A DNA stretch of 64,000 bases from a virus. Taxonomy: Duplodnaviria; Caudoviricetes. Positions 1 through 64,000 of this stretch are shown here, piece after piece (position 1 is the stretch's first letter; every line of letters begins with the position of its first letter). Under the pieces are notes generated by a model, which was not told the DNA's origin, made no database searches, and saw only the letters and a list, made by a program, of their open reading frames with translations. The DNA is taken from positions 731 to 64,730 of the IMG/VR virus record IMGVR_UViG_3300030101_003968; one strand, written 5' to 3'. The position numbers were made by a program, and so were the translations under genes.

Positions 1-31
1 AAAGGGTTGAAGAATTTGTTGAAGTATTTTC

Positions 32-154
32 TCATAACTCGCTGTCTTTCAAGTTATTAACAGCGTCCATTGCCATGCCTGCCAGCATGATGAAGCCCAC
101 GAATCCGCAGGCACCCGCCAGTGCGAGGTTGATGTTGAATAGTAGTTGTACCAT
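32..154 (-). CDS. small hydrophobic early protein (40 aa, MVQLLFNINLALAGACGFVGFIMLAGMAMDAVNNLKDSEL)
   Basis: Read manually (below ORF-track cutoff); one TM-like segment; preceded by TCAAACTTCAA motif; its stop overlaps the next ATG (ATGA at 32-35). Confidence 0.6.
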   Translation of the reverse strand: MVQLLFNINLALAGACGFVGFIMLAGMAMDAVNNLKDSEL

Positions 155-177
155 TTGTTGAAGTTTGATGGGTTAAT

Positions 178-348
178 TTACTGATTATCAATGAGTTTGA
201 AGGTCTTGTTCCAGACGGTGTAGCCCGTAAAAGCCCACTCCGCTTGTGCCTTCCAAATGGCACGCTCCAACGTTGGTGCTTGGATGGTGTCCTTGCGCCA
301 GTCGTCTCGATCGCGCCCGTAGTAGACGTAGTATGCGTATGTGTTCAT
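178..348 (-). CDS. hypothetical early protein (MNTYAYYVYYG...)
   Basis: ORF track 178..384; ATG at 348 overlaps the upstream gene's stop. Confidence 0.6.
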   Translation of the reverse strand: MNTYAYYVYYGRDRDDWRKDTIQAPTLERAIWKAQAEWAFTGYTVWNKTFKLIDNQ

Positions 349-746
349 TTGAGTTTGATTTCGCAGTTGTTCTTGAAGTCCCAAATGGCTTCCTCTTCGC
401 GCTTCTTGCCTAAGGCGATAGCCTCTTCGCGGTCAAACACGATGTCGGAGACCTCGATGAAGGCGTAGTTGTCGTCGTTCACCCATGCACCGATTACCTG
501 CGTATAGGGATGTGGTTGAATTTGAAGCTGACGCTTCATGAACTCAATCAAGAGTTCCATCGTGTAGCTGAAGGCGTTGTAAGACAACAAGTTGTTGTCC
601 ACACATTCGACGGAATCCGCCGCTCCGCCCACTGCATACGCTTCCCGTGTGGGGCTGTAGCCGTTGAGGTCTTTGTCAACGGAGAATCCGTTGCCGCTCT
701 GCACGTTCAGGTAGCGCAGGAGCATAAGGTTGTCAATCATTTTCAT
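345..746 (-). CDS. hypothetical early phage protein (IGAW...IEVS...EAIALG...AIWD family)
   Basis: ORF track 345..782; likely start MKMIDN at 746, coupled to upstream stop. Confidence 0.7.
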   Translation of the reverse strand: MKMIDNLMLLRYLNVQSGNGFSVDKDLNGYSPTREAYAVGGAADSVECVDNNLLSYNAFSYTMELLIEFMKRQLQIQPHPYTQVIGAWVNDDNYAFIEVSDIVFDREEAIALGKKREEEAIWDFKNNCEIKLK

Positions 747-916
747 TGCTTGATGTTTTTGAGCAAGGCATCGAAGATGCAATCTTGCAGGTCAAACGTG
801 TCTGGTGTGTACTCACCGCGAACCTCTGCAACGCTGTCGCTCAGCAGGTCAGGTGCGTAGTCGAGCAAATCCTCAGTGATGAGGATAGCCAAATCTCGGA
901 TGTCGTCTTTTGTCAT
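743..916 (-). CDS. small acidic early protein (MTKDDIRDLA...), directly downstream of the hammerhead cut
   Basis: ORF track 743..973; upstream extension runs through the ribozyme, so ATG at 916 is preferred. Confidence 0.65.
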   Translation of the reverse strand: MTKDDIRDLAILITEDLLDYAPDLLSDSVAEVRGEYTPDTFDLQDCIFDALLKNIKQ

Positions 917-937
917 CGTAGATGGTTTTTGAAGTTT

Positions 938-994
938 GATACTGACACCCCAAGGGGTGTTTCGCCTATACAAGGCTCATCAGAGTACCTGTAC
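938..994 (-). ncRNA. type I hammerhead ribozyme
   Basis: - strand reads GUACA GGUACU CUGAUGA GCCU-UGUAU-AGGC GAA ACACCCC-UU-GGGGUGU C AGUAUC: complete catalytic core, stems I/II/III, GUC cleavage triplet, possible pseudoknot GUACA:UGUAU. Confidence 0.9.
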
Positions 995-999
995 TGCTT

Positions 1000-1140
1000 T
1001 CAGCAGTCGATGAGGTCAGCCAAGGTCATCTGCTCGTCGCAGGTCAGCTCGTCCCACTCAGCCGTAGAGGTGAGGAGGTCGAAGTCGAACGAAGAGGTCA
1101 GGAGGTCAGCAATAAGCTGACGGCGTAAGTGCTTATCCAT
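1000..1140 (-). CDS. small acidic early protein (46 aa, MDKHLRRQLIADLLTSSFDFDLL...)
   Basis: Read manually; preceded by hairpin repeat and TCAAACTTCAA motif; stop lies 5 nt upstream of the ribozyme. Confidence 0.6.
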   Translation of the reverse strand: MDKHLRRQLIADLLTSSFDFDLLTSTAEWDELTCDEQMTLADLIDC

Positions 1141-1176
1141 AGGATTGGGGTTTGAAGTTTGACATTTTGAGTGGTT

Positions 1177-1232
1177 GTCTCTCTAACTACACACTCTTCA
1201 TAAATGAAGAGAGTGTGTAGTAAGAGATACTA
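1177..1232. repeat. 56-nt hairpin repeat, copy A (long bulged inverted repeat)
   Basis: gtctctctaactacacactcttcat-aa-atgaagagagtgtgtagtaagagatacta; 54/56 identical to 62660-62715. Confidence 0.9.
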
Positions 1233-1237
1233 ACCGA

Positions 1238-1738
1238 TTAGAAGGGAACATCGGTGCTAACTTCGTTAGCAGAAGTCAGAGACGTGGTCTCCATGTGCAG
1301 AGCCAAGCACTGCGTAAGAGCCTCAATCTTTGCTTCTAACGAAGCAATCTTGTCGTTATTGTCCGCCTCAGCTTTCAGCTGAGCTTTCTTGGCTGCTCTC
1401 TGAGCAGCTCCTGTGGCTACGCTGACAGCTTTGGCTGACTCAGCAGCTTCCTTAACGGAAGCTGTCTTAGCCTTCTTCGAAGGCTTGATTGGACCAACTT
1501 CGTTGGTCTTGAGTGCCGCTTTGTCTTGGCGGTCTGCCACCTTCTGTGAAGGTGTCCTCTTCGTCGTCTTACGACGACGCTTCTTCGCCTTCGGCTTGTC
1601 TTTAACCTCTTCGAGGTTAGAGACAATGTCCAAAGCTTCTTGCAAAGCTTTGATTGCGGCGGCTTTGCGCTGAGCGGTTGGACGGAAGAGAGCTTGGTTG
1701 ACCGCTTTCTTGCAGTCGGAGAATTGGAAGTTTGACAT
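1238..1738 (-). CDS. Lys/Ala-rich basic protein, probably first gene of the early operon (possibly DNA-binding)
   Basis: 166-aa ORF with KAKKRRRK and AAKKA tracts and a C-terminal coiled coil. Confidence 0.75.
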   Translation of the reverse strand: MSNFQFSDCKKAVNQALFRPTAQRKAAAIKALQEALDIVSNLEEVKDKPKAKKRRRKTTKRTPSQKVADRQDKAALKTNEVGPIKPSKKAKTASVKEAAESAKAVSVATGAAQRAAKKAQLKAEADNNDKIASLEAKIEALTQCLALHMETTSLTSANEVSTDVPF

Positions 1739-1794
1739 GAGATAATGTATTAAATGAAACTCATAGAGTTTCGTTTCATTTAATACATATCTCA
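1738..1794. repeat. long inverted repeat abutting the start codon of 1238..1738
   Basis: atgtattaaatgaaac (1745-1760) / gtttcatttaatacat (1773-1788) perfect 16 bp, plus tgagat/atctca. Confidence 0.85.
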
Positions 1795-2145
1795 GTGGTT
1801 CGGCATCGGTACTCTAACGAGTTAGAGTAAAGGTCGCGGTACCAACGGTCAACTAGTTGACTCCTAGGGTACTGCGTGAAGGGACTGCCAACTCAAATCA
1901 GGTCAAGGTCAAGACCTTGAAAGAGTAGTCAGTGAAGCCCCAGTAGTGGGGTTATGTTTGTAACTCACTGAGTTACAAGGGGGATTGTCCTCTCCTTCGG
2001 AGCAACACGCCTGCAAAGTTAGTCAACCAAGGGTTGAACTAACCAGTCCTAACTGACTGAAAGTCAGGCAAAAAGCTGAAAGTTGTAGCAAAAACTGCAC
2101 TTTAGTGCAGGGGGTGGGGTCTGCAAACCCGTTTCGGGTTTGGTC
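1795..2145. other. hairpin-dense intergenic region between the divergent early and late blocks (structured leader, terminus or origin)
   Basis: About 10 short-loop inverted repeats, e.g. tactctaac/gttagagta, gtcaactagttgac, tcaaggtc/gaccttga, ttgtaactc/gagttacaa, ctgact/agtcag, caaacccg/cgggtttg. Confidence 0.6.
2014..2021 (-). promoter_or_regulatory. Bacteroidota-type -7 box TAACTTTG facing the early genes
   Basis: Matches TAnnTTTG on - strand; no clear -33 box. Confidence 0.45.
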
Positions 2146-2404
2146 TGCGCGTGTCTGTGTATGTATATAATCCCCACGGTGTACATATCTCACCCCTTTT
2201 TTCGACGGATCTCGATTCAGTCCCTAATTTGCCTTGAAACAGGTCAAATAATCTAACTTACTCATAATCAATACCGTAAGCGACGTTACATGAACAGTCA
2301 CTTGACGGTTGACTTTTCAAAAATTGTTTTATAACTTCGCGATGTTATTGTGATCAAGACAAAAATGGCCTCATTACTGTTGAAACATAGAAAAAAAGAA
2401 TCGG

Positions 2405-2412
2405 TATCTTTG
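2405..2412 (+). promoter_or_regulatory. Bacteroidota -7 box TATCTTTG
   Basis: Upstream of the first + strand gene. Confidence 0.6.
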
Positions 2413-2438
2413 TTTTAGACACAACAATAGCTGTATCT

Positions 2439-4118
2439 ATGCCTATACGAGTAATAAAATCACCAAATAGAGGATCTGAAGCGGTCCAACGGATGCTAGA
2501 TAGTGGGAACTTTAAGCTTGGTCCCAACGGAGAGCTTCTTAGGGTGAGTGCAGAGGAGGCAAATCAGGCAGCATTGCAGCAATCGAGAGAGGCAGCCTAC
2601 CCCGAGAAGTATTCCCCAACTACATCTGGGTTCATGACTCCCGAAAGAAAGGAGTATTTAGAGAATGTAGATAGGCGGCTCACACCAGAAGAGGCAAGAG
2701 AGTATGCAACGGTGTCTTTTGACCCATCTGAAGGACCAAACATGGTGTTCGGTGCGGTGGCGGGTGAAGCACCTATGGAGCCCGTGGCCCTTCTTGCTGG
2801 CCAAGCAATAAAAAGAGCAGGTGATGCTTACAGGGTTTTGAAGACTCCAGTAGAAAATATGGGGGTCGGTCTGGCATCTGCAGAGCCAAGCAGAGTTGGC
2901 ACACTTAAAAAGTCGGGATATAAGGGGCCTAAAATCAACACGGGCTTTATTCCTTCCAGGAAGCCTCCTGAAGATATTTTTTCTCCAGCTGTTGTTAGCA
3001 AGCACACTCCTCGGGAGGGGCTTGTGGTAGATGAAGTCGCAAGTGAGGGAAACGAGTTCGTAAGAAGATACTTTGCTGACCCTCAGGTTCAAGATCACTA
3101 CAGAAAAACTCTCATTGGGTCTAACCCTACTGCTTCTCAAATGCAAGACGCAATAAACTTGGACTATGAGGATGCCGCTATGATATCCAAAAAGCAGCTT
3201 TTTGACCTTGATTACGATGTAGAAGAATCAAACAAAATATATCGCAACGCACTTCATCCAGACTTCAATGAGGAAAGGTATGCTCAAACCCTTATTGAAG
3301 ACAATGATGCAACCAAGCTTGAGGCCCTTTTTCTGAGGGGACAAAGAGCTCCAGACACAACCCTTGATTTTGATGGCTCCCTTGTTGGTGACGCTGCTGC
3401 TGGAATGTATAGACCGCTTCAAGAAAGCGTTGCAATAAACCCTAAGTTTAGGGGAGATAAATCCACTGCTGCGCATGAAGCTCAGCATTTTGTTGACGCA
3501 AACTTCTTAAGGTCAGATTCTGACATTGCAAAAAAGGTTTCGTCAGGTATATCTGAAAGCGTTAATCCTAAGCTTCAGCAATATGTAAAAGACGGGTCTG
3601 GACGAGATGCGCTAAGCAGGTCCGAACTTTATCTTGCAAGCACCCCAGAGATTACAGCTCGAACACGCGAGCTGCAAAGATCGGTAGCAGAAATTCTTCT
3701 TAATAACCCGTCCAACAATCCAAACATAAAAGCCCTAAGTCAAGAGGATAGGGTTGCTTTTCTTTTAGGTGATTTTTCAAAGCTAGACGAGTCATCCATA
3801 ATGAATGTGTTCAGACAGGCTTTTCAGGACAACTTATCGAAAGGAAAGATTGGAATTGTAAACATGTTTAATGATGTCTTGAAGGGCGGTAAGGCTGTTG
3901 ATTTTTCTTACTCTGGCAACAGACCCATCAGCCAAATGAATATCAACAATGAGAAAAAAGAAGCTATTTCTAACTTGTTTAAGTATTCTCTTGCGGCATC
4001 AGGCGCAGGGGTAGCTTATGGCGCTATGGACCCTGATCAACAACCGCCTCAAGGAATGTCTTTCGGGGGAAAGATGAGGGTCAACAAGACTCAACCAATG
4101 AAAGTAATGAAGCGATGA
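2439..4118 (+). CDS. putative virion/internal protein with zincin-like HExxH motif
   Basis: 559 aa; AAHEAQHFVD followed by YLASTPEITAR; C-terminal MSFGGKM motif. Confidence 0.6.
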   Translation: MPIRVIKSPNRGSEAVQRMLDSGNFKLGPNGELLRVSAEEANQAALQQSREAAYPEKYSPTTSGFMTPERKEYLENVDRRLTPEEAREYATVSFDPSEGPNMVFGAVAGEAPMEPVALLAGQAIKRAGDAYRVLKTPVENMGVGLASAEPSRVGTLKKSGYKGPKINTGFIPSRKPPEDIFSPAVVSKHTPREGLVVDEVASEGNEFVRRYFADPQVQDHYRKTLIGSNPTASQMQDAINLDYEDAAMISKKQLFDLDYDVEESNKIYRNALHPDFNEERYAQTLIEDNDATKLEALFLRGQRAPDTTLDFDGSLVGDAAAGMYRPLQESVAINPKFRGDKSTAAHEAQHFVDANFLRSDSDIAKKVSSGISESVNPKLQQYVKDGSGRDALSRSELYLASTPEITARTRELQRSVAEILLNNPSNNPNIKALSQEDRVAFLLGDFSKLDESSIMNVFRQAFQDNLSKGKIGIVNMFNDVLKGGKAVDFSYSGNRPISQMNINNEKKEAISNLFKYSLAASGAGVAYGAMDPDQQPPQGMSFGGKMRVNKTQPMKVMKR

Positions 4119-4780
4119 TTACAAGAACACGCCGCCCACAGGGGTATCAGGTAAGAAAAACAAGGGTTCAAGACCCTATGTCATACTTTGCACAGAACGG
4201 GTTCAAGAACTCTCCTCAAGGAGACCCCCCGAAAGGCAAAATTGTAGCCCTTGGGCCGAACGGGGAGGTCATGTACGTGGATGACCCCGAAACATACATC
4301 CACCCTGAAGTGGATTACAGCGGTCAGTTCGTAGATTCTGCCTCAGAAAGGATTGCGCGGCAGATGTTTATGGAGAGTGGCGGTGAAAAGAACCCTGACA
4401 CTGCGGTGTCGCCAGCGGGTGCGCGGGGAAGGTGGCAGATTATGCCAGGAACTCAAGCGGATCTGGAGCAAAGGGGACTGATTCCTAAAGGTCTTGACCC
4501 ATTTAACCCTCAGCACAGCAAGCAAATGCGTGATGCCAAAATAGGTGCGCTCATGGAGCTTGATATGATCTCCAATAGAGATATTCCTGAGGAGAACAAG
4601 TTGGCAAGAATTTATGCCTCTTATAATTACGGTGAGGGTAACGTAAGAAAGTTCCTCAACAGGATGAGAGAACAGGGTGTTGACATTGAGGGAGACCCCA
4701 GGGAATGGATACAGTATCTCCCAAAAGAAACTAGGGATTACATCAACTACATCGAGTACGGGATAGACAAACCTAGGTAA
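4115..4780 (+). CDS. lytic transglycosylase (SLT domain)
   Basis: MESGG...AVSPAGARGRWQIMPGT...ASYNYGEGNV...LPKETRDYI. Confidence 0.85.
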   Translation: MITRTRRPQGYQVRKTRVQDPMSYFAQNGFKNSPQGDPPKGKIVALGPNGEVMYVDDPETYIHPEVDYSGQFVDSASERIARQMFMESGGEKNPDTAVSPAGARGRWQIMPGTQADLEQRGLIPKGLDPFNPQHSKQMRDAKIGALMELDMISNRDIPEENKLARIYASYNYGEGNVRKFLNRMREQGVDIEGDPREWIQYLPKETRDYINYIEYGIDKPR

Positions 4781-4792
4781 CTGTAAATAGTC

Positions 4793-4800
4793 TATATTTG
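4793..4800 (+). promoter_or_regulatory. -7 box TATATTTG, 5 nt before ATG (leaderless-type)
   Basis: tatatttg-catcc-ATG. Confidence 0.65.
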
Positions 4801-4805
4801 CATCC

Positions 4806-5240
4806 ATGGCAGATCTGACACTAACCATTACAGAAGCGGTCACCCTGAACGGGACATCCCACGGGGCAACCAACACTCAGACCATCACTGGCGTAACCGA
4901 AGTCTTGCATAGAATTGTAGATGTACCGACTTCAGGGTATATCGACCTAGTAAACTTCGCGGCAGCCGCTTCTGGTATTGCCATCGCTGATTCTACGGCT
5001 AAGCATATCAGAATTACCAACCTTGATGCTTCAAATTTTATCACGCTTCGCGTGAGGGAAACAAGTGTTCAGGAGTACTTCGTCAAGATCGAATCCAAAG
5101 ACTCGTTTATTCTTGGCAATTCGGTTGGTGACGCCAATGATGCAGGAACGGGAGCTGCCGTATCATTTACAAACATTGACGAAATCGAGGCCTTAGCTGA
5201 CACATCTTCGTGCGAGGTCGAAATCTTTATAGCAAGCTGA
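4806..5240 (+). CDS. putative virion structural protein (beta-rich)
   Basis: 144 aa, Thr/Ala-rich; pattern resembles 18552..18971 and 18971..19381. Confidence 0.6.
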   Translation: MADLTLTITEAVTLNGTSHGATNTQTITGVTEVLHRIVDVPTSGYIDLVNFAAAASGIAIADSTAKHIRITNLDASNFITLRVRETSVQEYFVKIESKDSFILGNSVGDANDAGTGAAVSFTNIDEIEALADTSSCEVEIFIAS

Positions 5241-5241
5241 T

Positions 5242-6264
5242 ATGAACGCAGGACTTAGAGCACTAAAAAAGGAATCCCCCGAGGCCTACGAAAAAATTAC
5301 GGGCAAGAAAGCCATGTATGGAATGAAAACCCCCATGGCGATGGCCGAGTACGGAAAGAAGATCATGATGGGCATGGGCGGGATGAACAGCCTTAGTGAA
5401 AAGGAAAAGCAGCAGTACGCCGCAATGGGCATGAAAGCCATGAAGGAATATGGCATGGGCGGAAAAATGTACGAGGACGGAGGAAAAATGTATGAAAACG
5501 GTGGTCAGAACAGTGAGGCCATGTATGGAACGAAGACCCCTATGGCTGAATACGGCAAAAAGAATATGATGGGGATGGGCGGCATGAATATGTACGCTGA
5601 TGATGGAAAAAAAATGCCGAAAGAGCTGGTGGAGTACTTTGAAAGAAAAAAAGCAGAGTACGGAATGAAGGTCATGGGTGATGGGGGTGTTTACGCTGAC
5701 GAGGGAGACAAAAACGATCCCCCTGAGCTAACAGCTAAGCAGCTCCTGGATATTATTGCTATGCAAAACCCAGGTCAGGAAGTTACTGGCTCTAGTTCAG
5801 ATGTTGCAAGATCTATTGCAGACAATATGGGGTACACCACAGCGGTATCTTCAACCGCAGCCCCCATTAAAGCAATATATATGGATCGAGGATCTGTTGA
5901 GGAGGACCCTCAGCCCACACCAGTTAGACCCACTGACTTGTCCCCCATGAAGCCCATGAAGGCAAGCCTGAGCTCTCAGTCTCCTAAGAAAGAAATCATG
6001 GATTCGAAGGCCCCTATGCCAGATCAGTATGAAGAGTCATTTACTGGATATGTGTTGGCCCCTTATCTCAGAACTGGTCAGGTTCCCACGAACATTAAAG
6101 TGAGAAACCCTCAGACGGGACAGTTTCAAGATCGTCAGATGGAGCCAGAGGAGATTGCCAACTACATCTATCAAAATCAGGTTAGACAAAGAGTGCCCTC
6201 TAGAATGATGTCGCGAGACGACGCCATGGAGAAGGCACTAAAGATCATGAGATTTAGATCATAA
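5242..6264 (+). CDS. Met/Gly-rich repeat protein, putative internal virion protein
   Basis: Repeats AMYG.KTPM..AEYGKK.MMGMGGMN, MYEDGGK, MYENGG. Confidence 0.65.
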   Translation: MNAGLRALKKESPEAYEKITGKKAMYGMKTPMAMAEYGKKIMMGMGGMNSLSEKEKQQYAAMGMKAMKEYGMGGKMYEDGGKMYENGGQNSEAMYGTKTPMAEYGKKNMMGMGGMNMYADDGKKMPKELVEYFERKKAEYGMKVMGDGGVYADEGDKNDPPELTAKQLLDIIAMQNPGQEVTGSSSDVARSIADNMGYTTAVSSTAAPIKAIYMDRGSVEEDPQPTPVRPTDLSPMKPMKASLSSQSPKKEIMDSKAPMPDQYEESFTGYVLAPYLRTGQVPTNIKVRNPQTGQFQDRQMEPEEIANYIYQNQVRQRVPSRMMSRDDAMEKALKIMRFRS

Positions 6265-6290
6265 AAAAAGGGGCTTGCGCCCCTTTTTCT
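6263..6290. terminator. bidirectional intrinsic terminator
   Basis: aaaaaaaggggc-ttgc-gcccctttttc between convergent ORFs. Confidence 0.85.
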
Positions 6291-6306
6291 TTCTATATAC
6301 ATCCTA

Positions 6307-6477
6307 TCAATCCCGTTCCCACGGCATTGGAGAATTCAAGTGGTTGATTGCAATGATCAGGTCTTGTGCCTGAGCTGAGTTGTATCGCTGTTGCAAACGA
6401 TTTTGCTTTGATGCTGCGTCATCCATAAAGAGGAGTCCTACTGCTACTAAGGCGGCTGCTGCAATGGTAAATTTCAT
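6307..6477 (-). CDS. small exported or membrane-anchored protein (56 aa, MKFTIAAAALVAVGLLFMDD...)
   Basis: Read manually; N-terminal hydrophobic segment; ends at the bidirectional terminator. Confidence 0.6.
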   Translation of the reverse strand: MKFTIAAAALVAVGLLFMDDAASKQNRLQQRYNSAQAQDLIIAINHLNSPMPWERD

Positions 6478-6596
6478 TGTGTAAGGTATTAAGGGATTAA
6501 ACTGAATTTCGTAAATTTGAGCTGCTTGCTGATCTCATTGTACGGAGAAAAATCAATTCCGTGCAAGTTTTGGATCGTAAAAATTCGTTAATCGAC

Positions 6597-7076
6597 ATGC
6601 AACTATCTAAAAACCTAACACTTAAGGAGTGCACAAAAAGCACTACCGCTTCAAGGTTGGGAATCAATAACACTCCAGACGATGAATGGATCATCCAAAA
6701 TCTCAAGGCGATTGCAGAACATGTATTTCAACCTCTTAGGGAATCTTTCGGGTGCCCTATATACGTGTCGTCAGGCTATCGTGGGCCTGAGCTCAACCGT
6801 GCTATCGGCGGTTCGCTTCGTAGTCAACACATGGAAGGGAGAGCACTCGACCTTGATGCAGACGTATACGGAAAGTGTACAAACTCTGAAATCTTCGAGT
6901 GGATACGAGAAAACGTTGAGTTTGATCAGATGGTGTGGGAATTTGGTGATACAGACAATCCTGATTGGGTTCACGTCAGTTATGTGCATGATGGCTTTAA
7001 TCGTGGTCGCTGCCTCAAAGCTTGTCGTGACGATGAGGGAAAGGTTTACTACGAAGTAATGTTTAAGACCCTCTGA
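6597..7076 (+). CDS. endolysin, peptidase M15 family
   Basis: SSGYR..LNRAIGGS..SQH..G.A.D...WVHVS; TAAATTTG box at 6512-6519. Confidence 0.85.
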   Translation: MQLSKNLTLKECTKSTTASRLGINNTPDDEWIIQNLKAIAEHVFQPLRESFGCPIYVSSGYRGPELNRAIGGSLRSQHMEGRALDLDADVYGKCTNSEIFEWIRENVEFDQMVWEFGDTDNPDWVHVSYVHDGFNRGRCLKACRDDEGKVYYEVMFKTL

Positions 7077-7077
7077 T

Positions 7078-7593
7078 ATGCTTGGACTAGGAAACACACT
7101 GACTGCTTCGGGCGTTACTGAATCAATAATTGAATTAGGCAGCTTCGTTGGCTTTTTTGCCGTGGATGCACCTGATGATGAAAACGTTGTTTTTGCTCTT
7201 TCGTATACGGATTCCGCCATCAATGATGCGTTAAATTTTGAAGGAATTTCGGCTGGGGAAAAAACAAGCGGCACGTTCAGCGTCACCATAACCAGGCTGG
7301 ACTCTTCGGACAACCCAGTGGCTGGGGCGTCAACGACAGGGGCTCTTTTTGGATACAAGACTTCTGGAGCAGGAGCAATCTATCTAAGTGATCAAGATCA
7401 AGCAAGCTTTAATCTTAGTGAGTTCGAATCGGGTGGCTCCGCCTTGGTAGACGTTACTACTTTTGGTGATGTCACTGATATAACGGACAACTCCGTGGAA
7501 ACAAGCAACTATACAATCTCAATTACTTTTACCGCTCCAGGATACACCACATCAGCCATTACCCTCGCTGTTGTGGATCTAGACACAGCATAA
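7078..7593 (+). CDS. hypothetical protein, likely structural (MLGLG N-terminus)
   Basis: 171 aa acidic and Thr-rich; packed in operon. Confidence 0.6.
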   Translation: MLGLGNTLTASGVTESIIELGSFVGFFAVDAPDDENVVFALSYTDSAINDALNFEGISAGEKTSGTFSVTITRLDSSDNPVAGASTTGALFGYKTSGAGAIYLSDQDQASFNLSEFESGGSALVDVTTFGDVTDITDNSVETSNYTISITFTAPGYTTSAITLAVVDLDTA

Positions 7594-7595
7594 TC

Positions 7596-8321
7596 ATGGC
7601 AAGAAGAATAAAATTAGGATTTGTCGCGCACGGCGAAACAAACGGAGCGAAAGTTGCATCAAAGACCAGCAAGGGTGATAACACAAACAGCTTTACTCAA
7701 GCTACTACTTCAAAAAAGCCTACAGCTAAATCAAGAGGTAATGCCCACTCTACTATCAGCACCGCTTTGAGTAGTTTTGCCTGCGACGGATCGAACGTCA
7801 TGAGCCTTGCCTCTACAGAAAGCATAAACCCATCAACCACACCATATACAATAATTTGTGCATGGACCAATGGTGACTACACCAATGATACGTGGTTGGT
7901 TAGCGGGACGTCAAATGATGCTCACTGGGGCATCAAGGCTGGAGGCGCAGCCGTCATTTATGCAGCCGACGGAACCAAGGCTGCCTCTGCAGAAAGGGAT
8001 TACCCCATAAACTCAACCGCCAACAGCACTACTTCTTATACTTTTGGATCAGATGTAGAGATGATTGCCATCGTGGTAGACGGAACGAGTTTCGCAACTG
8101 TGGGTGACATCTACAACATAGACGGGGACAAGATCGCTGATGCCGTATTGGTAAACCCAAATGGTCTCACCGTTGCGCTTCCGATTGATCACGTTTTGGG
8201 AAAAAGCGACGGAACGCTTGGATTGAATGGTGAGATTTTAGATATTGCGATCTACAATACAGCTCTTCCTGTCCACAGCATCAAGGGGAAAGGAAACAAG
8301 TACAAGAGCCTCAAGGATTGA
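7596..8321 (+). CDS. ConA/LamG-like lectin-fold protein
   Basis: C-terminal LNGEILDIAIYNTAL resembles the LamG signature. Confidence 0.55.
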   Translation: MARRIKLGFVAHGETNGAKVASKTSKGDNTNSFTQATTSKKPTAKSRGNAHSTISTALSSFACDGSNVMSLASTESINPSTTPYTIICAWTNGDYTNDTWLVSGTSNDAHWGIKAGGAAVIYAADGTKAASAERDYPINSTANSTTSYTFGSDVEMIAIVVDGTSFATVGDIYNIDGDKIADAVLVNPNGLTVALPIDHVLGKSDGTLGLNGEILDIAIYNTALPVHSIKGKGNKYKSLKD

Positions 8322-8333
8322 CAATTAAGTTGA

Positions 8334-8918
8334 ATGGAAAATAATGAACGACAGTCATTTTTTGTGACTGGTTTGCCCCGTACTCGCGGGGCTTGGATGG
8401 CTCATTACCTAAACACGATGTGTTGCTGTGAGCATGAGCCTGGACTACGTGTAATGGAAGGTACTATGCCTGGGGATCTGTGGCCTGGAATACTCTCGCC
8501 AATCGGTGGGGTTGACTCCAGCTTCCCGCTGTGGGCAAAGGACTTTTACAACGCATACGGAGATCGTCCGATAGTGATTATAAACAGAGACCCTCTTGAG
8601 GTTATTGAGTCACTGAAGTCTGAGTTTCCTAGCGGTGTCGGGGGTGCATTCCCGTTTCAATACGGTGAGATAATTTCTCAGGCTCTTATTGAACTTGAGG
8701 GTGTTCGAGCTCTTTTTACAAATGTGCTAGAGGTAGACTACGACGACATTGACTCAAGTATTGAGGACATCGTCAAACACATAGGCCTTGGGTACAGGTT
8801 CGATCGTCAAAAGTTTGAGTACATGGATCGATTTAAGATTGCGGTGCATCCGCTGAAGTATCAGCGCCTTCTAGACAGCGGTAATATGTCTGGACGAGAA
8901 GCCTTGCTTTTTGGGTGA
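8334..8918 (+). CDS. sulfotransferase-like P-loop protein
   Basis: FFVTGLPRTRGAW...HEP...IINRDP.EV..S...EVDYDD. Confidence 0.6.
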   Translation: MENNERQSFFVTGLPRTRGAWMAHYLNTMCCCEHEPGLRVMEGTMPGDLWPGILSPIGGVDSSFPLWAKDFYNAYGDRPIVIINRDPLEVIESLKSEFPSGVGGAFPFQYGEIISQALIELEGVRALFTNVLEVDYDDIDSSIEDIVKHIGLGYRFDRQKFEYMDRFKIAVHPLKYQRLLDSGNMSGREALLFG

Positions 8919-9285
8919 GAGCGTACCTGACTCTGTAGTTATACTTGGTTTCATCTCTAAACAGATGGTCTTCAAATGTGTCTGATGGAGTTAGCCTGTT
9001 AAAGTGCTTGTATACGTAACCGTTGTTAACTAACTCATATACAATGCGCTCTCCTAGTTTTTTCTTGTTGTACCCGTAGTCTTGTGACGCATACGCCAAC
9101 GTCCAGAACTCTAGATCGTATGCCCATAGCATGAACTGCAGCTCTTTTTCAAAGATGTCGTACCTTCTGCAGAAGTCATTGGTGACGGACCTAAGGTGCT
9201 TTAGGTAGTTCTTTTTGACGTACCTTTGATTCAGTTTAGAGAAGTCTCGGAAGAGCTTCTTTTTTGACACGGAACTTTTAGGCAT
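8833..9285 (-). CDS. putative winged-HTH DNA-binding protein
   Basis: Likely start MPKSSVSKKK; ELVNNGYV...YALTQKARLL resembles a wHTH wing. Confidence 0.55.
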   Translation of the reverse strand: MPKSSVSKKKLFRDFSKLNQRYVKKNYLKHLRSVTNDFCRRYDIFEKELQFMLWAYDLEFWTLAYASQDYGYNKKKLGERIVYELVNNGYVYKHFNRLTPSDTFEDHLFRDETKYNYRVRYALTQKARLLVQTYYRCLEGADTSADAPQS

Positions 9286-9294
9286 AATTGAGGT

Positions 9295-9600
9295 ATGGGG
9301 AACTATGAAGATATGGAAGAAGAGGGCTTCTGGTACGAAATACAGGAGATTTCTGGAGCAATTCAAGAGCTTGTACACAAGTATGGCATGGAGGATCGTA
9401 TTATTTCTGCTGTTGTGATTGGACTGCTTGAGCCAATAACTGAAGATCAAAGCAACATGAAGGCTTTTTTCAACTACAACATGCAAACCATAGATGAGCT
9501 TGAAATCATCACCGACTTTATGAAAGACTCTTACACTCCGCCCGATAACGGTCCAGACTTAGATGACCTTTTAAATGGGCTGGGTATATCACTAAATTAA
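9295..9600 (+). CDS. hypothetical acidic protein
   Basis: 101-aa ORF in operon. Confidence 0.65.
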   Translation: MGNYEDMEEEGFWYEIQEISGAIQELVHKYGMEDRIISAVVIGLLEPITEDQSNMKAFFNYNMQTIDELEIITDFMKDSYTPPDNGPDLDDLLNGLGISLN

Positions 9601-9601
9601 A

Positions 9602-9841
9602 ATGGAAGGACTTATTAGAAAAATTATCATCGGGCGAGACCCGAAGGATGCCATGGCGTATTACGTCGGAATGAACGCTGGCAGAGGCAAAGTTAGCGCT
9701 ATAGTAATGGATGAAAAGCACTTACATGTGCATGGAAAGAAGAGATATCTTGTATATTTGCAAGAGGAAGACGAGTCTCAGGTATTGTGGAAAGTCGTAG
9801 ACGACATGCCATGTTTGCTTGAATTCGATCTCAATTTCTAA
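9602..9841 (+). CDS. hypothetical protein (IRKIIIG.DPKDAMAYYVG)
   Basis: 79-aa ORF immediately upstream of the GroES-like gene. Confidence 0.7.
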   Translation: MEGLIRKIIIGRDPKDAMAYYVGMNAGRGKVSAIVMDEKHLHVHGKKRYLVYLQEEDESQVLWKVVDDMPCLLEFDLNF

Positions 9842-9845
9842 TTTA

Positions 9846-10451
9846 ATGAAGACATTTAATCTCTTCGTCGTTGAACTTGAAAAGAAAATCAATGACACTA
9901 TTAAAACTTCGTCGGGCCTGGAGCTATATGTGGACAACCGCTTCAACGAGTTTAAGCATCGCGTTAATGCTGGCCCTTTGGTTGCTGTTCCTTTTAAGTA
10001 TGAGACTGGCGCACAGCCAGGAGATACTTTGTTCTTTCACCACCTAGTAGTTCTTAATGAGGGTCAAGTTCTAACTGGGCATAAAGACCACTACCTAGTA
10101 AGGTATTGTGATCCAAGCGTTTCGGTGGTAAACAATCAAGCCATTGCTTACAAATCAAAAGACACTGGCAAGGTTCATCCTCTTGGAGGATGGGTAGTTC
10201 TTTCGCCTGTCGAGGAAGAACAAGAGTCTGAGTCGGAGGTTATCGAGGTGGTTAAACTCAAGGAGGATCCTGTCACAAAGGGGGTAGTATCATTTGAGTC
10301 TGAGAAGACCAAAGAGCTTGGCCTTGAGGTTGGAGACGTGGTGAGCTTCAAAAAGAACATGGACTACCGATTCAAAATAGACGATGTAGAGTACTACAGG
10401 GTTGATTACACTGATATATACTATGTCGAAGAAGAAGTTCACAACGGTTGA
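9846..10451 (+). CDS. groES: GroES-like co-chaperonin (two tandem GroES-like domains)
   Basis: KTSSGLEL...GDTLFFHH and HPLGGWVVL...GVV...LEVGDVVSF. Confidence 0.65.
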   Translation: MKTFNLFVVELEKKINDTIKTSSGLELYVDNRFNEFKHRVNAGPLVAVPFKYETGAQPGDTLFFHHLVVLNEGQVLTGHKDHYLVRYCDPSVSVVNNQAIAYKSKDTGKVHPLGGWVVLSPVEEEQESESEVIEVVKLKEDPVTKGVVSFESEKTKELGLEVGDVVSFKKNMDYRFKIDDVEYYRVDYTDIYYVEEEVHNG

Positions 10452-10713
10452 AGCTGCACAGCGCCTTATGGCGTCAATGGAGGTGGCCATCAACAACATG
10501 ATCGACGAGGTTAAAAAGCCAGTTGATCCAGAGGCTGGAGGTGCTGCGAGAAAAGCAGAGCTTCAGTCAATCAAACAAACAGCTACGGATTGTAAAGAGC
10601 TAATCGTTGAAAGACAGCGATTGGAGCAAATGATCAAAGACATTAGCACTAATGGATCAATCGAAGAAGCAAAAGACTACAGCGGAGGTTTCGCTGAAAG
10701 ATTCTCTAAGTGA
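10423..10713 (+). CDS. helical protein, possible terminase small subunit
   Basis: 96-aa coiled coil upstream of terL; position-based inference. Confidence 0.45.
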   Translation: MSKKKFTTVEAAQRLMASMEVAINNMIDEVKKPVDPEAGGAARKAELQSIKQTATDCKELIVERQRLEQMIKDISTNGSIEEAKDYSGGFAERFSK

Positions 10714-10795
10714 TTGGAAAAAGATAGTATGGCAGTACAATAGAACAGACTTTAAGTTTTGGGAGGACTCCTGGAACGATGAGTTTGAGGACTAA
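10652..10795 (+). CDS. small hypothetical protein (47 aa, ...VWQYNRTDFKFWEDSWNDEFED)
   Basis: Read manually; overlaps the previous gene and ends at the tRNA-like gene. Confidence 0.35.
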   Translation: MDQSKKQKTTAEVSLKDSLSDWKKIVWQYNRTDFKFWEDSWNDEFED

Positions 10796-10872
10796 CCGCG
10801 AGTATCCCCTCAAGCTTATACCTTGTAGAAAGGGTAACTGGTCACATGTGGGTTCAAGTCCCACCTTGCGGA
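10796..10872 (+). tRNA. atypical tRNA-like gene, UAU anticodon (Ile), no canonical D-arm
   Basis: Acceptor CCGCGAG/CTTGCGG; T-arm GTGGG-TTCAAGT-CCCAC; anticodon arm CAAG-CTTATAC-CTTG. Confidence 0.6.
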
Positions 10873-10885
10873 CAAATTAAAAACA

Positions 10886-11017
10886 ATGGCAAAACAAGCG
10901 TCAACTTACGTTCAAAAAAAAAGAATAAAGAGGGCTGATGTCCACTCTAAGACAAAGCACTCTAATAACAAGTCCTCTAAGCACTACTCCAAGAAGTACA
11001 GAGGTCAAGGTAGATGA
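10886..11017 (+). CDS. small basic protein (43 aa, ...KHYSKKYRGQGR)
   Basis: Read manually; A-rich leader; KKYRGQGR terminus is common in phage small basic proteins. Confidence 0.65.
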   Translation: MAKQASTYVQKKRIKRADVHSKTKHSNNKSSKHYSKKYRGQGR

Positions 11018-11102
11018 TGGTATATTTATACAATCATGTGTCCTTATTGCTTTATTGGTATCTTAGCAGCTCTGTCTAGTACATGCGGTCTTATTTGGAA
11101 AA

Positions 11103-11327
11103 ATGGCAAAAAAACGCGACTACAAAAAAGAATACAGGAAGTACGGGAAGACTCGTGCTGCAAAGAAGTATCGTGTTGCCCTGAACAAGTACAACAGAAA
11201 GAAAAAGACTTATGGAAATGGAGACGGCAAGGATGCCGCTCACCGAGGATCGAAAATTAAAGGTTTTTTGAAAGCAAGCATTAACAGAGCCAATAACAGG
11301 CCAAAGAAACGAAACAGCAAGGGCTAA
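11103..11327 (+). CDS. small basic degenerate HNH-like protein
   Basis: RDYKKEY...GNGDGKDAAH...SINRA. Confidence 0.6.
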   Translation: MAKKRDYKKEYRKYGKTRAAKKYRVALNKYNRKKKTYGNGDGKDAAHRGSKIKGFLKASINRANNRPKKRNSKG

Positions 11328-11332
11328 GGCAT

Positions 11333-11406
11333 GCGCCTGTAGCTCAGCTGGATAGAGCATCTGCCTTCTAAGCAGACGGTCACAGGTTCGAATCCTGTCA
11401 GGCGTA
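11333..11406 (+). tRNA. tRNA-Arg (TCT)
   Basis: GCGCCTG-TAGCTCAGCTGGATAGAGC-A-TCTGC-CTTCTAA-GCAGA-CGGTC-ACAGG-TTCGAAT-CCTGT-CAGGCGT-A canonical cloverleaf. Confidence 0.95.
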
Positions 11407-11413
11407 CAATTAA

Positions 11414-13525
11414 ATGAAAAAAATGTCTAGTGATGCGAATGATTTTATCGCAATTTGCCCCAACGGTACGAAAGGAGAGATTGTTCGAATCGGTGGGTTG
11501 GACATTGCACTTCCCGCTCAGCCTCCCAAAAAGAAAATTTATGGATATGGAAAGCCAAACCACATGCAGCTGTGGGAAAGGGTTTCTATGCCTGAGGAAA
11601 TGCTTCGGATTAAGAGTATGGATGAGTGGGCCGAGATGCCCCGCCCCTTCAGAGAAAAGTTTCGTCCGTATATCGAAGAGGAGTTTCGCCGTAGGCGTGA
11701 AGGCTTTTGGTTCTATAACGACGGTGTCCCTACATATATTACGGGCAGGCATTACATGATGCTTCAGTGGACCCGAATGGATATCGGGTATCCAGACTAT
11801 TTAGAGTTCCAAAGAGAAATTTTCGTACATTTGTCTGCGTGTGAGGCGGACCCCCGATGTATCGGGCAGCTGTATACTAAATGTAGGCGGAGTGGATATA
11901 CCAATATCTGCTCTGCTGTGCTTCTAGACGAAGCCACACAAGTAAAAGACAAACTCTTGGGGATACAGTCAAAGACTGGTAAGGACGCCCAAGAGAATAT
12001 ATTTATGAAGAAGGTGGTGTACATGTTCAGACACTATCCCTTCTTCTTTAAACCTATTCAGGATGGAACAACCAATCCGCGCATGGAGCTGGCTTTTCGC
12101 GAGCCGTCTAAGAGAATCACGAAGAACAATAAGACTACGCAGACGGGCGAGGCTCTTAATACGGTCATAAACTGGAAGAATACTACCAACAACGCCTATG
12201 ACGGAGAAAAGCTACATTTGCTCTATCTAGACGAAGCTGGTAAATGGGAAAGACCTACAGACATAAGGGACGCCTGGAGGATTCAACGGACTTGTTTGAT
12301 CGTCGGGCGAAAAATCGTCGGAAAAGCAATGGTGGGAAGCACCGTCAATCCGATGGACAAAGGGGGAAAAGAGTACAAAGACCTTTGGAGGGATTCAGAT
12401 CCAGACGAGAGGAACAAAAATGGGAGGACTAGATCAGGACTCTACCGACTCTTTATCCCTGCAGACATGGCGCTGGAGGGCTTTTTTGACAAGCACGGAA
12501 GGGCCGTACATGAAGATCCTGAGTCCCCCGTTGAGGGCATTGATGGTGTAGACGTTGAGCTCGGAGCCCGTACTTATCTCAAAAACGAAAGAGAGGCACT
12601 GAAGCACGACGCTTCCGAGATGAACGAAATTATTAGGCAGTTTCCCTTTACTACAGATGAGGCGTTTAGAGATAGTATTGAGGGGAGCATTTTTAATGTG
12701 GGTAAGATTTACGAGCAGATTCAGTACAATGATGAGTTGTTCCCTAACCCTGTTGTTACTGGTAATTTTGTTTGGAAGAACGGAGAAAAAGACAAAGAAG
12801 TTGTTTTTTCTGCAGACCCAAATGGAAGATTCAGAGTTTCATGGATGCCACCTAATGAGCTTAGAAACAAAACTAAGACAGAAAAGGGCAAACGTGTTGC
12901 ACCTAATGCAGAGCTGGGGGTGGGCGGGGTTGACTCCTACGACCTTGACGCCACCGTCGATGGACGGGGGTCGAAAGGAGCGCTACACCTTTACAATAAG
13001 TTTAGCATGGATCATCCATCAAACACCTTTGTACTGGAGTATGCGTCCCGTCCACCTTTGGCTAAAATCTTTTACGAAGATGTGCTTATGGCCGCTGTTT
13101 TCTACGGATACCCAATTCTCATTGAGAACAACAAGTACGGCATTGCAAGATACTTTGAATCAAGAGGTTACGATGGATATCTAATGGATAGACCTCGTCA
13201 TTTAATGTCCTCTTCTGCCAAGGTCAACGTAAAGACTAAAGGAATTCCATCAAACTCTCAGGACGTAATTCAAGCTCATGCACACGCTATAGAGGCATAC
13301 GTTCATGATTATGTCGGAGCAAATCACGAGACTGGAGAAATGGGAAAAATGTATTTTAACAGAACTCTAGAAGATTGGGTGGGGTATAAGATTGACAACA
13401 GAACAAAATTTGACCTTACAATCAGTTCTGGACTTTGCCTTCTGGCGTCTCAGAAGTACAAGCCAAAAGTGAAGCCGTCTAATTTCAATGAATCAAAATT
13501 TTTTCGCAGATACAAGTATAATTAA
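11414..13525 (+). CDS. terL: terminase large subunit
   Basis: 703 aa; Walker A-like KCRRSGYT, Walker B LLYLDEAGK, nuclease GGVDSYD, ILIENNK, FDLTISSG. Confidence 0.92.
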   Translation: MKKMSSDANDFIAICPNGTKGEIVRIGGLDIALPAQPPKKKIYGYGKPNHMQLWERVSMPEEMLRIKSMDEWAEMPRPFREKFRPYIEEEFRRRREGFWFYNDGVPTYITGRHYMMLQWTRMDIGYPDYLEFQREIFVHLSACEADPRCIGQLYTKCRRSGYTNICSAVLLDEATQVKDKLLGIQSKTGKDAQENIFMKKVVYMFRHYPFFFKPIQDGTTNPRMELAFREPSKRITKNNKTTQTGEALNTVINWKNTTNNAYDGEKLHLLYLDEAGKWERPTDIRDAWRIQRTCLIVGRKIVGKAMVGSTVNPMDKGGKEYKDLWRDSDPDERNKNGRTRSGLYRLFIPADMALEGFFDKHGRAVHEDPESPVEGIDGVDVELGARTYLKNEREALKHDASEMNEIIRQFPFTTDEAFRDSIEGSIFNVGKIYEQIQYNDELFPNPVVTGNFVWKNGEKDKEVVFSADPNGRFRVSWMPPNELRNKTKTEKGKRVAPNAELGVGGVDSYDLDATVDGRGSKGALHLYNKFSMDHPSNTFVLEYASRPPLAKIFYEDVLMAAVFYGYPILIENNKYGIARYFESRGYDGYLMDRPRHLMSSSAKVNVKTKGIPSNSQDVIQAHAHAIEAYVHDYVGANHETGEMGKMYFNRTLEDWVGYKIDNRTKFDLTISSGLCLLASQKYKPKVKPSNFNESKFFRRYKYN

Positions 13526-13543
13526 GGCCACCGCTACATTTAC

Positions 13544-13551
13544 TATATTTG
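13544..13551 (+). promoter_or_regulatory. -7 box TATATTTG upstream of portal
   Basis: TAnnTTTG in intergenic gap. Confidence 0.65.
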
Positions 13552-13572
13552 CAAAAATGCACTCCATCAACA

Positions 13573-16017
13573 ATGTACGGTAACTCATCAAAGGCGGGTA
13601 AGTCCTTTCCAAATCCCCTTGCTCCGCAAGCAGAGAAGCAGTCAATCGAGTATGGGCTAAGCTATGCAAAGGCAATCGAGGCGCAGTGGAATGGCTCAAC
13701 TCCAGATGATTCTGCAATAAACAGAAGGAATAGAGAGTTTCACGTAAACAGAAAATACGCTAGGGGAACTCAAGATGTTGACATCTATAAAAGACTCCTG
13801 AACACTCTTGATCCAAACAACAACGACGGAACCCTTTTGAATCTGGATTTTAGTCCAGTTCCTGTTCTTCCCAAGTTTGCAAAGATCGTATCTAATAAGA
13901 TACTTTCTAGAGACCCATATCCAAACGTTGAAGCTATAGATCCTCTTTCCTCCTCTTACAAGGACAGGGAGAAAAAGAAGATGGCACAACTTATGAAGAT
14001 GAGAGAGCAAATCATGTCTCTTTCACAGAGCACTGGTATTAAGCCATTTGGTGACGTCGAAAAAATTCCAGCCAGCGAAGAAGAGGCAGAGATTTTTTAC
14101 GAAACCAACATCAAGGTTGATGCGGAGGTTGCGGCTCAACTTGCAGCTCAGGCAACACTTTCTTGGAACAAGTTTAATGAGACCACTTTTAGAAGAGCTG
14201 TAGAGGATCTTGTTTCTTGTGGCATGGCTGTGGTCAAACGAATCAATGACCCATCTTATGGGATTACCTTGAAGTACATTGATCCAAAAGACTTTGTTCA
14301 CAGCTACACAGAGGACCCAAACTTTGGTGACATTAGTTATGCTGGATCCGTTAGAAGAATAAGCATTTCTGAGCTGAAAAGACTTGCGGGTGACAAGCTT
14401 ACAGAAGAGCAGTACAAAAAAATTGCAGAAAAGTCTTCTAGTAGATACGGAAATGACTCATCTGCCCTTCACAGAACTCACTACGACAATCAGGCAAGAA
14501 GAACGGTTTTTGGTTATGATGAATATGTTGTTGAGCTTTTAGATTTTGAGTTTTTGTCAACGGATACAATGTTCTTTGAAGAAAAGGGCAATCGTTACGG
14601 AAACACTGGTTTTTTTACCAGAGGATACAACTACAAGGAAAGAACTGGGGGAGTATTTAAAAGAGTTCCTCACACCCTTGAGGTTACCAATGTTTATGGA
14701 GGGTTTTACGTTATGGGGTGCGGATACATGTTTGATTACGGCATGAAGACAAACATGCCTAGAAACATATACGACCTGTCTAGAACAAATCTTTCCTACT
14801 CAGTGGTGGCGACCAACTTGGAGAACATGGTTCCCAAGTCAATGATTGGAAGCACCAAGGGTTTTGCAGATATGCTTCAGCTGACTCACCTCAAGATTCA
14901 GCAGGCTATTGCAAAAGCTAAGCCCGATGGATTGATCATTGATATCGAGGGGTTGGAAAACGTACAGCTCGGCAAGGGTGGAGAGCTTCAGCCACTGGAG
15001 TTGCACGACATTTACGAGCAAACAGGTGTTTTTTACTACAGAAGTAAGAATCCAGAGGGAGGTTTTCAAAACCCACCGATTAGAGAAATTGGCAACAGCA
15101 TCAGGAATATCAATGAGCTGATCAATCTATATAATCACTACCTTAGAATGATTCGTGACGTCACGGGCATTAACGAGGCCATGGACGCATCATCCCCTAA
15201 GGGTGACGCACTTGTTGGTGTAAGAGAGCAAGCTATTGCCGCTGGAAACAACGCCATCTACGATATAACAAACGCGGCGATGATTCTTTTCCAAAGAGTT
15301 TGCGAAGACTTGGTAAAGTGTCTTCAGGTCCTTCCAAGAGAGTCGGTTATTTTTCAGTCGTACTCAAACGCTATTGGAGACACAAATATGAATGTGATTT
15401 CTTCGTTTGAAGATCTTTCTATGTTCAATTTTGGCATTATCGTTAAGAAAAACATGGACGACAGGGAAAGGCAATTCCTTGAGCAGTCAATTCAGGTATC
15501 TATGCAGCAGCAAAAGATTGACCTTGAAGACGCTATGGCAATCAGAGAGATTAGAGACGTAGAGCAAGCGGAAAGGTTGCTTGCGGTAAGGAGAAAGAAA
15601 AAGGCGGCTGAAGCAGCTCAAATGGCTCAGCAAAATTCTCAGATGCAATCCCAACAGGCCCAACAAGCTGCTCAGCAGGCATCGCAAGCTCGTCAGCAAG
15701 AAATGCAGATGCAGTCTCAAATTGAGATGCAAAAAATTCAAGCTAAGGCTCAAGCAGACATTCAAGTTGCTCAAGCTCTCCATCAGTTCAAAAAGGAGCT
15801 GGAGATGATTAAAGCGCAGGCCACTCTTGGATTTAAAACTGACGATCAGGAGTTTAAGGAAAAAATTGAAGTTCTTAAGGAGGACAGAAAAGACGAAAGA
15901 GTGGACAAGCAAGCTGTTGCTCAATCAAAACTTATGAGTCAAAGAAAAGATCAAAGAGGCGAGCTATCTACAGACAACACCTCAGAAATCATGAGAAACC
16001 TTATTCAAAATGGCTGA
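13573..16017 (+). CDS. portal protein (crAss-like size)
   Basis: About 815 aa after terL; LNLDFSPVPVLPKF, IRDVTGINEAMD, Gln-rich C-terminal coil. Confidence 0.85.
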   Translation: MYGNSSKAGKSFPNPLAPQAEKQSIEYGLSYAKAIEAQWNGSTPDDSAINRRNREFHVNRKYARGTQDVDIYKRLLNTLDPNNNDGTLLNLDFSPVPVLPKFAKIVSNKILSRDPYPNVEAIDPLSSSYKDREKKKMAQLMKMREQIMSLSQSTGIKPFGDVEKIPASEEEAEIFYETNIKVDAEVAAQLAAQATLSWNKFNETTFRRAVEDLVSCGMAVVKRINDPSYGITLKYIDPKDFVHSYTEDPNFGDISYAGSVRRISISELKRLAGDKLTEEQYKKIAEKSSSRYGNDSSALHRTHYDNQARRTVFGYDEYVVELLDFEFLSTDTMFFEEKGNRYGNTGFFTRGYNYKERTGGVFKRVPHTLEVTNVYGGFYVMGCGYMFDYGMKTNMPRNIYDLSRTNLSYSVVATNLENMVPKSMIGSTKGFADMLQLTHLKIQQAIAKAKPDGLIIDIEGLENVQLGKGGELQPLELHDIYEQTGVFYYRSKNPEGGFQNPPIREIGNSIRNINELINLYNHYLRMIRDVTGINEAMDASSPKGDALVGVREQAIAAGNNAIYDITNAAMILFQRVCEDLVKCLQVLPRESVIFQSYSNAIGDTNMNVISSFEDLSMFNFGIIVKKNMDDRERQFLEQSIQVSMQQQKIDLEDAMAIREIRDVEQAERLLAVRRKKKAAEAAQMAQQNSQMQSQQAQQAAQQASQARQQEMQMQSQIEMQKIQAKAQADIQVAQALHQFKKELEMIKAQATLGFKTDDQEFKEKIEVLKEDRKDERVDKQAVAQSKLMSQRKDQRGELSTDNTSEIMRNLIQNG

Positions 16018-16414
16018 TTTAAATCTCGATATATCTCAGGAGCTAAACATCACAATAAGAAGGGGTGACACTCTGTCTTTTGATGTTACCGTAAAGGATA
16101 CGGATGGAGACGCTGTTGACCTGACCGCGTACAACTTTGATATGGATATTAGATCTTCGTCAAACGTAAACTCAGCGTCAAACAGAAATGATGTAGTTCT
16201 TTCCAATACTCCTGGCGGTAAGAATAAGTTGCTTTTGTCTATTTCTGGGGCAGCTGACGGAACCCTTAGTGTCGATGCAACTAGAGAGGCTATTTCTCAA
16301 ATTTCTCCTGGAACCTACAACTACGACATCTCAGCGAATCACGCCGTTAATGCCACGTCTCAGACTTGGTTTTTCGGAAGGTTTACCGTCAACAAAGACT
16401 TTACTCTTAGATAA
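16010..16414 (+). CDS. virion structural protein (BppU N-terminal-like Ig fold)
   Basis: ITIRRGDTLSF...VDLTAY...GTYNYDI...GRFTV. Confidence 0.6.
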   Translation: MADLNLDISQELNITIRRGDTLSFDVTVKDTDGDAVDLTAYNFDMDIRSSSNVNSASNRNDVVLSNTPGGKNKLLLSISGAADGTLSVDATREAISQISPGTYNYDISANHAVNATSQTWFFGRFTVNKDFTLR

Positions 16415-17469
16415 TGTCTGTGGAGTTTACCCTTCAGAAGAAAAAGAATGTGACCTTCAGTAAGAAAAGCGGAGAGTCAGAGACTCTTTCGGCAACTATT
16501 TTGGGGGGTACCTCTGTGAACTTTTCTATTACTGATCCAGAATCCTTTGACGAGGGCACCACTGGAGATTCAGTTGAGCTGAGTGACATTGTTAAAAACA
16601 TAGACATCAGATTTGTTGCATCTACTACTGGTCTTTCAAACGGGGACGTAGTTCAAACATGGCTAAACAGCGGAAAAGAAACGGGCAAGGATTTGTCTCA
16701 CCCAGAAAAACTTAATTTTAGATCCGATGTAGACAAGCCTATTTTTGACATAGGTAGTTCTAACAATCCATTTGTCAATGGTGCGGTTAAGTTTGTAGCT
16801 GACGCCACCAGTGATACTCACGAATCTAAGTTTCTTCACTTTGGAGGAACCGCCGAAGACGGCAGCAACGGAGAAAGATTGACGATTAGTGGCGAGTTTA
16901 CAATGTATGCGGTGTTCTCTTTTGACAAATCTGTGCTTAAGGCCGCAATGTCTCCCCTTTGGGTCTACAGCACTATTAGAGAAACAACAAATCCAGTTTT
17001 TGAAGTTCTTTCGAGCGGAGGTGTCTTAAGAGTAAGGGTAAGAGGTAACAATCAAATATCTTCGGATCTCGATTCAATTATTGACGTGGCTACTACTGGT
17101 GATGTTCAATCTAATATGACCACGGGTAATGGCGAATTGGTAGTCGTTGTTATTTCCAGGGATTCAAGCGGCAACTTATTATGTCATGACTTTAATGCTA
17201 AGGCATTTGTAAACGAAAAAAAGAGCATCGGTAGAATTAACAGTGACACACGCGAGGACATCTTTATAGACAGCTTTGGACCCAAGTGTGAAGTCAGAGA
17301 CACTACTCAGGACCTTGGTGCGGCGGCAACGGATCCTGCTTCAGTTGCTCAAATTGCAGATGGGGATGCGGTGTATTTGGCAGAGTGGGGATTGTTTAGA
17401 AAAGCCATTGATGGTCAGAAGTCAGCAGCCCTTTCCAGGCTCCTTAAGAGTAAATATGAAATTACGTAA
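16414..17469 (+). CDS. ConA/LamG-like structural protein
   Basis: 351 aa; FTMYAVF...YLAEWGLF...LKSKY. Confidence 0.5.
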   Translation: MSVEFTLQKKKNVTFSKKSGESETLSATILGGTSVNFSITDPESFDEGTTGDSVELSDIVKNIDIRFVASTTGLSNGDVVQTWLNSGKETGKDLSHPEKLNFRSDVDKPIFDIGSSNNPFVNGAVKFVADATSDTHESKFLHFGGTAEDGSNGERLTISGEFTMYAVFSFDKSVLKAAMSPLWVYSTIRETTNPVFEVLSSGGVLRVRVRGNNQISSDLDSIIDVATTGDVQSNMTTGNGELVVVVISRDSSGNLLCHDFNAKAFVNEKKSIGRINSDTREDIFIDSFGPKCEVRDTTQDLGAAATDPASVAQIADGDAVYLAEWGLFRKAIDGQKSAALSRLLKSKYEIT

Positions 17470-17478
17470 ATTTGTCTC

Positions 17479-17781
17479 ATGCACTGTATGAAGAACAATA
17501 ATGCGTCTAACACTCCTAGAACCGCAAAAAAGGGCGGAAGGGTCAAAAAGAAAAGCGTAAAGCTTAGAATGGGCAAGCACAAGTCTCGCACTGGTGGCTT
17601 GACCAAGGCTGGCCGAGAGAAGTATAACAGGGAGACAGGCGCTAACCTCAAGGCACCACAGCCAGGAGGCGGTGCAAGAAAAAGATCTTTCTGCGCTCGA
17701 ATGAAGGGCGTAAAAGGTCCTATGAGAAAAAACGGGAAGCCTACACGTAAGGCTCTTGCCCTTAGAAAATGGAAATGCTAA
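17479..17781 (+). CDS. basic phage protein (DUF6321-like)
   Basis: GGLTKAGREKYNRETGANLKAP...RKRSFCARM...ALRKWKC; TAAATTTG box 4 nt before ATG. Confidence 0.7.
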   Translation: MHCMKNNNASNTPRTAKKGGRVKKKSVKLRMGKHKSRTGGLTKAGREKYNRETGANLKAPQPGGGARKRSFCARMKGVKGPMRKNGKPTRKALALRKWKC

Positions 17782-17793
17782 AAACAACATAAA

Positions 17794-18048
17794 ATGCCAC
17801 AAGGACCAGGTACATACGGTAATAAAGTAGGTAGACCCGCTGAAGCAAGAAAGGGAATGAAGGTTATCAAAAACCCAAAGGTAAAGGGGGTTTCAACTGA
17901 AGGCCTAACAAAAAGACAGGCCGACACCCTGAAAAGACACTCAAAGCATCACACTTCAAAGCACATAAAGGCCATGGTAAATGCTATGCTTAAGGGTTCT
18001 ACTTTTTCTCAATCTCACAAAAAGGCTCAAAAGTCTGTCGGGTCGTGA
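17794..18048 (+). CDS. small basic phage protein
   Basis: MPQGPGTYG...LKRHSKHHT.KH...G.TFSQSHK.A. Confidence 0.7.
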   Translation: MPQGPGTYGNKVGRPAEARKGMKVIKNPKVKGVSTEGLTKRQADTLKRHSKHHTSKHIKAMVNAMLKGSTFSQSHKKAQKSVGS

Positions 18049-18266
18049 GAGCAACAAAGAGGTGCCCTAAGACGGGAGAGAATAAGTGCTCATGCCGTGT
18101 TCAACCGATGAGCATGAATAAAGGCGGCAAGACCAGAAAAGACGCTTGCTATCACAAGGTAAAGGCTAGATACAGAGTGTGGCCTTCTGCATACGCCTCT
18201 GGCGCTGTGGCCAAGTGTCGAAAAGTCGGTGCTAAGAACTGGGGCAACAAGGGCAAAAAGAAGTAA
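18045..18266 (+). CDS. small basic phage protein
   Basis: KDACYHKVKARYRVWPSAYASGAVAKCRK. Confidence 0.7.
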   Translation: MRATKRCPKTGENKCSCRVQPMSMNKGGKTRKDACYHKVKARYRVWPSAYASGAVAKCRKVGAKNWGNKGKKK

Positions 18267-18520
18267 TGGCAGTTAGGAAAACAGCAAAGGGGCTTGCCCT
18301 CAAGCGCTGGTTCAAGGAAGACTGGCGTACACCACGCGGCAAGAAAGGATATAGCGGAAGCGACAGAACCTTTCGCCCCACGAAAAGAGTTTCTTCTAAA
18401 ACACCCGCTACATGGTCTGAGCTGACCCCTGCTCAAAAAGCTAGGGCAGCAAAGGAAAAGAAGACAAAAGGAAGAGTGTCAAGGTATAAGCCAAAGCTTA
18501 GAAAGAAGAAAAAGAAATAA
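18266..18520 (+). CDS. small basic phage protein (DUF5872-like)
   Basis: LKRWFKEDW...RPTKRVSSKTP.T.SEL. Confidence 0.7.
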   Translation: MAVRKTAKGLALKRWFKEDWRTPRGKKGYSGSDRTFRPTKRVSSKTPATWSELTPAQKARAAKEKKTKGRVSRYKPKLRKKKKK

Positions 18521-18551
18521 CACTTATATTTGCAAAAACTACCAAACAAAA

Positions 18552-18971
18552 ATGGCAACTACAACTGCAACTATTACGCTCTCTAGCTCAGATTTGACTG
18601 GCGATGCGTTGTCTCTCTCAACCTCAGCTACGCTGACCAAGGCTGACTCTGTGACTGGTCTCGATCAGACCACAGGCGTTTCTCGCAAAATCTTTACATC
18701 AACGTCACTCGTTAACATTTACGAGGGCAGTGAATACACAGCTGCAAAGGCTCACAAGATTTACTTGAGAAACCCAAGCACTGTGGCTACGGAGTTCTTT
18801 ACCATTTCTATCGGTGACAGCGGAGGTACACCCGAGGAAATTGGAAGACTATACGCTGGAGACTGGATGTTCATGCCCTGGAGTGCTCACGATGCCAATA
18901 ACGACATCTGCGTTACTCCCAGCGTTGCAACCGCTATGACTCTTGAGTACTTGCTCATCTTCGAAGCCTAA
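18552..18971 (+). CDS. putative capsid-associated structural protein
   Basis: 139 aa; TATATTTG box at 18525-18532. Confidence 0.65.
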   Translation: MATTTATITLSSSDLTGDALSLSTSATLTKADSVTGLDQTTGVSRKIFTSTSLVNIYEGSEYTAAKAHKIYLRNPSTVATEFFTISIGDSGGTPEEIGRLYAGDWMFMPWSAHDANNDICVTPSVATAMTLEYLLIFEA

Positions 18972-19381
18972 TGGGTAGCGTAAGAGTAAATATCAGATTA
19001 TCATCTACTGACGTTCTTGCCACGTCTGTTGACATAAACTCGTCTAATACCGTAAACGCGGATAGCGGAAACATCAACAGACTTAAGGTTCTTGCTACGG
19101 CCAAGGGGGACGCTTCCGTCCAAACAATTCACAAAGCAAATGAAAAGCTAAATAGAGCATACTTGTACGTGAAAAACCTTGGCAACGAAACAGAAAAGTT
19201 TGCATACGTTTTCGCTGATACATCATCAGACGATCCAATTATTGCAAAGCTTGGAGGTGGGGAGTTTTGTTTTGTTCCAGTAGAGCCAGCGACAACCTTG
19301 AAGATTTTCGCTACAGATGTTGATCAAGTCGTTGAGTATGCAGTGTTTGGTCTGGATAGCTCAGCAGTTAGATACTCATAA
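18971..19381 (+). CDS. putative structural protein, paralog of previous gene
   Basis: I.LSS.D...Y..N...I.KLGGGEF.F.P...EY pattern shared with 18552..18971. Confidence 0.65.
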   Translation: MGSVRVNIRLSSTDVLATSVDINSSNTVNADSGNINRLKVLATAKGDASVQTIHKANEKLNRAYLYVKNLGNETEKFAYVFADTSSDDPIIAKLGGGEFCFVPVEPATTLKIFATDVDQVVEYAVFGLDSSAVRYS

Positions 19382-19391
19382 TTCATAAGAC

Positions 19392-19760
19392 ATGGCAAAA
19401 CTTACAAATACCAGCAACTTCAATAACGCAGCCTTTGGCCAGTATGGTAGCACGTACAGCAACACCATCGGCGAGTCGGTTCAGCCGCCTGCGGGCAGAG
19501 TTATTGTGGCCATTACGTTTCTTGAGGACTTGAAGCTCGACGAACTCACTGCTGAACATGAAGCCACGAGAGTCAACAATGATATTTCGTTCAACCACAC
19601 CAACGAAGGTGCGGCATTGGCAGCAGCAAATGGTGAGCCGATTGGAACTGGAACTACCTTTCCTAAGGGCTTGACCATTTACGGAAGATGGACTGCAGTT
19701 AGTTTGCAGACCGCAGGAACGACGGCAGGTATCATCTGCTACTTCGCTCCTGAACACTAA
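19392..19760 (+). CDS. putative structural protein
   Basis: FGQYGS...AITFLED...TFPKGLTIYGRWT. Confidence 0.65.
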   Translation: MAKLTNTSNFNNAAFGQYGSTYSNTIGESVQPPAGRVIVAITFLEDLKLDELTAEHEATRVNNDISFNHTNEGAALAAANGEPIGTGTTFPKGLTIYGRWTAVSLQTAGTTAGIICYFAPEH

Positions 19761-19780
19761 GAAAAAAAACAATTTAATTT

Positions 19781-20911
19781 ATGGAAAACGAAAACATTAC
19801 TACCGAAGCTCCTCAGGTGGAGCAACCACAAGTAGAACAACCTCAAGTTGAAGCTCCTCAAGTTGAACAAACTCAGGAGTCTCAGCCAGAAGTACAGTTC
19901 TTTGACAACGCGGAAGACTTTGCTAAGTCCATGCAGCAGACTCAGGCCCAGCCTGATCAGCCACAGGAAACACAATACGTAGATCCTGAGGCCGCACCTG
20001 CTGAACCGACTCCACAGCAAGGTCAGCCGCAATACACGAATCAACAAGTCGAAGAGGCTATGTTCGGATACCTCAGCGAAAGGCTGGGTAGAGACATTAA
20101 CTCTTTCGACGATTTGACATACATGGAGCAAGAAGCTCCACAACTGGACGAAAGAATTCAGAAAATCTCTCAGTTCGTACAAGACACAGGGCGATCTCCA
20201 GAGGACTATTTGGCTTATCAGAAAATGGACCCCTCTAACATGGATGATATGTCTGTGCTTCTTGTCAACACTTCGTTTGAATATCCAAATCTTTCAAATG
20301 AAGAGGTAAGACTTTTGGTAAGCAGCAAATACAAGACTGACCCAGAAGTTTATTCTGAGCAAGAGGTTCAAATCTCTAGACTCCAGATGAAGGTCGATGC
20401 TGAAACGGCTCGCAAGAGTATTGATGAAGTTCGGGAAACGTACCGAGCGCCAATGCAAGAGCAGGCTGATTCAGAGGAGTCCTTTATTGATGACGAATGG
20501 TTGGCTAACATGCGACGCGAAACATCCGCGCTTACGGGATTGGAGTTCGATCTCGGAAACGGAAGCAGTTTTCAGTTCGGTTTGGACGACAACTATCGGA
20601 ATCAACTAATTCAGAAGAATGCTCAAATTGAGGATTACTTCGACCCTTACGTCAGTGAAGACGGTACATGGGATTACGACAAGCTTAATTCACACAGAGC
20701 TGTGGTAGACAACATTGATCAGATCGTTGCCAACGCATACCGACAGGGTATCAGCGACGGTCAAAGAAACGTTGTTACCAAGGTCGCTAATTCTAGTGTT
20801 GAGTCTCCACAGACAAACCCAAATCAAAACCCCGTTGACCCAATCAACGAACAGCTCAAAGGAGTAATCGGAAGCATGGGTCGCGGACTTTCTTTCAATC
20901 CTAGAATCTAA
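19781..20911 (+). CDS. putative capsid scaffolding protein
   Basis: Acidic helical 376 aa directly upstream of MCP; N-terminal (E[AQ]PQV)n repeats. Confidence 0.65.
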   Translation: MENENITTEAPQVEQPQVEQPQVEAPQVEQTQESQPEVQFFDNAEDFAKSMQQTQAQPDQPQETQYVDPEAAPAEPTPQQGQPQYTNQQVEEAMFGYLSERLGRDINSFDDLTYMEQEAPQLDERIQKISQFVQDTGRSPEDYLAYQKMDPSNMDDMSVLLVNTSFEYPNLSNEEVRLLVSSKYKTDPEVYSEQEVQISRLQMKVDAETARKSIDEVRETYRAPMQEQADSEESFIDDEWLANMRRETSALTGLEFDLGNGSSFQFGLDDNYRNQLIQKNAQIEDYFDPYVSEDGTWDYDKLNSHRAVVDNIDQIVANAYRQGISDGQRNVVTKVANSSVESPQTNPNQNPVDPINEQLKGVIGSMGRGLSFNPRI

Positions 20912-20916
20912 AAATT

Positions 20917-22359
20917 ATGTCTTTAGTAAATCAGGTAGACGGTGGTTCTACCACTTCAGGCGGATCATTTGATCCGTCATCCAATTCGTTTATTACGAAC
21001 GCATCCACCACGGCCCCAAATTTCAGACCATCACCCGAGAAGTACGATACTATTGGTAATCTCATTGGTGAATACGCTAAGCCTGATATTCGCGAGCAAC
21101 TCGTCAAGACTTACGGTGATCAAGGTATCACTGGTTTCTTGAAGTTGACTGGCGCCATCAACGCTGCAGCTACTCAAGACGAAGTTACTTACTTCGAAGA
21201 GGGTAGACGTCACCACTTGCTTGACCCAGCTAACACTGTTGCAAACTCTTCAGGTGTTTGTGATAACGTTACTTTTGCGGTTGGTGATGGCCCACAGTTG
21301 CACGATGTCTTGTTGGACGTTAGCACTGGTCAAAAGTTCCTCGTTGTTCTCGTTGACGTAGACAACACAGCAGGCGGCACTCCTCAGGTTCACATGGAGA
21401 CTTTGGACGGCAACACTTCTAACGGCGTTACTGCCAACACTAAGTTTGTTGTTCTCGGAAACATGTACCCACAGGGAAGTGAGCAGCCCAAGGAGTACTC
21501 TGAGCCAGGATTGGTGAAGCGTATTAACCCATTCATGATCATCAAGGATCGCTACCAGGTTACTGGTTCTGCCGCAACCAACGTCGGTTACGTGAACCTC
21601 GGAGGTGGTGACTACAGATGGTACATCAAGGGTGAGCAAGAGGCTCGCGCTAAGTTTGAGGACAAGAGAGAGATGATGATGCTCTTCGCGGAAGAAAATA
21701 AAATCGCAACTACGGCTGACCGCGTTGCTACTGGTTCCGAGGGATACTTCGCTGCCATTGCAAACAGAGGTATCACTAAGAGTGGTTTGTCTACCTCTCC
21801 ATTCTCTGCTATGTCTGACATCGACGACATCATCAAGGAGTTGGACAAGGAGGGAGCTCCTGCTGAGTACGCTATGTACCTCAACAGAACTCAGGACTTG
21901 GCTATCGACGACTTGCTCGCAAACGGTATCGCCACTCAGGTGACTGCTGGTTTGGCTGGTCAGTTCGGTGCATTCAACAACTCTGCTGATATGGCTGTTG
22001 AGCTCGGATTTAAGAGCTTTACTCGCGGTGGCTACACTTTCCACAAGCATGACTGGAGATTGTTGAACGATCCTACTTTGTTGGGTGCTATGTCAGGCAC
22101 TGGTTCTTTCCAGGGGGCTATGGTTCCAATGACGCAAGTTGTTGATCCTCAGTCTGGCGCTAAGGCTCCTGCTTTGGAAATGAACTACAAGGCTTCTAAC
22201 GGTTACAGCCGTGAAATGGAGCACTGGGTGTCTGGTGGTGGTGTTCTCGGTTTCAACAATAACGGAGACCTCGGTAAGGACGTTGCTACGTTCCACTACC
22301 GCTCTGAGATTAACTTGATCACGAGAGCTGCCAACCAGCACGTTGCGCTCAAGGGATAA
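20917..22359 (+). CDS. major capsid protein
   Basis: 480 aa; strongly biased codon usage; GF..F.RG.Y.FHKHDW..LNDPT; followed by terminator. Confidence 0.85.
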   Translation: MSLVNQVDGGSTTSGGSFDPSSNSFITNASTTAPNFRPSPEKYDTIGNLIGEYAKPDIREQLVKTYGDQGITGFLKLTGAINAAATQDEVTYFEEGRRHHLLDPANTVANSSGVCDNVTFAVGDGPQLHDVLLDVSTGQKFLVVLVDVDNTAGGTPQVHMETLDGNTSNGVTANTKFVVLGNMYPQGSEQPKEYSEPGLVKRINPFMIIKDRYQVTGSAATNVGYVNLGGGDYRWYIKGEQEARAKFEDKREMMMLFAEENKIATTADRVATGSEGYFAAIANRGITKSGLSTSPFSAMSDIDDIIKELDKEGAPAEYAMYLNRTQDLAIDDLLANGIATQVTAGLAGQFGAFNNSADMAVELGFKSFTRGGYTFHKHDWRLLNDPTLLGAMSGTGSFQGAMVPMTQVVDPQSGAKAPALEMNYKASNGYSREMEHWVSGGGVLGFNNNGDLGKDVATFHYRSEINLITRAANQHVALKG

Positions 22360-22374
22360 TTAACCTGAAGTAAT

Positions 22375-22400
22375 GAGTGAGGGCCTTCGGGCCCTCGCTC
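22375..22400 (+). terminator. stem-loop after MCP
   Basis: gagtgagggcc-ttcg-ggccctcgctc (UUCG loop; weak U-tract). Confidence 0.65.
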
Positions 22401-22422
22401 TGATCTTCATAATCTTTGAATT

Positions 22423-22791
22423 ATGGGACTAGTAAATACTGAAAGAGAAAATCATGTTTTCCCCCTGTACCTTAAGGCACCTGCGGTAGAACTTAATGAT
22501 GATTCAACTCCTGCGTTGCCTCTTGACACCAGCCTTATTGTTTTTGATATTGACAGTGGCGGAACTCAGTCTTTCACACTTGCTGATGGGACTATTCCAG
22601 GTCAAATCTTGACGATGATTATGGAAGGCGGAACCTCGTCTAACGACGTTGTTGTAACGATTGCCACGTATGTTTTTGCTGACTTTGTAAAAGTTAAGCT
22701 TGACCTTACAGACGAATCTTGCACGCTGATCTGGAATGGTGAGGCTTGGGCCCCACTTGCACTTGGTGTTGGTGAGCTCGACGCATCGTAA
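22423..22791 (+). CDS. hypothetical structural protein
   Basis: TLADGTIPGQ...CTLIWNGEAW; similar to 52390..52776. Confidence 0.65.
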   Translation: MGLVNTERENHVFPLYLKAPAVELNDDSTPALPLDTSLIVFDIDSGGTQSFTLADGTIPGQILTMIMEGGTSSNDVVVTIATYVFADFVKVKLDLTDESCTLIWNGEAWAPLALGVGELDAS

Positions 22792-22806
22792 TCTAAATCG
22801 GTAACT

Positions 22807-22836
22807 GAGGGGGAGGAAACGGCCTCCCTCTCTTTT
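22807..22836 (+). terminator. intrinsic terminator
   Basis: gagggggagg-aaacgg-cctccctctc-tttt. Confidence 0.65.
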
Positions 22837-22850
22837 ACTATCTTTGCAGG

Positions 22851-23690
22851 GTGAAGCAATTTCTATTCATCAAGTCGGCTACAGAGTCTATCTCTATACC
22901 GTCGTCGGCTCTACTTCAAATAGAGTATACAAGCACAACATCTGTCAGCCTTTCTTTTAGAACAACAAAGGCGGGCAAGGGGGCCACAACAGTTGTGGTC
23001 CTGTCAGTAACCTCTGGCAAATCAAATGACGTAATTGCCAGAATAAATGGATTGGTTTCTGGAAACAACAATGTCCTTTCATTTAACGACGTAACAGATG
23101 TTTTTCCCGACGCTAACATTACGGGTGTATCGTCTATTACAACAACAGCAGACCCAAGTTCTTCAGCGGGGCCAACAGGAGCTACAGGAGCTACAGGAGC
23201 CACGGGGCCCACAGGGGCAACTGGTCCAGCAGGCCCCTTGTTTGGATCAATTACATGTGGATTTTTTGACGACATAGGAACCAGCACCCACTACCTTCCC
23301 CTAAACGGACCCCCAACAGAGACCACTTCAGACAACAACTCATTTACGGACTGGCTTTGCCCATGCAACATTGTTGTGAAGAGCGTGCAGCTTAGATTTT
23401 CTAATTTGAGCGGAGCAGGAAATCTCACGGTGACCGTTGAGAAGGATGCCATTGGAAGTGGGGTAGACACAGATGTAGAGTCAGAAACGGTGGCTGTAAC
23501 GGCTACAGACGATCAGGACGTAGTCCACTTTTTGTTTGACAACGCAGCCCTTACAAAGGGTGAGAAGCTGAAGATCAAAATTACAGCTGATGCCGACGTA
23601 ACTGGTAGCTCAAACAACTTTGCTGTTGTCGTTTACGAAGCAGACTGGGACACTAGATACACGCAGTCAAGCGGGGTAATCAGTTCTTGA
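22851..23690 (+). CDS. fibre/decoration protein with short collagen-like repeat
   Basis: GPTGATGATGATGPTGATGPAGP; TATCTTTG box 4 nt before GTG. Confidence 0.7.
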   Translation: MKQFLFIKSATESISIPSSALLQIEYTSTTSVSLSFRTTKAGKGATTVVVLSVTSGKSNDVIARINGLVSGNNNVLSFNDVTDVFPDANITGVSSITTTADPSSSAGPTGATGATGATGPTGATGPAGPLFGSITCGFFDDIGTSTHYLPLNGPPTETTSDNNSFTDWLCPCNIVVKSVQLRFSNLSGAGNLTVTVEKDAIGSGVDTDVESETVAVTATDDQDVVHFLFDNAALTKGEKLKIKITADADVTGSSNNFAVVVYEADWDTRYTQSSGVISS

Positions 23691-23722
23691 TTATATTTGC
23701 ATAAGTTTTTAATTCTAATTCA

Positions 23723-24556
23723 ATGTCACAAACAACTAGACGGGCTCCTGGGCGCCCCAAAAAAGCTCAGACAGAGGCTAATGCTCTGCCAGCAACACCG
23801 CCTCCAACTAAGAAAAAGGTGTCGCTCAAAAGAAAGGAGCAAGACACTCATCTCGCAAGAGTTTACGAAATTCCAACTGGAGGGGGTATTGCGTTTATGA
23901 TTCCTCAAAGCGGAATAACTGTTTACGATTCTGAGATGGATTCAGTTAGAGAAATCAGATACTGCCCCAATGAACCATCTATTTGGGTTGACGAGCAAAG
24001 CCCTAACGCAAAAAGAGAATCTATCGTATTCAGGGACAGTAGAATTATTGTTCCGAGAGAAAAGCCAAACCTTAGAAATTTTCTGGACAAACATCCAGAC
24101 AACATTGCCAATGGAGGCTTGGTTTTTAAGCAAATGGATCAAGCAAAAGACGCTGAGGTTAAGCTCAGCGAAGAGATGAATCAATTTGAAGCGGTTGCAA
24201 TGCTTAGAAGCTCAGAGATAGAAGATCTTCTTGCTGTAGCCCTGTTTTTTAACGTCAACATTGACAGAAAAACCAGTGAGATAAAGTACGACCTTCTTCA
24301 GATTGCAAAAAAAACCCCATCTAAGTTTATCAACTCCTTCGATGACCCTGCGGTTAAAATGAAGGCCCTTGTGAGACAGGCAAAGGACTATCAGGTCATT
24401 AAGATTGCCAAGGATTCTGTTCGTTGGTTTGACTCTAACAGTTTGATTGTTTCTGTTCCCCACGGACAAAGTCCAGAGGACATCATGGTGAGATTCTTGC
24501 TCACAGAAAAAGGCTCGTCAGCAGTCGAAGATATCGAGAAGCAACTCGACCTCTAA
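23723..24556 (+). CDS. conserved phage protein of the capsid-tail module
   Basis: 277 aa; REIRYC.NEPSI.VDEQ...LRNFL..HP.N; TATATTTG box at 23692-23699. Confidence 0.7.
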   Translation: MSQTTRRAPGRPKKAQTEANALPATPPPTKKKVSLKRKEQDTHLARVYEIPTGGGIAFMIPQSGITVYDSEMDSVREIRYCPNEPSIWVDEQSPNAKRESIVFRDSRIIVPREKPNLRNFLDKHPDNIANGGLVFKQMDQAKDAEVKLSEEMNQFEAVAMLRSSEIEDLLAVALFFNVNIDRKTSEIKYDLLQIAKKTPSKFINSFDDPAVKMKALVRQAKDYQVIKIAKDSVRWFDSNSLIVSVPHGQSPEDIMVRFLLTEKGSSAVEDIEKQLDL

Positions 24557-24577
24557 GACCGATTCTATACCAAAACG

Positions 24578-24604
24578 AAGGGCCAGCCTAGTGCTGGCCT
24601 TTTT
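24578..24604 (+). terminator. intrinsic terminator
   Basis: gaagggccagc-ctagt-gctggcc-ttttt. Confidence 0.75.
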
Positions 24605-24629
24605 CGTATATTTGCCCAAACACCTAAGA

Positions 24630-25436
24630 ATGATCAGCATATCGCTAGTATATAACGCAGTTAAGGCCTTGGCCAATGAAGATCAAAAGGGTTTTGTGAA
24701 TCCGTACACGTTTAACGCTATGGCCTCTGTTGCCCAAATGAACGTGTACAACGAGATCATGAATGGCGCTTTCGAGGCTTCTAGATTTACCACCTCAAGG
24801 TCTGACGTTAGGGGCACAAGCTCTAAGTTAAACTCAAATAAGCAGCATAGAAGCTTTTATGTGTCTACCGATACGCTTATAAACGACTCACAAAATCAGT
24901 TTTTACTTCCCGTTGACTGCAACAAGGTTGTTTCTGTTTACAAAACAAACACTCTTTCTGAAGTTGGATCCTCAAACATTATACCTATTCCTATTTCTTT
25001 TGACTTTGAAAAATCTGGACTCTATAAAAGGGGCAGATATGCTTCTCTTGGGTCACCCACCAGCGACGACACTAAGTTTTTAAACCTGGCAGCATTTGTT
25101 TCTGGAAGAACGATAAAGGTGCCAAAATTAAGTGGCTCTGACGATATTACTATTGAATACTATAGATCTCCAGGTTCCTTTAATCCAAACGGAGTTTTGT
25201 CTTCTTTAAAGCCAGCTCTTTCGTTTGATGTAATTGACCTGCCCACTCTTGACGGCACTGTAAGCGAGTACGTTATAAACGATGCAGATTCTCAAAACTT
25301 TGATGTTCCACCTGCGTTTCTTAGTGAGGTTGTTAATGAGGTGGCCAAGCTCGTAGGAGTTCAACTTGAGGAGTCAATGGTATATCAGTATGGGGCAGTA
25401 GAAGAAGCTGGAAAAGAAACAAAACAAATTAACTAA
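24630..25436 (+). CDS. tail ring / head-tail connector protein
   Basis: VYNAV.ALAN.DQ.GF..P..FN..A..AQ N-terminus; position after capsid genes. Confidence 0.55.
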   Translation: MISISLVYNAVKALANEDQKGFVNPYTFNAMASVAQMNVYNEIMNGAFEASRFTTSRSDVRGTSSKLNSNKQHRSFYVSTDTLINDSQNQFLLPVDCNKVVSVYKTNTLSEVGSSNIIPIPISFDFEKSGLYKRGRYASLGSPTSDDTKFLNLAAFVSGRTIKVPKLSGSDDITIEYYRSPGSFNPNGVLSSLKPALSFDVIDLPTLDGTVSEYVINDADSQNFDVPPAFLSEVVNEVAKLVGVQLEESMVYQYGAVEEAGKETKQIN

Positions 25437-26224
25437 TGTCAAATAAGGGCAGAATAGCAATTTCAGACATCGTGCAGGACATTATGTTCTCAATAGAAGA
25501 CGATGATTTTTTGTCAAACACTTCGGAGGTTGTTGTAACAAACTACGCTAGAAGGGCACTTAAAGACATGGATTTTGACTTTGGTCAAAACATTAAGTCC
25601 AGCAAGCAAACTGTCAACACAGTAACGCAGACTGTAAACCTCCCTTCTGACTGTGTAGATATTGTAAAAATTGGTGTTGTAGGATCTGACGGCATGGTGT
25701 ACGTTCTTGCAAATAACAAGAACATAAACTATTCCCATTCAGAACCCACGACTGGAGGCACGGACTCAGTTCCCGATAAAACGCCTACGGCCACCCCAGG
25801 TGGCTCTTCTGACTCAGAATTCAATCAGTTTATCTTTCACAACTATTTTGCCAATGGCACATACGGTCAGCTCTATGGGCTGGGTGGGGGACAGAGGTAC
25901 GGTGAGTATAGGGTTAATTGGGATCAACTAAGAATTGAGTTTTCTTCTACAAACAATCTAACCGAAGTTGTTCTTGAATACTTGACTGATAACTATCTAG
26001 ACGCAAGTCCATTTATACACACCTACGCAGAAGAGGCTCTTAGGGCCTACATCTATTACCGACTCATTGAGCGAAAGGCAAGTGTGCCTATGGGCGAGAA
26101 GCAAAGAGCAAGAAAGGAATACTACAACGAGCTTAGAAAAGCAAAGGCTAGACTGTCCTCCTTCACGAAAGAGGATGCTCTTCAGGTCATTAGAAAGAAT
26201 TTCAAGCAGTCTCCTAAATTATGA
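25436..26224 (+). CDS. tail ring / tubular protein
   Basis: LPSDCVDIVKI...VVLEYL.D...IH.YAEEAL.AYI.Y...AKARLS. Confidence 0.6.
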   Translation: MSNKGRIAISDIVQDIMFSIEDDDFLSNTSEVVVTNYARRALKDMDFDFGQNIKSSKQTVNTVTQTVNLPSDCVDIVKIGVVGSDGMVYVLANNKNINYSHSEPTTGGTDSVPDKTPTATPGGSSDSEFNQFIFHNYFANGTYGQLYGLGGGQRYGEYRVNWDQLRIEFSSTNNLTEVVLEYLTDNYLDASPFIHTYAEEALRAYIYYRLIERKASVPMGEKQRARKEYYNELRKAKARLSSFTKEDALQVIRKNFKQSPKL

Positions 26225-29200
26225 TTACAAACCTTAGGCCTAGGATTCTTAACAAAGAGTCCTCTCCTAGTGTCATAAAAGGCACGGATATGCTTGATGC
26301 TGTCAACATTGTAGCTGACGGCTTGGAAACCAGCGAGCAAAATACTGTCAAAAAGATTCCAGGAACCATTGATGTTTTTTTCAATGATTCTGATGATGCT
26401 TTTCTAAACACCGTTCTTGGAGTAAGCGTCAACAAAACTGCTGTGGTTTTGGGTCACTGCGTAGACAAAGAGAGAAACAGAGTTTTCTACTTTACTAGCG
26501 AGTACACAGCAGGTTCTGACACTCAGTCAAATGGAAAAATCTACATGATGGAGCAATTCGCTCCTGATGAGATTAAAATTGTAATTCTTGGACTTATTAG
26601 CGATATACTTCCAGAGGACTTTGTTGCTGCAAATATCATTCGAGTTCCCGTTTTAGAAGAGGAGTATAATCTTGATGAAAACTTTGGCGGAGTTCAGGAG
26701 GATCAAGACACTATCATCGAGTTTGATGACTCGGTTGACGTCACGGATATTCAGGGAGAAATAACCGTTATATCTACTCCTAACTTCCCCAATCTGGTAG
26801 TCAACCCCCTCGAAGAGGCACCCAGCACAACTGGATTTTTAACAATTCAAAATACAGGGGGTGCCATTGCTTACCAAACACTTTTTGAGTTTGGGGAGGG
26901 AATAAACGCCGAAGACCCTCAGGACCACTCAAGAATAGAGATGTCTATAGGGCAAGAGGCTTTATCAGAGCTTGCTCCTGGAGATACTTTTAATTTACCA
27001 ATAACCATCACCACGGAAGGTGGAGTAGAGGCTGGAACTTATGAATTTTTTGTGACTGTAATTAGTCAAAATTACACTCAGGTCATACCCGTTCAATTTG
27101 CCTTGAATATAGAGGTTAAAACATTGGTTGATCCTAAGTTTAGCATATCTATTCAAACGTCTGGGCCTTCAAGTGCTGACTATACTTATGGAGAAAACGT
27201 AACTCCGTCAATCTCTCTTGGCCCAATAGAAGAAAACAGCGGTATTGATTCTGAGGCCACAATCACCTTTGTCAGAGAGGTCACACCCGATGACGAGGTG
27301 TCTCTTCCTTTGGGAATATCTTTTGAAATTGATACCGCGCAAGAAGCCTTAGAGCTTTCAATAGGCGAATCCGACATCGCGGGATCTGAAGTAATAATGG
27401 GAGGATTTGAGGCAACCTTGACTGACGAAAACACTGTTGCTCAGTTTAAAATTAAGCTTAGGGACAATAATGGTCCGTTTGAAAATGTTGTATACGACAG
27501 AACCATACAGTTTTCAACTTCTGCAAATTTGATTGCCTATCCAGGCTTTAACTCTGATGGCTTCTCTTACGAAGATATAGATGTGCAAATAGCTGTTTCA
27601 GTGCTTGAAGAGGTCATTGTGCTTCCAGCAGACATTGGAACAACAGGATTTAACAATCAACAATTTGGGTTGCTTCCTCACCTCACTAACGAAGAAAATG
27701 AGTCTGAACTAGGGGTTGATGCGGAAACTCTAGATGGCAGCTCCGTCACAGTGACAGTAGGCACAATTTATAATAACGGCGATGAAGATGGTCACTTTTT
27801 CTTAAACCTTAGGGGCTCCACCCAGGGATATGGGTTGGAGCAGCTTGCTTCTCTGAACAAAGTCGGCCTAAGATATAAAATAGGAAATGTAAATTCGGGA
27901 GACTGGAAGCAGATGTTTAGTATGACATCAATCTTCAATGCTGTTAGTGGTCTTGACGATGGATTTCCACCAGGTTCTGATATAAGTTTGTTTTCAGAAA
28001 CCCTTGCGGGGGGCAACAGCCAACAGCTTCATATTAGAATTGAAAATATCGACGATACTTGTCGGGCAGGAGTTTTGGACACTATTGGAGAGACCTATGA
28101 AGGTGATGTTATTCTCTTTGAAAACAGTTGGATTGGGGCTCTGGGTGTTTTGGAAATGCTTCGAGTTGAGGTTCATCAAATTCCTTCTCCAGACACAAAC
28201 CTTACTGATGTAGGCAGTGAAACGTATAACAATTCGGGTTCTACAAACCCATCAGTAAAAGGTTTTATGGACATAGAAACCATAATATCTACGGCGGAGC
28301 CAATAATTGGCCCTACCATTGTAGAGTCTAGAGGTCGTCAAACAACTGCTCAGCTTGACTCTACTGGTGGAGGTCCACTTGGGGGTGGCTTGACAACATA
28401 CTACCCTAAGCAATTTGCCAGCATTTTTACAGATCCAAACCAACAGCTTTTGGATAGCATTCAAGCCAATGATGGATCTGTGTATAGCGGATCCACTGAC
28501 GACGGCGACGGCGTTGGGTTTGCTGTTGCAAACACCTCAGTTGCAGCGTCAGGTGCAGCCGACCCTACCATAACCATATCTGTAAGTGTTACTTTTCAGG
28601 AGCCAAACTTTTTAGGGCCTTTTGGATCTGGCTTTGAAAATCACGATCCCAACCCCTTCCAGGGCACTTTTGGAGCTGTAGGCAGTCTAGGGCCAGTTCT
28701 TGTTTATACAGAGCCTTATCTTATTGGAAGTCAAGAACTTACTGACTTTGATAGCAAAGACTTGTCCAGCTATCCTTTCTCAGCGTACAATTCGTCCCTA
28801 GCGTATGGTAACAACGGAGACGGTCACGCTGAATTTGGCTCTTGTAGGCAGTTCTTTACTACAATTCCTTCATCAAGTGTTGTTTTCTTTGCCGTAAAAC
28901 CAGAGTTCAGCAGTTATATAACGTTTCTACAGACCCCCTCAAGCGAGTATTCATACGCTTTTGAAGATGACCATTATGGGTCTTTTTGCGGAGTAAACGT
29001 AAACGTAAACGGTAACTCAACCACCTTGGGTAACAACACCAACAGAGTTGTATTTCCGCTTACGAACGAGCAGTGGGACTGGGTGCATTCACAGCCTGAC
29101 TTCGGAGGGGCTCCACCTACACCTTCAAGGTTTGATGTTGACCCCACTCCTTCACCCCTACCGTTTAATGACGAGTCCATTCAACAGGTTGTTGCAAGGC

Positions 29201-29310
29201 CATCATTTAGAGACTCAAGTGAAGTTGGATCGCTAACTTCACGCCCTAAAAAGATTGTAAAAAAGTCTGCTAGTTCAAACAAGACGAAAAAAAGAGGCTA
29301 TGGCAAGTAA
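26221..29310 (+). CDS. tail protein: muzzle/stabilisation-type N-terminus fused to long acidic Ig-like region
   Basis: LNKE......D.LDAVNI...VKKIPG...LG.CVD...NRVFYF then about 900 aa acidic beta-rich sequence. Confidence 0.55.
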   Translation: MITNLRPRILNKESSPSVIKGTDMLDAVNIVADGLETSEQNTVKKIPGTIDVFFNDSDDAFLNTVLGVSVNKTAVVLGHCVDKERNRVFYFTSEYTAGSDTQSNGKIYMMEQFAPDEIKIVILGLISDILPEDFVAANIIRVPVLEEEYNLDENFGGVQEDQDTIIEFDDSVDVTDIQGEITVISTPNFPNLVVNPLEEAPSTTGFLTIQNTGGAIAYQTLFEFGEGINAEDPQDHSRIEMSIGQEALSELAPGDTFNLPITITTEGGVEAGTYEFFVTVISQNYTQVIPVQFALNIEVKTLVDPKFSISIQTSGPSSADYTYGENVTPSISLGPIEENSGIDSEATITFVREVTPDDEVSLPLGISFEIDTAQEALELSIGESDIAGSEVIMGGFEATLTDENTVAQFKIKLRDNNGPFENVVYDRTIQFSTSANLIAYPGFNSDGFSYEDIDVQIAVSVLEEVIVLPADIGTTGFNNQQFGLLPHLTNEENESELGVDAETLDGSSVTVTVGTIYNNGDEDGHFFLNLRGSTQGYGLEQLASLNKVGLRYKIGNVNSGDWKQMFSMTSIFNAVSGLDDGFPPGSDISLFSETLAGGNSQQLHIRIENIDDTCRAGVLDTIGETYEGDVILFENSWIGALGVLEMLRVEVHQIPSPDTNLTDVGSETYNNSGSTNPSVKGFMDIETIISTAEPIIGPTIVESRGRQTTAQLDSTGGGPLGGGLTTYYPKQFASIFTDPNQQLLDSIQANDGSVYSGSTDDGDGVGFAVANTSVAASGAADPTITISVSVTFQEPNFLGPFGSGFENHDPNPFQGTFGAVGSLGPVLVYTEPYLIGSQELTDFDSKDLSSYPFSAYNSSLAYGNNGDGHAEFGSCRQFFTTIPSSSVVFFAVKPEFSSYITFLQTPSSEYSYAFEDDHYGSFCGVNVNVNGNSTTLGNNTNRVVFPLTNEQWDWVHSQPDFGGAPPTPSRFDVDPTPSPLPFNDESIQQVVARPSFRDSSEVGSLTSRPKKIVKKSASSNKTKKRGYGK

Positions 29311-32300
29311 TACAGATAGAGCCAAGTTTGTAAACACGAACCCAAAAGAAAACACAATACTTGCGTTTACAAACGGAAGGGGAGAGCCTCGTGCCATAAA
29401 TGTAGAAAGGTGCATAGATGAGCTCGGTCAAATCCCGTCCCTTAACGCGATATCTCTTGACGAAACGGATCAAAACGATTTTAAATTTGCTTGCCCAAGA
29501 GTTCACTTGTTGCCAATTTCTTTTGAGTTTGATTTTGATCCAGATAAATCTTCTGGGAACTTTGAAAACACAGATGGATTTCAGTTTTCTTATCAAGTTG
29601 TTTACAAAAACGGATCTACGAGTGCCATTGCCCCGTACTCCGACGTTGCATATCCGCCAGCAATAATTAACCTTGGTCTCAAGACTTTGGCTGAGACTGA
29701 GGTAGAAAACAGGTGTGTGCTATTTATTCCCAAGCTGTCTGCAGAGGCCAAACTTATAAGGCTCATATCCAGAGAGGGGAATAACGACAATCCTAGGGTT
29801 ATAGATCAATTTAGAGTAGACGTACAGTCTAATGACTTCATAATTACCGATGACGATTTTCTTGGTCAGTACAGCTTTTACAATGACAAAATCGGTGCGC
29901 TTCTCTCTGAGATTGACGCTACAAAAACGTTTGATAACGTTCCTAGAAACGCTAAGGCTCAAACCGTCGCGGACAACAGGGTTATGTATGGAAACTATAC
30001 CGAGGGATACGCCAACATAACCACTGACGTAAACTTAAGTGTAGAATTTAAACAAGCACCGCCTCCTGGGTTTTCATTTGAGCTAAAGGCAGTTCCTTAC
30101 GTATTCAGAAAAAAAACAGATAAGGCTTCTGGAGAAGCTGGTTCGGCAGATCTTGGAAGACAGAGATTTAAAACAAACTCTGGTTTTGTACTGGATACAA
30201 GTGGGTTTCCCGAAAGCGTACCCGTGGGAGTTTACACAGTTTCTATAACTATTGCCCCTAAAAACAATTATCACATTTTTCTTGGAACGGGTGAATCCCC
30301 TAACTCTAGAGAAAATCCGATTGTTGGAGCTGGTCCTACCGCCTTAAGTGATTTTATTTTTAATCAATCTACAAGTGCTCTGGCGGGTTCGTCTGCTGCT
30401 CCCTCTAAGGTGATTAGAGGTAGAGAAATGGGTGCGGCATCTCAGTCCGACACAGCTGGACTTCCTGTTGACGGAGCTCTAAGAGCATCCTATTTTAACG
30501 GAGGTTACAACACAGCCTCAAGCGTGACTTGGGATTCAAGCAATGGAGACCTGCACCTTACGGATATAGGAAGGTCGTTTAGCTCTCCGCTCGTATTTAA
30601 GGGTGAACCAGTTACTTTTTCTACAACAATTCAAGTAAACTCATCCACTGAAAGGGATGTTTTTTCTAAGGCTCTCATTCATGGGCTTTGCGGATTGCAC
30701 CCTAACTCAAGCCCTATAGATGTATTCGGTTCTCAAGTAGCTCCCACATCTAGTCCTGCAAATTACTTTAAGGAGGTTGCCTATGATTTGGGCCTTAATG
30801 ATGACTCAACTTTTTCAGCAGAGGGAAGCTTCTTATCTGACCTTGTTTGTTCCGTTTCAAGCGGATATAACAACTCAGACGTATCTGGCGACATGTGCTC
30901 AAGAGAGCCAGATGGGTTTTTTGTAATCAATAAGGCCACGATGAGGTTTTGTGGTGAGCCAGCAAGGGGTTATGCTGGACAGATAGATGATCTTCTCTAT
31001 GAATATGATCAAGACAAAAGCGGATATGGAATGTTTATGTCTTTTGCTCATGCGAAGGATGTAAATGTAAAAACTGTTGTGCCTCTTCCAGAGGGTAAGT
31101 TTGGGTCAGCATCTAGTCCAGGTGCAGCTGCTCAGTCTTTCGAACTGTTTACTAACAATATAAATGGATCTAATGACGATGTAGTAAGAGCAAGAAGATT
31201 TTTTGCTATGGGAACTGGGGACTGGGACTACAGGGTTGATTCTAACGGAAACAATCAAATAATGTGGCCGTCTTGCTATAGGCAGTGGCAAACCCCAGAC
31301 GGCGCCCTAAATGGACCGTCTAGGATTCAAAACACAAACCCAGAAGATCTGCAAACCTATTTAGAGTCAGCTACAATAGATCAAGGGACTGTTGCTCTTT
31401 CTTCAAGTCAACCCGATCCAATGCCCGCTCCTGTATTACCAACAAGGCAATACGATGACGGTAAGATTTTTGAATCAAATGATTCCTTTAGAAATACGTT
31501 GTATCATCCAGCGCCTATAAAAAAATGGATTATTGCTGGCGACGAAAACAGCGAAGTATTACCTAGTGACAAATCAGACTCATACTGGAACACTATACAC
31601 GGTGGCGCGGGCTTTACAGTTAACATCGACGTGCCAAACGACTCGTTTGACAATGCCTTTCAAGATGCGGGTCAATTCTTCGTCGCGGGAAATCCATCAA
31701 CAATGCTGGGAGACATAAGTAAGCATTACTGTGGGTACCTTAAAAACTACAATAATGCTGGTTATTTTCAGTTCGGCAGAGATATTGAGTACACCGCCCC
31801 CCCTGACACCGTAAACGTTTCTAATTACTTAGATAGGGGAACTCTTTCGTTGGTTGATGGAGAGATGGGGCCTGGAGGTATGAACGGGTTAGCTGCATCT
31901 CAGTTTGGAAACAGATCTGATAACTCTTCATTTGGGCTTCCTTTTGTCATGGGAACCCACGACATTAACGGTGATACATCATCAAACGTGATGGGGTCCA
32001 TGGCAAACATACGTGGAACTGTTACAAATTTTGGGCTTTTAGGATATGTAGATAATTGCCCAGGATACCTTGTATCTGAAATTGTAGCTAGAACTCCAGA
32101 AACAGTAAACTCCAATTATAATGGAGCTTTTGTTTTAGGAAACAGCAGTGGAAGTTCTCAACTTGCTCAAAGCTTTGCTGTTGTAGTACCACAATATGCA
32201 GACGTTGGTTTTGCCTTAAATGATGTATTGCTGGGTGAGGCTCAGCCGCTTGGTGTTGTCTTTAGGTCTCCGCTGACAAGTGGATACTTTTCATCTTTTT

Positions 32301-35300
32301 ACTCCGACCCAGGGGCGCTTGTAAGTTGTATTGACACTAGAGATACTGCTGATATGGCGGGCACCATAGCTCAGGGTAATTACTTGAGCACAATTCAACC
32401 CGTTCAGACAAGGCAGCCTCCAGCGGGTTCAACTGGATCAGCAATAGTGGTTTCTGGGGCATCTATAAACACCTCTTCAGAAGAGCTTGGATACAACTCG
32501 TTTAAGACAAAAGCAAATCACGAATTTGGTATAGTTTACTATGACGAAAGGGGGAGACATGGGGCTGTTCAGCCCGTAGGCTCTGTATATGTGCCTGGAT
32601 ATGATACAGAAGACCGAGGCAGTTCCTTAAAGGGAGCAGCAAAAGTCAAAATGGAAATCAATCACGCTCCTCCCTCTTGGGCGACAGAATATAGGGTGGT
32701 TTACTCTGGAAACACTTCGGTTAGTGAATTTATTCAACATACCGTCGCTGACGCTTTTGTATCCTCAAAAGCTCCAGGCAGAATATACGTTTCTCTAAAT
32801 CACCTTCAGTCTAACAAGATTTCATACGCCGAGTCATACGGAGCAGTCAGCCTAGATGATGGCACCAAGTCGCTATACCGATTCAATCAGGGTGACAGAC
32901 TTAGGATTATAAACTATTCCAATGTGTCTGCGGAGCTAGAATATGCTCCAAAAGATTACGACTTTAGAATTGTTGATTTAGAGATAGTTGGTCCAGACAT
33001 GGACAATCACCCTTTTCCAAACGAGTCTGATCAGGCAAGATTTAATGGTGAGTTTTTGGTCTTGGAGGACAACAAAGAGGCTAGTGGGTTTAGGGTTGAA
33101 GACATTTTGGCTGACACCTCTGGTAACGTAACTAGTTTTTGGGGAAACAGATGCCTTGTAGAGATATACAGACCATCCAAGGGGCTTGGAGATGAGTCTA
33201 GGCCTTATTTCGAGCTTAATTATGGAGGAAAAATTTTAAGCGGTCCCACACATCAGTTCAACACTATCTTGATGACTAAGGGTGATGTTTTTTACAGAAG
33301 CGTACCCATGAACGCTCAAACTATAACTTCTGACGCATCTACAGAGCAGACTATTGGCGAGTACACTAGTCTTATTCAAGGAAGCACAGACAATGAAACA
33401 TCCGTGCCCAATCCTGTTTCGTATTACGTTGAGTCTGAAACAGTTACAGATTTATATAAGTCTGATGCAAAGAATTATGGGAGAGTGCATTTTGTAGACC
33501 GATTTGCCGATGAGGTAGAAAGGCCTTCTAGCATATCGTTTTCTGAAAAAACATTTCAGGGCTCTTACGATCTTAGATATTTCTCTTTTCCAAAAATAGG
33601 AAACTTCAAAGACCTTCCTAGGTACAGTGGAGGCATTGATGTGATGGACTTTCAGGGAACTAACATAATGAGTTTTAATGACTCAAAAGTATACTACATT
33701 CCAGTCTCTAGAGACGTCCTCACAACAGGCAATACGGATGCGATTGTCGCAAGTACAAAGGTGCTTGGGTCTGAAATAGCAATACCGATTGACGGGGGCT
33801 CATCAAAAAGACCTGAGTCGGTTATCTCTATTAACAACGACTTTTTCTTTTTTGATGAAAGGAATGAAAGAATAGTCATGATTAAAGGGGGTAGAACTCC
33901 AGTAATTGTTACAGACGCAAATGTTGATGCTTACTTCAAGTCTGAAGTTCAAAAATGGAAGCAAAGTGGTGCGTTCAAAGCACCCTCTGGGTACGACCCG
34001 ATGAGGTCAGAGTACTTAATATCTCTCTCTTCGCTGGAAGATGGCTACATATATCACGATCACGTCTCAGCAAGAGATCGAATGCTTACAATGGGGTTTG
34101 ACTTAAAGACGAATAAGTTCTGGAAGTCAAGGTATTCTTTTGCGCCTCACTTTTACTCTACCCTTAACGGAAAGCTAATTTCTTATCACTCAGAAAAAAC
34201 TCTAACTCACCCAAACACTGTTGGAGATGAAATAGAGTCTCCATTTGTTCTTCCGCAGATTCACAATGACACTTCAAAGAGGAATAAGATCTACGGAAAA
34301 AAAGTTAGATCCAGCCTATGTGTTTCTGCTAATGCCAACAACTCAAAAACAAAGGAATTTAACGTTGTTGTTTTGGATTCTGACAACAGGTGGGAGGCTA
34401 ACCTGTACACACCCACTGGGGCCTCTGCAATACCGTTTGGCAGGTTTAAGGGTTACAACGATAAGTACTACGGAAAAATTGTTGGAGACACCACCGTTGC
34501 GGCAGAACAAAGAAAGTCCCAGATAACAAAGAGAACAATTCAGACTATGCCCTATGCTTTTGACGAAAGGCTTATTCCGTCTACGGGGCAACTTCTTCAG
34601 TCTCAATTTTTGGGTCCAAGAGGGTTTACTTTTGTTGACGAAAATGGAGAGATTTATGGAGTTAATTCAACTGGAATTAAGTACATGGAGTTCCAAGTTG
34701 TTATGTCTAAGTCAAGCTCTGCGTTTACGGCTCCACTGGCCATTGGGAAAAACTCTATTCTTTATGAATCTTCACCTGGAGGATCTCAAATGGTTCCTTT
34801 GGGATCAGGACCTAAAAACACTCACTCTTTTAATAGAAAGGCGTTTATAGCTGCAGACACTGAAGACACGAACAGAACAAGAAAACTCGTAATAAGGGCT
34901 CCTTGGAATCAAGTTGAAAACTACTGCTTGCAAAACGGTCACGAAGACGTAATTGAAAGAGTTACTACTGATGAGTTTACTTCAAATCCGAGCGTAGTCT
35001 TCGGGTTCTTTACTTCTGTCAATAATGACGAAACAGGTTACAAGATATTTGATATAATTTTTGCCCCGTACTACTCCATGTTTTTTGGAAAATCTGTGCA
35101 ACAAGATGGGTCACTAAACAACCTGATAAGCCTTTTTGACGGTGAAGGCATTTTCAGTGGAGGCGATCAAGCTGAATATGTGTGGGACTTGAACGAAGAC
35201 GGCCTCGTTAATGTGAGCGACCTCTTGATATTCTTGACAGGGTTTGGAGAACCATTTGGAACAGAAGATTTGTTGGGCTTACTTGCGGAATTTGGTTCAG

Positions 35301-35566
35301 GCGTGGAAGATGAAAGCACAGTTGATTTTGATACTATAGGCTCTTTTACTGCCGCACAATTTTTAAATCTTTATAATGGTGAGCGAAAAGAAATTCACTC
35401 TGTGTATAGCAATCAGCTAAACGCTCCTGAGCTTACGGGCAGATACATGAAAATAGACCTTGTTTCAGACGACGCACAAGATGATGCTCAGTTGTATGAG
35501 ATTATGGTTGATCACGACAACAGAGTAAAGTCTCTTTCAAGAGGAACTAAATCGAAAAAGAAGTAA
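29300..35566 (+). CDS. large tail muzzle/stabilisation protein (P22 gp10 / crAss muzzle-like)
   Basis: 2088 aa; LAFTNG..EPR.IN, FQFSY..VY.NG, NR.MYGNY.EG, FGIVYYDERGR, GYDP...EY, W.SRYSF.P. Confidence 0.7.
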   Translation: MASNTDRAKFVNTNPKENTILAFTNGRGEPRAINVERCIDELGQIPSLNAISLDETDQNDFKFACPRVHLLPISFEFDFDPDKSSGNFENTDGFQFSYQVVYKNGSTSAIAPYSDVAYPPAIINLGLKTLAETEVENRCVLFIPKLSAEAKLIRLISREGNNDNPRVIDQFRVDVQSNDFIITDDDFLGQYSFYNDKIGALLSEIDATKTFDNVPRNAKAQTVADNRVMYGNYTEGYANITTDVNLSVEFKQAPPPGFSFELKAVPYVFRKKTDKASGEAGSADLGRQRFKTNSGFVLDTSGFPESVPVGVYTVSITIAPKNNYHIFLGTGESPNSRENPIVGAGPTALSDFIFNQSTSALAGSSAAPSKVIRGREMGAASQSDTAGLPVDGALRASYFNGGYNTASSVTWDSSNGDLHLTDIGRSFSSPLVFKGEPVTFSTTIQVNSSTERDVFSKALIHGLCGLHPNSSPIDVFGSQVAPTSSPANYFKEVAYDLGLNDDSTFSAEGSFLSDLVCSVSSGYNNSDVSGDMCSREPDGFFVINKATMRFCGEPARGYAGQIDDLLYEYDQDKSGYGMFMSFAHAKDVNVKTVVPLPEGKFGSASSPGAAAQSFELFTNNINGSNDDVVRARRFFAMGTGDWDYRVDSNGNNQIMWPSCYRQWQTPDGALNGPSRIQNTNPEDLQTYLESATIDQGTVALSSSQPDPMPAPVLPTRQYDDGKIFESNDSFRNTLYHPAPIKKWIIAGDENSEVLPSDKSDSYWNTIHGGAGFTVNIDVPNDSFDNAFQDAGQFFVAGNPSTMLGDISKHYCGYLKNYNNAGYFQFGRDIEYTAPPDTVNVSNYLDRGTLSLVDGEMGPGGMNGLAASQFGNRSDNSSFGLPFVMGTHDINGDTSSNVMGSMANIRGTVTNFGLLGYVDNCPGYLVSEIVARTPETVNSNYNGAFVLGNSSGSSQLAQSFAVVVPQYADVGFALNDVLLGEAQPLGVVFRSPLTSGYFSSFYSDPGALVSCIDTRDTADMAGTIAQGNYLSTIQPVQTRQPPAGSTGSAIVVSGASINTSSEELGYNSFKTKANHEFGIVYYDERGRHGAVQPVGSVYVPGYDTEDRGSSLKGAAKVKMEINHAPPSWATEYRVVYSGNTSVSEFIQHTVADAFVSSKAPGRIYVSLNHLQSNKISYAESYGAVSLDDGTKSLYRFNQGDRLRIINYSNVSAELEYAPKDYDFRIVDLEIVGPDMDNHPFPNESDQARFNGEFLVLEDNKEASGFRVEDILADTSGNVTSFWGNRCLVEIYRPSKGLGDESRPYFELNYGGKILSGPTHQFNTILMTKGDVFYRSVPMNAQTITSDASTEQTIGEYTSLIQGSTDNETSVPNPVSYYVESETVTDLYKSDAKNYGRVHFVDRFADEVERPSSISFSEKTFQGSYDLRYFSFPKIGNFKDLPRYSGGIDVMDFQGTNIMSFNDSKVYYIPVSRDVLTTGNTDAIVASTKVLGSEIAIPIDGGSSKRPESVISINNDFFFFDERNERIVMIKGGRTPVIVTDANVDAYFKSEVQKWKQSGAFKAPSGYDPMRSEYLISLSSLEDGYIYHDHVSARDRMLTMGFDLKTNKFWKSRYSFAPHFYSTLNGKLISYHSEKTLTHPNTVGDEIESPFVLPQIHNDTSKRNKIYGKKVRSSLCVSANANNSKTKEFNVVVLDSDNRWEANLYTPTGASAIPFGRFKGYNDKYYGKIVGDTTVAAEQRKSQITKRTIQTMPYAFDERLIPSTGQLLQSQFLGPRGFTFVDENGEIYGVNSTGIKYMEFQVVMSKSSSAFTAPLAIGKNSILYESSPGGSQMVPLGSGPKNTHSFNRKAFIAADTEDTNRTRKLVIRAPWNQVENYCLQNGHEDVIERVTTDEFTSNPSVVFGFFTSVNNDETGYKIFDIIFAPYYSMFFGKSVQQDGSLNNLISLFDGEGIFSGGDQAEYVWDLNEDGLVNVSDLLIFLTGFGEPFGTEDLLGLLAEFGSGVEDESTVDFDTIGSFTAAQFLNLYNGERKEIHSVYSNQLNAPELTGRYMKIDLVSDDAQDDAQLYEIMVDHDNRVKSLSRGTKSKKK

Positions 35567-35585
35567 ATTTGCAAAAACACTAATC

Positions 35586-36971
35586 ATGCCAGCCTTAATT
35601 ATAGCAGGTGTAGTAGCAGTTGGATCTACACTTTTTGCCAACCATAAAAGAAAGAAAGCAGCGGAGGACGCTCAGGATTTGCTCCAAGCTCAAGTCAACG
35701 CGAGAAACGAGCTTATCGATGAATATGAGAGCGGTTTGGCTCAGCTTATGCAAGACTACGAGGATGGGAAACTACCTGTTCATAAGGTGGTTCCAGAAAA
35801 GGGAAAGGTTGGTGAGTCCGCTTATGATGCCGTAGAAACCGCAAAGTCAGACAGGGCTATTGAGTCGGTTATAAATGAAGGGAAAGATATGGTCACTCAA
35901 GCGGCCAACGTTTCCGACCCACGAATTAAGCAATTTGTGATGCAAAAGGCTCACAAAGATCACGTAAGAAACGTGGAAAAGGCTCAGGCAGAAAGTGTTG
36001 ATAGAATTATGTCAGCCCAAACTCAACTTGGTGCTGCAGAGACTGATGTAAACAAACAGTTTGCTCAGGCCAAAAATCAAGCTGAGTCTCAGTACGCGCA
36101 GCAGGTTCAGTCTTACATGCAGAACGAGCAGAACCGACTCAACAATCTTATTGCCCAGCAGGGCGAAAATGTGATGGGGGCAGAATATGATGCTGGCATG
36201 GTTGTCCCAATGGCTCAGGCTCAGAACGCTGCGGACTTCGGGGCTACCGCAACTAGCGTTGCTGGTTCGTTTGTACAGGACGGTATTAAAGTTCCCTATG
36301 CGGATGAGGGATACAAGGTACGCCTTCCTGAAAAAAACAACGTAGACTACCTTGCTAGGTTTGATCAAATGATGGGTGATTCTGGGTCAAGTGTAGCGGA
36401 CGCATTTTCTTCTATTTCAGATGAAAAAAGACAGGCTGTTTTGGATAAATACAAAGCAAATAGAGACGAGGGAAAATTCTTTATGAGCAAAAGAGCTCAA
36501 GAAGGGCTTAGAAACGGTGGTTTTACTCAGGGTGAATTTAATCACGGAGATCCAGACAAGCCAGAAACGGGCAATGATCAAGTCCTTCTCGACCAAGAAG
36601 ATCTTAAAAGAGTAATGGATGAGGGCGGTGTCAATAGCTTTGATGATTTAATGGCAGCTGTGCCACCTCAAATTATTACAACTGGAGGGGAGATTGTTAA
36701 AAACGACAAGAACTCTGGAGATGAAGAGGACTTGACCGACGCTACTGATATTAACAACCCGATAAAAGTTGAAGATATAGATTTTAGGGATCAAGACATT
36801 GCTCAAAAAGCAATGAATGATATTCTAACGGCAAAGGATGGTCGCAAGCTTTTTGCCAACACAGGAAAAAAGAACAACAAAAAGACTCAGCAGGACGTAA
36901 GAAAGGCTGAGATGATGCTTGCAGCATATAACCGACACCTTTTGGCTCAGCCACAGTTTCAAAACACATAA
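35586..36971 (+). CDS. putative ejection/internal virion protein
   Basis: Hydrophobic N-terminus, Gln/Ala coil, GG.TQGEFNH motif; TAAATTTG box at 35564-35571. Confidence 0.55.
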   Translation: MPALIIAGVVAVGSTLFANHKRKKAAEDAQDLLQAQVNARNELIDEYESGLAQLMQDYEDGKLPVHKVVPEKGKVGESAYDAVETAKSDRAIESVINEGKDMVTQAANVSDPRIKQFVMQKAHKDHVRNVEKAQAESVDRIMSAQTQLGAAETDVNKQFAQAKNQAESQYAQQVQSYMQNEQNRLNNLIAQQGENVMGAEYDAGMVVPMAQAQNAADFGATATSVAGSFVQDGIKVPYADEGYKVRLPEKNNVDYLARFDQMMGDSGSSVADAFSSISDEKRQAVLDKYKANRDEGKFFMSKRAQEGLRNGGFTQGEFNHGDPDKPETGNDQVLLDQEDLKRVMDEGGVNSFDDLMAAVPPQIITTGGEIVKNDKNSGDEEDLTDATDINNPIKVEDIDFRDQDIAQKAMNDILTAKDGRKLFANTGKKNNKKTQQDVRKAEMMLAAYNRHLLAQPQFQNT

Positions 36972-36973
36972 AA

Positions 36974-38869
36974 ATGGGCGAATACTTAGATCAGTTTCAA
37001 AGGTTCTCTGAGGGCATTTCTCAAACATCCCAACAGGGTATTCAGGGTTCATACAGAAAAATAACTGAGGCTCAAAGAGCTAAGGCTGTCAGCGCTCAAA
37101 ATCAAGCCAAGTCAAGAAGAAAGCAAGAGCTCGACCTGTACAAATCCCTGTACGGGGAAAATCGTTTGTCTATGGCTGATTGGCAACAGGCGGACATTGA
37201 AATGCAGTCTCAAACACTTCTTGATGATTGGAGAAACGAAAGGGTCTCTGACGAAGAAATGATGAAAGAGCTTCAAAGCATAGGCACTGCAGCTGATCAA
37301 TATCACAAGTCGTGGGAAAGCGCATTGGGAGATCCTGATGATTCAGGAGATACAGCTACGTACTACGGAAACGTAAATATGGTGACCGATTTTGCATCAA
37401 GGGGCATAAATGATTACGAAGATTCAGATCAAATTCCTGTAGGTTTTCAAAATGGATTTGAAGGGATTACAGCCATCAACAACGACCGAGAAAGCAAGCT
37501 AACTGCTATAAACGTGGGTGTCGGGCAAGAGCGTTTTATAAACAGCTTTAAGGACCCAGTCAGCGGGGAGTGGATGATTACTATGGGAGACCCGTCTGAT
37601 CAAAACTCTCACAAAACTATGCCTAGAAAGGCTTGGATTGAACAGCTTCCAGGGCCTGGAACGTTCTTGCCAGAGCTTACCGACATAAACCTTCGGACAA
37701 TGCCTGAGGTTGCTGCATCAACCGTAGTTTCTAACTACGTAAAAAACAGACAGGATGTAGACGCAGCCCTTACAGAGTGGTTTAACAATGAGATGATGAC
37801 CAACAAGCGTTTCAAAAAAGAAATTTGGAATCAGTTTGGCGAGAGCTTTTTTGGAGATCAAGACACCAAGCTTAAAACATCTAAGGACCAGTGGCTTACA
37901 GATGGGTTGCTGGATATAAAGTACGACACAAGAAGCTATCAGCTTGGTTTCGAAGGAGTTGGAGGATCATGGGAGGCTATGGTCAACGACGCTAGGGACG
38001 AGTTTATACAAAAGTACAAGGCTCAAAACGCTGAAAAGGTAGAGCAACTTGACATGTCGATGGAGGCTGCTGACAGCAGAATTAAGTTCGAGATGTTCGA
38101 AAAGGACAACCCAGCGGAAAGAGAAAAGATTTTCAAGGCCTATGAAGATGCGGACAATAGAAGTCTGCTTCAGAGGGGAGCTAACGCCATGTTTGGTGCA
38201 TTCCCTGCCTACAGCCCAGACGTAATCGACAACATCGACAGAATGGTTGAGATCCCACCGACGCCGCTCAAGGCAGGCTCGGACTCTCAGGTTCATGCAG
38301 TAGCGCTGGACAGAGACAAAAGAATGATTGCTAAGGTTGTTACCATGATTCCTGGTGAGCTTAGTGAGATTCAAATTGCAGCTGGACTTAGCGAGGCTCC
38401 AGAGACTGAAAGTGTTGAGTACGTTTTGATTGACGAGACCATTGAGCCTAACTTCTTCCAAGAGGTTGGCAAAAAGGTTGATCCAAAGTCTGGAAATGCA
38501 GTGGAAACTGGTAGGGAACACCTTGAAAGAATGTACCTTAAACCAATTCAACAAGGCGAACAGCGGCCCATGATTCCAGAGGTGCAGACTGGAGAAACTC
38601 AGTTATTGCCTGGAGAGCCAGCAGACATTCAGCCAGATCTTGAATCCGTGTACGGAAATCAAGACAGCACAATGACCAGAGATAGAGACCTTGCCAGAGC
38701 CCTGAAAATAACTTTTGGTAACAATCCTAATTGGGGTTTCTTGTACAACGACCTTGTTGAGGCCATGAATGAAGATCCGTCATTGACCAATAAAATAATG
38801 CAGGGCGCTCTTGAGGGTAGAATCCCGATGGTCATAAACGGAGAGGTTGTCTACGAAACAGTTAGATAA
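36974..38869 (+). CDS. putative ejection/internal virion protein
   Basis: 631 aa helical, between tail genes and giant protein. Confidence 0.55.
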   Translation: MGEYLDQFQRFSEGISQTSQQGIQGSYRKITEAQRAKAVSAQNQAKSRRKQELDLYKSLYGENRLSMADWQQADIEMQSQTLLDDWRNERVSDEEMMKELQSIGTAADQYHKSWESALGDPDDSGDTATYYGNVNMVTDFASRGINDYEDSDQIPVGFQNGFEGITAINNDRESKLTAINVGVGQERFINSFKDPVSGEWMITMGDPSDQNSHKTMPRKAWIEQLPGPGTFLPELTDINLRTMPEVAASTVVSNYVKNRQDVDAALTEWFNNEMMTNKRFKKEIWNQFGESFFGDQDTKLKTSKDQWLTDGLLDIKYDTRSYQLGFEGVGGSWEAMVNDARDEFIQKYKAQNAEKVEQLDMSMEAADSRIKFEMFEKDNPAEREKIFKAYEDADNRSLLQRGANAMFGAFPAYSPDVIDNIDRMVEIPPTPLKAGSDSQVHAVALDRDKRMIAKVVTMIPGELSEIQIAAGLSEAPETESVEYVLIDETIEPNFFQEVGKKVDPKSGNAVETGREHLERMYLKPIQQGEQRPMIPEVQTGETQLLPGEPADIQPDLESVYGNQDSTMTRDRDLARALKITFGNNPNWGFLYNDLVEAMNEDPSLTNKIMQGALEGRIPMVINGEVVYETVR

Positions 38870-38883
38870 CTTATATTTGCAGC

Positions 38884-41800
38884 ATGCCACTACGTTCAGG
38901 ATTTAGCTCGCCTCAGTCTGAGGTACAATCAATAATTGAAGACTACAGAAATCAGGGACTGCCAGACGAACAGCTTGAAAAAAGACTTTCGGAGGAGTTT
39001 GCCCCTGAGATGTGGGAACCGATTCTTCACCCCAAAGAAGAACCGAAGGATGACCTTGAGTCAAGACTCGTGTCTCAAATAGGGGAGAAGCCTGAACAGC
39101 CGTCGTTTCCTCAGGATATATACGACGAGTTTCAATATGACTTTAGGAACCCGCTGATTAAGCCATTGCCTCCGAAAGGAGGCTTTGTCACGACTGACGG
39201 TACGTACAACAAAAGTCTTGAGGCATATAACTCTCAGGCTGAAAAAAGAAACTTTAGAGCTAAGAAGCAGTCCGCTGTGTTTGAGCTCTACAACAATCAG
39301 GTAGATGAGTACAACTACAATGCTCAGGCCTGGAATGACGCAGCAGAGGATATTCTTGAGGACGAAAACAGGGAGTTTTACGAGTCCACAATCAAAATAG
39401 ACAAGTCTCTTGCTGCAATCACGCAGCTTCCAGAGAGGGTAAACCCCTACAGCTGGAAGTCAGCACTGGGGGAACAGCGCAATACAGGAAAGTTTTCTCC
39501 GCTGGACTTTGGCACACATATCTTCGCACAAAAGACTGATACTGACATTCATAACGAAATGCTCAGGGACGAAGGCTATTTAAGCGCCATGAAGAATCCC
39601 ATGGACGAAAGCTTCAACCTCGGATCGTCTGACTATCCTGTTCTTGTAAGCGGATCACCTGACGACGTTATGTCTCAGGTCAAGATGATTTACGACGAAC
39701 GAAACGACAAAAACTTTGCAAGTGACCCCGCTTTTGTGGCTGCCCTTAAAGAGAAGATGAAAAGAAAGGATTCGTACCGATCCGCATACATGAAAGAGTG
39801 GTTTTCTAAGTACGCTAAGGAGAACGTCTTTGACCTAAAGAATATGACCCCAGAGGAGATGGCTCAGGCAGAGCAAGACATCTTTGACGACACTGGGCTT
39901 TACATCAATCTTGACGGCAACAACACTGTTGGAGCCGCAAAGGAAGGCGACTTCTGGACCAACATGAGCGCGGCCACAATGAGGTTGAGAGCTACTGGCA
40001 ACAACGTCATGTTTGTGGCCAATGCCATGGGTAAGGCTCTTGACTTTGTGATGAGTGAAGACACCAAGAGTTACGAGCGCTATGACATTAGATTAGATGA
40101 GCTTAGGGATAGAAAAAATGAGCTCGAAAGGGCTGCCGAGGAGATAAGTCAGGGCATGACCAGATACTACATGACTCGCACCGAGGCTATGTTGGCTGGA
40201 GACGACTTGTCTTTGGACATAGACGATGTGGAGCAGGCAAGCATAATTACTGTCCTTAAGGGCTTTGTTGGTCTTGAAGATTCTTTCTCTAAAATGGAGA
40301 GGTTGGAGGCCCTTCAAAGCCTCCCTCAGTCTCAAACTGGGAACCTTATCGGTATGTTATTTGCTCTTGCAACCAGAGGTAAGGGCTCCAAGGCGGCTAA
40401 GGGAGTTACAGGACTTTTTAACTTTTTTGCAAAAACGTCACTGGGCGCCTCGGTGCCCATGGCAACCATGGTGGGTGCAGACAAGTTTGCAGAGATTTAC
40501 GACGATCCTTTCTTTTCAACCTTTACCGACTCCGAAGGACTTGAGGTGTCACCTATTGCTGCCCAGAGAATGCTTGAAGAGGCACAGTTATTTGGAAACT
40601 CAAACGCCACCTTTGAAAGCCTTGGGCTGACAAGAAATAGAAACGACGCTGCCATCCTTGGCTACACCACCGTTCACGCTGGAGGTGAAGCTGCAGGAGA
40701 GCTTGCTGGTGGTCTTTTATTCAAGGGATTTGGCAAGTACGCTACTGGCACACCCCTTGACAGAGCAGCAAAGAAAAGAATCGGTCAATACCTTGTGGGG
40801 ATGTTCTCCGCTGTGGGCATTAGCATGCCTGAAGAGTACCTCGAAGAAGCCATAACTGAGGCTATTCAGTACTCTGCAGAGCTTGGATTTGAGGACAGAG
40901 AGTTCAACATGGATGAGTTTGTTTCTCGGGTTCGCAAGGCTGGTCTGAGCGGGTTTACTATGGCTCCATTGATGGGGACAGCGACATCTGTTGTTGGGAC
41001 CGCAATGCAGGAGCGTCAGATACAGCAAATGAGTCCAGAGGAGTTCAACCTGTATCAGCTTCGATTTGCGTACAACAGTGAGTACGACAGGCTTGACAAG
41101 ACCGCTAGGGACATCATTGAGATGGAGCAGACTAGGGACGCATCTAACGACCCCTCGTTTGTTCAGCACATGAACGAGGAGATTGCTCAAAAAAGAAAAA
41201 CGCTCAAAAAGAATCAAAAGGCAAGGATGGATAAGGCCTTTGCTTTGCTCGAAAAGGATGCTCCTCTTGCAAACAAAATCATGCTGTCTGGTCAAAAGAT
41301 TTCTGGCCTTGCCAGCATGGTCAAGGAAGAAACCAATGAAGATATAAAGAAGATATACGAAGAGGAGCTAGAAAAGGCCATCGGAGAAAGAGCTCAGCTT
41401 GACGACGCAGTAGCCGAGGCTCTTAGGGAGCAGCGCACTATTGTTGTAAAAGACAGAGATGGAAACGACGTAAAAACATCGTTTACCGAGCGATCAGCCA
41501 CTACGGAGGAGAAGAGGGAGATGGAGGGTCTGAGCTCAGCCCAAAGGCCAAACGCAGAGGACGCTGCAGCACAAGACGAGCTCGACGAAGAGTTTGACCT
41601 TGATTACGATGCTGGTATGGAGGACGATCAAATCGTCATGCTTTCTGGCATGGACGGGGTCACCATGGAGCAGGGTAGCATTGACGAGTCCAAGATGCAG
41701 AAGGGGGTCATGGACTTCCTGAGAATGGTAGCCCCAGACCTAGCAAGCGAAGATCTCACTATCATCACTTACGGAAGTCAAAAGGCATACGAGGCTGATC

Positions 41801-44800
41801 CAGACATTGCTAGAGCAATGAGCAGGGACGGAGCGTCTCCACGCGCATACGCCGCAAGAAACGAAGAGGGCAAGATTACTAGAATTATAGTTGACCCAAG
41901 ATCTACAATCGGAGACGCCCAACACGAGGTGGGACACGTCGTCCTGAGAACCGTTTATGACAACCCTGTTCAAAGAACTGCTCTTGTTGAGAAGATTCTT
42001 GACATGGCCAACATAAAGGGCAACGAAACATTCAGGGCTTGGGTCAACTCCACCATTGACCTTTACAACTCGAACAGAGAACAGCTGGGCAAGGATGATG
42101 TGGCTCAGGAGGAGCTTATCCAAAACTTCTTCCAAGCATACGTATCTGGAGAGTGGAATGTATTCAATGACGCTGGGAAGCAAATAGAAGTTAAAAAGAA
42201 GGTTAGAGATAGAATCGCCGAAGGCTTTTGGGACTTCTTGGCTATTCGCAACCCATCTGTCAGGAGCCTTAACATCAAGGACACCGACGGACTTATTGCT
42301 GTTGCGAAGAAGTTTCAGCGTTTTGTTTCTGATCAGCCAAACTTTTCTCCGACTACAGAAAAAGTCGCAAGCCCAATGGAGCGGATGGGCAAGATGGTTG
42401 CGGCCCCAGAGCAGGAGCGCCCTGAGCCAAAGAAAGAAAAGCTTGACCCCGCCTCTCTTTTCAAAGAAAAACCAGCAGAACCTGCTGAAGAAGCACCAGC
42501 ATCCGAAGAGGCTAAGCCACAGGATGACCTTACTGAAACAGCAGTACCGACTCCAGTCATGGGACCGCGTCAGGACACTGAGTCTGAGGCTGATTACAGG
42601 GCAAGGTTGCAGAGGGAGGCAGATGAGATGCTAAAGGGCACGGAGGGCATCGAAACATCTGCAGAGGACGCGCTGTCTCAAGAGACAGAGGGCCTCAGAT
42701 CAAAGCAAAGAGGCAAAGACTTTGTAGCAGGAAAAACCATTAAGGCGGTTTACCTTAGAAACTACGACGCAAGAGTCTTTGAGCTGAAGGCAAAGGATTA
42801 CGGTCACTACAGAAACTGGGTCGCAAAAATTACTGGAAACGGATCGCAGCCATTTGATCGCATTTCATATCAGAAAGAAGACGGTTCTTTTGCTGATCTT
42901 CGCGCACCAAAGCCTGTTTACAACAGGGATGGAACCCTTAGGCAGATGAGACCAGTGGACATCAGAACCTTTAAAATGAGGTTTATAGAGTCTCGCAATG
43001 CTATTCTGCAAGCAAGAACCGATGCTAAGGTGTCCAACACGAAAAGACTCACAAGACTTAGAGATCTCGCAAGAGAAAATAACATCAATCTTGACGAGTA
43101 CTTTGATTACAACTACGGCAACTACACGCTGTCTAACCTTGAGTACGCCGAGGTGCAGATTCTTTCAAGGATTTCAGAAGAGCCAGGAACCACACACGAC
43201 ATTGGGATTATTGGCCCCAATCTCGATGCCACTGGAAGAATAAGCTCCAGAGACCCACTTCCAAAAGACCTTGAGATTTACAACAAGGGAAGGGAGCTTG
43301 GATACAGATCCAAGAGAAGGAAGGTAGAGGGAGTTGGTACGCACACTACCTCCTTTAGCGAAAGAAGCGCTATAGAGCAGGGTGTTTTAACCAGAGTTAA
43401 AAACATTGATGAGTTTAGAAGTGAGCTAACAAGGCTTACTGGCGACGGAAGCATTTTTGCGATGATCGCAAAGTACGCCCCTACGTCATACGGCACAGCC
43501 ACGTTTGAGGTTGGAGGAAAAAAGGTTAAGGTCCCTGTAAAGAGCGGTGTTTACACTCCTGTTGTAGACTACTTCGATTTTATGAAAAAGAACGGCAGAG
43601 CACCATCTCCTTCTGAGATTAGCGCAATCACCAATACCAACAGCGGAAAGCAGTCGGAAGTGTTTGACGCCATCAAGGAGAGGGCTATGAGGTTTGCCGA
43701 CAACGACAAGCAATCAGTCATCTTCATCAAAAACCTTGGCGCAGAAAATCCCGCAGGAGATCCAGGAATCTTTGAGGCAGCATTTAAGATTATTGATGCA
43801 GCCATAGAGAGCTCGTCTAACCCAGGCGTAGCCGTGGAAATGGTTGTTGATTCCATCAACAAAATCATGGCGAAGACTTACAAGTCAAAGCTAAGCATCG
43901 GTGGCGGTGAAAAAATTGCCATAGACAAGGAAAACGGCAGAACACTGTTCCAAAGACTTTCAGATAAAGAGATCAAGGGTAGCGGTCTTTACGATCAGGA
44001 CGGATCCCTCAGGCTCAACAGAGCGGAGCCTGAACTTGCGTACAAAAACTTTAAGAAGTTTTTCGTTGATCAAAAGTCAAACAAGATTGGCTTTGAAATA
44101 AGAAAGCCGCTTCTTCTTAAGCTGCTGAATAGCAAGCACTTAGGAAGCACAGAAAGCAAGGAGTACTTGACCCTTCCTTCGTCCAAAGAATTTTTGGATC
44201 TCGTTAGCTCAGAAGAGCACCTCAACACAAGCTCTGCTACGGGCGATATCATTGGCGCAGTAATTGTTGACAATGCTGCCGCAAAGCTCAAGACTGAGGA
44301 CCCGTCTACGGGTAAACCCTACCTATATGGTGTAACTGGATTTAAGGGGCTTGTCATGTTTGATGAGTTTGCTACAGAAGCAAAGGTTCAGGAGATGATG
44401 ATTGCCAGAAACCCAGAAAGATACACTGGTGGTATTGGCGCTCAGGCTTCAGGGCTCGCGGGGCTTATGTCCAAGCGCAGGGCTGGACGCATCTACCACC
44501 ATGGCGCAGGTCAGTGGGAAAAGTCCACCAGCAACATGTTTGGAAACGCCCTTTCTGCTATTGCACTGAAGTTTCAGGACAAGTACTTTGATGTCATCAT
44601 GCTTCAGAGCGATGTAGAAAACTACAAGAAGCAAAGAGTAGAGGCTGGGCAAGACTTTGACCTTGCGCTCGACCTCATGTACGGAAAGACAAGAGATAAC
44701 CTTGAGTCCCTTGAAACTACCTTGGACATGATTAAGGATCTGATGGCTCAGTCTGAGATTACATCAGATCAACTTTCGGACTACCTCTACGCTAAGCATG

Positions 44801-47289
44801 CACCAGAAAGAAACGCATACGTAGCCTCTAAGAACCCAGACAACAAGGCTGGTTCGGGTCAGAGTGACGTATGGGCAGCTCAGACGGTAAGAGAGCTAGA
44901 GACTCCTGAGATGAAGCGCGTAGCTGGACTTGTTTACTCGATTATCGACAACACGAGAAAGACCATGGTCAAGTTTGGTCTGGAAACTCAGGAAACAATC
45001 GACGCATGGCAGGATTTGTTCGGGAACTACGTTCCACTCGCAGGGCTTGCCACTGATGAAATGGATGAAAACAACATCGCCTACCCAACAGGCGGTGCTG
45101 GTATGGGGGTTTATGGCACTACCCAGAAGAAAATCAAGGGACGTAAGAGCGAGGTAAAGGCAAACATCGTGGCTCAGGTCGTGATGCAAAACGCCATGGT
45201 CATTCAGACCGCAAGGAAGAACGAGGCCATGATGCACCTGTACCGACTCATCAAGGAGAACCCCAATGCAAACGTCTGGGGCATCAATACGTCTACTTTC
45301 CCTCTCACTAGGTTGAATGAACAGGGGCAACAGGAAGGCATGTCTGTTGCAGAAATGAAACAGAACCCTCACACCGTTCCAATCAGGGTAAATGGCAAGA
45401 CAGAGTTCTTGTACTTCAAGGACAAAAACTATGCTAACACCCTTAACGGCATGACCGTTGAGAGGGCATCTATCTTCACGAGAGGCCTCAACTCCATGAC
45501 TGGCTTCATGCGAAACATGCTTACGGTGTATGACCCTAACTTCATGATCAGCAACTACGCTCGCGACATTCAGGCAGCCGCCTACAACGCGATGGCAGAG
45601 GCTGAGATGGATGGTGGATACATACAAGGTGTTAGCCACGCTAAGTTCGCAAAGGACCTTATGTCCAACATGTATCTTTCTACTAGTCAGTTGTTTAAGA
45701 ACGCCGCCTTTGGCATCGAAATGGACGCTGAAATCCAGGGGTATATGGCGGAGTGGTCAGCAGATGGAGGTAAGACTGGATGGGGGTATACCAAGTCCCT
45801 TAACGATATCACTGCTGAGCTTGAGCAAGCTTCTAAGTTTTCGGGAGATTCCGCGTCAAGGGAGTTTGACATCATCATGGGTACGCCTAGGAGGTTTGCC
45901 AACTACATCGAAGGCATTAACGAGGCATTCGAGGCCTCTACTAGACTTGCATCTTACATCGCTGCAAGGCAGAACGGAATCAGTAGAGAAAGAGCTGCAC
46001 AGCTTTCAAAGAATGTCACCGTAAACTTCAATAGAAGCGGAGAGTGGCAGTTCTTGAACAGCGTGTATCTATTCTTCAATGCCGCCATGCAGGGTAACTA
46101 CAGGTTCCTAAGATCCATGACGTACCTGAAGGACGTGCGGAAAGAAAATGGTGAGCTTGAGTCTTGGCACAAAAGAGTTTCTGTACCGCAGAAAATCGCG
46201 TTTGCCATCAGCTCATTCAGCGGCCTCGTGGCTACTCTCAACATTGCAATGAGTGGCACCGATCCCGACGACGGAGAGTTGTGGTACAACAAGATTCCAG
46301 ACTACCACAAGGAAAGAAACCTGATCTTCATGCACAGGGACGGGAAGAACTACAGCATGATCCCCCTACCATACGGGTACAACATTTTCAACAACCTTGG
46401 AACCGTGCTTGCTGAAACATCTACAGGAAATAGAGAGTTTTGGGATGGTGCTATGTTCCTCGGAATGTCTGGCTTTAGTGCTTTCTCTCCGATTGGATTC
46501 GGTCAGAGCAAGAACTTTGCAACATACCTTGGCAAGGCTGCAGCCCCCACGCTCGTCAAGCCATTGGTGGAGATTGCGGCAAACGAAACCTACTTCGGAT
46601 CTCAAGTTTATCAGGAGCGCCTTCCGTTCTCAACAACTCCCTATTCCCAGCTGGCTTTCCAATCGCCAGAGCAAGTTCAAGAGTTCTTCCAGTGGATGAA
46701 CGAAGCTACAGGCGGCAGCAAGTACAAGTCGGGATCACTTGATATGAATCCAGATCAGCTCTGGTACCTATACGAGTACTACATCGGCAGCGCGGGAAGG
46801 TTTGTGGGCAACACAGGAGAGCTTGCAACGAACATGTACGAGATGTCAAAAAACTCCTACAGACTCGCTGCTGAGCAAGGAATGAGCTACGATGCGTTTA
46901 AGAAAATGACAGCTGGATTCCAGGGCAAAAACAGAATTAGAATGCGCCCCAGTCAAATACCGATTATTAGAAAGGTATACGGGGAGCCATCTAGATACTT
47001 TGATAGCGACAAGTACAAGGAAAACACCTTTGAAATACAACAGCTCAAAAAAGAACTTGATAAGGAGCCAATCTACACTCCAGGAAGATACCGAGGTGTT
47101 CAGGAACTTCACAAGTTATTTAAGGAGACCAACAAGACCCTTAAGACAATTAGAGCTCAAAGAAGGCTGGCTAAGGACATAAAGGACAGAACGGAAAAAA
47201 TTAACAGGCTTTACGAGCTTGATGAGAGACAAAGAAGAGTAATGACCATTTACAACAGAAAACATGAAGAACTCAGAGGACAAGATTAA
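38884..47289 (+). CDS. giant polyvalent ejection protein with C-terminal LPD38-like domain and zincin-like HEVGH motif
   Basis: 2801 aa; KNVTVNFNRSG...YLFFNAAMQG...IPLPYGYN...PLVEIAANETYFG; TATATTTG box 4 nt before ATG. Confidence 0.75.
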   Translation: MPLRSGFSSPQSEVQSIIEDYRNQGLPDEQLEKRLSEEFAPEMWEPILHPKEEPKDDLESRLVSQIGEKPEQPSFPQDIYDEFQYDFRNPLIKPLPPKGGFVTTDGTYNKSLEAYNSQAEKRNFRAKKQSAVFELYNNQVDEYNYNAQAWNDAAEDILEDENREFYESTIKIDKSLAAITQLPERVNPYSWKSALGEQRNTGKFSPLDFGTHIFAQKTDTDIHNEMLRDEGYLSAMKNPMDESFNLGSSDYPVLVSGSPDDVMSQVKMIYDERNDKNFASDPAFVAALKEKMKRKDSYRSAYMKEWFSKYAKENVFDLKNMTPEEMAQAEQDIFDDTGLYINLDGNNTVGAAKEGDFWTNMSAATMRLRATGNNVMFVANAMGKALDFVMSEDTKSYERYDIRLDELRDRKNELERAAEEISQGMTRYYMTRTEAMLAGDDLSLDIDDVEQASIITVLKGFVGLEDSFSKMERLEALQSLPQSQTGNLIGMLFALATRGKGSKAAKGVTGLFNFFAKTSLGASVPMATMVGADKFAEIYDDPFFSTFTDSEGLEVSPIAAQRMLEEAQLFGNSNATFESLGLTRNRNDAAILGYTTVHAGGEAAGELAGGLLFKGFGKYATGTPLDRAAKKRIGQYLVGMFSAVGISMPEEYLEEAITEAIQYSAELGFEDREFNMDEFVSRVRKAGLSGFTMAPLMGTATSVVGTAMQERQIQQMSPEEFNLYQLRFAYNSEYDRLDKTARDIIEMEQTRDASNDPSFVQHMNEEIAQKRKTLKKNQKARMDKAFALLEKDAPLANKIMLSGQKISGLASMVKEETNEDIKKIYEEELEKAIGERAQLDDAVAEALREQRTIVVKDRDGNDVKTSFTERSATTEEKREMEGLSSAQRPNAEDAAAQDELDEEFDLDYDAGMEDDQIVMLSGMDGVTMEQGSIDESKMQKGVMDFLRMVAPDLASEDLTIITYGSQKAYEADPDIARAMSRDGASPRAYAARNEEGKITRIIVDPRSTIGDAQHEVGHVVLRTVYDNPVQRTALVEKILDMANIKGNETFRAWVNSTIDLYNSNREQLGKDDVAQEELIQNFFQAYVSGEWNVFNDAGKQIEVKKKVRDRIAEGFWDFLAIRNPSVRSLNIKDTDGLIAVAKKFQRFVSDQPNFSPTTEKVASPMERMGKMVAAPEQERPEPKKEKLDPASLFKEKPAEPAEEAPASEEAKPQDDLTETAVPTPVMGPRQDTESEADYRARLQREADEMLKGTEGIETSAEDALSQETEGLRSKQRGKDFVAGKTIKAVYLRNYDARVFELKAKDYGHYRNWVAKITGNGSQPFDRISYQKEDGSFADLRAPKPVYNRDGTLRQMRPVDIRTFKMRFIESRNAILQARTDAKVSNTKRLTRLRDLARENNINLDEYFDYNYGNYTLSNLEYAEVQILSRISEEPGTTHDIGIIGPNLDATGRISSRDPLPKDLEIYNKGRELGYRSKRRKVEGVGTHTTSFSERSAIEQGVLTRVKNIDEFRSELTRLTGDGSIFAMIAKYAPTSYGTATFEVGGKKVKVPVKSGVYTPVVDYFDFMKKNGRAPSPSEISAITNTNSGKQSEVFDAIKERAMRFADNDKQSVIFIKNLGAENPAGDPGIFEAAFKIIDAAIESSSNPGVAVEMVVDSINKIMAKTYKSKLSIGGGEKIAIDKENGRTLFQRLSDKEIKGSGLYDQDGSLRLNRAEPELAYKNFKKFFVDQKSNKIGFEIRKPLLLKLLNSKHLGSTESKEYLTLPSSKEFLDLVSSEEHLNTSSATGDIIGAVIVDNAAAKLKTEDPSTGKPYLYGVTGFKGLVMFDEFATEAKVQEMMIARNPERYTGGIGAQASGLAGLMSKRRAGRIYHHGAGQWEKSTSNMFGNALSAIALKFQDKYFDVIMLQSDVENYKKQRVEAGQDFDLALDLMYGKTRDNLESLETTLDMIKDLMAQSEITSDQLSDYLYAKHAPERNAYVASKNPDNKAGSGQSDVWAAQTVRELETPEMKRVAGLVYSIIDNTRKTMVKFGLETQETIDAWQDLFGNYVPLAGLATDEMDENNIAYPTGGAGMGVYGTTQKKIKGRKSEVKANIVAQVVMQNAMVIQTARKNEAMMHLYRLIKENPNANVWGINTSTFPLTRLNEQGQQEGMSVAEMKQNPHTVPIRVNGKTEFLYFKDKNYANTLNGMTVERASIFTRGLNSMTGFMRNMLTVYDPNFMISNYARDIQAAAYNAMAEAEMDGGYIQGVSHAKFAKDLMSNMYLSTSQLFKNAAFGIEMDAEIQGYMAEWSADGGKTGWGYTKSLNDITAELEQASKFSGDSASREFDIIMGTPRRFANYIEGINEAFEASTRLASYIAARQNGISRERAAQLSKNVTVNFNRSGEWQFLNSVYLFFNAAMQGNYRFLRSMTYLKDVRKENGELESWHKRVSVPQKIAFAISSFSGLVATLNIAMSGTDPDDGELWYNKIPDYHKERNLIFMHRDGKNYSMIPLPYGYNIFNNLGTVLAETSTGNREFWDGAMFLGMSGFSAFSPIGFGQSKNFATYLGKAAAPTLVKPLVEIAANETYFGSQVYQERLPFSTTPYSQLAFQSPEQVQEFFQWMNEATGGSKYKSGSLDMNPDQLWYLYEYYIGSAGRFVGNTGELATNMYEMSKNSYRLAAEQGMSYDAFKKMTAGFQGKNRIRMRPSQIPIIRKVYGEPSRYFDSDKYKENTFEIQQLKKELDKEPIYTPGRYRGVQELHKLFKETNKTLKTIRAQRRLAKDIKDRTEKINRLYELDERQRRVMTIYNRKHEELRGQD

Positions 47290-47704
47290 AAACACCAAGC
47301 TAGGGGCTTGGCTAAAGGGCAAAGCTCCCAAAGTGCTTGACGTGGTAGGCGACCTGCTCCCAGATCAAGGCGCACTCGGCGTAGTAAAAAACCTGCTGGA
47401 CAAGGAGCCAGGTGTAGACCCTGCAGAGGCTCAGGCCATGGTGGATGCAGAGGTAAAGTTTCAGGAGAACGTAACGGAGCGATGGAAGGCTGACATGGGT
47501 AGTGACGTAAAGCTCGCTAAGCTGATCAGACCAGTAACTTTGATTGCTCTTATGACCATGTTTATGGTCACCATGGTTGCAGACAGCATGGATGACTGGC
47601 CATTTAACGTAAAAGATAGTTACGTATCTTTACTTGAGATACTTATGCTCACCGCCTTTGGTGCGTATTTCGCAGGAAGAACCATTGAAAAAGCCAAAAA
47701 ATAA
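47264..47704 (+). CDS. holin (GTA 3TM-like)
   Basis: RWKADM.SD..L.K.IRP, two TM helices, AYFAGRTIEK. Confidence 0.75.
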   Translation: MKNSEDKIKNTKLGAWLKGKAPKVLDVVGDLLPDQGALGVVKNLLDKEPGVDPAEAQAMVDAEVKFQENVTERWKADMGSDVKLAKLIRPVTLIALMTMFMVTMVADSMDDWPFNVKDSYVSLLEILMLTAFGAYFAGRTIEKAKK

Positions 47705-47705
47705 C

Positions 47706-47837
47706 ATGGAAGAGGACTTCGACGACATCAGCTTTTTGGATCAAGACAAGCTCAAGAAGCAAGAAAAGAAGATTGAAGACGGTGATATCACCTGCAACAT
47801 CGACAACCCAGAGGATTGCGAGTCATGCAGCGGATAA
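47706..47837 (+). CDS. 43-aa acidic peptide ending CNIDNPEDCESCSG
   Basis: ATG 47706 within track ORF 47634..47837; terminal CxxC. Confidence 0.65.
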   Translation: MEEDFDDISFLDQDKLKKQEKKIEDGDITCNIDNPEDCESCSG

Positions 47838-49888
47838 TATCGTTGTTGTTTTTTTTGCCCCTGTTGGCTGCAGCACAGCCCAGCTGGGTAAGAGTTGAGT
47901 TTCAGAGTGACGCCTACGGAGAGGAAAGCAGCTGGAACATATATCCAGTTGGCTCCGATGAGTCTGTGGCCTCTGGGGGCCCATACGCTGATTCAACGTA
48001 CTTCCAACAAACAATCCCGCTTCCATCTGGTGAGTACAACATGGTTGTTGACGACGCCTTTGGGGACGGGATTTGTTGTGGGTTTGGAGAAGGATGGTTC
48101 AAGCTGAACAATGACTGCGAGCTTGATATCGCTGTTTTTGACTTTGACACAGCTCAGATAACAGTTCCGTTTACCCTTACCCCGTGTGAGCTGCCAATGC
48201 CTGGTTGTATGGACGAGTCGTCCAACAACTACAACCCATGGGCCACCGTAGACAACGGAACATGTAACGTCAGCGAGTGTCCTGAGGGTCAGGCATTTGT
48301 GTCTATGGAGCTTACACTAGACAACTGGCCTAACGAAACTGGATTTACATTGGTGGACCTTGCTGTCGGTCAGTTCTACGAGCAGGTGCTTCCAGGGGGT
48401 TTTAACTTTGGAGATCAATTAGCCACCTACACTTACGACTTCTGCGTTGCACTTGGCTTCGAGCTTATTCTGACAGACACATACGGAGACGGTCTCAATG
48501 GTTCTGCAAGCGGAGGTCAAGATGGAGGAGTGGTCATCACTGCATGCGACGAAGAGGTTGTCTGGGAGCTGGAAGATCTATCCTACTCAGACAACGACGG
48601 AAACGTTCACTACTCAGGTGCCGTGTTTGTAGAGCCGTGCGCCATCGAAGAGCCCGTAGTGGGCTGCATGGACGACGATTACGTTGACTACAACCCAGAA
48701 GCTACAGAAGCAGGGGACTGCCTCACCCTACACAACTGGGGGTGCATGGACCCAGGATCATTTAATTACGACTCAACCGCCACAATTTCAGACCTCAACA
48801 GCCCGTGCGTCACGACCATAAGAATCGGTGATGCAGCAGGAGATGGATGGGGCAATTCACACATAGGTGTAAAGCAGGGGGACCTGCAGTGGATCTTTAC
48901 CATGGGGCCTGGAGAGTTTTCTCAGTCCTGGGACCTGATCCTTGACTCAGACGAAAAGGTAGACGTGTACTACTTTGAGGTTGGAGGACCACAGCAACCG
49001 CCTCAAGAGACTGAGTTTCAAACACTTCACAACTCCATCCTTGTTACAAACGAGCTTGGAGACACGCTGATGGTGGAGGGTCTTAACCCGTTCTTTGACA
49101 ATGGTCAGGGGGCGCTTCAGCCTTTCAAGAACCCAGAGTGGAACGTATACAGCTTTATGCCCTACTGCGGTACAAGCTGCATTCCGTTTATGTACGGATG
49201 CACTGACGACACCGCACAGAACTACGATGACGAAGCTAATACAGAGGATGGGAGCTGTTACTACAATGCTGGATGCACGCAGGCTGGATACGTCGAGTAC
49301 TACAATCAGGGATACGAAGCGGACTATGACGACGGCAGCTGCGAGACGCTCGCTGTATTTGGGTGCATGGACTCCGAAGCCCTTAACTACGATTCAGAAG
49401 CAAACGTAGATACGGGAGACTGCATTGAAGTTGTACTTGACTGCATGGACCCTAACGCATTTAATTACAATGAGTTAGCTAACGTTTCTAATGAAGAAGC
49501 ATGCCTGTATGATGCGGGCTGCATTACAGGTCCAGGACAACCATATTGGGCCAACGACTACTGCTACTCGTGGGTGATCGAGGTTGACCCATACTGCTGC
49601 GAAACAGCGTGGGATGCGGTGTGTGCAGAGATGTACAACTACTGTGGCGCTGGAGTGACGTCAGTGGAAATGGCTGTAAGGTCATTGCTTCAATTTTTTC
49701 CAAATCCAACATCAGGGTTGGTAAACATTCAGGCACCCGTGGGCACTCTAATAACCTTGTTTGACGCAAGGGGTAGGGTTGTTGAAACAACCACAGGCAA
49801 CACAGTTGAGCTGCCATCTCCAGGACCGTATGTAATCATGGCCAACTACAAGGGTAGAATCAAGAGAGAAACAATCGTAAGACAATGA
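47825..49888 (+). CDS. secreted Cys-rich repeat protein with T9SS type A C-terminal sorting domain
   Basis: Signal peptide ending LLAAA|Q; multiple GC[MT]D...NY repeats; D..GDG domains; C-terminal FFPNPTSGLVNI...LFDARGR...GPYVI. Confidence 0.8.
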   Translation: MQRIISLLFFLPLLAAAQPSWVRVEFQSDAYGEESSWNIYPVGSDESVASGGPYADSTYFQQTIPLPSGEYNMVVDDAFGDGICCGFGEGWFKLNNDCELDIAVFDFDTAQITVPFTLTPCELPMPGCMDESSNNYNPWATVDNGTCNVSECPEGQAFVSMELTLDNWPNETGFTLVDLAVGQFYEQVLPGGFNFGDQLATYTYDFCVALGFELILTDTYGDGLNGSASGGQDGGVVITACDEEVVWELEDLSYSDNDGNVHYSGAVFVEPCAIEEPVVGCMDDDYVDYNPEATEAGDCLTLHNWGCMDPGSFNYDSTATISDLNSPCVTTIRIGDAAGDGWGNSHIGVKQGDLQWIFTMGPGEFSQSWDLILDSDEKVDVYYFEVGGPQQPPQETEFQTLHNSILVTNELGDTLMVEGLNPFFDNGQGALQPFKNPEWNVYSFMPYCGTSCIPFMYGCTDDTAQNYDDEANTEDGSCYYNAGCTQAGYVEYYNQGYEADYDDGSCETLAVFGCMDSEALNYDSEANVDTGDCIEVVLDCMDPNAFNYNELANVSNEEACLYDAGCITGPGQPYWANDYCYSWVIEVDPYCCETAWDAVCAEMYNYCGAGVTSVEMAVRSLLQFFPNPTSGLVNIQAPVGTLITLFDARGRVVETTTGNTVELPSPGPYVIMANYKGRIKRETIVRQ

Positions 49889-50931
49889 AGAAACTTGTAG
49901 CCATCGCCTTTATGCTTTTGCCCTTGCTCGCGCTTGGGCAAAGTGACTTTTACAAGAATGTGTTGAGAAGAGCTACGTTCTACGCAGCCGTGAACGGAGG
50001 CAACTCCGTATCAGATCAGGATGTGTTTTCTGTGGCGACAGGACCGCTTACTACAGACATTGTTGAGACGCCGTTTGACTATTCTCTGACTATTGGAGTT
50101 AGAAAGATAGCAAGGTTTGGATATGAGAACAGAGCCAACATCTTTTACGACGGAACAGAAAAGACATACGGTGACGCAGCAACGGTAGGTAAGTACGATG
50201 GCTTTGAGTTCTTGGCCGAGGCTGACTGGAGAAGGCAGCAGGGCAAGAACTTTCTCGATCAAGACTACTTTGCTAGGTACGTAGCTGACAGCTGGGTTGT
50301 GAAGGCAGAATACCTGCAAGACGGCTTTGCTGACGTTAGATACTTTGAGGCCTCAGAGCGGGGAAGATTGAAGATCGGTAAGAAGCTTTCTCTGAACGCA
50401 GGTGTTGTGCAGAGAATATCTGAGCCCTACGGGTACGACCCGCTTCAGCAATGGCTTCTGGACAACAATCAGATACACTACACCGCTTTGGCTTTGGAGC
50501 AGGGGTATAGCGTGGATGTAAACACAGGAGAGTTCTTCTCTCCAGACGGCACCATGGTTGCAAACGACCAAGCGGTATGGGAGCAAGTGGTCATCCCACA
50601 AGTTCTAGATGAGTATGTATCTAAGAAAAGATCTGAGCTTGAAAGCCAGTGGCTGTACTCAGCGGTTATTGGATTTGACTTCTACCACTACGAAAAAAAC
50701 TTTTGGTTGCACTCCTGGGGCAATGTAATGCCCTATCACCTTGACACAGGCGACGAGTACTCGTATCACAACTTCGTGAACAGCAGCCAGTGGGTTGACC
50801 TGGGCTTTGGCCTGGTGTTTGGAACCAAGCTTACAAAGAGCCTCGGCGTGTTTGCTGAGGGCAAATACAACAGATACTGGAACAGAGAGTGGCACGATTT
50901 CTCTGTAGGACTCAACTACATACTACTGTAA
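49885..50931 (+). CDS. putative outer-membrane beta-barrel protein
   Basis: Signal peptide ending LALG|Q; alternating aromatic strands; C-terminal FSVGLNYILL. Confidence 0.65.
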   Translation: MKKLVAIAFMLLPLLALGQSDFYKNVLRRATFYAAVNGGNSVSDQDVFSVATGPLTTDIVETPFDYSLTIGVRKIARFGYENRANIFYDGTEKTYGDAATVGKYDGFEFLAEADWRRQQGKNFLDQDYFARYVADSWVVKAEYLQDGFADVRYFEASERGRLKIGKKLSLNAGVVQRISEPYGYDPLQQWLLDNNQIHYTALALEQGYSVDVNTGEFFSPDGTMVANDQAVWEQVVIPQVLDEYVSKKRSELESQWLYSAVIGFDFYHYEKNFWLHSWGNVMPYHLDTGDEYSYHNFVNSSQWVDLGFGLVFGTKLTKSLGVFAEGKYNRYWNREWHDFSVGLNYILL

Positions 50932-51215
50932 TGGCACAACAAATTGGAGAAGATACTAAGGTAACGCTGGATCTCAAGACGCTTGGGATGGTGGCAGCAG
51001 GGATAGGCACAGTTGTGGCTATGTGGTTTGCGTTGCAAGCGGACATCGCAGAAGCAAAAGAATTGCCGCTTCCTGCTGAACCAGAGATTACGCGCATGGA
51101 GTTCGACATGAAAGACCAGCTAGTTCGTCAAACGATTATGACTACTCAAGAAGATGTAACTGAAATCAAGCAAGATATCAAGCGCATTGAAGAGAAAATA
51201 GATCAACTAAAATGA
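50931..51215 (+). CDS. single-TM coiled-coil protein (MAQQIGEDTKVTLDLK...)
   Basis: TAATG overlap with upstream gene; TM segment followed by coil. Confidence 0.7.
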   Translation: MAQQIGEDTKVTLDLKTLGMVAAGIGTVVAMWFALQADIAEAKELPLPAEPEITRMEFDMKDQLVRQTIMTTQEDVTEIKQDIKRIEEKIDQLK

Positions 51216-51218
51216 CAC

Positions 51219-51584
51219 ATGAAACTCATATCAACCCTATATGTCTGCTGTGCATTGTTACTGGCGGCAGCTTTTGTAACGCCTGCAGAGGATAAAGAAC
51301 TGTGCGGATCAGGAATCTGCGTGGTAGAGTTCAACGCAAGTTTTAACTCACAAAACAGTGTCCCATGGATCGAGAAACTTGACGACTGCGAAACTGCCCG
51401 TGTGGACATCGCTACTGCTCCAGAGCTTCAGAAGAAGCACAAGATTGTTGTCGTCCCGACCATTGTTGTTTTCAAAGAGGGAGAGGAGCAGGAGAGGTTT
51501 CAAGCGAACATCATGATGACGATGGATGCGACCATTGAAGAAGTTCAAGAGGCCGTAGACGACATCATGCTAAACGACTTTTAA
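51219..51584 (+). CDS. exported thioredoxin-fold protein lacking CxxC
   Basis: Signal peptide; VVEFNASFN...VDI...PEL..K..I.VVPTIVVF..G.E.ERF. Confidence 0.7.
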   Translation: MKLISTLYVCCALLLAAAFVTPAEDKELCGSGICVVEFNASFNSQNSVPWIEKLDDCETARVDIATAPELQKKHKIVVVPTIVVFKEGEEQERFQANIMMTMDATIEEVQEAVDDIMLNDF

Positions 51585-51823
51585 ACCCACGTCACTTTGA
51601 TCGTGAGGGCCATGTCCTTTAAGTCGTAGAACTCCGACCTTACCATCTGCTCAATGATTGGGTACAGGTAAACGTGAGCCACTTCTTCCTCGCTTGTCTC
51701 TGTAAATATGCGCTGAAAGCCGTTTTCGTTTATTCCCGCGTCAACGTGGATGAACTTAAAGTCCTTTGACACTACGGCTTTTACTATCTGGTGATACTGC
51801 TTTTCGGGGCGATAATCATCCAT
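51581..51823 (-). CDS. hypothetical protein
   Basis: 80-aa ORF convergent with the thioredoxin-like gene. Confidence 0.55.
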   Translation of the reverse strand: MDDYRPEKQYHQIVKAVVSKDFKFIHVDAGINENGFQRIFTETSEEEVAHVYLYPIIEQMVRSEFYDLKDMALTIKVTWV

Positions 51824-51825
51824 GC

Positions 51826-51987
51826 TTAGACTATTGGAGGCTGTTGAGACAGCATTTCTAAAAAGTCAACCATGTCAATGATGCCGTTGCCGTTAAAGTC
51901 CAGCGCAGCTGCTTGACTCCCAGGAGCGGGACATGAACCATACGCCTGAAGAAGGAGAAGAAAATCCATTATGTAAGTTGACCACAT
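51826..51987 (-). CDS. 53-aa dockerin/EF-hand-like peptide
   Basis: Read manually: MWSTYIMDFLLLLQAYGSCPAPGSQAAALDFNGNGIIDMVDFLEMLSQQPPIV. Confidence 0.6.
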   Translation of the reverse strand: MWSTYIMDFLLLLQAYGSCPAPGSQAAALDFNGNGIIDMVDFLEMLSQQPPIV

Positions 51988-52017
51988 ACCTTTGGTACGT
52001 TATCTAATTACAAATGG

Positions 52018-52278
52018 TTACGGGTTGGCTACTTGCACTCTAAGCACAAAAACTCCAGGCGTATCGGTGTCCATAAGGGTGTATTGCATGCCCATGTAAT
52101 CGTAGTAAGTCATACCGATTAAAAGCTCGTGCTGAAAGTGCTTAACTGGATGACTACCATCCCAAATCGTGGGGATAATTAGATCGCAGTTGTAGCGCTC
52201 TGGGTGAATGTAGAGGTTCTTGGGGGCTGTGCTGCATCCAGCAGCAAGCAGCGCCAACATTGCTAGTGTTGTTCTCAT
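52018..52278 (-). CDS. putative lipoprotein
   Basis: MRTTLAMLALLAAG|C lipobox. Confidence 0.65.
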   Translation of the reverse strand: MRTTLAMLALLAAGCSTAPKNLYIHPERYNCDLIIPTIWDGSHPVKHFQHELLIGMTYYDYMGMQYTLMDTDTPGVFVLRVQVANP

Positions 52279-52389
52279 GAGGCTAAACTACCTCGACCCC
52301 AATCAACAACCAAGAGAAACCTGTATAATGATGATTATGTTGCAATAATCACAAGCTCAATATGTCTTATATTTGTAAAAAACACAAAG

Positions 52390-52776
52390 ATGCCAGGGCA
52401 TTACAAAAAAAATGTATTTCCCTTGTTTATGGACGACAGGGAGCCAGTTCAGGTCATTGACTCTGCTGGTACAGACAAAGAATGGAACAAGAGAACAAGC
52501 AGGGTTCTCATCAACCCTTCCCCAGCAGGAGCTGTAAAGATCAAGCTCGGCAAGCCAGAGACTCCTGGGATCATGGTCGAGGTCGGTAAGGACACTGGAA
52601 ACTTCTCTTGCATCGTAGTCCTTGGGGATTCTACTGATCCATACGGACCATTTAACAATGACGCTGACTTCAGAGAGGTCCAGCTTCAGTACGCGGGAAG
52701 CACTGAAGCCTCTGTGTTCACATGCTTCTGGAACGGAGAGAACTGGGTTCCGATTGGCTTAACTGCAACTGTGTAA
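52390..52776 (+). CDS. hypothetical protein, paralog of 22423..22791
   Basis: KKNVFP N-terminus, FWNGENW C-terminus; TATATTTG box at 52368-52375. Confidence 0.65.
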   Translation: MPGHYKKNVFPLFMDDREPVQVIDSAGTDKEWNKRTSRVLINPSPAGAVKIKLGKPETPGIMVEVGKDTGNFSCIVVLGDSTDPYGPFNNDADFREVQLQYAGSTEASVFTCFWNGENWVPIGLTATV

Positions 52777-52779
52777 GTT

Positions 52780-53358
52780 ATGGCTAAGAAAAACGTATTT
52801 CCATTTGTCGAGTCTGGACTCAAGGTCGTAGACAACGACGTCATCACTGGCCTAGGACCTGCGTCGGATATTGTTTTAGCCGCTTTCAATGCCAACGAAG
52901 ACAAAAATGTTGAGTGGTTTATTAGCTCAGACGGCAAAGAGGGGGCTGCACAGATGTACCCAGACAAAAAAGATCATGAGATTCTTTTTGACTTTAATCA
53001 GATTCCCAGTGATGTCTACTCAGAAATCGATATAACGATCGGTGACAAGATTCTGCAAATCTTCCATGGTAGCAACCGCGCGGATGGGGATAGTGGTGAG
53101 ATTGATGTTGACGCTAAACTTATCCCAGGATCTATTTTTTGTATAGGAGTAAAAAATAAAAAAGCAGGCTATTTAATTAGGAATTTCCTTCTTTATTCTG
53201 AAACCATACCTCCAAACTTGGACGACCTTCAATACCCGTTTCGTTCTAGAAACCTTATTCCAGGCCTTAACAATGGAGTTATAGATGTTGGAAACTGGCT
53301 TACTTATATGTTTGACGGCAAAAGACTTGTCTTTTTAGGTTCTAACAACTGGGTTTAA
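52780..53358 (+). CDS. hypothetical protein (KKNVFP family)
   Basis: Shares KKNVFP N-terminus; C-terminal YMFDGKRL. Confidence 0.65.
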   Translation: MAKKNVFPFVESGLKVVDNDVITGLGPASDIVLAAFNANEDKNVEWFISSDGKEGAAQMYPDKKDHEILFDFNQIPSDVYSEIDITIGDKILQIFHGSNRADGDSGEIDVDAKLIPGSIFCIGVKNKKAGYLIRNFLLYSETIPPNLDDLQYPFRSRNLIPGLNNGVIDVGNWLTYMFDGKRLVFLGSNNWV

Positions 53359-53561
53359 TCGCTCTGCTTCTTAATGATCCCAAACCACTCAGGATCAATG
53401 TCCTCTATAGGCTTGATGAACTTTTCGTTGCAGTAGTCGTTGATTTCTTTCTGCTGCTCAGCAGTATTTGTAACGCATACGTTTGCTGCCTGATACTTAG
53501 CGTTTGCCTCTAAAAGTCTGTCGATATTCATCTTGATCTTTTTGTGTCTGTTTATTCTCAT
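53355..53561 (-). CDS. hypothetical protein
   Basis: 68-aa ORF ending the - strand block. Confidence 0.6.
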   Translation of the reverse strand: MRINRHKKIKMNIDRLLEANAKYQAANVCVTNTAEQQKEINDYCNEKFIKPIEDIDPEWFGIIKKQSD

Positions 53562-53577
53562 GGACCGATAAAGATAC

Positions 53578-54081
53578 TCAATATCTTTGATCGTATTCCC
53601 AGACTCGGTAAGACATTAACCCCTTGAGATCGTGTAACTTAAGGATAGAGATGACATCTTCGCGTCCCTTTCGGGTGTACTTTCTTAGGTACGCATTCTT
53701 CTTGTCTGTCACTTTTTCGTCACGTACATGCTTCTCACAAAAAAAGGCGAGTTCATCTCGATCTACGATCGCGAACCCACCTTCTTCAGGCATATCAAAA
53801 GCAATAATGGTTGCACCCCCATAGAGCCAACCATCATTTCCTCTTACATTCTTAAATTCTACCCAAACCTCATCAGGAAGGTTGTTGCCCTTCACATCTA
53901 CACCCCAGTGCTTGCCGTCATGATTCATGGCAAGCCAGTAATCCACATGATCGTGGATGTCTTGTTTGGCCGTCGCCTTGGTTACGAGCAAGCCCTTGTT
54001 TCTTGCTGCCCTGACAAATCTAACCTCAGCCATGCGTCCTGTAGCATTGCTGTATGCTCTTCGCTTAGGACTCGTGCTCAT
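53578..54081 (-). CDS. PD-(D/E)XK-family nuclease-like protein
   Basis: G..AE..F...HVDYW...VDVKG...WVEFKNV.G..GWLYG. Confidence 0.6.
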   Translation of the reverse strand: MSTSPKRRAYSNATGRMAEVRFVRAARNKGLLVTKATAKQDIHDHVDYWLAMNHDGKHWGVDVKGNNLPDEVWVEFKNVRGNDGWLYGGATIIAFDMPEEGGFAIVDRDELAFFCEKHVRDEKVTDKKNAYLRKYTRKGREDVISILKLHDLKGLMSYRVWEYDQRY

Positions 54082-54274
54082 CTACGGCACTTCTTATAAG
54101 GTCTATCTCGTGCCAGATTAGCGTCTTTACATCACCCAATGCCTTTTCCACCTCGTCAGACGTTTCTACTGGCCCTCCAAACTCGTCATGAACCGCTTCA
54201 TACAGATCGTCTACGATTTGATGGATGCGGTCACATGCCAGGTAGTAGTAGGAGCTCAGTTTAGATTTCTCCAT
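54065..54274 (-). CDS. hypothetical protein
   Basis: 69-aa ORF, coupled overlaps. Confidence 0.55.
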   Translation of the reverse strand: MEKSKLSSYYYLACDRIHQIVDDLYEAVHDEFGGPVETSDEVEKALGDVKTLIWHEIDLIRSAVDEHES

Positions 54275-54722
54275 CTTTGATTGATTTTAGGATTTCCTGA
54301 ATAGCATGATCTACTTGACCGCTGTTCTTGGCTAAAAATACAATCGTTTTTGCCTGATTTCCAACTAAATGGCGCAAAAAAAGCTTCCACCTCATTGGAA
54401 AGTCATGATGAGACGGTAGATATCCCTTTGTTTCTATAATCCAATCGTGGTCTCTGCCCACAAAGTCAGGCTTGTAAGTGATAGGGAGGACGACAGATCC
54501 AGATCGGTCTGTCATCTCCTTACCTTTTGCAGTCATCTTGAAATACTTGTTGGGGAACCTGAATCGGTCCATCAACTCGAACTGATGTTCCTCATAGTCG
54601 AAAGCTAACCCGTATTCTTTTAACTGATCCGCGCAGTACTTCTCAAGACTGCTTGCGTAACGGCCTAGCTGTTTTTTTCGGGAAGAACGACGTTTGGTTG
54701 TCCGTGCCTTTTGTTTCTTCAC
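54261..54722 (-). CDS. T7 endonuclease I-like resolvase
   Basis: YASSLE...FDYEE...TYKPDF...IIETKG. Confidence 0.75.
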   Translation of the reverse strand: MKKQKARTTKRRSSRKKQLGRYASSLEKYCADQLKEYGLAFDYEEHQFELMDRFRFPNKYFKMTAKGKEMTDRSGSVVLPITYKPDFVGRDHDWIIETKGYLPSHHDFPMRWKLFLRHLVGNQAKTIVFLAKNSGQVDHAIQEILKSIKDGEI

Positions 54723-54754
54723 GAAGGCGAAGTTACACCTGCCGACTTACAATG

Positions 54755-56551
54755 TCAACCTAAAAAGCTTATGTTCATAGGCATCTGTGTGGGTTCGCTT
54801 ATCGTAATGGGCTGAAACAGAGGCTTTTTAGACAGCCAGCCTGTGAATCCAGTGTGGGAAAGATTCATCACCACCTTGTATGGATCGTCCAAAGGAGTGG
54901 GTTGACCGCCTGTCTCTACCTCGCGAACCTTGCGAACGTGTAACTCGCTGAGCTTACGAATGCTAGGGTCTTGCGATTGAACCTTTCGGTGAATAGTAAG
55001 AAAGCAATCCGCTCTGTTTACGAACTTTCCGCCACCCTCTGTGTCTTCAGCGTAGGGGGCGACAGGAAGACCGTCTTCACCCTTACGTCGTTGTGCCTCG
55101 GTCACAGCGTGCATGTTGAGCCATACGGCTACGTCATGTGTCTTGCTGAACGTGAGAAACTCTGAAGCAGCTTCGTAGTGGTAGTCATGGGTCTGGAGAC
55201 CGCTTCCCTTCATATCTAGCTTCAGGCTGTTGTAGGGGTCTACAAAGATCGCATCGCATGGCTGTTGGCGCATGACCTTTTCCATGAAGAGGATGATATC
55301 GCTGTAGCTGTACACCTGATTGTTGCTGATGATAGTGAAGTGCTCGTTGACCCACTTGTATGCCTGCTTGCGATCGTTGTAGTTCATGTCGCCCACCTTG
55401 CGGTTGACTGCGAACTGCATTAGGGACATCTTCACGGATGCGGTGCGGTTCTCTGATGAGTAGATAATCCACTTCCAACCATGACGGATGGCTGAGTTCG
55501 CAATCATGTACAGAGCTGTAGTCGTCTTGCCTACATTGCTGTGCCCGTTGATAATGACAAACTCCTTCTTGTATCGGAAGTACTCGTCAAGCATGGGGTC
55601 GCCAGTGTCCAAGCCGATTGGAATCATGCCTTGAGCGTAGTCGTCAATCCATCTCCAGTCCTCGTCGTCAGACGAAATAAAGGACATGTCGCCATCGTTG
55701 AGTAGCATCTCGCGTTGCGCGGTCTTCTCCTCGTCGATGATCTCCCTGATGGGCATCTTCTTGCCCAACTCAATACCATCTAGGATGGTGTTCATGGCAT
55801 GCGACTCTGACTCAACGTCACGCTTGCAAATCTCGCGGTGCAGGATGCGAACAACCTCGTCCTGCTCCATCTTTCCAGCGGCCACGTAACCACCACACAG
55901 TCGCGCTGCACGTACAAGTGTGCTGTGCTTCTCACCATCGGCTGCATTGCGGATCATACGCGCAGCCAAGTTGAGCTTCATGTAGTCGGTGTAGTCGTAG
56001 GCTTCGTTGGTTGGTGTCTGCGCCTCGGCAAACTCCGTTGCAAAGTGACCAAACTTCTGACAGTCATTTTTGATGATGATGTCGGGGTCGTAGGACTCAA
56101 AGCAAGCCCGTGACTCATTGATACCCGACTCGTCTAGTTCAAGTCCGTGTGTTCTTTCGAAGTACTTGATGAGCGCACGGAAGTGGTCCCTGTGACGCTC
56201 GGGGTTCGTAATCTTGACCAACGCCTTGACGCCGTTTCCGCTAGGCGAAGTCCAGCATGAATGAATGAAATCATCCGTGGCAAGGGACGTCTTGGTCGCG
56301 TCAACGTCAACGTGGTCAAAGTCCAGAACAACAAGTCCCGAATGCTCGAAGAGCGCGTCATCGGAACGCGACGAAAACTCCCCGCTGAAACAGACAACGG
56401 GGAGCTCCTTCTTTTTCTCTTTGTCGCCATCTCTGACCTCAGATACTAGCGTACTGGACTTCCCACTCTGAATCCTCTCCAACGCTTGTTGTAGTGGGAT
56501 GTAGTGTGGTGTTGTCTTGTCGAAGACGTTTTTGAATATCGTTACTTGCAT
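54755..56551 (-). CDS. primase-helicase (BT4734/VirE-N-like primase + SF4 helicase)
   Basis: K..LP..CFSG.F...HSGL..LDFD...SPSGNGVK; Walker A GHSNVGKT; FVDPYN; GG.F.NRAD. Confidence 0.85.
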   Translation of the reverse strand: MQVTIFKNVFDKTTPHYIPLQQALERIQSGKSSTLVSEVRDGDKEKKKELPVVCFSGEFSSRSDDALFEHSGLVVLDFDHVDVDATKTSLATDDFIHSCWTSPSGNGVKALVKITNPERHRDHFRALIKYFERTHGLELDESGINESRACFESYDPDIIIKNDCQKFGHFATEFAEAQTPTNEAYDYTDYMKLNLAARMIRNAADGEKHSTLVRAARLCGGYVAAGKMEQDEVVRILHREICKRDVESESHAMNTILDGIELGKKMPIREIIDEEKTAQREMLLNDGDMSFISSDDEDWRWIDDYAQGMIPIGLDTGDPMLDEYFRYKKEFVIINGHSNVGKTTTALYMIANSAIRHGWKWIIYSSENRTASVKMSLMQFAVNRKVGDMNYNDRKQAYKWVNEHFTIISNNQVYSYSDIILFMEKVMRQQPCDAIFVDPYNSLKLDMKGSGLQTHDYHYEAASEFLTFSKTHDVAVWLNMHAVTEAQRRKGEDGLPVAPYAEDTEGGGKFVNRADCFLTIHRKVQSQDPSIRKLSELHVRKVREVETGGQPTPLDDPYKVVMNLSHTGFTGWLSKKPLFQPITISEPTQMPMNISFLG

Positions 56552-56804
56552 TGTCTTGGGCGATCATTAAAAGTATTAGGTATCCTGCTAGGTCTTGCAG
56601 GGTGTCTTCTGTGTCATCTATTGGGCCTGCGTTCATTATGCGCTTAAGCTTGTCGTCTATACGCGCCTTGATGCTGGCAACAGCATTGCACTTGGAGAAT
56701 ATGTTAATCGGTTCAAGCGAGGCATCGCCATACTTGTCGTTCTTCTCAAGCAGCAGGGCTTCCAACTTTTTACACTTCGATTTTATTTTGCTTTTTGTGT
56801 TCAT
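56439..56804 (-). CDS. DUF1599-like (nucleotide-modification-associated) protein
   Basis: KN.KYGD...RIDDKL.RI...DTL.DLAGYLIL. Confidence 0.7.
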   Translation of the reverse strand: MNTKSKIKSKCKKLEALLLEKNDKYGDASLEPINIFSKCNAVASIKARIDDKLKRIMNAGPIDDTEDTLQDLAGYLILLMIAQDNASNDIQKRLRQDNTTLHPTTTSVGEDSEWEVQYASI

Positions 56805-57060
56805 CTAACGAGAGTGTTGAGTGTGATATAAACTTCTTGTCTATGATTTCCCTAATGATGATTTGCCTTTCAGACTTGGAGTTTTTGCCGTACAGCTCTG
56901 TCTGTAATCGTGACATTGTTTTGTAATCGTACTGGCGTATGTCGTTAGGATCGTCAAAGACGGATACTATCCACACGACACGCTCGTGTACAACCTTCCG
57001 TTTCTTGAAGGCGACACGAGCGGTCATGAAGTAGATAGGAGCCTTAGAAGGGGAGGTCAT
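56770..57060 (-). CDS. hypothetical protein
   Basis: 96-aa ORF, coupled overlaps. Confidence 0.55.
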   Translation of the reverse strand: MTSPSKAPIYFMTARVAFKKRKVVHERVVWIVSVFDDPNDIRQYDYKTMSRLQTELYGKNSKSERQIIIREIIDKKFISHSTLSLDEHKKQNKIEV

Positions 57061-57349
57061 CCCCTACTGCCTCAGCTTGCTTGGCCTTCTTTTCGGCACG
57101 TCGTGCCTTGGCAGCCTCGCTGTGAGGGTTGTACACTGAACAACATGGCTTGCCATTCTTGCTCATGAAGAGCTTGAAGTAGGCCTTGCCGCCCTTGCCG
57201 TCCTCTTGGACCTTGGAGGCGTAGTTGTTGATCACATCTTGGAGTTCGTCAACAGTCATGCTGAAACTCCAGTTACCGAGCTCGCCTTCGTAGTAGCGAG
57301 GTTCGTCCACGTATCCAACGAGGACTGAATCATATTGCTTATCGCTCAT
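57044..57349 (-). CDS. putative ssDNA-binding protein
   Basis: Acidic DDLPF C-terminus; next to recombination genes. Confidence 0.55.
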   Translation of the reverse strand: MSDKQYDSVLVGYVDEPRYYEGELGNWSFSMTVDELQDVINNYASKVQEDGKGGKAYFKLFMSKNGKPCCSVYNPHSEAAKARRAEKKAKQAEAVGDDLPF

Positions 57350-57421
57350 GAGAATAAAAAATTAGTTATGGTGTAATGAAATGAAAGGAATACGGTGGTG
57401 TACCAAACCACCTTCCATGAT

Positions 57422-58192
57422 TTATACAATAAATTCTGCATAGTGTTTGTCTGATTGTCTGTCGCCATCGAGCCATGCGTTGATGTTCTCTACGGCTTCG
57501 TGAAACTTCATCTCTCCTTTAAAGAGAGTTTCTTCTGAGCACTTGACGTCGGCAGGGAAGTATGGGAATGTCTTCTCTTGCACGACCCAGTAGAAGTCTT
57601 TGATGTCAAAGACCTTGGTGTAAATGTACGCTTGGATGTCATAGCTCCAACCGCTTACGTCCCACTTAAACTTGTTAATACCACGGGAAGACTTGGAGTC
57701 AATGATGCAATCGTCTTGCAGGCAGTCCAAGAATCCCTTCAATGGAATGCCATCTAGGTCAACATTGAACTCTACCTGATACTTGCCTCCAGCAAATCGC
57801 TTGTCATACAAGCCACTCACCTTCAGACGCTCGATCATCTCTTCCGCTGTTTTCCACTCCTCCGTGCTGACCAGTTCCTTGTCCGCGTTCTGCGTTGTCT
57901 GGAGTGCTTCCGCTTTCCATTCACGGTACTTCTTCGTATTTCTAGGATTGCGGCCACCAATAGTAGCGACGATATCAGAATCGTCAAGGCAATAGAAGCG
58001 GTCTCTAACATTGTCTGGTTCAAATAGCATCATGTCATACAATGAGCCAAAGGTCAGAGCCTGTGACTCCTTCTTGAGTTGTCCTCGCATGTACATTTCC
58101 CAGAGACGCATGTCTCCGAGTGCATACTTGAGAGAGGAGTAAGAGAGGTGGGGCTTGCCCACGCTCTCCGTCAACCTGTCGCGCATGTTCAT
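57422..58192 (-). CDS. RecE/DUF3799-like PD-(D/E)XK exonuclease
   Basis: LSYSSLK...FGS......E...KGFLD...IIDSKS...Y.IQAY.Y. Confidence 0.75.
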   Translation of the reverse strand: MNMRDRLTESVGKPHLSYSSLKYALGDMRLWEMYMRGQLKKESQALTFGSLYDMMLFEPDNVRDRFYCLDDSDIVATIGGRNPRNTKKYREWKAEALQTTQNADKELVSTEEWKTAEEMIERLKVSGLYDKRFAGGKYQVEFNVDLDGIPLKGFLDCLQDDCIIDSKSSRGINKFKWDVSGWSYDIQAYIYTKVFDIKDFYWVVQEKTFPYFPADVKCSEETLFKGEMKFHEAVENINAWLDGDRQSDKHYAEFIV

Positions 58193-58743
58193 CGCACGAA
58201 CTTCTTGAGACCCGCTACCTGCTTCTCAGTCAGCTGGTCCCCGTACTTCTTTGTGATGGACTCAAAGGCCTTTCGCTTGTCTGACTGACCCTTGATGTAT
58301 GCAACTGCTTTGTCCATGATGTTCTCGACTGGCGCATCGAGTTTCTTGCTAAGCTTTTGAACGTGAGGGTTCTCAACGATGGCTTGTTGCTTTGCGATTG
58401 CGTCTTCGACTTCATTAGCCGACGCAATAGACGTGTCGATTCCGATTCCGAGCATTGCCAAAGCTCGTCCGACTGCGGATGTCTCACAGTTTTCAATGTA
58501 GCTTGTTTTGTTAATGTTGGAAGACCCTTGCACCTCGTGTGCATGGCCCTGAGCGATTACCTCACCGCTTGTATTTGTGATCGTGCACTTGCAAAGGCAT
58601 TGAGTGCCATCAAGCATGTTGATGTCGGTGTGTATACCCCACCCATCATACTTATTTTCCTGTCGAAAGAACTTGATGCGTTCGTTGACTTCAACGTACT
58701 GCTTGCCACGAATGTTCGTGGTCTTGAACTTGTAATTAGACAT
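58189..58743 (-). CDS. putative ssDNA-annealing recombinase (Rad52/Sak-like)
   Basis: IRGKQYVEVNERI...ENCETSAVGRALA.LGIG; adjacent to exonuclease. Confidence 0.6.
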   Translation of the reverse strand: MSNYKFKTTNIRGKQYVEVNERIKFFRQENKYDGWGIHTDINMLDGTQCLCKCTITNTSGEVIAQGHAHEVQGSSNINKTSYIENCETSAVGRALAMLGIGIDTSIASANEVEDAIAKQQAIVENPHVQKLSKKLDAPVENIMDKAVAYIKGQSDKRKAFESITKKYGDQLTEKQVAGLKKFVR

Positions 58744-58746
58744 GTA

Positions 58747-59217
58747 TTAAATTGTTGATTCGTTGTGCAAGATAGCCATTTTCCTCTTCTTATCCAAGGA
58801 TTCAATGAATCCATCTCGTCTTTTTTGTAGTGCAATGATGGTGCTGTTGAGGGCGTCAATCTCGTGCTCGTATGAGGACAGAGCTTTGCCTTGCCCGTTA
58901 ACCCTGGGCAGTAGATGATGCCTTCGTGCAAACTTCTCAACCACACCCAATGCGACTGCGTAGTTCTGTCGATACTTCGGGGAGTAGTTGTAGTACACCT
59001 CGTGTTCACGACAAATGTGGATAGCGGTTGTATGATTGGTTTTGCCCACCATCTCGGCAAGCTGTCTGGTTGTCCCGTATGGACGGGCGGCATTTACGAG
59101 AGCGTTGCGAAGCTCTACCTTTTCTCTCCGCCTGTTGTCGGGCTCAAGGTACTCGCCCACCTCGTACTCGTAGGCAATGCGTATGTTTTTTAGTATCTGT
59201 TCAATATCAGTTTTCAT
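58747..59217 (-). CDS. DnaA domain IV-like HTH protein
   Basis: R.R..V..R...LAEMVGKTNHTTAIH resembles DnaA GRDHTTVIH. Confidence 0.55.
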   Translation of the reverse strand: MKTDIEQILKNIRIAYEYEVGEYLEPDNRRREKVELRNALVNAARPYGTTRQLAEMVGKTNHTTAIHICREHEVYYNYSPKYRQNYAVALGVVEKFARRHHLLPRVNGQGKALSSYEHEIDALNSTIIALQKRRDGFIESLDKKRKMAILHNESTI

Positions 59218-59581
59218 GGATTAGGGAGTTTGCCATGCGTTGGACGTCGATGTAGCATAGCAACGACCTCATTATGTCGGTCATGCCATTACGCATGGCG
59301 GTTACACATTCCGTGGGATCGAGCGTAAAGTTCTGCTCGATGCCTAGCTGTTCTAGTTCTTGTTCTTGTGCGAACATGGTGGTGAAACTATCCACTAGCT
59401 CCTGTGAGATTTCTTCTGATACCTCCAGGTATGTGTGGACAATAGTCTCGGGTGGCAATTCAAGCCAGGTCTCAAACCCGTGCTCGTTGATGTCAGCTTT
59501 TATCATCCCGAGGGCTGAGGTCTCTGCCTTCGTCCCGTTGAGATACTTTTCCATCCAGTCCATCACTTCTTTCTCCGTCAT
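59207..59581 (-). CDS. hypothetical acidic protein
   Basis: 124-aa ORF. Confidence 0.6.
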   Translation of the reverse strand: MTEKEVMDWMEKYLNGTKAETSALGMIKADINEHGFETWLELPPETIVHTYLEVSEEISQELVDSFTTMFAQEQELEQLGIEQNFTLDPTECVTAMRNGMTDIMRSLLCYIDVQRMANSLIHEN

Positions 59582-59679
59582 TCTGTCTTAGTTTTTGTAG
59601 TTCACGTTCCATTAGTCTGCGTCTTGAGCGGGCGCTACCGCCTTCGCCTTTGGCTAGGTTGCGAAGAAACCTCGTGTAC

Positions 59680-60060
59680 TTATCCATACACCTTGCGTTT
59701 GTTGGTTACCATGATTTTGAATTTTCTGCCATCAGCGTTGTTGGTATTGTCGGTAAACCAGTGGGGGTTCTTCCGTGGGTTGTACTTGTAGTGCTCCATG
59801 CGATTCAAAGAGGGTACCGAATCTACGACAACAACCTCTTCACATGCAACCCAAGCGCAAACTGTTTTATTATCTCCGTTAAAAATTTTTTTCGCAGTAG
59901 ATGGCTGATTGCCTAACATGCAGTTACGCATAATTATACTGCGCGTCTCAGGATCGTGGTAATCCTTGGTGTTTTTCTGCTTGTCGAACACCTGCCATTG
60001 CATGAAGTGGTCACCCTTGGCTAGGTGGAAACGGACTCTGTATCTCTTTAAGTTTTTCAT
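59680..60060 (-). CDS. hypothetical phage protein (VRFHLAKG..FM.WQV...KTVCAWV)
   Basis: 126-aa ORF. Confidence 0.7.
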   Translation of the reverse strand: MKNLKRYRVRFHLAKGDHFMQWQVFDKQKNTKDYHDPETRSIIMRNCMLGNQPSTAKKIFNGDNKTVCAWVACEEVVVVDSVPSLNRMEHYKYNPRKNPHWFTDNTNNADGRKFKIMVTNKRKVYG

Positions 60061-60205
60061 TTTGCATCATTAGTCTTTGTTTTGCTTCGTAGTCACGCAA
60101 CATGCAGTCAAGTATCATTGCGTCGTTTGGGTTGCGCTCCTTCTCATACCTCTGCATCATCTTGCATATTCGCTCTTGGAGCATGGTCATGTATTCGTCA
60201 GTCAT
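60011..60205 (-). CDS. hypothetical protein (MTDEYM...)
   Basis: Coupled to upstream stop. Confidence 0.45.
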   Translation of the reverse strand: MTDEYMTMLQERICKMMQRYEKERNPNDAMILDCMLRDYEAKQRLMMQNEKLKEIQSPFPPSQG

Positions 60206-60785
60206 TCTTCTTTTCTTCTTGGTCGTCAACCCCGTGGATGCGGCACTCGAACTTGTTGTCTGCACACAGGGTCTTGAGGCAGTCTACAACCCACTCTTCG
60301 TCACTGTTGTCAACGGCCTTGCTACGTAGGTGGTCAAGGTCAAGCTCATCGCTGAGGTCAAAGTACTTGGTGAAGTTCACCTCGAACCCGCCTGTATATC
60401 CAGTCTCATTGATTTCGATGTCAGTTGCATTGTCAAGCTCATCGCAAACATTGCCCGCACCATACGCCATACCCTCGCGGAAGATGGCGATGGCTACTGC
60501 CTTGGGGATGACGGGCATAGTAGGGGTGTCTTTCTGCTCGCGCAGTTGCTTGATGGTGGCGGCATCGCCCACCATGTCGGAACTCATGTCCGCAATTCGC
60601 TCCTCTAGTAACTTAACCTGAGCTTGTAGGGTTTGCTCACGGCCTGTCTGCTCGGAGTACTGCTTCTTAGCCATCTCTTGACGGAACTCCATCGACTCGA
60701 TGGTTTCTTTGGCAGAGGAGATAGCGTTCTCTGCGTAGCGGATAGCCGCGTTAAGCTCGTTCTTGGATTCTTGTGCTGAATTCAT
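60198..60785 (-). CDS. hypothetical coiled-coil/acidic protein
   Basis: 195-aa ORF. Confidence 0.65.
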   Translation of the reverse strand: MNSAQESKNELNAAIRYAENAISSAKETIESMEFRQEMAKKQYSEQTGREQTLQAQVKLLEERIADMSSDMVGDAATIKQLREQKDTPTMPVIPKAVAIAIFREGMAYGAGNVCDELDNATDIEINETGYTGGFEVNFTKYFDLSDELDLDHLRSKAVDNSDEEWVVDCLKTLCADNKFECRIHGVDDQEEKKND

Positions 60786-60976
60786 GGGTTGATGGGTTTT
60801 TTGAGTTTGAGTTTTAATTGTTCTGCCGCATAGTTGATGTGTCGCTGGGTTGTAACTGACACAATACCAGGTAGTTGCTGTAAGTTACCCCCCTGGATTG
60901 TAGCCACAGGTGTGCCGTAACTACACACCTTGTTGCCCACCACCCACAGGTTCTTGGTGAATCGTGGGAATCTCAT
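60782..60976 (-). CDS. small early protein (SYGTPVA...SVTTQRHIN family)
   Basis: Likely start MRFPRF overlapping upstream stop. Confidence 0.6.
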   Translation of the reverse strand: MRFPRFTKNLWVVGNKVCSYGTPVATIQGGNLQQLPGIVSVTTQRHINYAAEQLKLKLKKPINP

Positions 60977-61293
60977 GCTTGGTAGATGAATGAGAAGTGT
61001 TCTGTGATTGCCCTGCCGTAGCGGGTGTGAAACCCATAGCTGTGTGTGCCTACCATTGGTTCGTTGGCAAGTACGAAGCGAAGGACTTTCCACTCGTCAA
61101 GCTCAAAGGCGGATGCGGTTTCCTGTGTTGCTTCGAGGAGCATGCACGGATCGTGACGCATGTCTTGTCCAAGGTCAATCTCGATGTAGTCTTGTATGTC
61201 TTTACTAGTCATTGGTGTTTCGATTTGGTCAGGCAGTTCTGCCCAGTGTTGCTTGAGATGAGCGCTCCATTCTTCATTCGTCATTGTCTTCAA
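60973..61293 (-). CDS. hypothetical early protein
   Basis: 106-aa ORF. Confidence 0.55.
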   Translation of the reverse strand: MKTMTNEEWSAHLKQHWAELPDQIETPMTSKDIQDYIEIDLGQDMRHDPCMLLEATQETASAFELDEWKVLRFVLANEPMVGTHSYGFHTRYGRAITEHFSFIYQA

Positions 61294-61486
61294 TTTTTAT
61301 CCAGTTAATAATAAATTCTTCTAGGTCGAAGGTCAAGTTCTCCATGTCGCTGTGAAGTATCACCTCTGCTTGGTCAACGAGTAGCTTGTATAGTGCTGTG
61401 TAAGCACCAGAGTCATTGAGAACATTGCTGATGTCAACCATCAACGCGCGTTGTTTGGCTTCAGAAAATTCAGATATGTTTTTCAT
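61274..61486 (-). CDS. hypothetical early protein
   Basis: 70-aa acidic ORF. Confidence 0.55.
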   Translation of the reverse strand: MKNISEFSEAKQRALMVDISNVLNDSGAYTALYKLLVDQAEVILHSDMENLTFDLEEFIINWIKIEDNDE

Positions 61487-61662
61487 TGTATGTTGTCGTT
61501 GTAAAGGTTTGAAAGGTCTTCGTACAGCTCCATCAGGTGCTGTTGCACGTCGAAGTCAGGTGTGTCTTGTAGCTCCATGTACTCTTGCATCCTGTCCATG
61601 AACACACATCCCACTGCGGCGGCAATAGCTGTTCCGTTTGTTCTTTCGAATTTGTTAGTCAT
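61483..61662 (-). CDS. hypothetical early protein (MTNKFERTNG...)
   Basis: Coupled start. Confidence 0.55.
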   Translation of the reverse strand: MTNKFERTNGTAIAAAVGCVFMDRMQEYMELQDTPDFDVQQHLMELYEDLSNLYNDNIQ

Positions 61663-61822
61663 TGTCTTCAAAGTATTCGTTGTATAGGTCTTCGATGTAT
61701 TCGTCTGATTCAAATCCAAGCGACTCATAGATGTACTCATAGAGGCTCTCGTACATGGTCTTGTGGTCCATGTTCTGCACTACGGCATCGACGTAGCGTT
61801 CAATCTTTTCTTCACGAGTCAT
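61655..61822 (-). CDS. 55-aa very acidic, Tyr-rich early protein (MTREEKIERYVD...YFEDND)
   Basis: Read manually; fills the gap between neighbours. Confidence 0.6.
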   Translation of the reverse strand: MTREEKIERYVDAVVQNMDHKTMYESLYEYIYESLGFESDEYIEDLYNEYFEDND

Positions 61823-61829
61823 AGCTGTT

Positions 61830-62396
61830 TTAGTTTTTGGGTTTGGGGATACGGAAAGCGTGCATTGAGTAGTCGTCTACGTCGATGAATGCGTGGTTAC
61901 CCATGTACACACTATGGATGAAATCTGTCAGTTGTTCAAGGTTGTCGATGGCATCCGTGGTGGTGTCCATCACATCGGAGGACACACGAGCTACCAAGGA
62001 CATACACAAGGGGGTGTAGTCCCATGCTTGGTCAGCTTCGAGTTGGTCCCACGTCAACCAACATGACTCGGTGGAGTCAGAGCGGTTGGACATATCAAGC
62101 TCGATGATTCGGAAAACCTCGACACTAACGTCGTCTCCGTTCTCTGCCACCCAGTCGTCGTGCTCCATGTCGAAGGGGACACAAGCGTGGTAGTCCTCGT
62201 AGTCACGAGTGAGGGTGACGTAGATGTCAAGCTCTCGGTGGTCGATGTTGACACACATCCTGTCCTGTCGGTAGTCCTTGAGTATGTCAAGGATGTGCTT
62301 GTCTGCAAGCCCCCGCTTGGGGAAGAACTCACAGGTGGTGTCGGAGTAGCCTTCAAAGAGGCCAGCTACCGCATGGATTACTGCGTACTGCTTCAT
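61830..62396 (-). CDS. hypothetical acidic early protein
   Basis: 188-aa ORF. Confidence 0.65.
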   Translation of the reverse strand: MKQYAVIHAVAGLFEGYSDTTCEFFPKRGLADKHILDILKDYRQDRMCVNIDHRELDIYVTLTRDYEDYHACVPFDMEHDDWVAENGDDVSVEVFRIIELDMSNRSDSTESCWLTWDQLEADQAWDYTPLCMSLVARVSSDVMDTTTDAIDNLEQLTDFIHSVYMGNHAFIDVDDYSMHAFRIPKPKN

Positions 62397-62620
62397 GATG
62401 AGAAAGGATTATTGTAAGTTTTTTCGATGATGAGGTCAGATGCCTCGTCGATGTTAGACAGGAGTGTGGCAAGGGGAGTCCTGCACTCGTGAACCCCTGA
62501 TACGTCTTTGCAACAGGCGTCCATCAGATTCAGGTTTAGATACTGAATGATGTGGTTGACCTTACCCAAGTCCTCTTGGATAGCTTCGGCAAGTTGCCGT
62601 GTGTTCATGTCTTGTAGCAT
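62393..62620 (-). CDS. hypothetical early protein
   Basis: 75-aa ORF preceded by TCAAACTTCAA motif. Confidence 0.6.
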   Translation of the reverse strand: MLQDMNTRQLAEAIQEDLGKVNHIIQYLNLNLMDACCKDVSGVHECRTPLATLLSNIDEASDLIIEKTYNNPFSS

Positions 62621-62659
62621 GATGGATTGAATTGAAGTTTGAAATTTGAAGTCGTATAA

Positions 62660-62715
62660 GTCTCTCTAACTATACACTCTTCATAAATGAAGAGAGTGTA
62701 TAGTAAGAGATACTA
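62660..62715. repeat. 56-nt hairpin repeat, copy B
   Basis: Identical to 1177-1232 except one compensatory pair. Confidence 0.9.
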
Positions 62716-62717
62716 GA

Positions 62718-62776
62718 TGGAGATGTTGAAGGAATCGAACCTTCGAGGATAACCTCCCTAATCCATAGGAACACCT
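62718..62776 (-). ncRNA. 59-nt miniature tRNA-like cloverleaf ending in CCA
   Basis: AGGUGUU CCUA-UGGAU-UAGG GAGG-UUAU-CCUC GAAGG-UUCGAUU-CCUUC AACAUCU CCA. Confidence 0.7.
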
Positions 62777-62817
62777 TGCGGGCTATGCCCCTCGTGAGTA
62801 GCTTTCTCACGACACAG

Positions 62818-62902
62818 AAGGGAGGAGGGGAATCGAACGCCTCGTGTACCCATCCGTTGTGCTTTGCCCGAAGTGCTTTGCCGTTGGATTGTACGCTCCC
62901 TT
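62818..62902 (-). ncRNA. 85-nt tRNA-like element (acceptor stem + T-arm, long central arm)
   Basis: AAGGGAG/CUCCCUU acceptor; GAGGCG-UUCGAUU-CCCCUC T-arm; central GUAC/AUCC stems with GGCAAAGCAC twice. Confidence 0.55.
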
Positions 62903-62911
62903 GAAAGAGTC

Positions 62912-62977
62912 GGGGGGAAGGTGTGACGTTTCACACCCAAAGAGAACCTTTGGTTGCATCCCGAAAGGCGTCCCCCC
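62912..62977 (-). ncRNA. putative three-way-junction RNA
   Basis: GGGGGGA/UCCCCCC closing stem; GCCUUUCGG/CCAAAGGU and GGUGUGA-AACG-UCACACC arms. Confidence 0.4.
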
Positions 62978-62989
62978 TATGGTCAAACT

Positions 62990-63133
62990 TCAATCAACCA
63001 AATCTTTCTGTTCGTTTTGCCACTTGTCGTGGGCTTTCTCTACGGCAGTGTTGAGAGCCTCTGCCTGTGCTCGGTCGATCGCCTGTCCCTGCATACGGGC
63101 AAGCTGAATAATTACGTTTACAATATCAGTCAT
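62990..63133 (-). CDS. small early protein (MTDIVNVIIQ...)
   Basis: Coupled start within track ORF 62990..63262. Confidence 0.55.
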   Translation of the reverse strand: MTDIVNVIIQLARMQGQAIDRAQAEALNTAVEKAHDKWQNEQKDLVD

Positions 63134-63305
63134 CGTCGTTGTTTCTGTCGTAAGGTCTGAGTTCAAAGCTAACATCCCATGTTGCTTCGCATTCTTCACA
63201 TTCGTAGTCGTAGTGCCACGCCTCCCCATCTGATTCAGAGTTGAGAAGGATTCCGTGACCACTGCACTTGTGGCAGGTTTCGTAGTTGATTACTTGCTTA
63301 TCCAT
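63126..63305 (-). CDS. small zinc-ribbon protein
   Basis: MDKQVINYETCHKC...YECEECEATW. Confidence 0.6.
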   Translation of the reverse strand: MDKQVINYETCHKCSGHGILLNSESDGEAWHYDYECEECEATWDVSFELRPYDRNNDDD

Positions 63306-63561
63306 TGTACTTGTCTTCGATTCGGTTGAGAGTTTCTTTGCAACAAGCCACCCACGCCTCCATGTTGATGAGTGAGATGCGTCCGCTTTCACGCATAGCT
63401 TCTGCTTCTTCGAGAATCATGTCCTCGTTTTCAATGTATTCATTGAGTCCCTTTTGAAGGCAGTCAATGATGACCATCTGCACGAGCGCCCCGTACTTGC
63501 TGTACCCCGTCATGAGGTGGCTGATGAACTCTTCGTTCGTCATGTCTTTGATGTTGTCCAT
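63298..63561 (-). CDS. hypothetical early protein (MDNIKDMTNEEFI..LMT.YSKYGAL.Q)
   Basis: Start preceded by TCAAACTTCAA motif. Confidence 0.65.
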   Translation of the reverse strand: MDNIKDMTNEEFISHLMTGYSKYGALVQMVIIDCLQKGLNEYIENEDMILEEAEAMRESGRISLINMEAWVACCKETLNRIEDKYNG

Positions 63562-63603
63562 TGGTATTGGATTTGAAGTTTGAAAATGTTGTTGAGAGGT
63601 GTT

Positions 63604-63644
63604 GTATATATCTCTCTTCACTACGTTCAGAGAGAGATATATAC
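63604..63644. repeat. 14-bp inverted repeat related to the 56-nt hairpin family
   Basis: gtatatatctctct / agagagatatatac; shares ctcttca...gagag...atacta with copies A and B. Confidence 0.75.
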
Positions 63645-63653
63645 TAACACTCT

Positions 63654-63845
63654 CTATGTTGGCTCGACTCCCCACCACTCAATCTCTTCGTCGTGGATTC
63701 GGAAGCTGACTGAATCTTCGAGGGCGTCGTTCCACACGCCGTCCAACCACACGCCGTGGTCGCCAGGCGCTCCCTGTATGTGGGAGGCACGGAAGCCAGA
63801 TTTTTGCAGTGCTTCGACTGCACGTTCGCATTGTTCTTGTGTCAT
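63654..63845 (-). CDS. hypothetical early protein
   Basis: 63-aa ORF. Confidence 0.6.
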   Translation of the reverse strand: MTQEQCERAVEALQKSGFRASHIQGAPGDHGVWLDGVWNDALEDSVSFRIHDEEIEWWGVEPT

Positions 63846-64000
63846 AGGTCAATGATTACGCCCTTCTTTTCAAGGGCTTCGATGATATACTCAGGAAGTT
63901 CGAAGCATCCGTCGTAGCCAACGAGAGCCACGGCTTCGTTCCCGTCTCCGTCTGATGTGTCGAGGGTTTCAAGTACACCTCCTGCATAGAAGCGGTCACC
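63842..64000 (-). CDS. partial early protein (...LVGYDGCFELPEYIIEALEKKG)
   Basis: Open frame running off the window edge; stop overlaps next ATG. Confidence 0.6.
   Translation of the reverse strand, partial: GDRFYAGGVLETLDTSDGDGNEAVALVGYDGCFELPEYIIEALEKKGVIIDL

Follow-up and report, generated by a model that had tools for sequence, protein, structure and literature searches.

The four genes that follow the holin in the 64,000-nucleotide stretch of DNA from an uncultured marine phage analysed here (the window) may form a composite, in which a variable T9SS surface protein, g1, is joined to a separate, phage-specific envelope module, g2-g3-g4, that is tied to lysis. This composite reading is given about an even chance of being correct. 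A coupled set of four genes after the holin had been noted in a sequence-only reading, and the open reading frame list and the inspection of the junctions bear this out. Start and stop codons overlap or nearly abut all the way from the holin to g4 (Table 1). The g1/g2 junction is an ATGA overlap, the g2/g3 junction is a TAATG overlap, and 3 nt separate g3 from g4. The segment would be expressed as the tail of a late operon, together with the holin.

Table 1 Coordinates of the features of the locus within the window.
Feature	Position	Strand	Description
Holin	47264..47704	+	first gene of the coupled string; phrog_3427 'holin', E 2.1e-22
43-aa acidic ORF	47706..47837	+	bridges holin and g1; read from the sequence
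g1	47825..49888	+	secreted Cys-rich multi-beta-sandwich protein with predicted T9SS type-A CTD; 687 aa from ATG
g1 Sec-type signal peptide	47825..47875	+	hydrophobic core, AAA then Q; read from the sequence
g1 type-A CTD	49694..49885	+	residues ~627-690, TTG numbering
g2	49885..50931	+	348 aa; predicted signal-bearing outer-membrane beta-barrel, phage-only family
g3	50931..51215	+	94 aa; one predicted TM helix and a helical charged tail
g4	51219..51584	+	121 aa; predicted exported thioredoxin-fold protein without CxxC
Candidate endolysin or virion lysin	4115..4780	+	Pfam SLT, 33.2 bits (cut-off 21.3); far from the holin

The holin assignment is a whole-protein profile match, with residues 26-146 aligned to positions 17-137 of the 141 positions in the profile. 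The candidate endolysin or virion lysin has further PHROG matches to endolysin and lytic tail protein. The terminase matched records of Flavobacteriia phages in 87 of 87 phage records, one Caudoviricetes record aside, and from these relatives the phage is probably of the Flavobacteriia-phage kind. The small acidic ORF, absent from the sequence-only reading, begins 1 nt past the stop codon of the holin, and its last 13 nt overlap the beginning of g1. It received no family from Pfam, NCBIfam and PHROG profile searches, and among the tblastn matches listed it was found at 52-90% identity in a minority of related loci. An alternative TTG start at 47816 would give g1 690 aa; the Atlas entry for this sequence begins at the ATG form.

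g1 had been described as a Cys-rich protein with a Sec signal, GC[MT]D repeats and a type-A CTD, and all of these features were recovered. The protein contains 30 cysteines. The strict GC[MT]D..NY pattern matches four times, and a looser pattern gives six Cys-bounded loops of 20-23 residues. The DPYCC module occupies residues 586-603, and FPNPT is found at 628. The N-terminal Sec signal was recognized by inspection (a hydrophobic N-terminus, then AAA and Q at residue 21) and is accompanied by a helix at residues 2-19 in the model. Three beta-sandwich domains, the Cys loops and the CTD make up the model (pLDDT 74.8).

The CTD was compared at the level of sequence, profile and fold. Whole g1 scored under the cut-off with TIGR04183 (20.3 bits, cut-off 23) and with PF18962 (18.4 bits, cut-off 27), and the last 110 residues alone scored 24.2 bits with TIGR04183, above its cut-off. 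The same model matched the C-termini of all 81 g1 homologues at E <= 0.01, with a best value of 1.3e-15. The profile of the g1 CTD family (A5) matched the solved CTDs 7pzj (E 4.2e-8) and 8glk_D (E 3.1e-6). Residues 623-690 of the g1 model, at the extreme C-terminus, align with the RgpB CTD (Z 10.2, rmsd 1.6, 65 aligned), and fold matches with the translocon-bound CTDs of RemA, NucA and FspA from F. johnsoniae gave Z 8.1-8.6. The T9SS translocon entries 8gl6 and 8gl8 are also among the fold matches. Only the type-A model was matched; no type-B family was present among the NCBIfam matches of g1. Because the HMM, profile-versus-PDB and fold matches all agree, the CTD is considered a genuine type-A domain, and by sequence and model g1 is a phage-encoded T9SS type-A cargo. 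The protein would be exported by Sec, fold and acquire disulfide bonds in the periplasm, and then pass the host T9SS via its CTD. Because of this Sec and T9SS route, g1 is expected to end up either attached to the surface of the infected flavobacterial host or released from it.

Among near relatives, g1 identity lies between 41% and 94%, against 93-97% for g2. The C-terminal 110 residues of g1 keep 85-93% identity where the remainder has been swapped, and loci L088 and L091 carry an additional CTD cargo inserted ahead of g2 (PF18962, 28.1 and 28.5 bits). g1 is the variable and exchangeable member of the locus; it resembles a binding protein, not an enzyme, and presumably has a binding target.

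The sequence-only reading knew of no described phage system of this kind. For the cargo this does not hold. The 'Cryophage' genes (Bellas et al. 2020, PMC7468147) end in a T9SS type-A sorting domain, vary strongly between variants and are presumed, in the available text, to hijack the host system. As far as that text describes them, they are phage-encoded, variable T9SS type-A cargos as g1 is. The Cryophage cargos listed there lie in metagenomic islands and comprise an endoglucanase, a GH39 protein and a PA14 protein. g1, by contrast, is Cys-rich, consists of several beta-sandwiches and has no enzyme domain; unlike theirs, its gene is translationally coupled to that of a holin and associated with the conserved envelope trio. 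Gut crAss-like contigs are likewise Bacteroidota phage contigs bearing ORFs with T9SS sorting domains, the function of which was left open (de Jonge et al. 2019, PMC6949934). Those ORFs belong to gut phages and encode BACON-repeat proteins near head genes, and the accessible part of that paper describes neither a barrel, helix and thioredoxin set nor a lysis context. For the g2-g3-g4 trio, a literature search found no published description.

g2, described earlier as a signal-bearing beta-barrel, models as a 12-strand-type outer-membrane barrel. The AF2 model (pLDDT 70, pTM 0.66) shows about 12 long strands. Its best folds are outer-membrane barrels, with Tsx at the top (Z 13.6, rmsd 3.6, 188 aligned) together with EstA, KdgM, NanC and NalP (Z 12.6-13.6 for the five), and FadL-type chains rank lower (3dwo, Z 7.1). 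Foldseek with the same model returned 127 PDB matches at E <= 0.001, and outer-membrane barrels were found throughout among the matches listed. The signal is SPI-type and ends with G or A, then Q, without Cys; the Gln at +1 is invariant in 26 of 26 sequences. The family has 407 representatives at E <= 1e-3, and no Pfam family accounted for the barrel in any of 21 distant members. One distant member, P0090, bears an unrelated N-terminal FGE-sulfatase domain. All 30 Atlas clusters nearest to g2 are viral, and the family was found on only 6 MAG contigs in 185,579 species genomes, five of which bear the same phage cassette. Since the family is virus-only among these nearest Atlas clusters and rare on MAG contigs, the segment is not a chimeric host insertion, a possibility that had been raised with the first description.

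g3 was read by inspection as a short N-terminal segment, a hydrophobic stretch at residues 20-35 and a charged helical tail of about 57 residues, in agreement with the single TM helix noted before. Its topology is predicted to be N-in/C-out. Conservation among first-lineage relatives is 63-96%, with 55% in the most divergent row. Family searches gave weak matches of the coiled-coil type only. Another lineage has a 223-237-aa form, the TM region of which is homologous to g3 (hhalign probability 96.8%, E 3e-10).

g4 had been proposed as an exported thioredoxin-like folding helper; the fold is retained and the helper function is not. With PF00085 Thioredoxin the protein scored 23.1 bits, just under the cut-off of 23.5. 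Searched against the PDB, its family profile (A4) found 82 thioredoxin sequences at E <= 0.1, the best with 5.5e-6. Where 2vim has its CGPC this profile has a gap, and CxxC is absent from the conserved columns of 38 g4 sequences. Two cysteines of g4, C34 and C57, are conserved. Without CxxC, g4 therefore cannot be an oxidoreductase. In F-type TraF/TrbC-like periplasmic proteins the thioredoxin fold has a structural or binding role instead of a redox one. g4 resembles them as an exported thioredoxin fold without CxxC; it differs in that its matches are weak and sub-threshold (TrbC_Ftype, 15.8 bits; cut-off 24.2) and that it lies in a phage lysis region, not in a conjugation region.

The four genes were expected to recur together in other phages. 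Of the related viral loci, 70 remained after deduplication that extend far enough to either side, and every one of them contained all four genes; the order is g1-g2-g3-g4 in 62 and g2-g3-g4-g1 in 8. g2 and g3, mostly with g4, were also found in two further phage lineages without a detectable T9SS cargo. The second lineage is arranged as g2...g3-g4, with g2 about 30% identical and a g3-to-g4 spacing of -31 to +6 nt in 65 of 65 loci. The CTD profile matched none of the 78 second-lineage loci that gave hits; the same profile detected the unrelated second cargo in the first lineage. Six small secreted neighbours in the second lineage showed no CTD in Pfam or NCBIfam. No g4 match was obtained in 13 of the 78 loci, 6 of which have at least 3 kb of downstream DNA. 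In the third lineage a long g3 immediately precedes g2, and neither g1 nor g4 was found within the flanks. The pair without g1 and g4 in the third lineage, and the trio without a detected CTD in the second, indicate that the trio is independent of the cargo.

This result bears on a dedicated surface display system, as first proposed for the locus, in which g2 would be the receptor or anchor of g1, g4 the chaperone of a 15-disulfide cargo and g3 a tether or regulator, with the aim of surface remodelling, aggregation or grazer avoidance. The constant company of the four genes in the first lineage, the slot before g2 that can house two CTD cargos, and the conserved C-terminus of an otherwise swapped g1 are consistent with it. 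In the first and second lineages g2 always adjoins a secreted Cys-rich protein, which fits a surface display role as well. PorV and PorP/SprF are T9SS outer-membrane barrels that shuttle or anchor CTD cargo, and like them g2 is an outer-membrane barrel encoded beside a CTD cargo. However, g2 has no PorP/SprF or PorV match in Pfam/NCBIfam at E <= 1, the 21 distant members have none at E <= 0.01, and in fold it comes closest to 12-strand barrels such as Tsx, KdgM and NanC and to autotransporter barrels. The tail of g1 is type-A, not the type-B of PorP/SprF-like partners, and a type-A cargo relies on the host PorV, which makes a private barrel unnecessary. The missing CxxC of g4 and the two lineages without g1 or a detectable CTD protein also argue against surface display. 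That g2 is a partner dedicated to g1, and g4 its folding helper, is accordingly not supported, and dedicated surface display as a whole is judged unlikely.

The composite reading instead ties the trio to lysis. In 26 of the 70 first-lineage loci, a holin homologue precedes the cassette at a distance of at most 4 kb. An M15-like gene is found immediately after g1 in L099, L103 and L106 and immediately after g4 in L108. In the second lineage, the holin homologue is downstream of g4. Counted over the 57 second-lineage loci with at least 1.5 kb after g4, Peptidase_M15_3 follows g4 immediately in 24, a holin lies within 1.5 kb in 20, and both are present in 16. Neither gene was found within the fetched flanks in 35 of the 70 first-lineage loci, nor in 18 of the 57 second-lineage loci, and no recognised lysis gene was found near the g2/g3 pair of the third lineage. 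Adjacency to a holin or M15 gene recurs in at least four different gene orders. The position of the set next to a holin gene, an M15 endolysin gene or both, seen in several arrangements, points to lysis. Unrelated genes can also sit beside lysis genes by late-operon position alone.

The trio may be a spanin analogue and an undescribed route to outer-membrane breakage. g2 would sit in the outer membrane, g3 would be anchored in the inner one and extend its tail into the periplasm, and g4 would be a redox-dead thioredoxin-fold protein of the periplasm. The three products would thus cover all three layers of the envelope, and their genes travel with those for holin and endolysin. Through contacts with one another they could act at the last step of lysis, in which the outer membrane would be disrupted or detached, as by spanins in other phages. 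No canonical spanin pair was found in the window, and its only lipobox ORF (52018-52278) stands alone on the opposite strand. The two-component spanins (lambda Rz/Rz1, T4 PseT.3/PseT.2) resemble the trio, as far as the available text of PMC6139136 describes them, in adjacent or overlapping genes beside holin and endolysin, and in the pairing of an inner-membrane protein (N-in/C-out, its periplasmic domain helical) with an outer-membrane partner. g3 fits the i-spanin traits of an N-terminal TM and a helical periplasmic domain, by inspection and by its weak coiled-coil-family matches, with a short tail. The o-spanin is defined in that text by its lipobox (Kongari 2018, PMC6139136), whereas the trio has an integral barrel in place of a lipoprotein, no lipobox, and a dead thioredoxin as a third component. 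Compared with the spanins described in that text, the periplasmic tail of g3 is far shorter than that of Rz, and there is no sequence similarity. The lysis role is weakened by the length of this tail, short for a span of the periplasm, and by the lipobox, which neither g2 nor g4 carries (no conserved one was found in g4). A barrel must also be assembled by the host BAM, a slow route for a lysis effector.

A bolder form of the lysis reading is possible but is put forward only tentatively. The trio would then be a new class of outer-membrane-disrupting lysis machinery in Bacteroidota phages: a complex across three layers in which an integral barrel takes the place of the lipoprotein and the dead thioredoxin is the periplasmic adaptor. 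The T9SS cargo of the same lysis cassette would assist from the cell surface. If so, the cargo might loosen or mark the surface layer at lysis, or keep progeny off debris.

Superinfection exclusion or receptor masking is regarded as distinctly unlikely. The g2 barrel and g1 in the outer membrane of the infected cell would block the adsorption or DNA entry of rivals, or stop progeny from sticking to debris, with g3 and g4 as accessories. Viral protein sets commonly contain outer-membrane barrels encoded by phages (BFVD rows named porin, autotransporter and OMP), lambda Lom is another, and PF24653, the Phage_OMP family of cyanophages, is among the nearest named Atlas clusters to g2. These phage genes for host outer-membrane barrels occur on their own and have no conserved partner for the inner membrane and the periplasm, and g2 has no family match. 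The rapid change of g1 would suit exclusion. However, the genes are coupled to the holin and come last in the late operon, whereas exclusion genes are usually early or lysogeny-expressed; no integrase was found in the annotated parts of the genome, and exclusion does not explain why g3 is so strongly conserved and so tightly coupled to g4. Superinfection or competition roles have been proposed for phage T9SS cargo in the available text of Bellas 2020 (PMC7468147).

Finally, it is very unlikely that the trio serves another late envelope task, such as anchoring or assembling something, with the lysis genes nearby through shared late timing only: the third-lineage pair does lie among tail, portal and other virion genes, and many loci lack a holin or M15 gene in the fetched flanks, but the recurrence of the adjacency in so many gene orders is poorly explained by chance or shared timing.

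The string of coupled genes that closes the + strand operon of the window opens with a holin, followed by a small acidic ORF and by g1, a Cys-rich T9SS cargo; g2, a barrel; g3, a single-TM helical protein; and g4, a thioredoxin fold without CxxC. The g1 features described in the sequence-only reading were all present, namely 30 Cys, GC[MT]D..NY-type Cys-bounded loops, the DPYCC module and the C-terminal FPNPT domain, and its observation of the cassette is confirmed. The GC content over the cassette (0.47-0.50) is similar to that of the flanking DNA. Promoter and terminator scans of 46800-52600 gave signals at or below shuffle expectation and were uninformative. Contigs of 90-92%-identical relatives in metatranscriptome run X20 span 47264-48588 (holin to g1 N-terminus) and 49769-51194 (g1 end, g2, into g3); DNA carry-over is possible in these contigs, which hold no strand or level information and whose uncovered parts carry no meaning.

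Features of the window within and around the cassette
Feature	Position	Strand	Product	Remarks
SLT-domain protein	4115-4780			sole lysin candidate of the window; distant from cassette
tRNA-Arg (TCT)	11333-11407	+		directly 5' of large terminase gene
Giant late protein	29300-35566	+	2088 aa	
Giant late protein	38884-47289	+	2801 aa	C-terminal 900 aa match PHROGs of unknown function (phrog_14770, E 1e-159)
Holin	47264-47704	+	146 aa	phrog_3427, E 2.1e-22
Acidic ORF	47706-47837	+	43 aa	start 1 nt past holin stop, wedged between it and g1 start; very acidic, CxxC-like end; 52-90% identity, in a minority of related loci
g1	47825-49888	+	687 aa from ATG	13-nt overlap with acidic ORF
g2	49885-50931	+	348 aa	ATGA overlap with g1
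g3	50931-51215	+	94 aa	TAATG overlap with g2
g4	51219-51584	+	121 aa	3-nt gap after g3
Dockerin-motif ORF	51826-51987	-	53 aa	dockerin-type calcium-binding motif; Dockerin_1 20.5 bits (Pfam cut-off 22.9); kept in near relatives
Lipobox ORF	52018-52278	-	86 aa	classic lipoprotein signal (lipobox LAAGC); convergent with cassette; 44-71% identity, conserved in nearest relatives only

The C-terminal sorting domain (CTD) of g1 was compared with known models and structures. The whole protein fell just short of both models, with 20.3 bits on TIGR04183 (cut-off 23) and 18.4 bits on PF18962 (cut-off 27); the last 110 residues alone scored 24.2 bits on TIGR04183. The same model matched 81/81 non-identical C-termini of g1 homologues from viral contigs (E <= 0.01, best 1.3e-15). 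A profile of 46 full-length g1 homologues matched solved CTDs in the PDB through its C-terminal end only (7pzj, E 4.2e-8; 8glk_D, 3.1e-6; 8glj_D, 6.3e-4). In the AF2 model of g1 (pLDDT 74.8), the closest fit of residues 623-690 was to the CTD of RgpB (Z 10.2, rmsd 1.6 A, 65 residues); they also superposed on the CTDs of RemA, NucA and FspA as seen in complex with the T9SS translocon of Flavobacterium (Z 8.1-8.6). The HMM scores of the C-termini, the profile matches and the superpositions settle the assignment proposed from the sequence: g1 is a T9SS type-A cargo. N-terminal of the CTD, the model comprises a signal helix, three domains with a beta-sandwich fold (about 22-121, 160-270 and 331-447) and small loops closed by disulfides. 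The whole-model fold search returned generic multi-beta-sandwich matches only (ferlin C2 arrays, FN3, adhesins), residues 22-123 gave a weak match to the Ca-dependent CBM 2xhh (Z 6.8), and the Atlas clusters offered no usable name. Because these matches of the body are generic or weak, the earlier term adhesin-like is reasonable but unproven.

The second gene, g2, encodes a signal peptide followed by a Gln invariant in 26/26 sequences. Its model (pLDDT 70, pTM 0.66) has about 12 long strands forming a barrel, with an inserted alpha/beta region. The fold matches listed (Foldseek, VIA-align) were outer-membrane barrels only, with Tsx (Z 13.6), EstA (13.2), KdgM (12.9), NanC (12.7) and NalP (12.6); T9SS barrels were not among the matches listed, which proves nothing on kinship. 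Pfam, NCBIfam and PHROG assigned g2 to no family, PorP/SprF and PorV included. The g2 family comprises 407 representatives (clusters at 50% identity) at E <= 1e-3 among 1.84 billion, and none of 21 distant members had a Pfam family that explained the barrel. Among these, P0090 bears an unrelated N-terminal FGE-sulfatase domain.

In g3, a single hydrophobic stretch is joined to a helical, charged tail. No other member of the locus is as well conserved: g3 identity is 63-96% in first-lineage relatives (the window's own) and 55% in the most divergent row. The g4 protein matches thioredoxins; the CGPC site is a gap, CxxC is conserved nowhere, and two other Cys are conserved. Because of the gapped site and the missing CxxC, g4 cannot work by the usual thiol-disulfide oxidoreductase mechanism; the sequence-only reading had taken it for a folding helper. 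Complex prediction of g2 (20-348), g4 (28-121) and g3 (36-94) gave no answer (score 0.01, mark 0.32) and is evidence neither way.

Searches of IMG/VR with g2 and g1 retrieved 157 loci of the first lineage, 97 of them distinct after collapsing identical g2 DNA. The cassette genes co-occur in other phages: all four were found in 70/70 deduplicated loci with enough DNA on both sides. The order was g1-g2-g3-g4 in 62/70 and g2-g3-g4-g1 in 8/70, and MAG-binned contigs show further orders, such as g3-g4-g1-g2. The identity of g1 falls to 41% where g2 keeps 93%. Two CTD ORFs were present in 4/70 loci, and some loci have an additional, unrelated CTD cargo placed 5' of g2 (PF18962 28.1 and 28.5 bits). 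Within the locus, g1 is the exchangeable part.

More distant g2 barrels define two further lineages. The second was retrieved by a search with a barrel that shares about 30% identity with g2; it comprises 80 loci, with profile matches in 78. Here g2 is followed by variable genes over 0.5-3.7 kb and then by the g3-g4 pair, whose members are spaced by -31 to +6 nt in 65/65 loci. The CTD profile that detected the unrelated second cargo in the first lineage found no CTD here. A small Cys-rich secreted protein follows g2; its end resembled a remnant CTD, which no HMM supported (CTD matches in Pfam or NCBIfam in 0/6). In the third lineage, the barrel (full-length identity to g2 of 25%, E 3e-26) lies directly 3' of a 223-237-aa protein with a TM region homologous to g3 (hhalign probability 96.8%); neither g1 nor g4 was found in the fetched flanks. 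Because of the gene content of the second and third lineages, the conserved core is the pair of inner-membrane helix protein and barrel, in most cases joined by the dead thioredoxin, and the T9SS cargo is an add-on.

The g2 family occurs on phage-sized contigs, and the 30 nearest Atlas clusters are virus-only. An origin from host chromosomes was rejected: the one-genome-per-species scan gave 6 loci, all on 3.8-120 kb MAG contigs in bins with unrelated labels, 5 bearing the same phage cassette and 1 only a fragment, and these are read as binned viral contigs. Among 50,697 cultured or deposited phage records, g2 and g3-g4 had no match by tblastn and blastn, and g1 matched a single marine virus record, over a Cys-loop stretch of 62 residues only. 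Viral-contig scans with the distant barrel representatives P0052 and P0057 gave nothing confirmable.

The neighbourhood of the cassette was compared across the lineages. In the first, a holin homologue lies <=4 kb upstream in 26/70 loci; 35 loci lack both a holin and an M15 gene in the fetched DNA, which counts against a lysis reading. In a rearranged sub-lineage, an M15-like gene lies directly 3' of g1 (L099, L103, L106) or of g4 (L108). A Peptidase_M15_3 gene lies directly 3' of g4 in the second lineage (Pfam 63.4, 43.8 and 59.6 bits; cut-off 23.2), often with a holin next. Over the 57 second-lineage loci with at least 1.5 kb past g4, M15 was directly 3' of g4 in 24, a holin was <=1.5 kb 3' of it in 20, both were present in 16 and neither in 18. 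The third lineage has no recognised lysis neighbour in the fetched flanks, which also counts against the lysis reading. The recurrence of a lysis neighbourhood in at least four gene orders is difficult to ascribe to chance.

Of the products, g3 would lie in the inner membrane, g4 in the periplasm, g2 in the outer membrane and g1 on the cell surface. A two-component spanin is described as an N-in/C-out helical inner-membrane protein with an outer-membrane partner, encoded by adjacent genes beside the holin and endolysin (Kongari 2018, PMC6139136). The trio of g2, g3 and g4 resembles it in gene position and topology. However, the trio is not classed as a spanin, because it lacks the lipoprotein that defines the o-spanin, has a third protein, and has a short g3 tail. 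A spanin-like mode of action is proposed for the trio, at about even odds. The lipobox scan of the window found no canonical spanin pair; the single ORF that passed has no partner. Since this 86-aa ORF has no C-terminal TM, it is not a unimolecular spanin; possible identities are a lipoprotein of exclusion type or one of the outer membrane.

A display model, in which g2 serves a secreted Cys-rich surface protein, remains alive. It is favored by the constant adjacency of g2 to a secreted Cys-rich protein in two lineages, which also counts against lysis. The trio itself is a phage-only envelope module, with a link to lysis that is genomic only.

The T9SS part is a well-supported new example of a published idea: a phage T9SS cargo was reported for "Cryophage" (Bellas 2020, PMC7468147), and ORFs with T9SS sorting domains were noted in gut crAss-like contigs (de Jonge 2019, PMC6949934). 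No description of the barrel/helix/thioredoxin set was found in the literature on phage T9SS proteins, crAss-like phages, sorting domains, spanins, Flavobacterium phages and phage beta-barrels (main texts, with few subscription journals). The cassette is real and widespread, and the trio is undescribed within the literature covered.

Marine flavobacteria recycle a large share of algal-bloom carbon, and their phages are abundant. Little is understood of the way in which these phages get through the outer membrane. A survey of 677 phages found no canonical spanin in 91 (Kongari 2018, PMC6139136), and only some flavobacterial phage isolates carry an annotated spanin (PMC8776804). The trio could fill this gap because it is phage-only, widespread, placed in all three envelope layers and located beside lysis genes. 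If so, the known machineries for membrane disruption would gain a new kind. Separately, the presence of a T9SS cargo in a lysis operon would mean that phages routinely exploit a host secretion system in lytic infection.

The 64,730-base virus record is rated complete by CheckV, and the window holds all of it except the first 730 bases. PHROG scans identified a tailed-phage late operon with terminase, portal and virion proteins on the + strand, and replication genes on the - strand beyond 53.5 kb. The large terminase matches 87 phage records, each at <60% identity, named for Flavobacterium (68), Cellulophaga (15), Tenacibaculum (2), Maribacter (1) and Caudoviricetes without further name (1). 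Because of these names, the host is very probably a marine member of Flavobacteriia.

Further small features were observed in the related loci. The second-lineage small secreted protein (L226:7017-7694 and homologues, alignment A7) combines an LDL-receptor-class-A-like DGW.DC.D.SDE motif with an acidic repeat region, which is rich in Thr, Ile and Tyr and differs in length, and with a short tail that is conserved; it has no family match. One second-lineage phage encodes a GH16 glycoside hydrolase between the barrel and this protein (L183:7047-7751, +; Pfam 58.4 bits, cut-off 22). The long g3 of the third lineage (L165:6300-6998 and homologues, alignment A6) has about 75 additional residues N-terminal of the TM, which form a soluble domain with a helix-turn-like motif repeated twice, and a periplasmic coiled coil of about 120 residues that ends in GGRF. 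Some relatives have very basic, low-complexity small ORFs (Lys, Arg, Gly and Met-rich) that separate g2 from g3 or g3 from g4, with runs at L040:7035-8365 and in L095-L106 (between g2 and g3) and no family match. A conserved 49-62-aa ORF lies at varying positions within the cassette and around it (L040:5771-5959, L183:11180-11359, L098:5855-6004 and many more loci), with an MK.NWINSW-like N-terminus, an FRFMILNFGFE-like end and often a CPCPxC insert. It looks like a mobile mini-element, and at times adjoins a 118-137-aa nuclease (phrog_452, E 2.7e-37).
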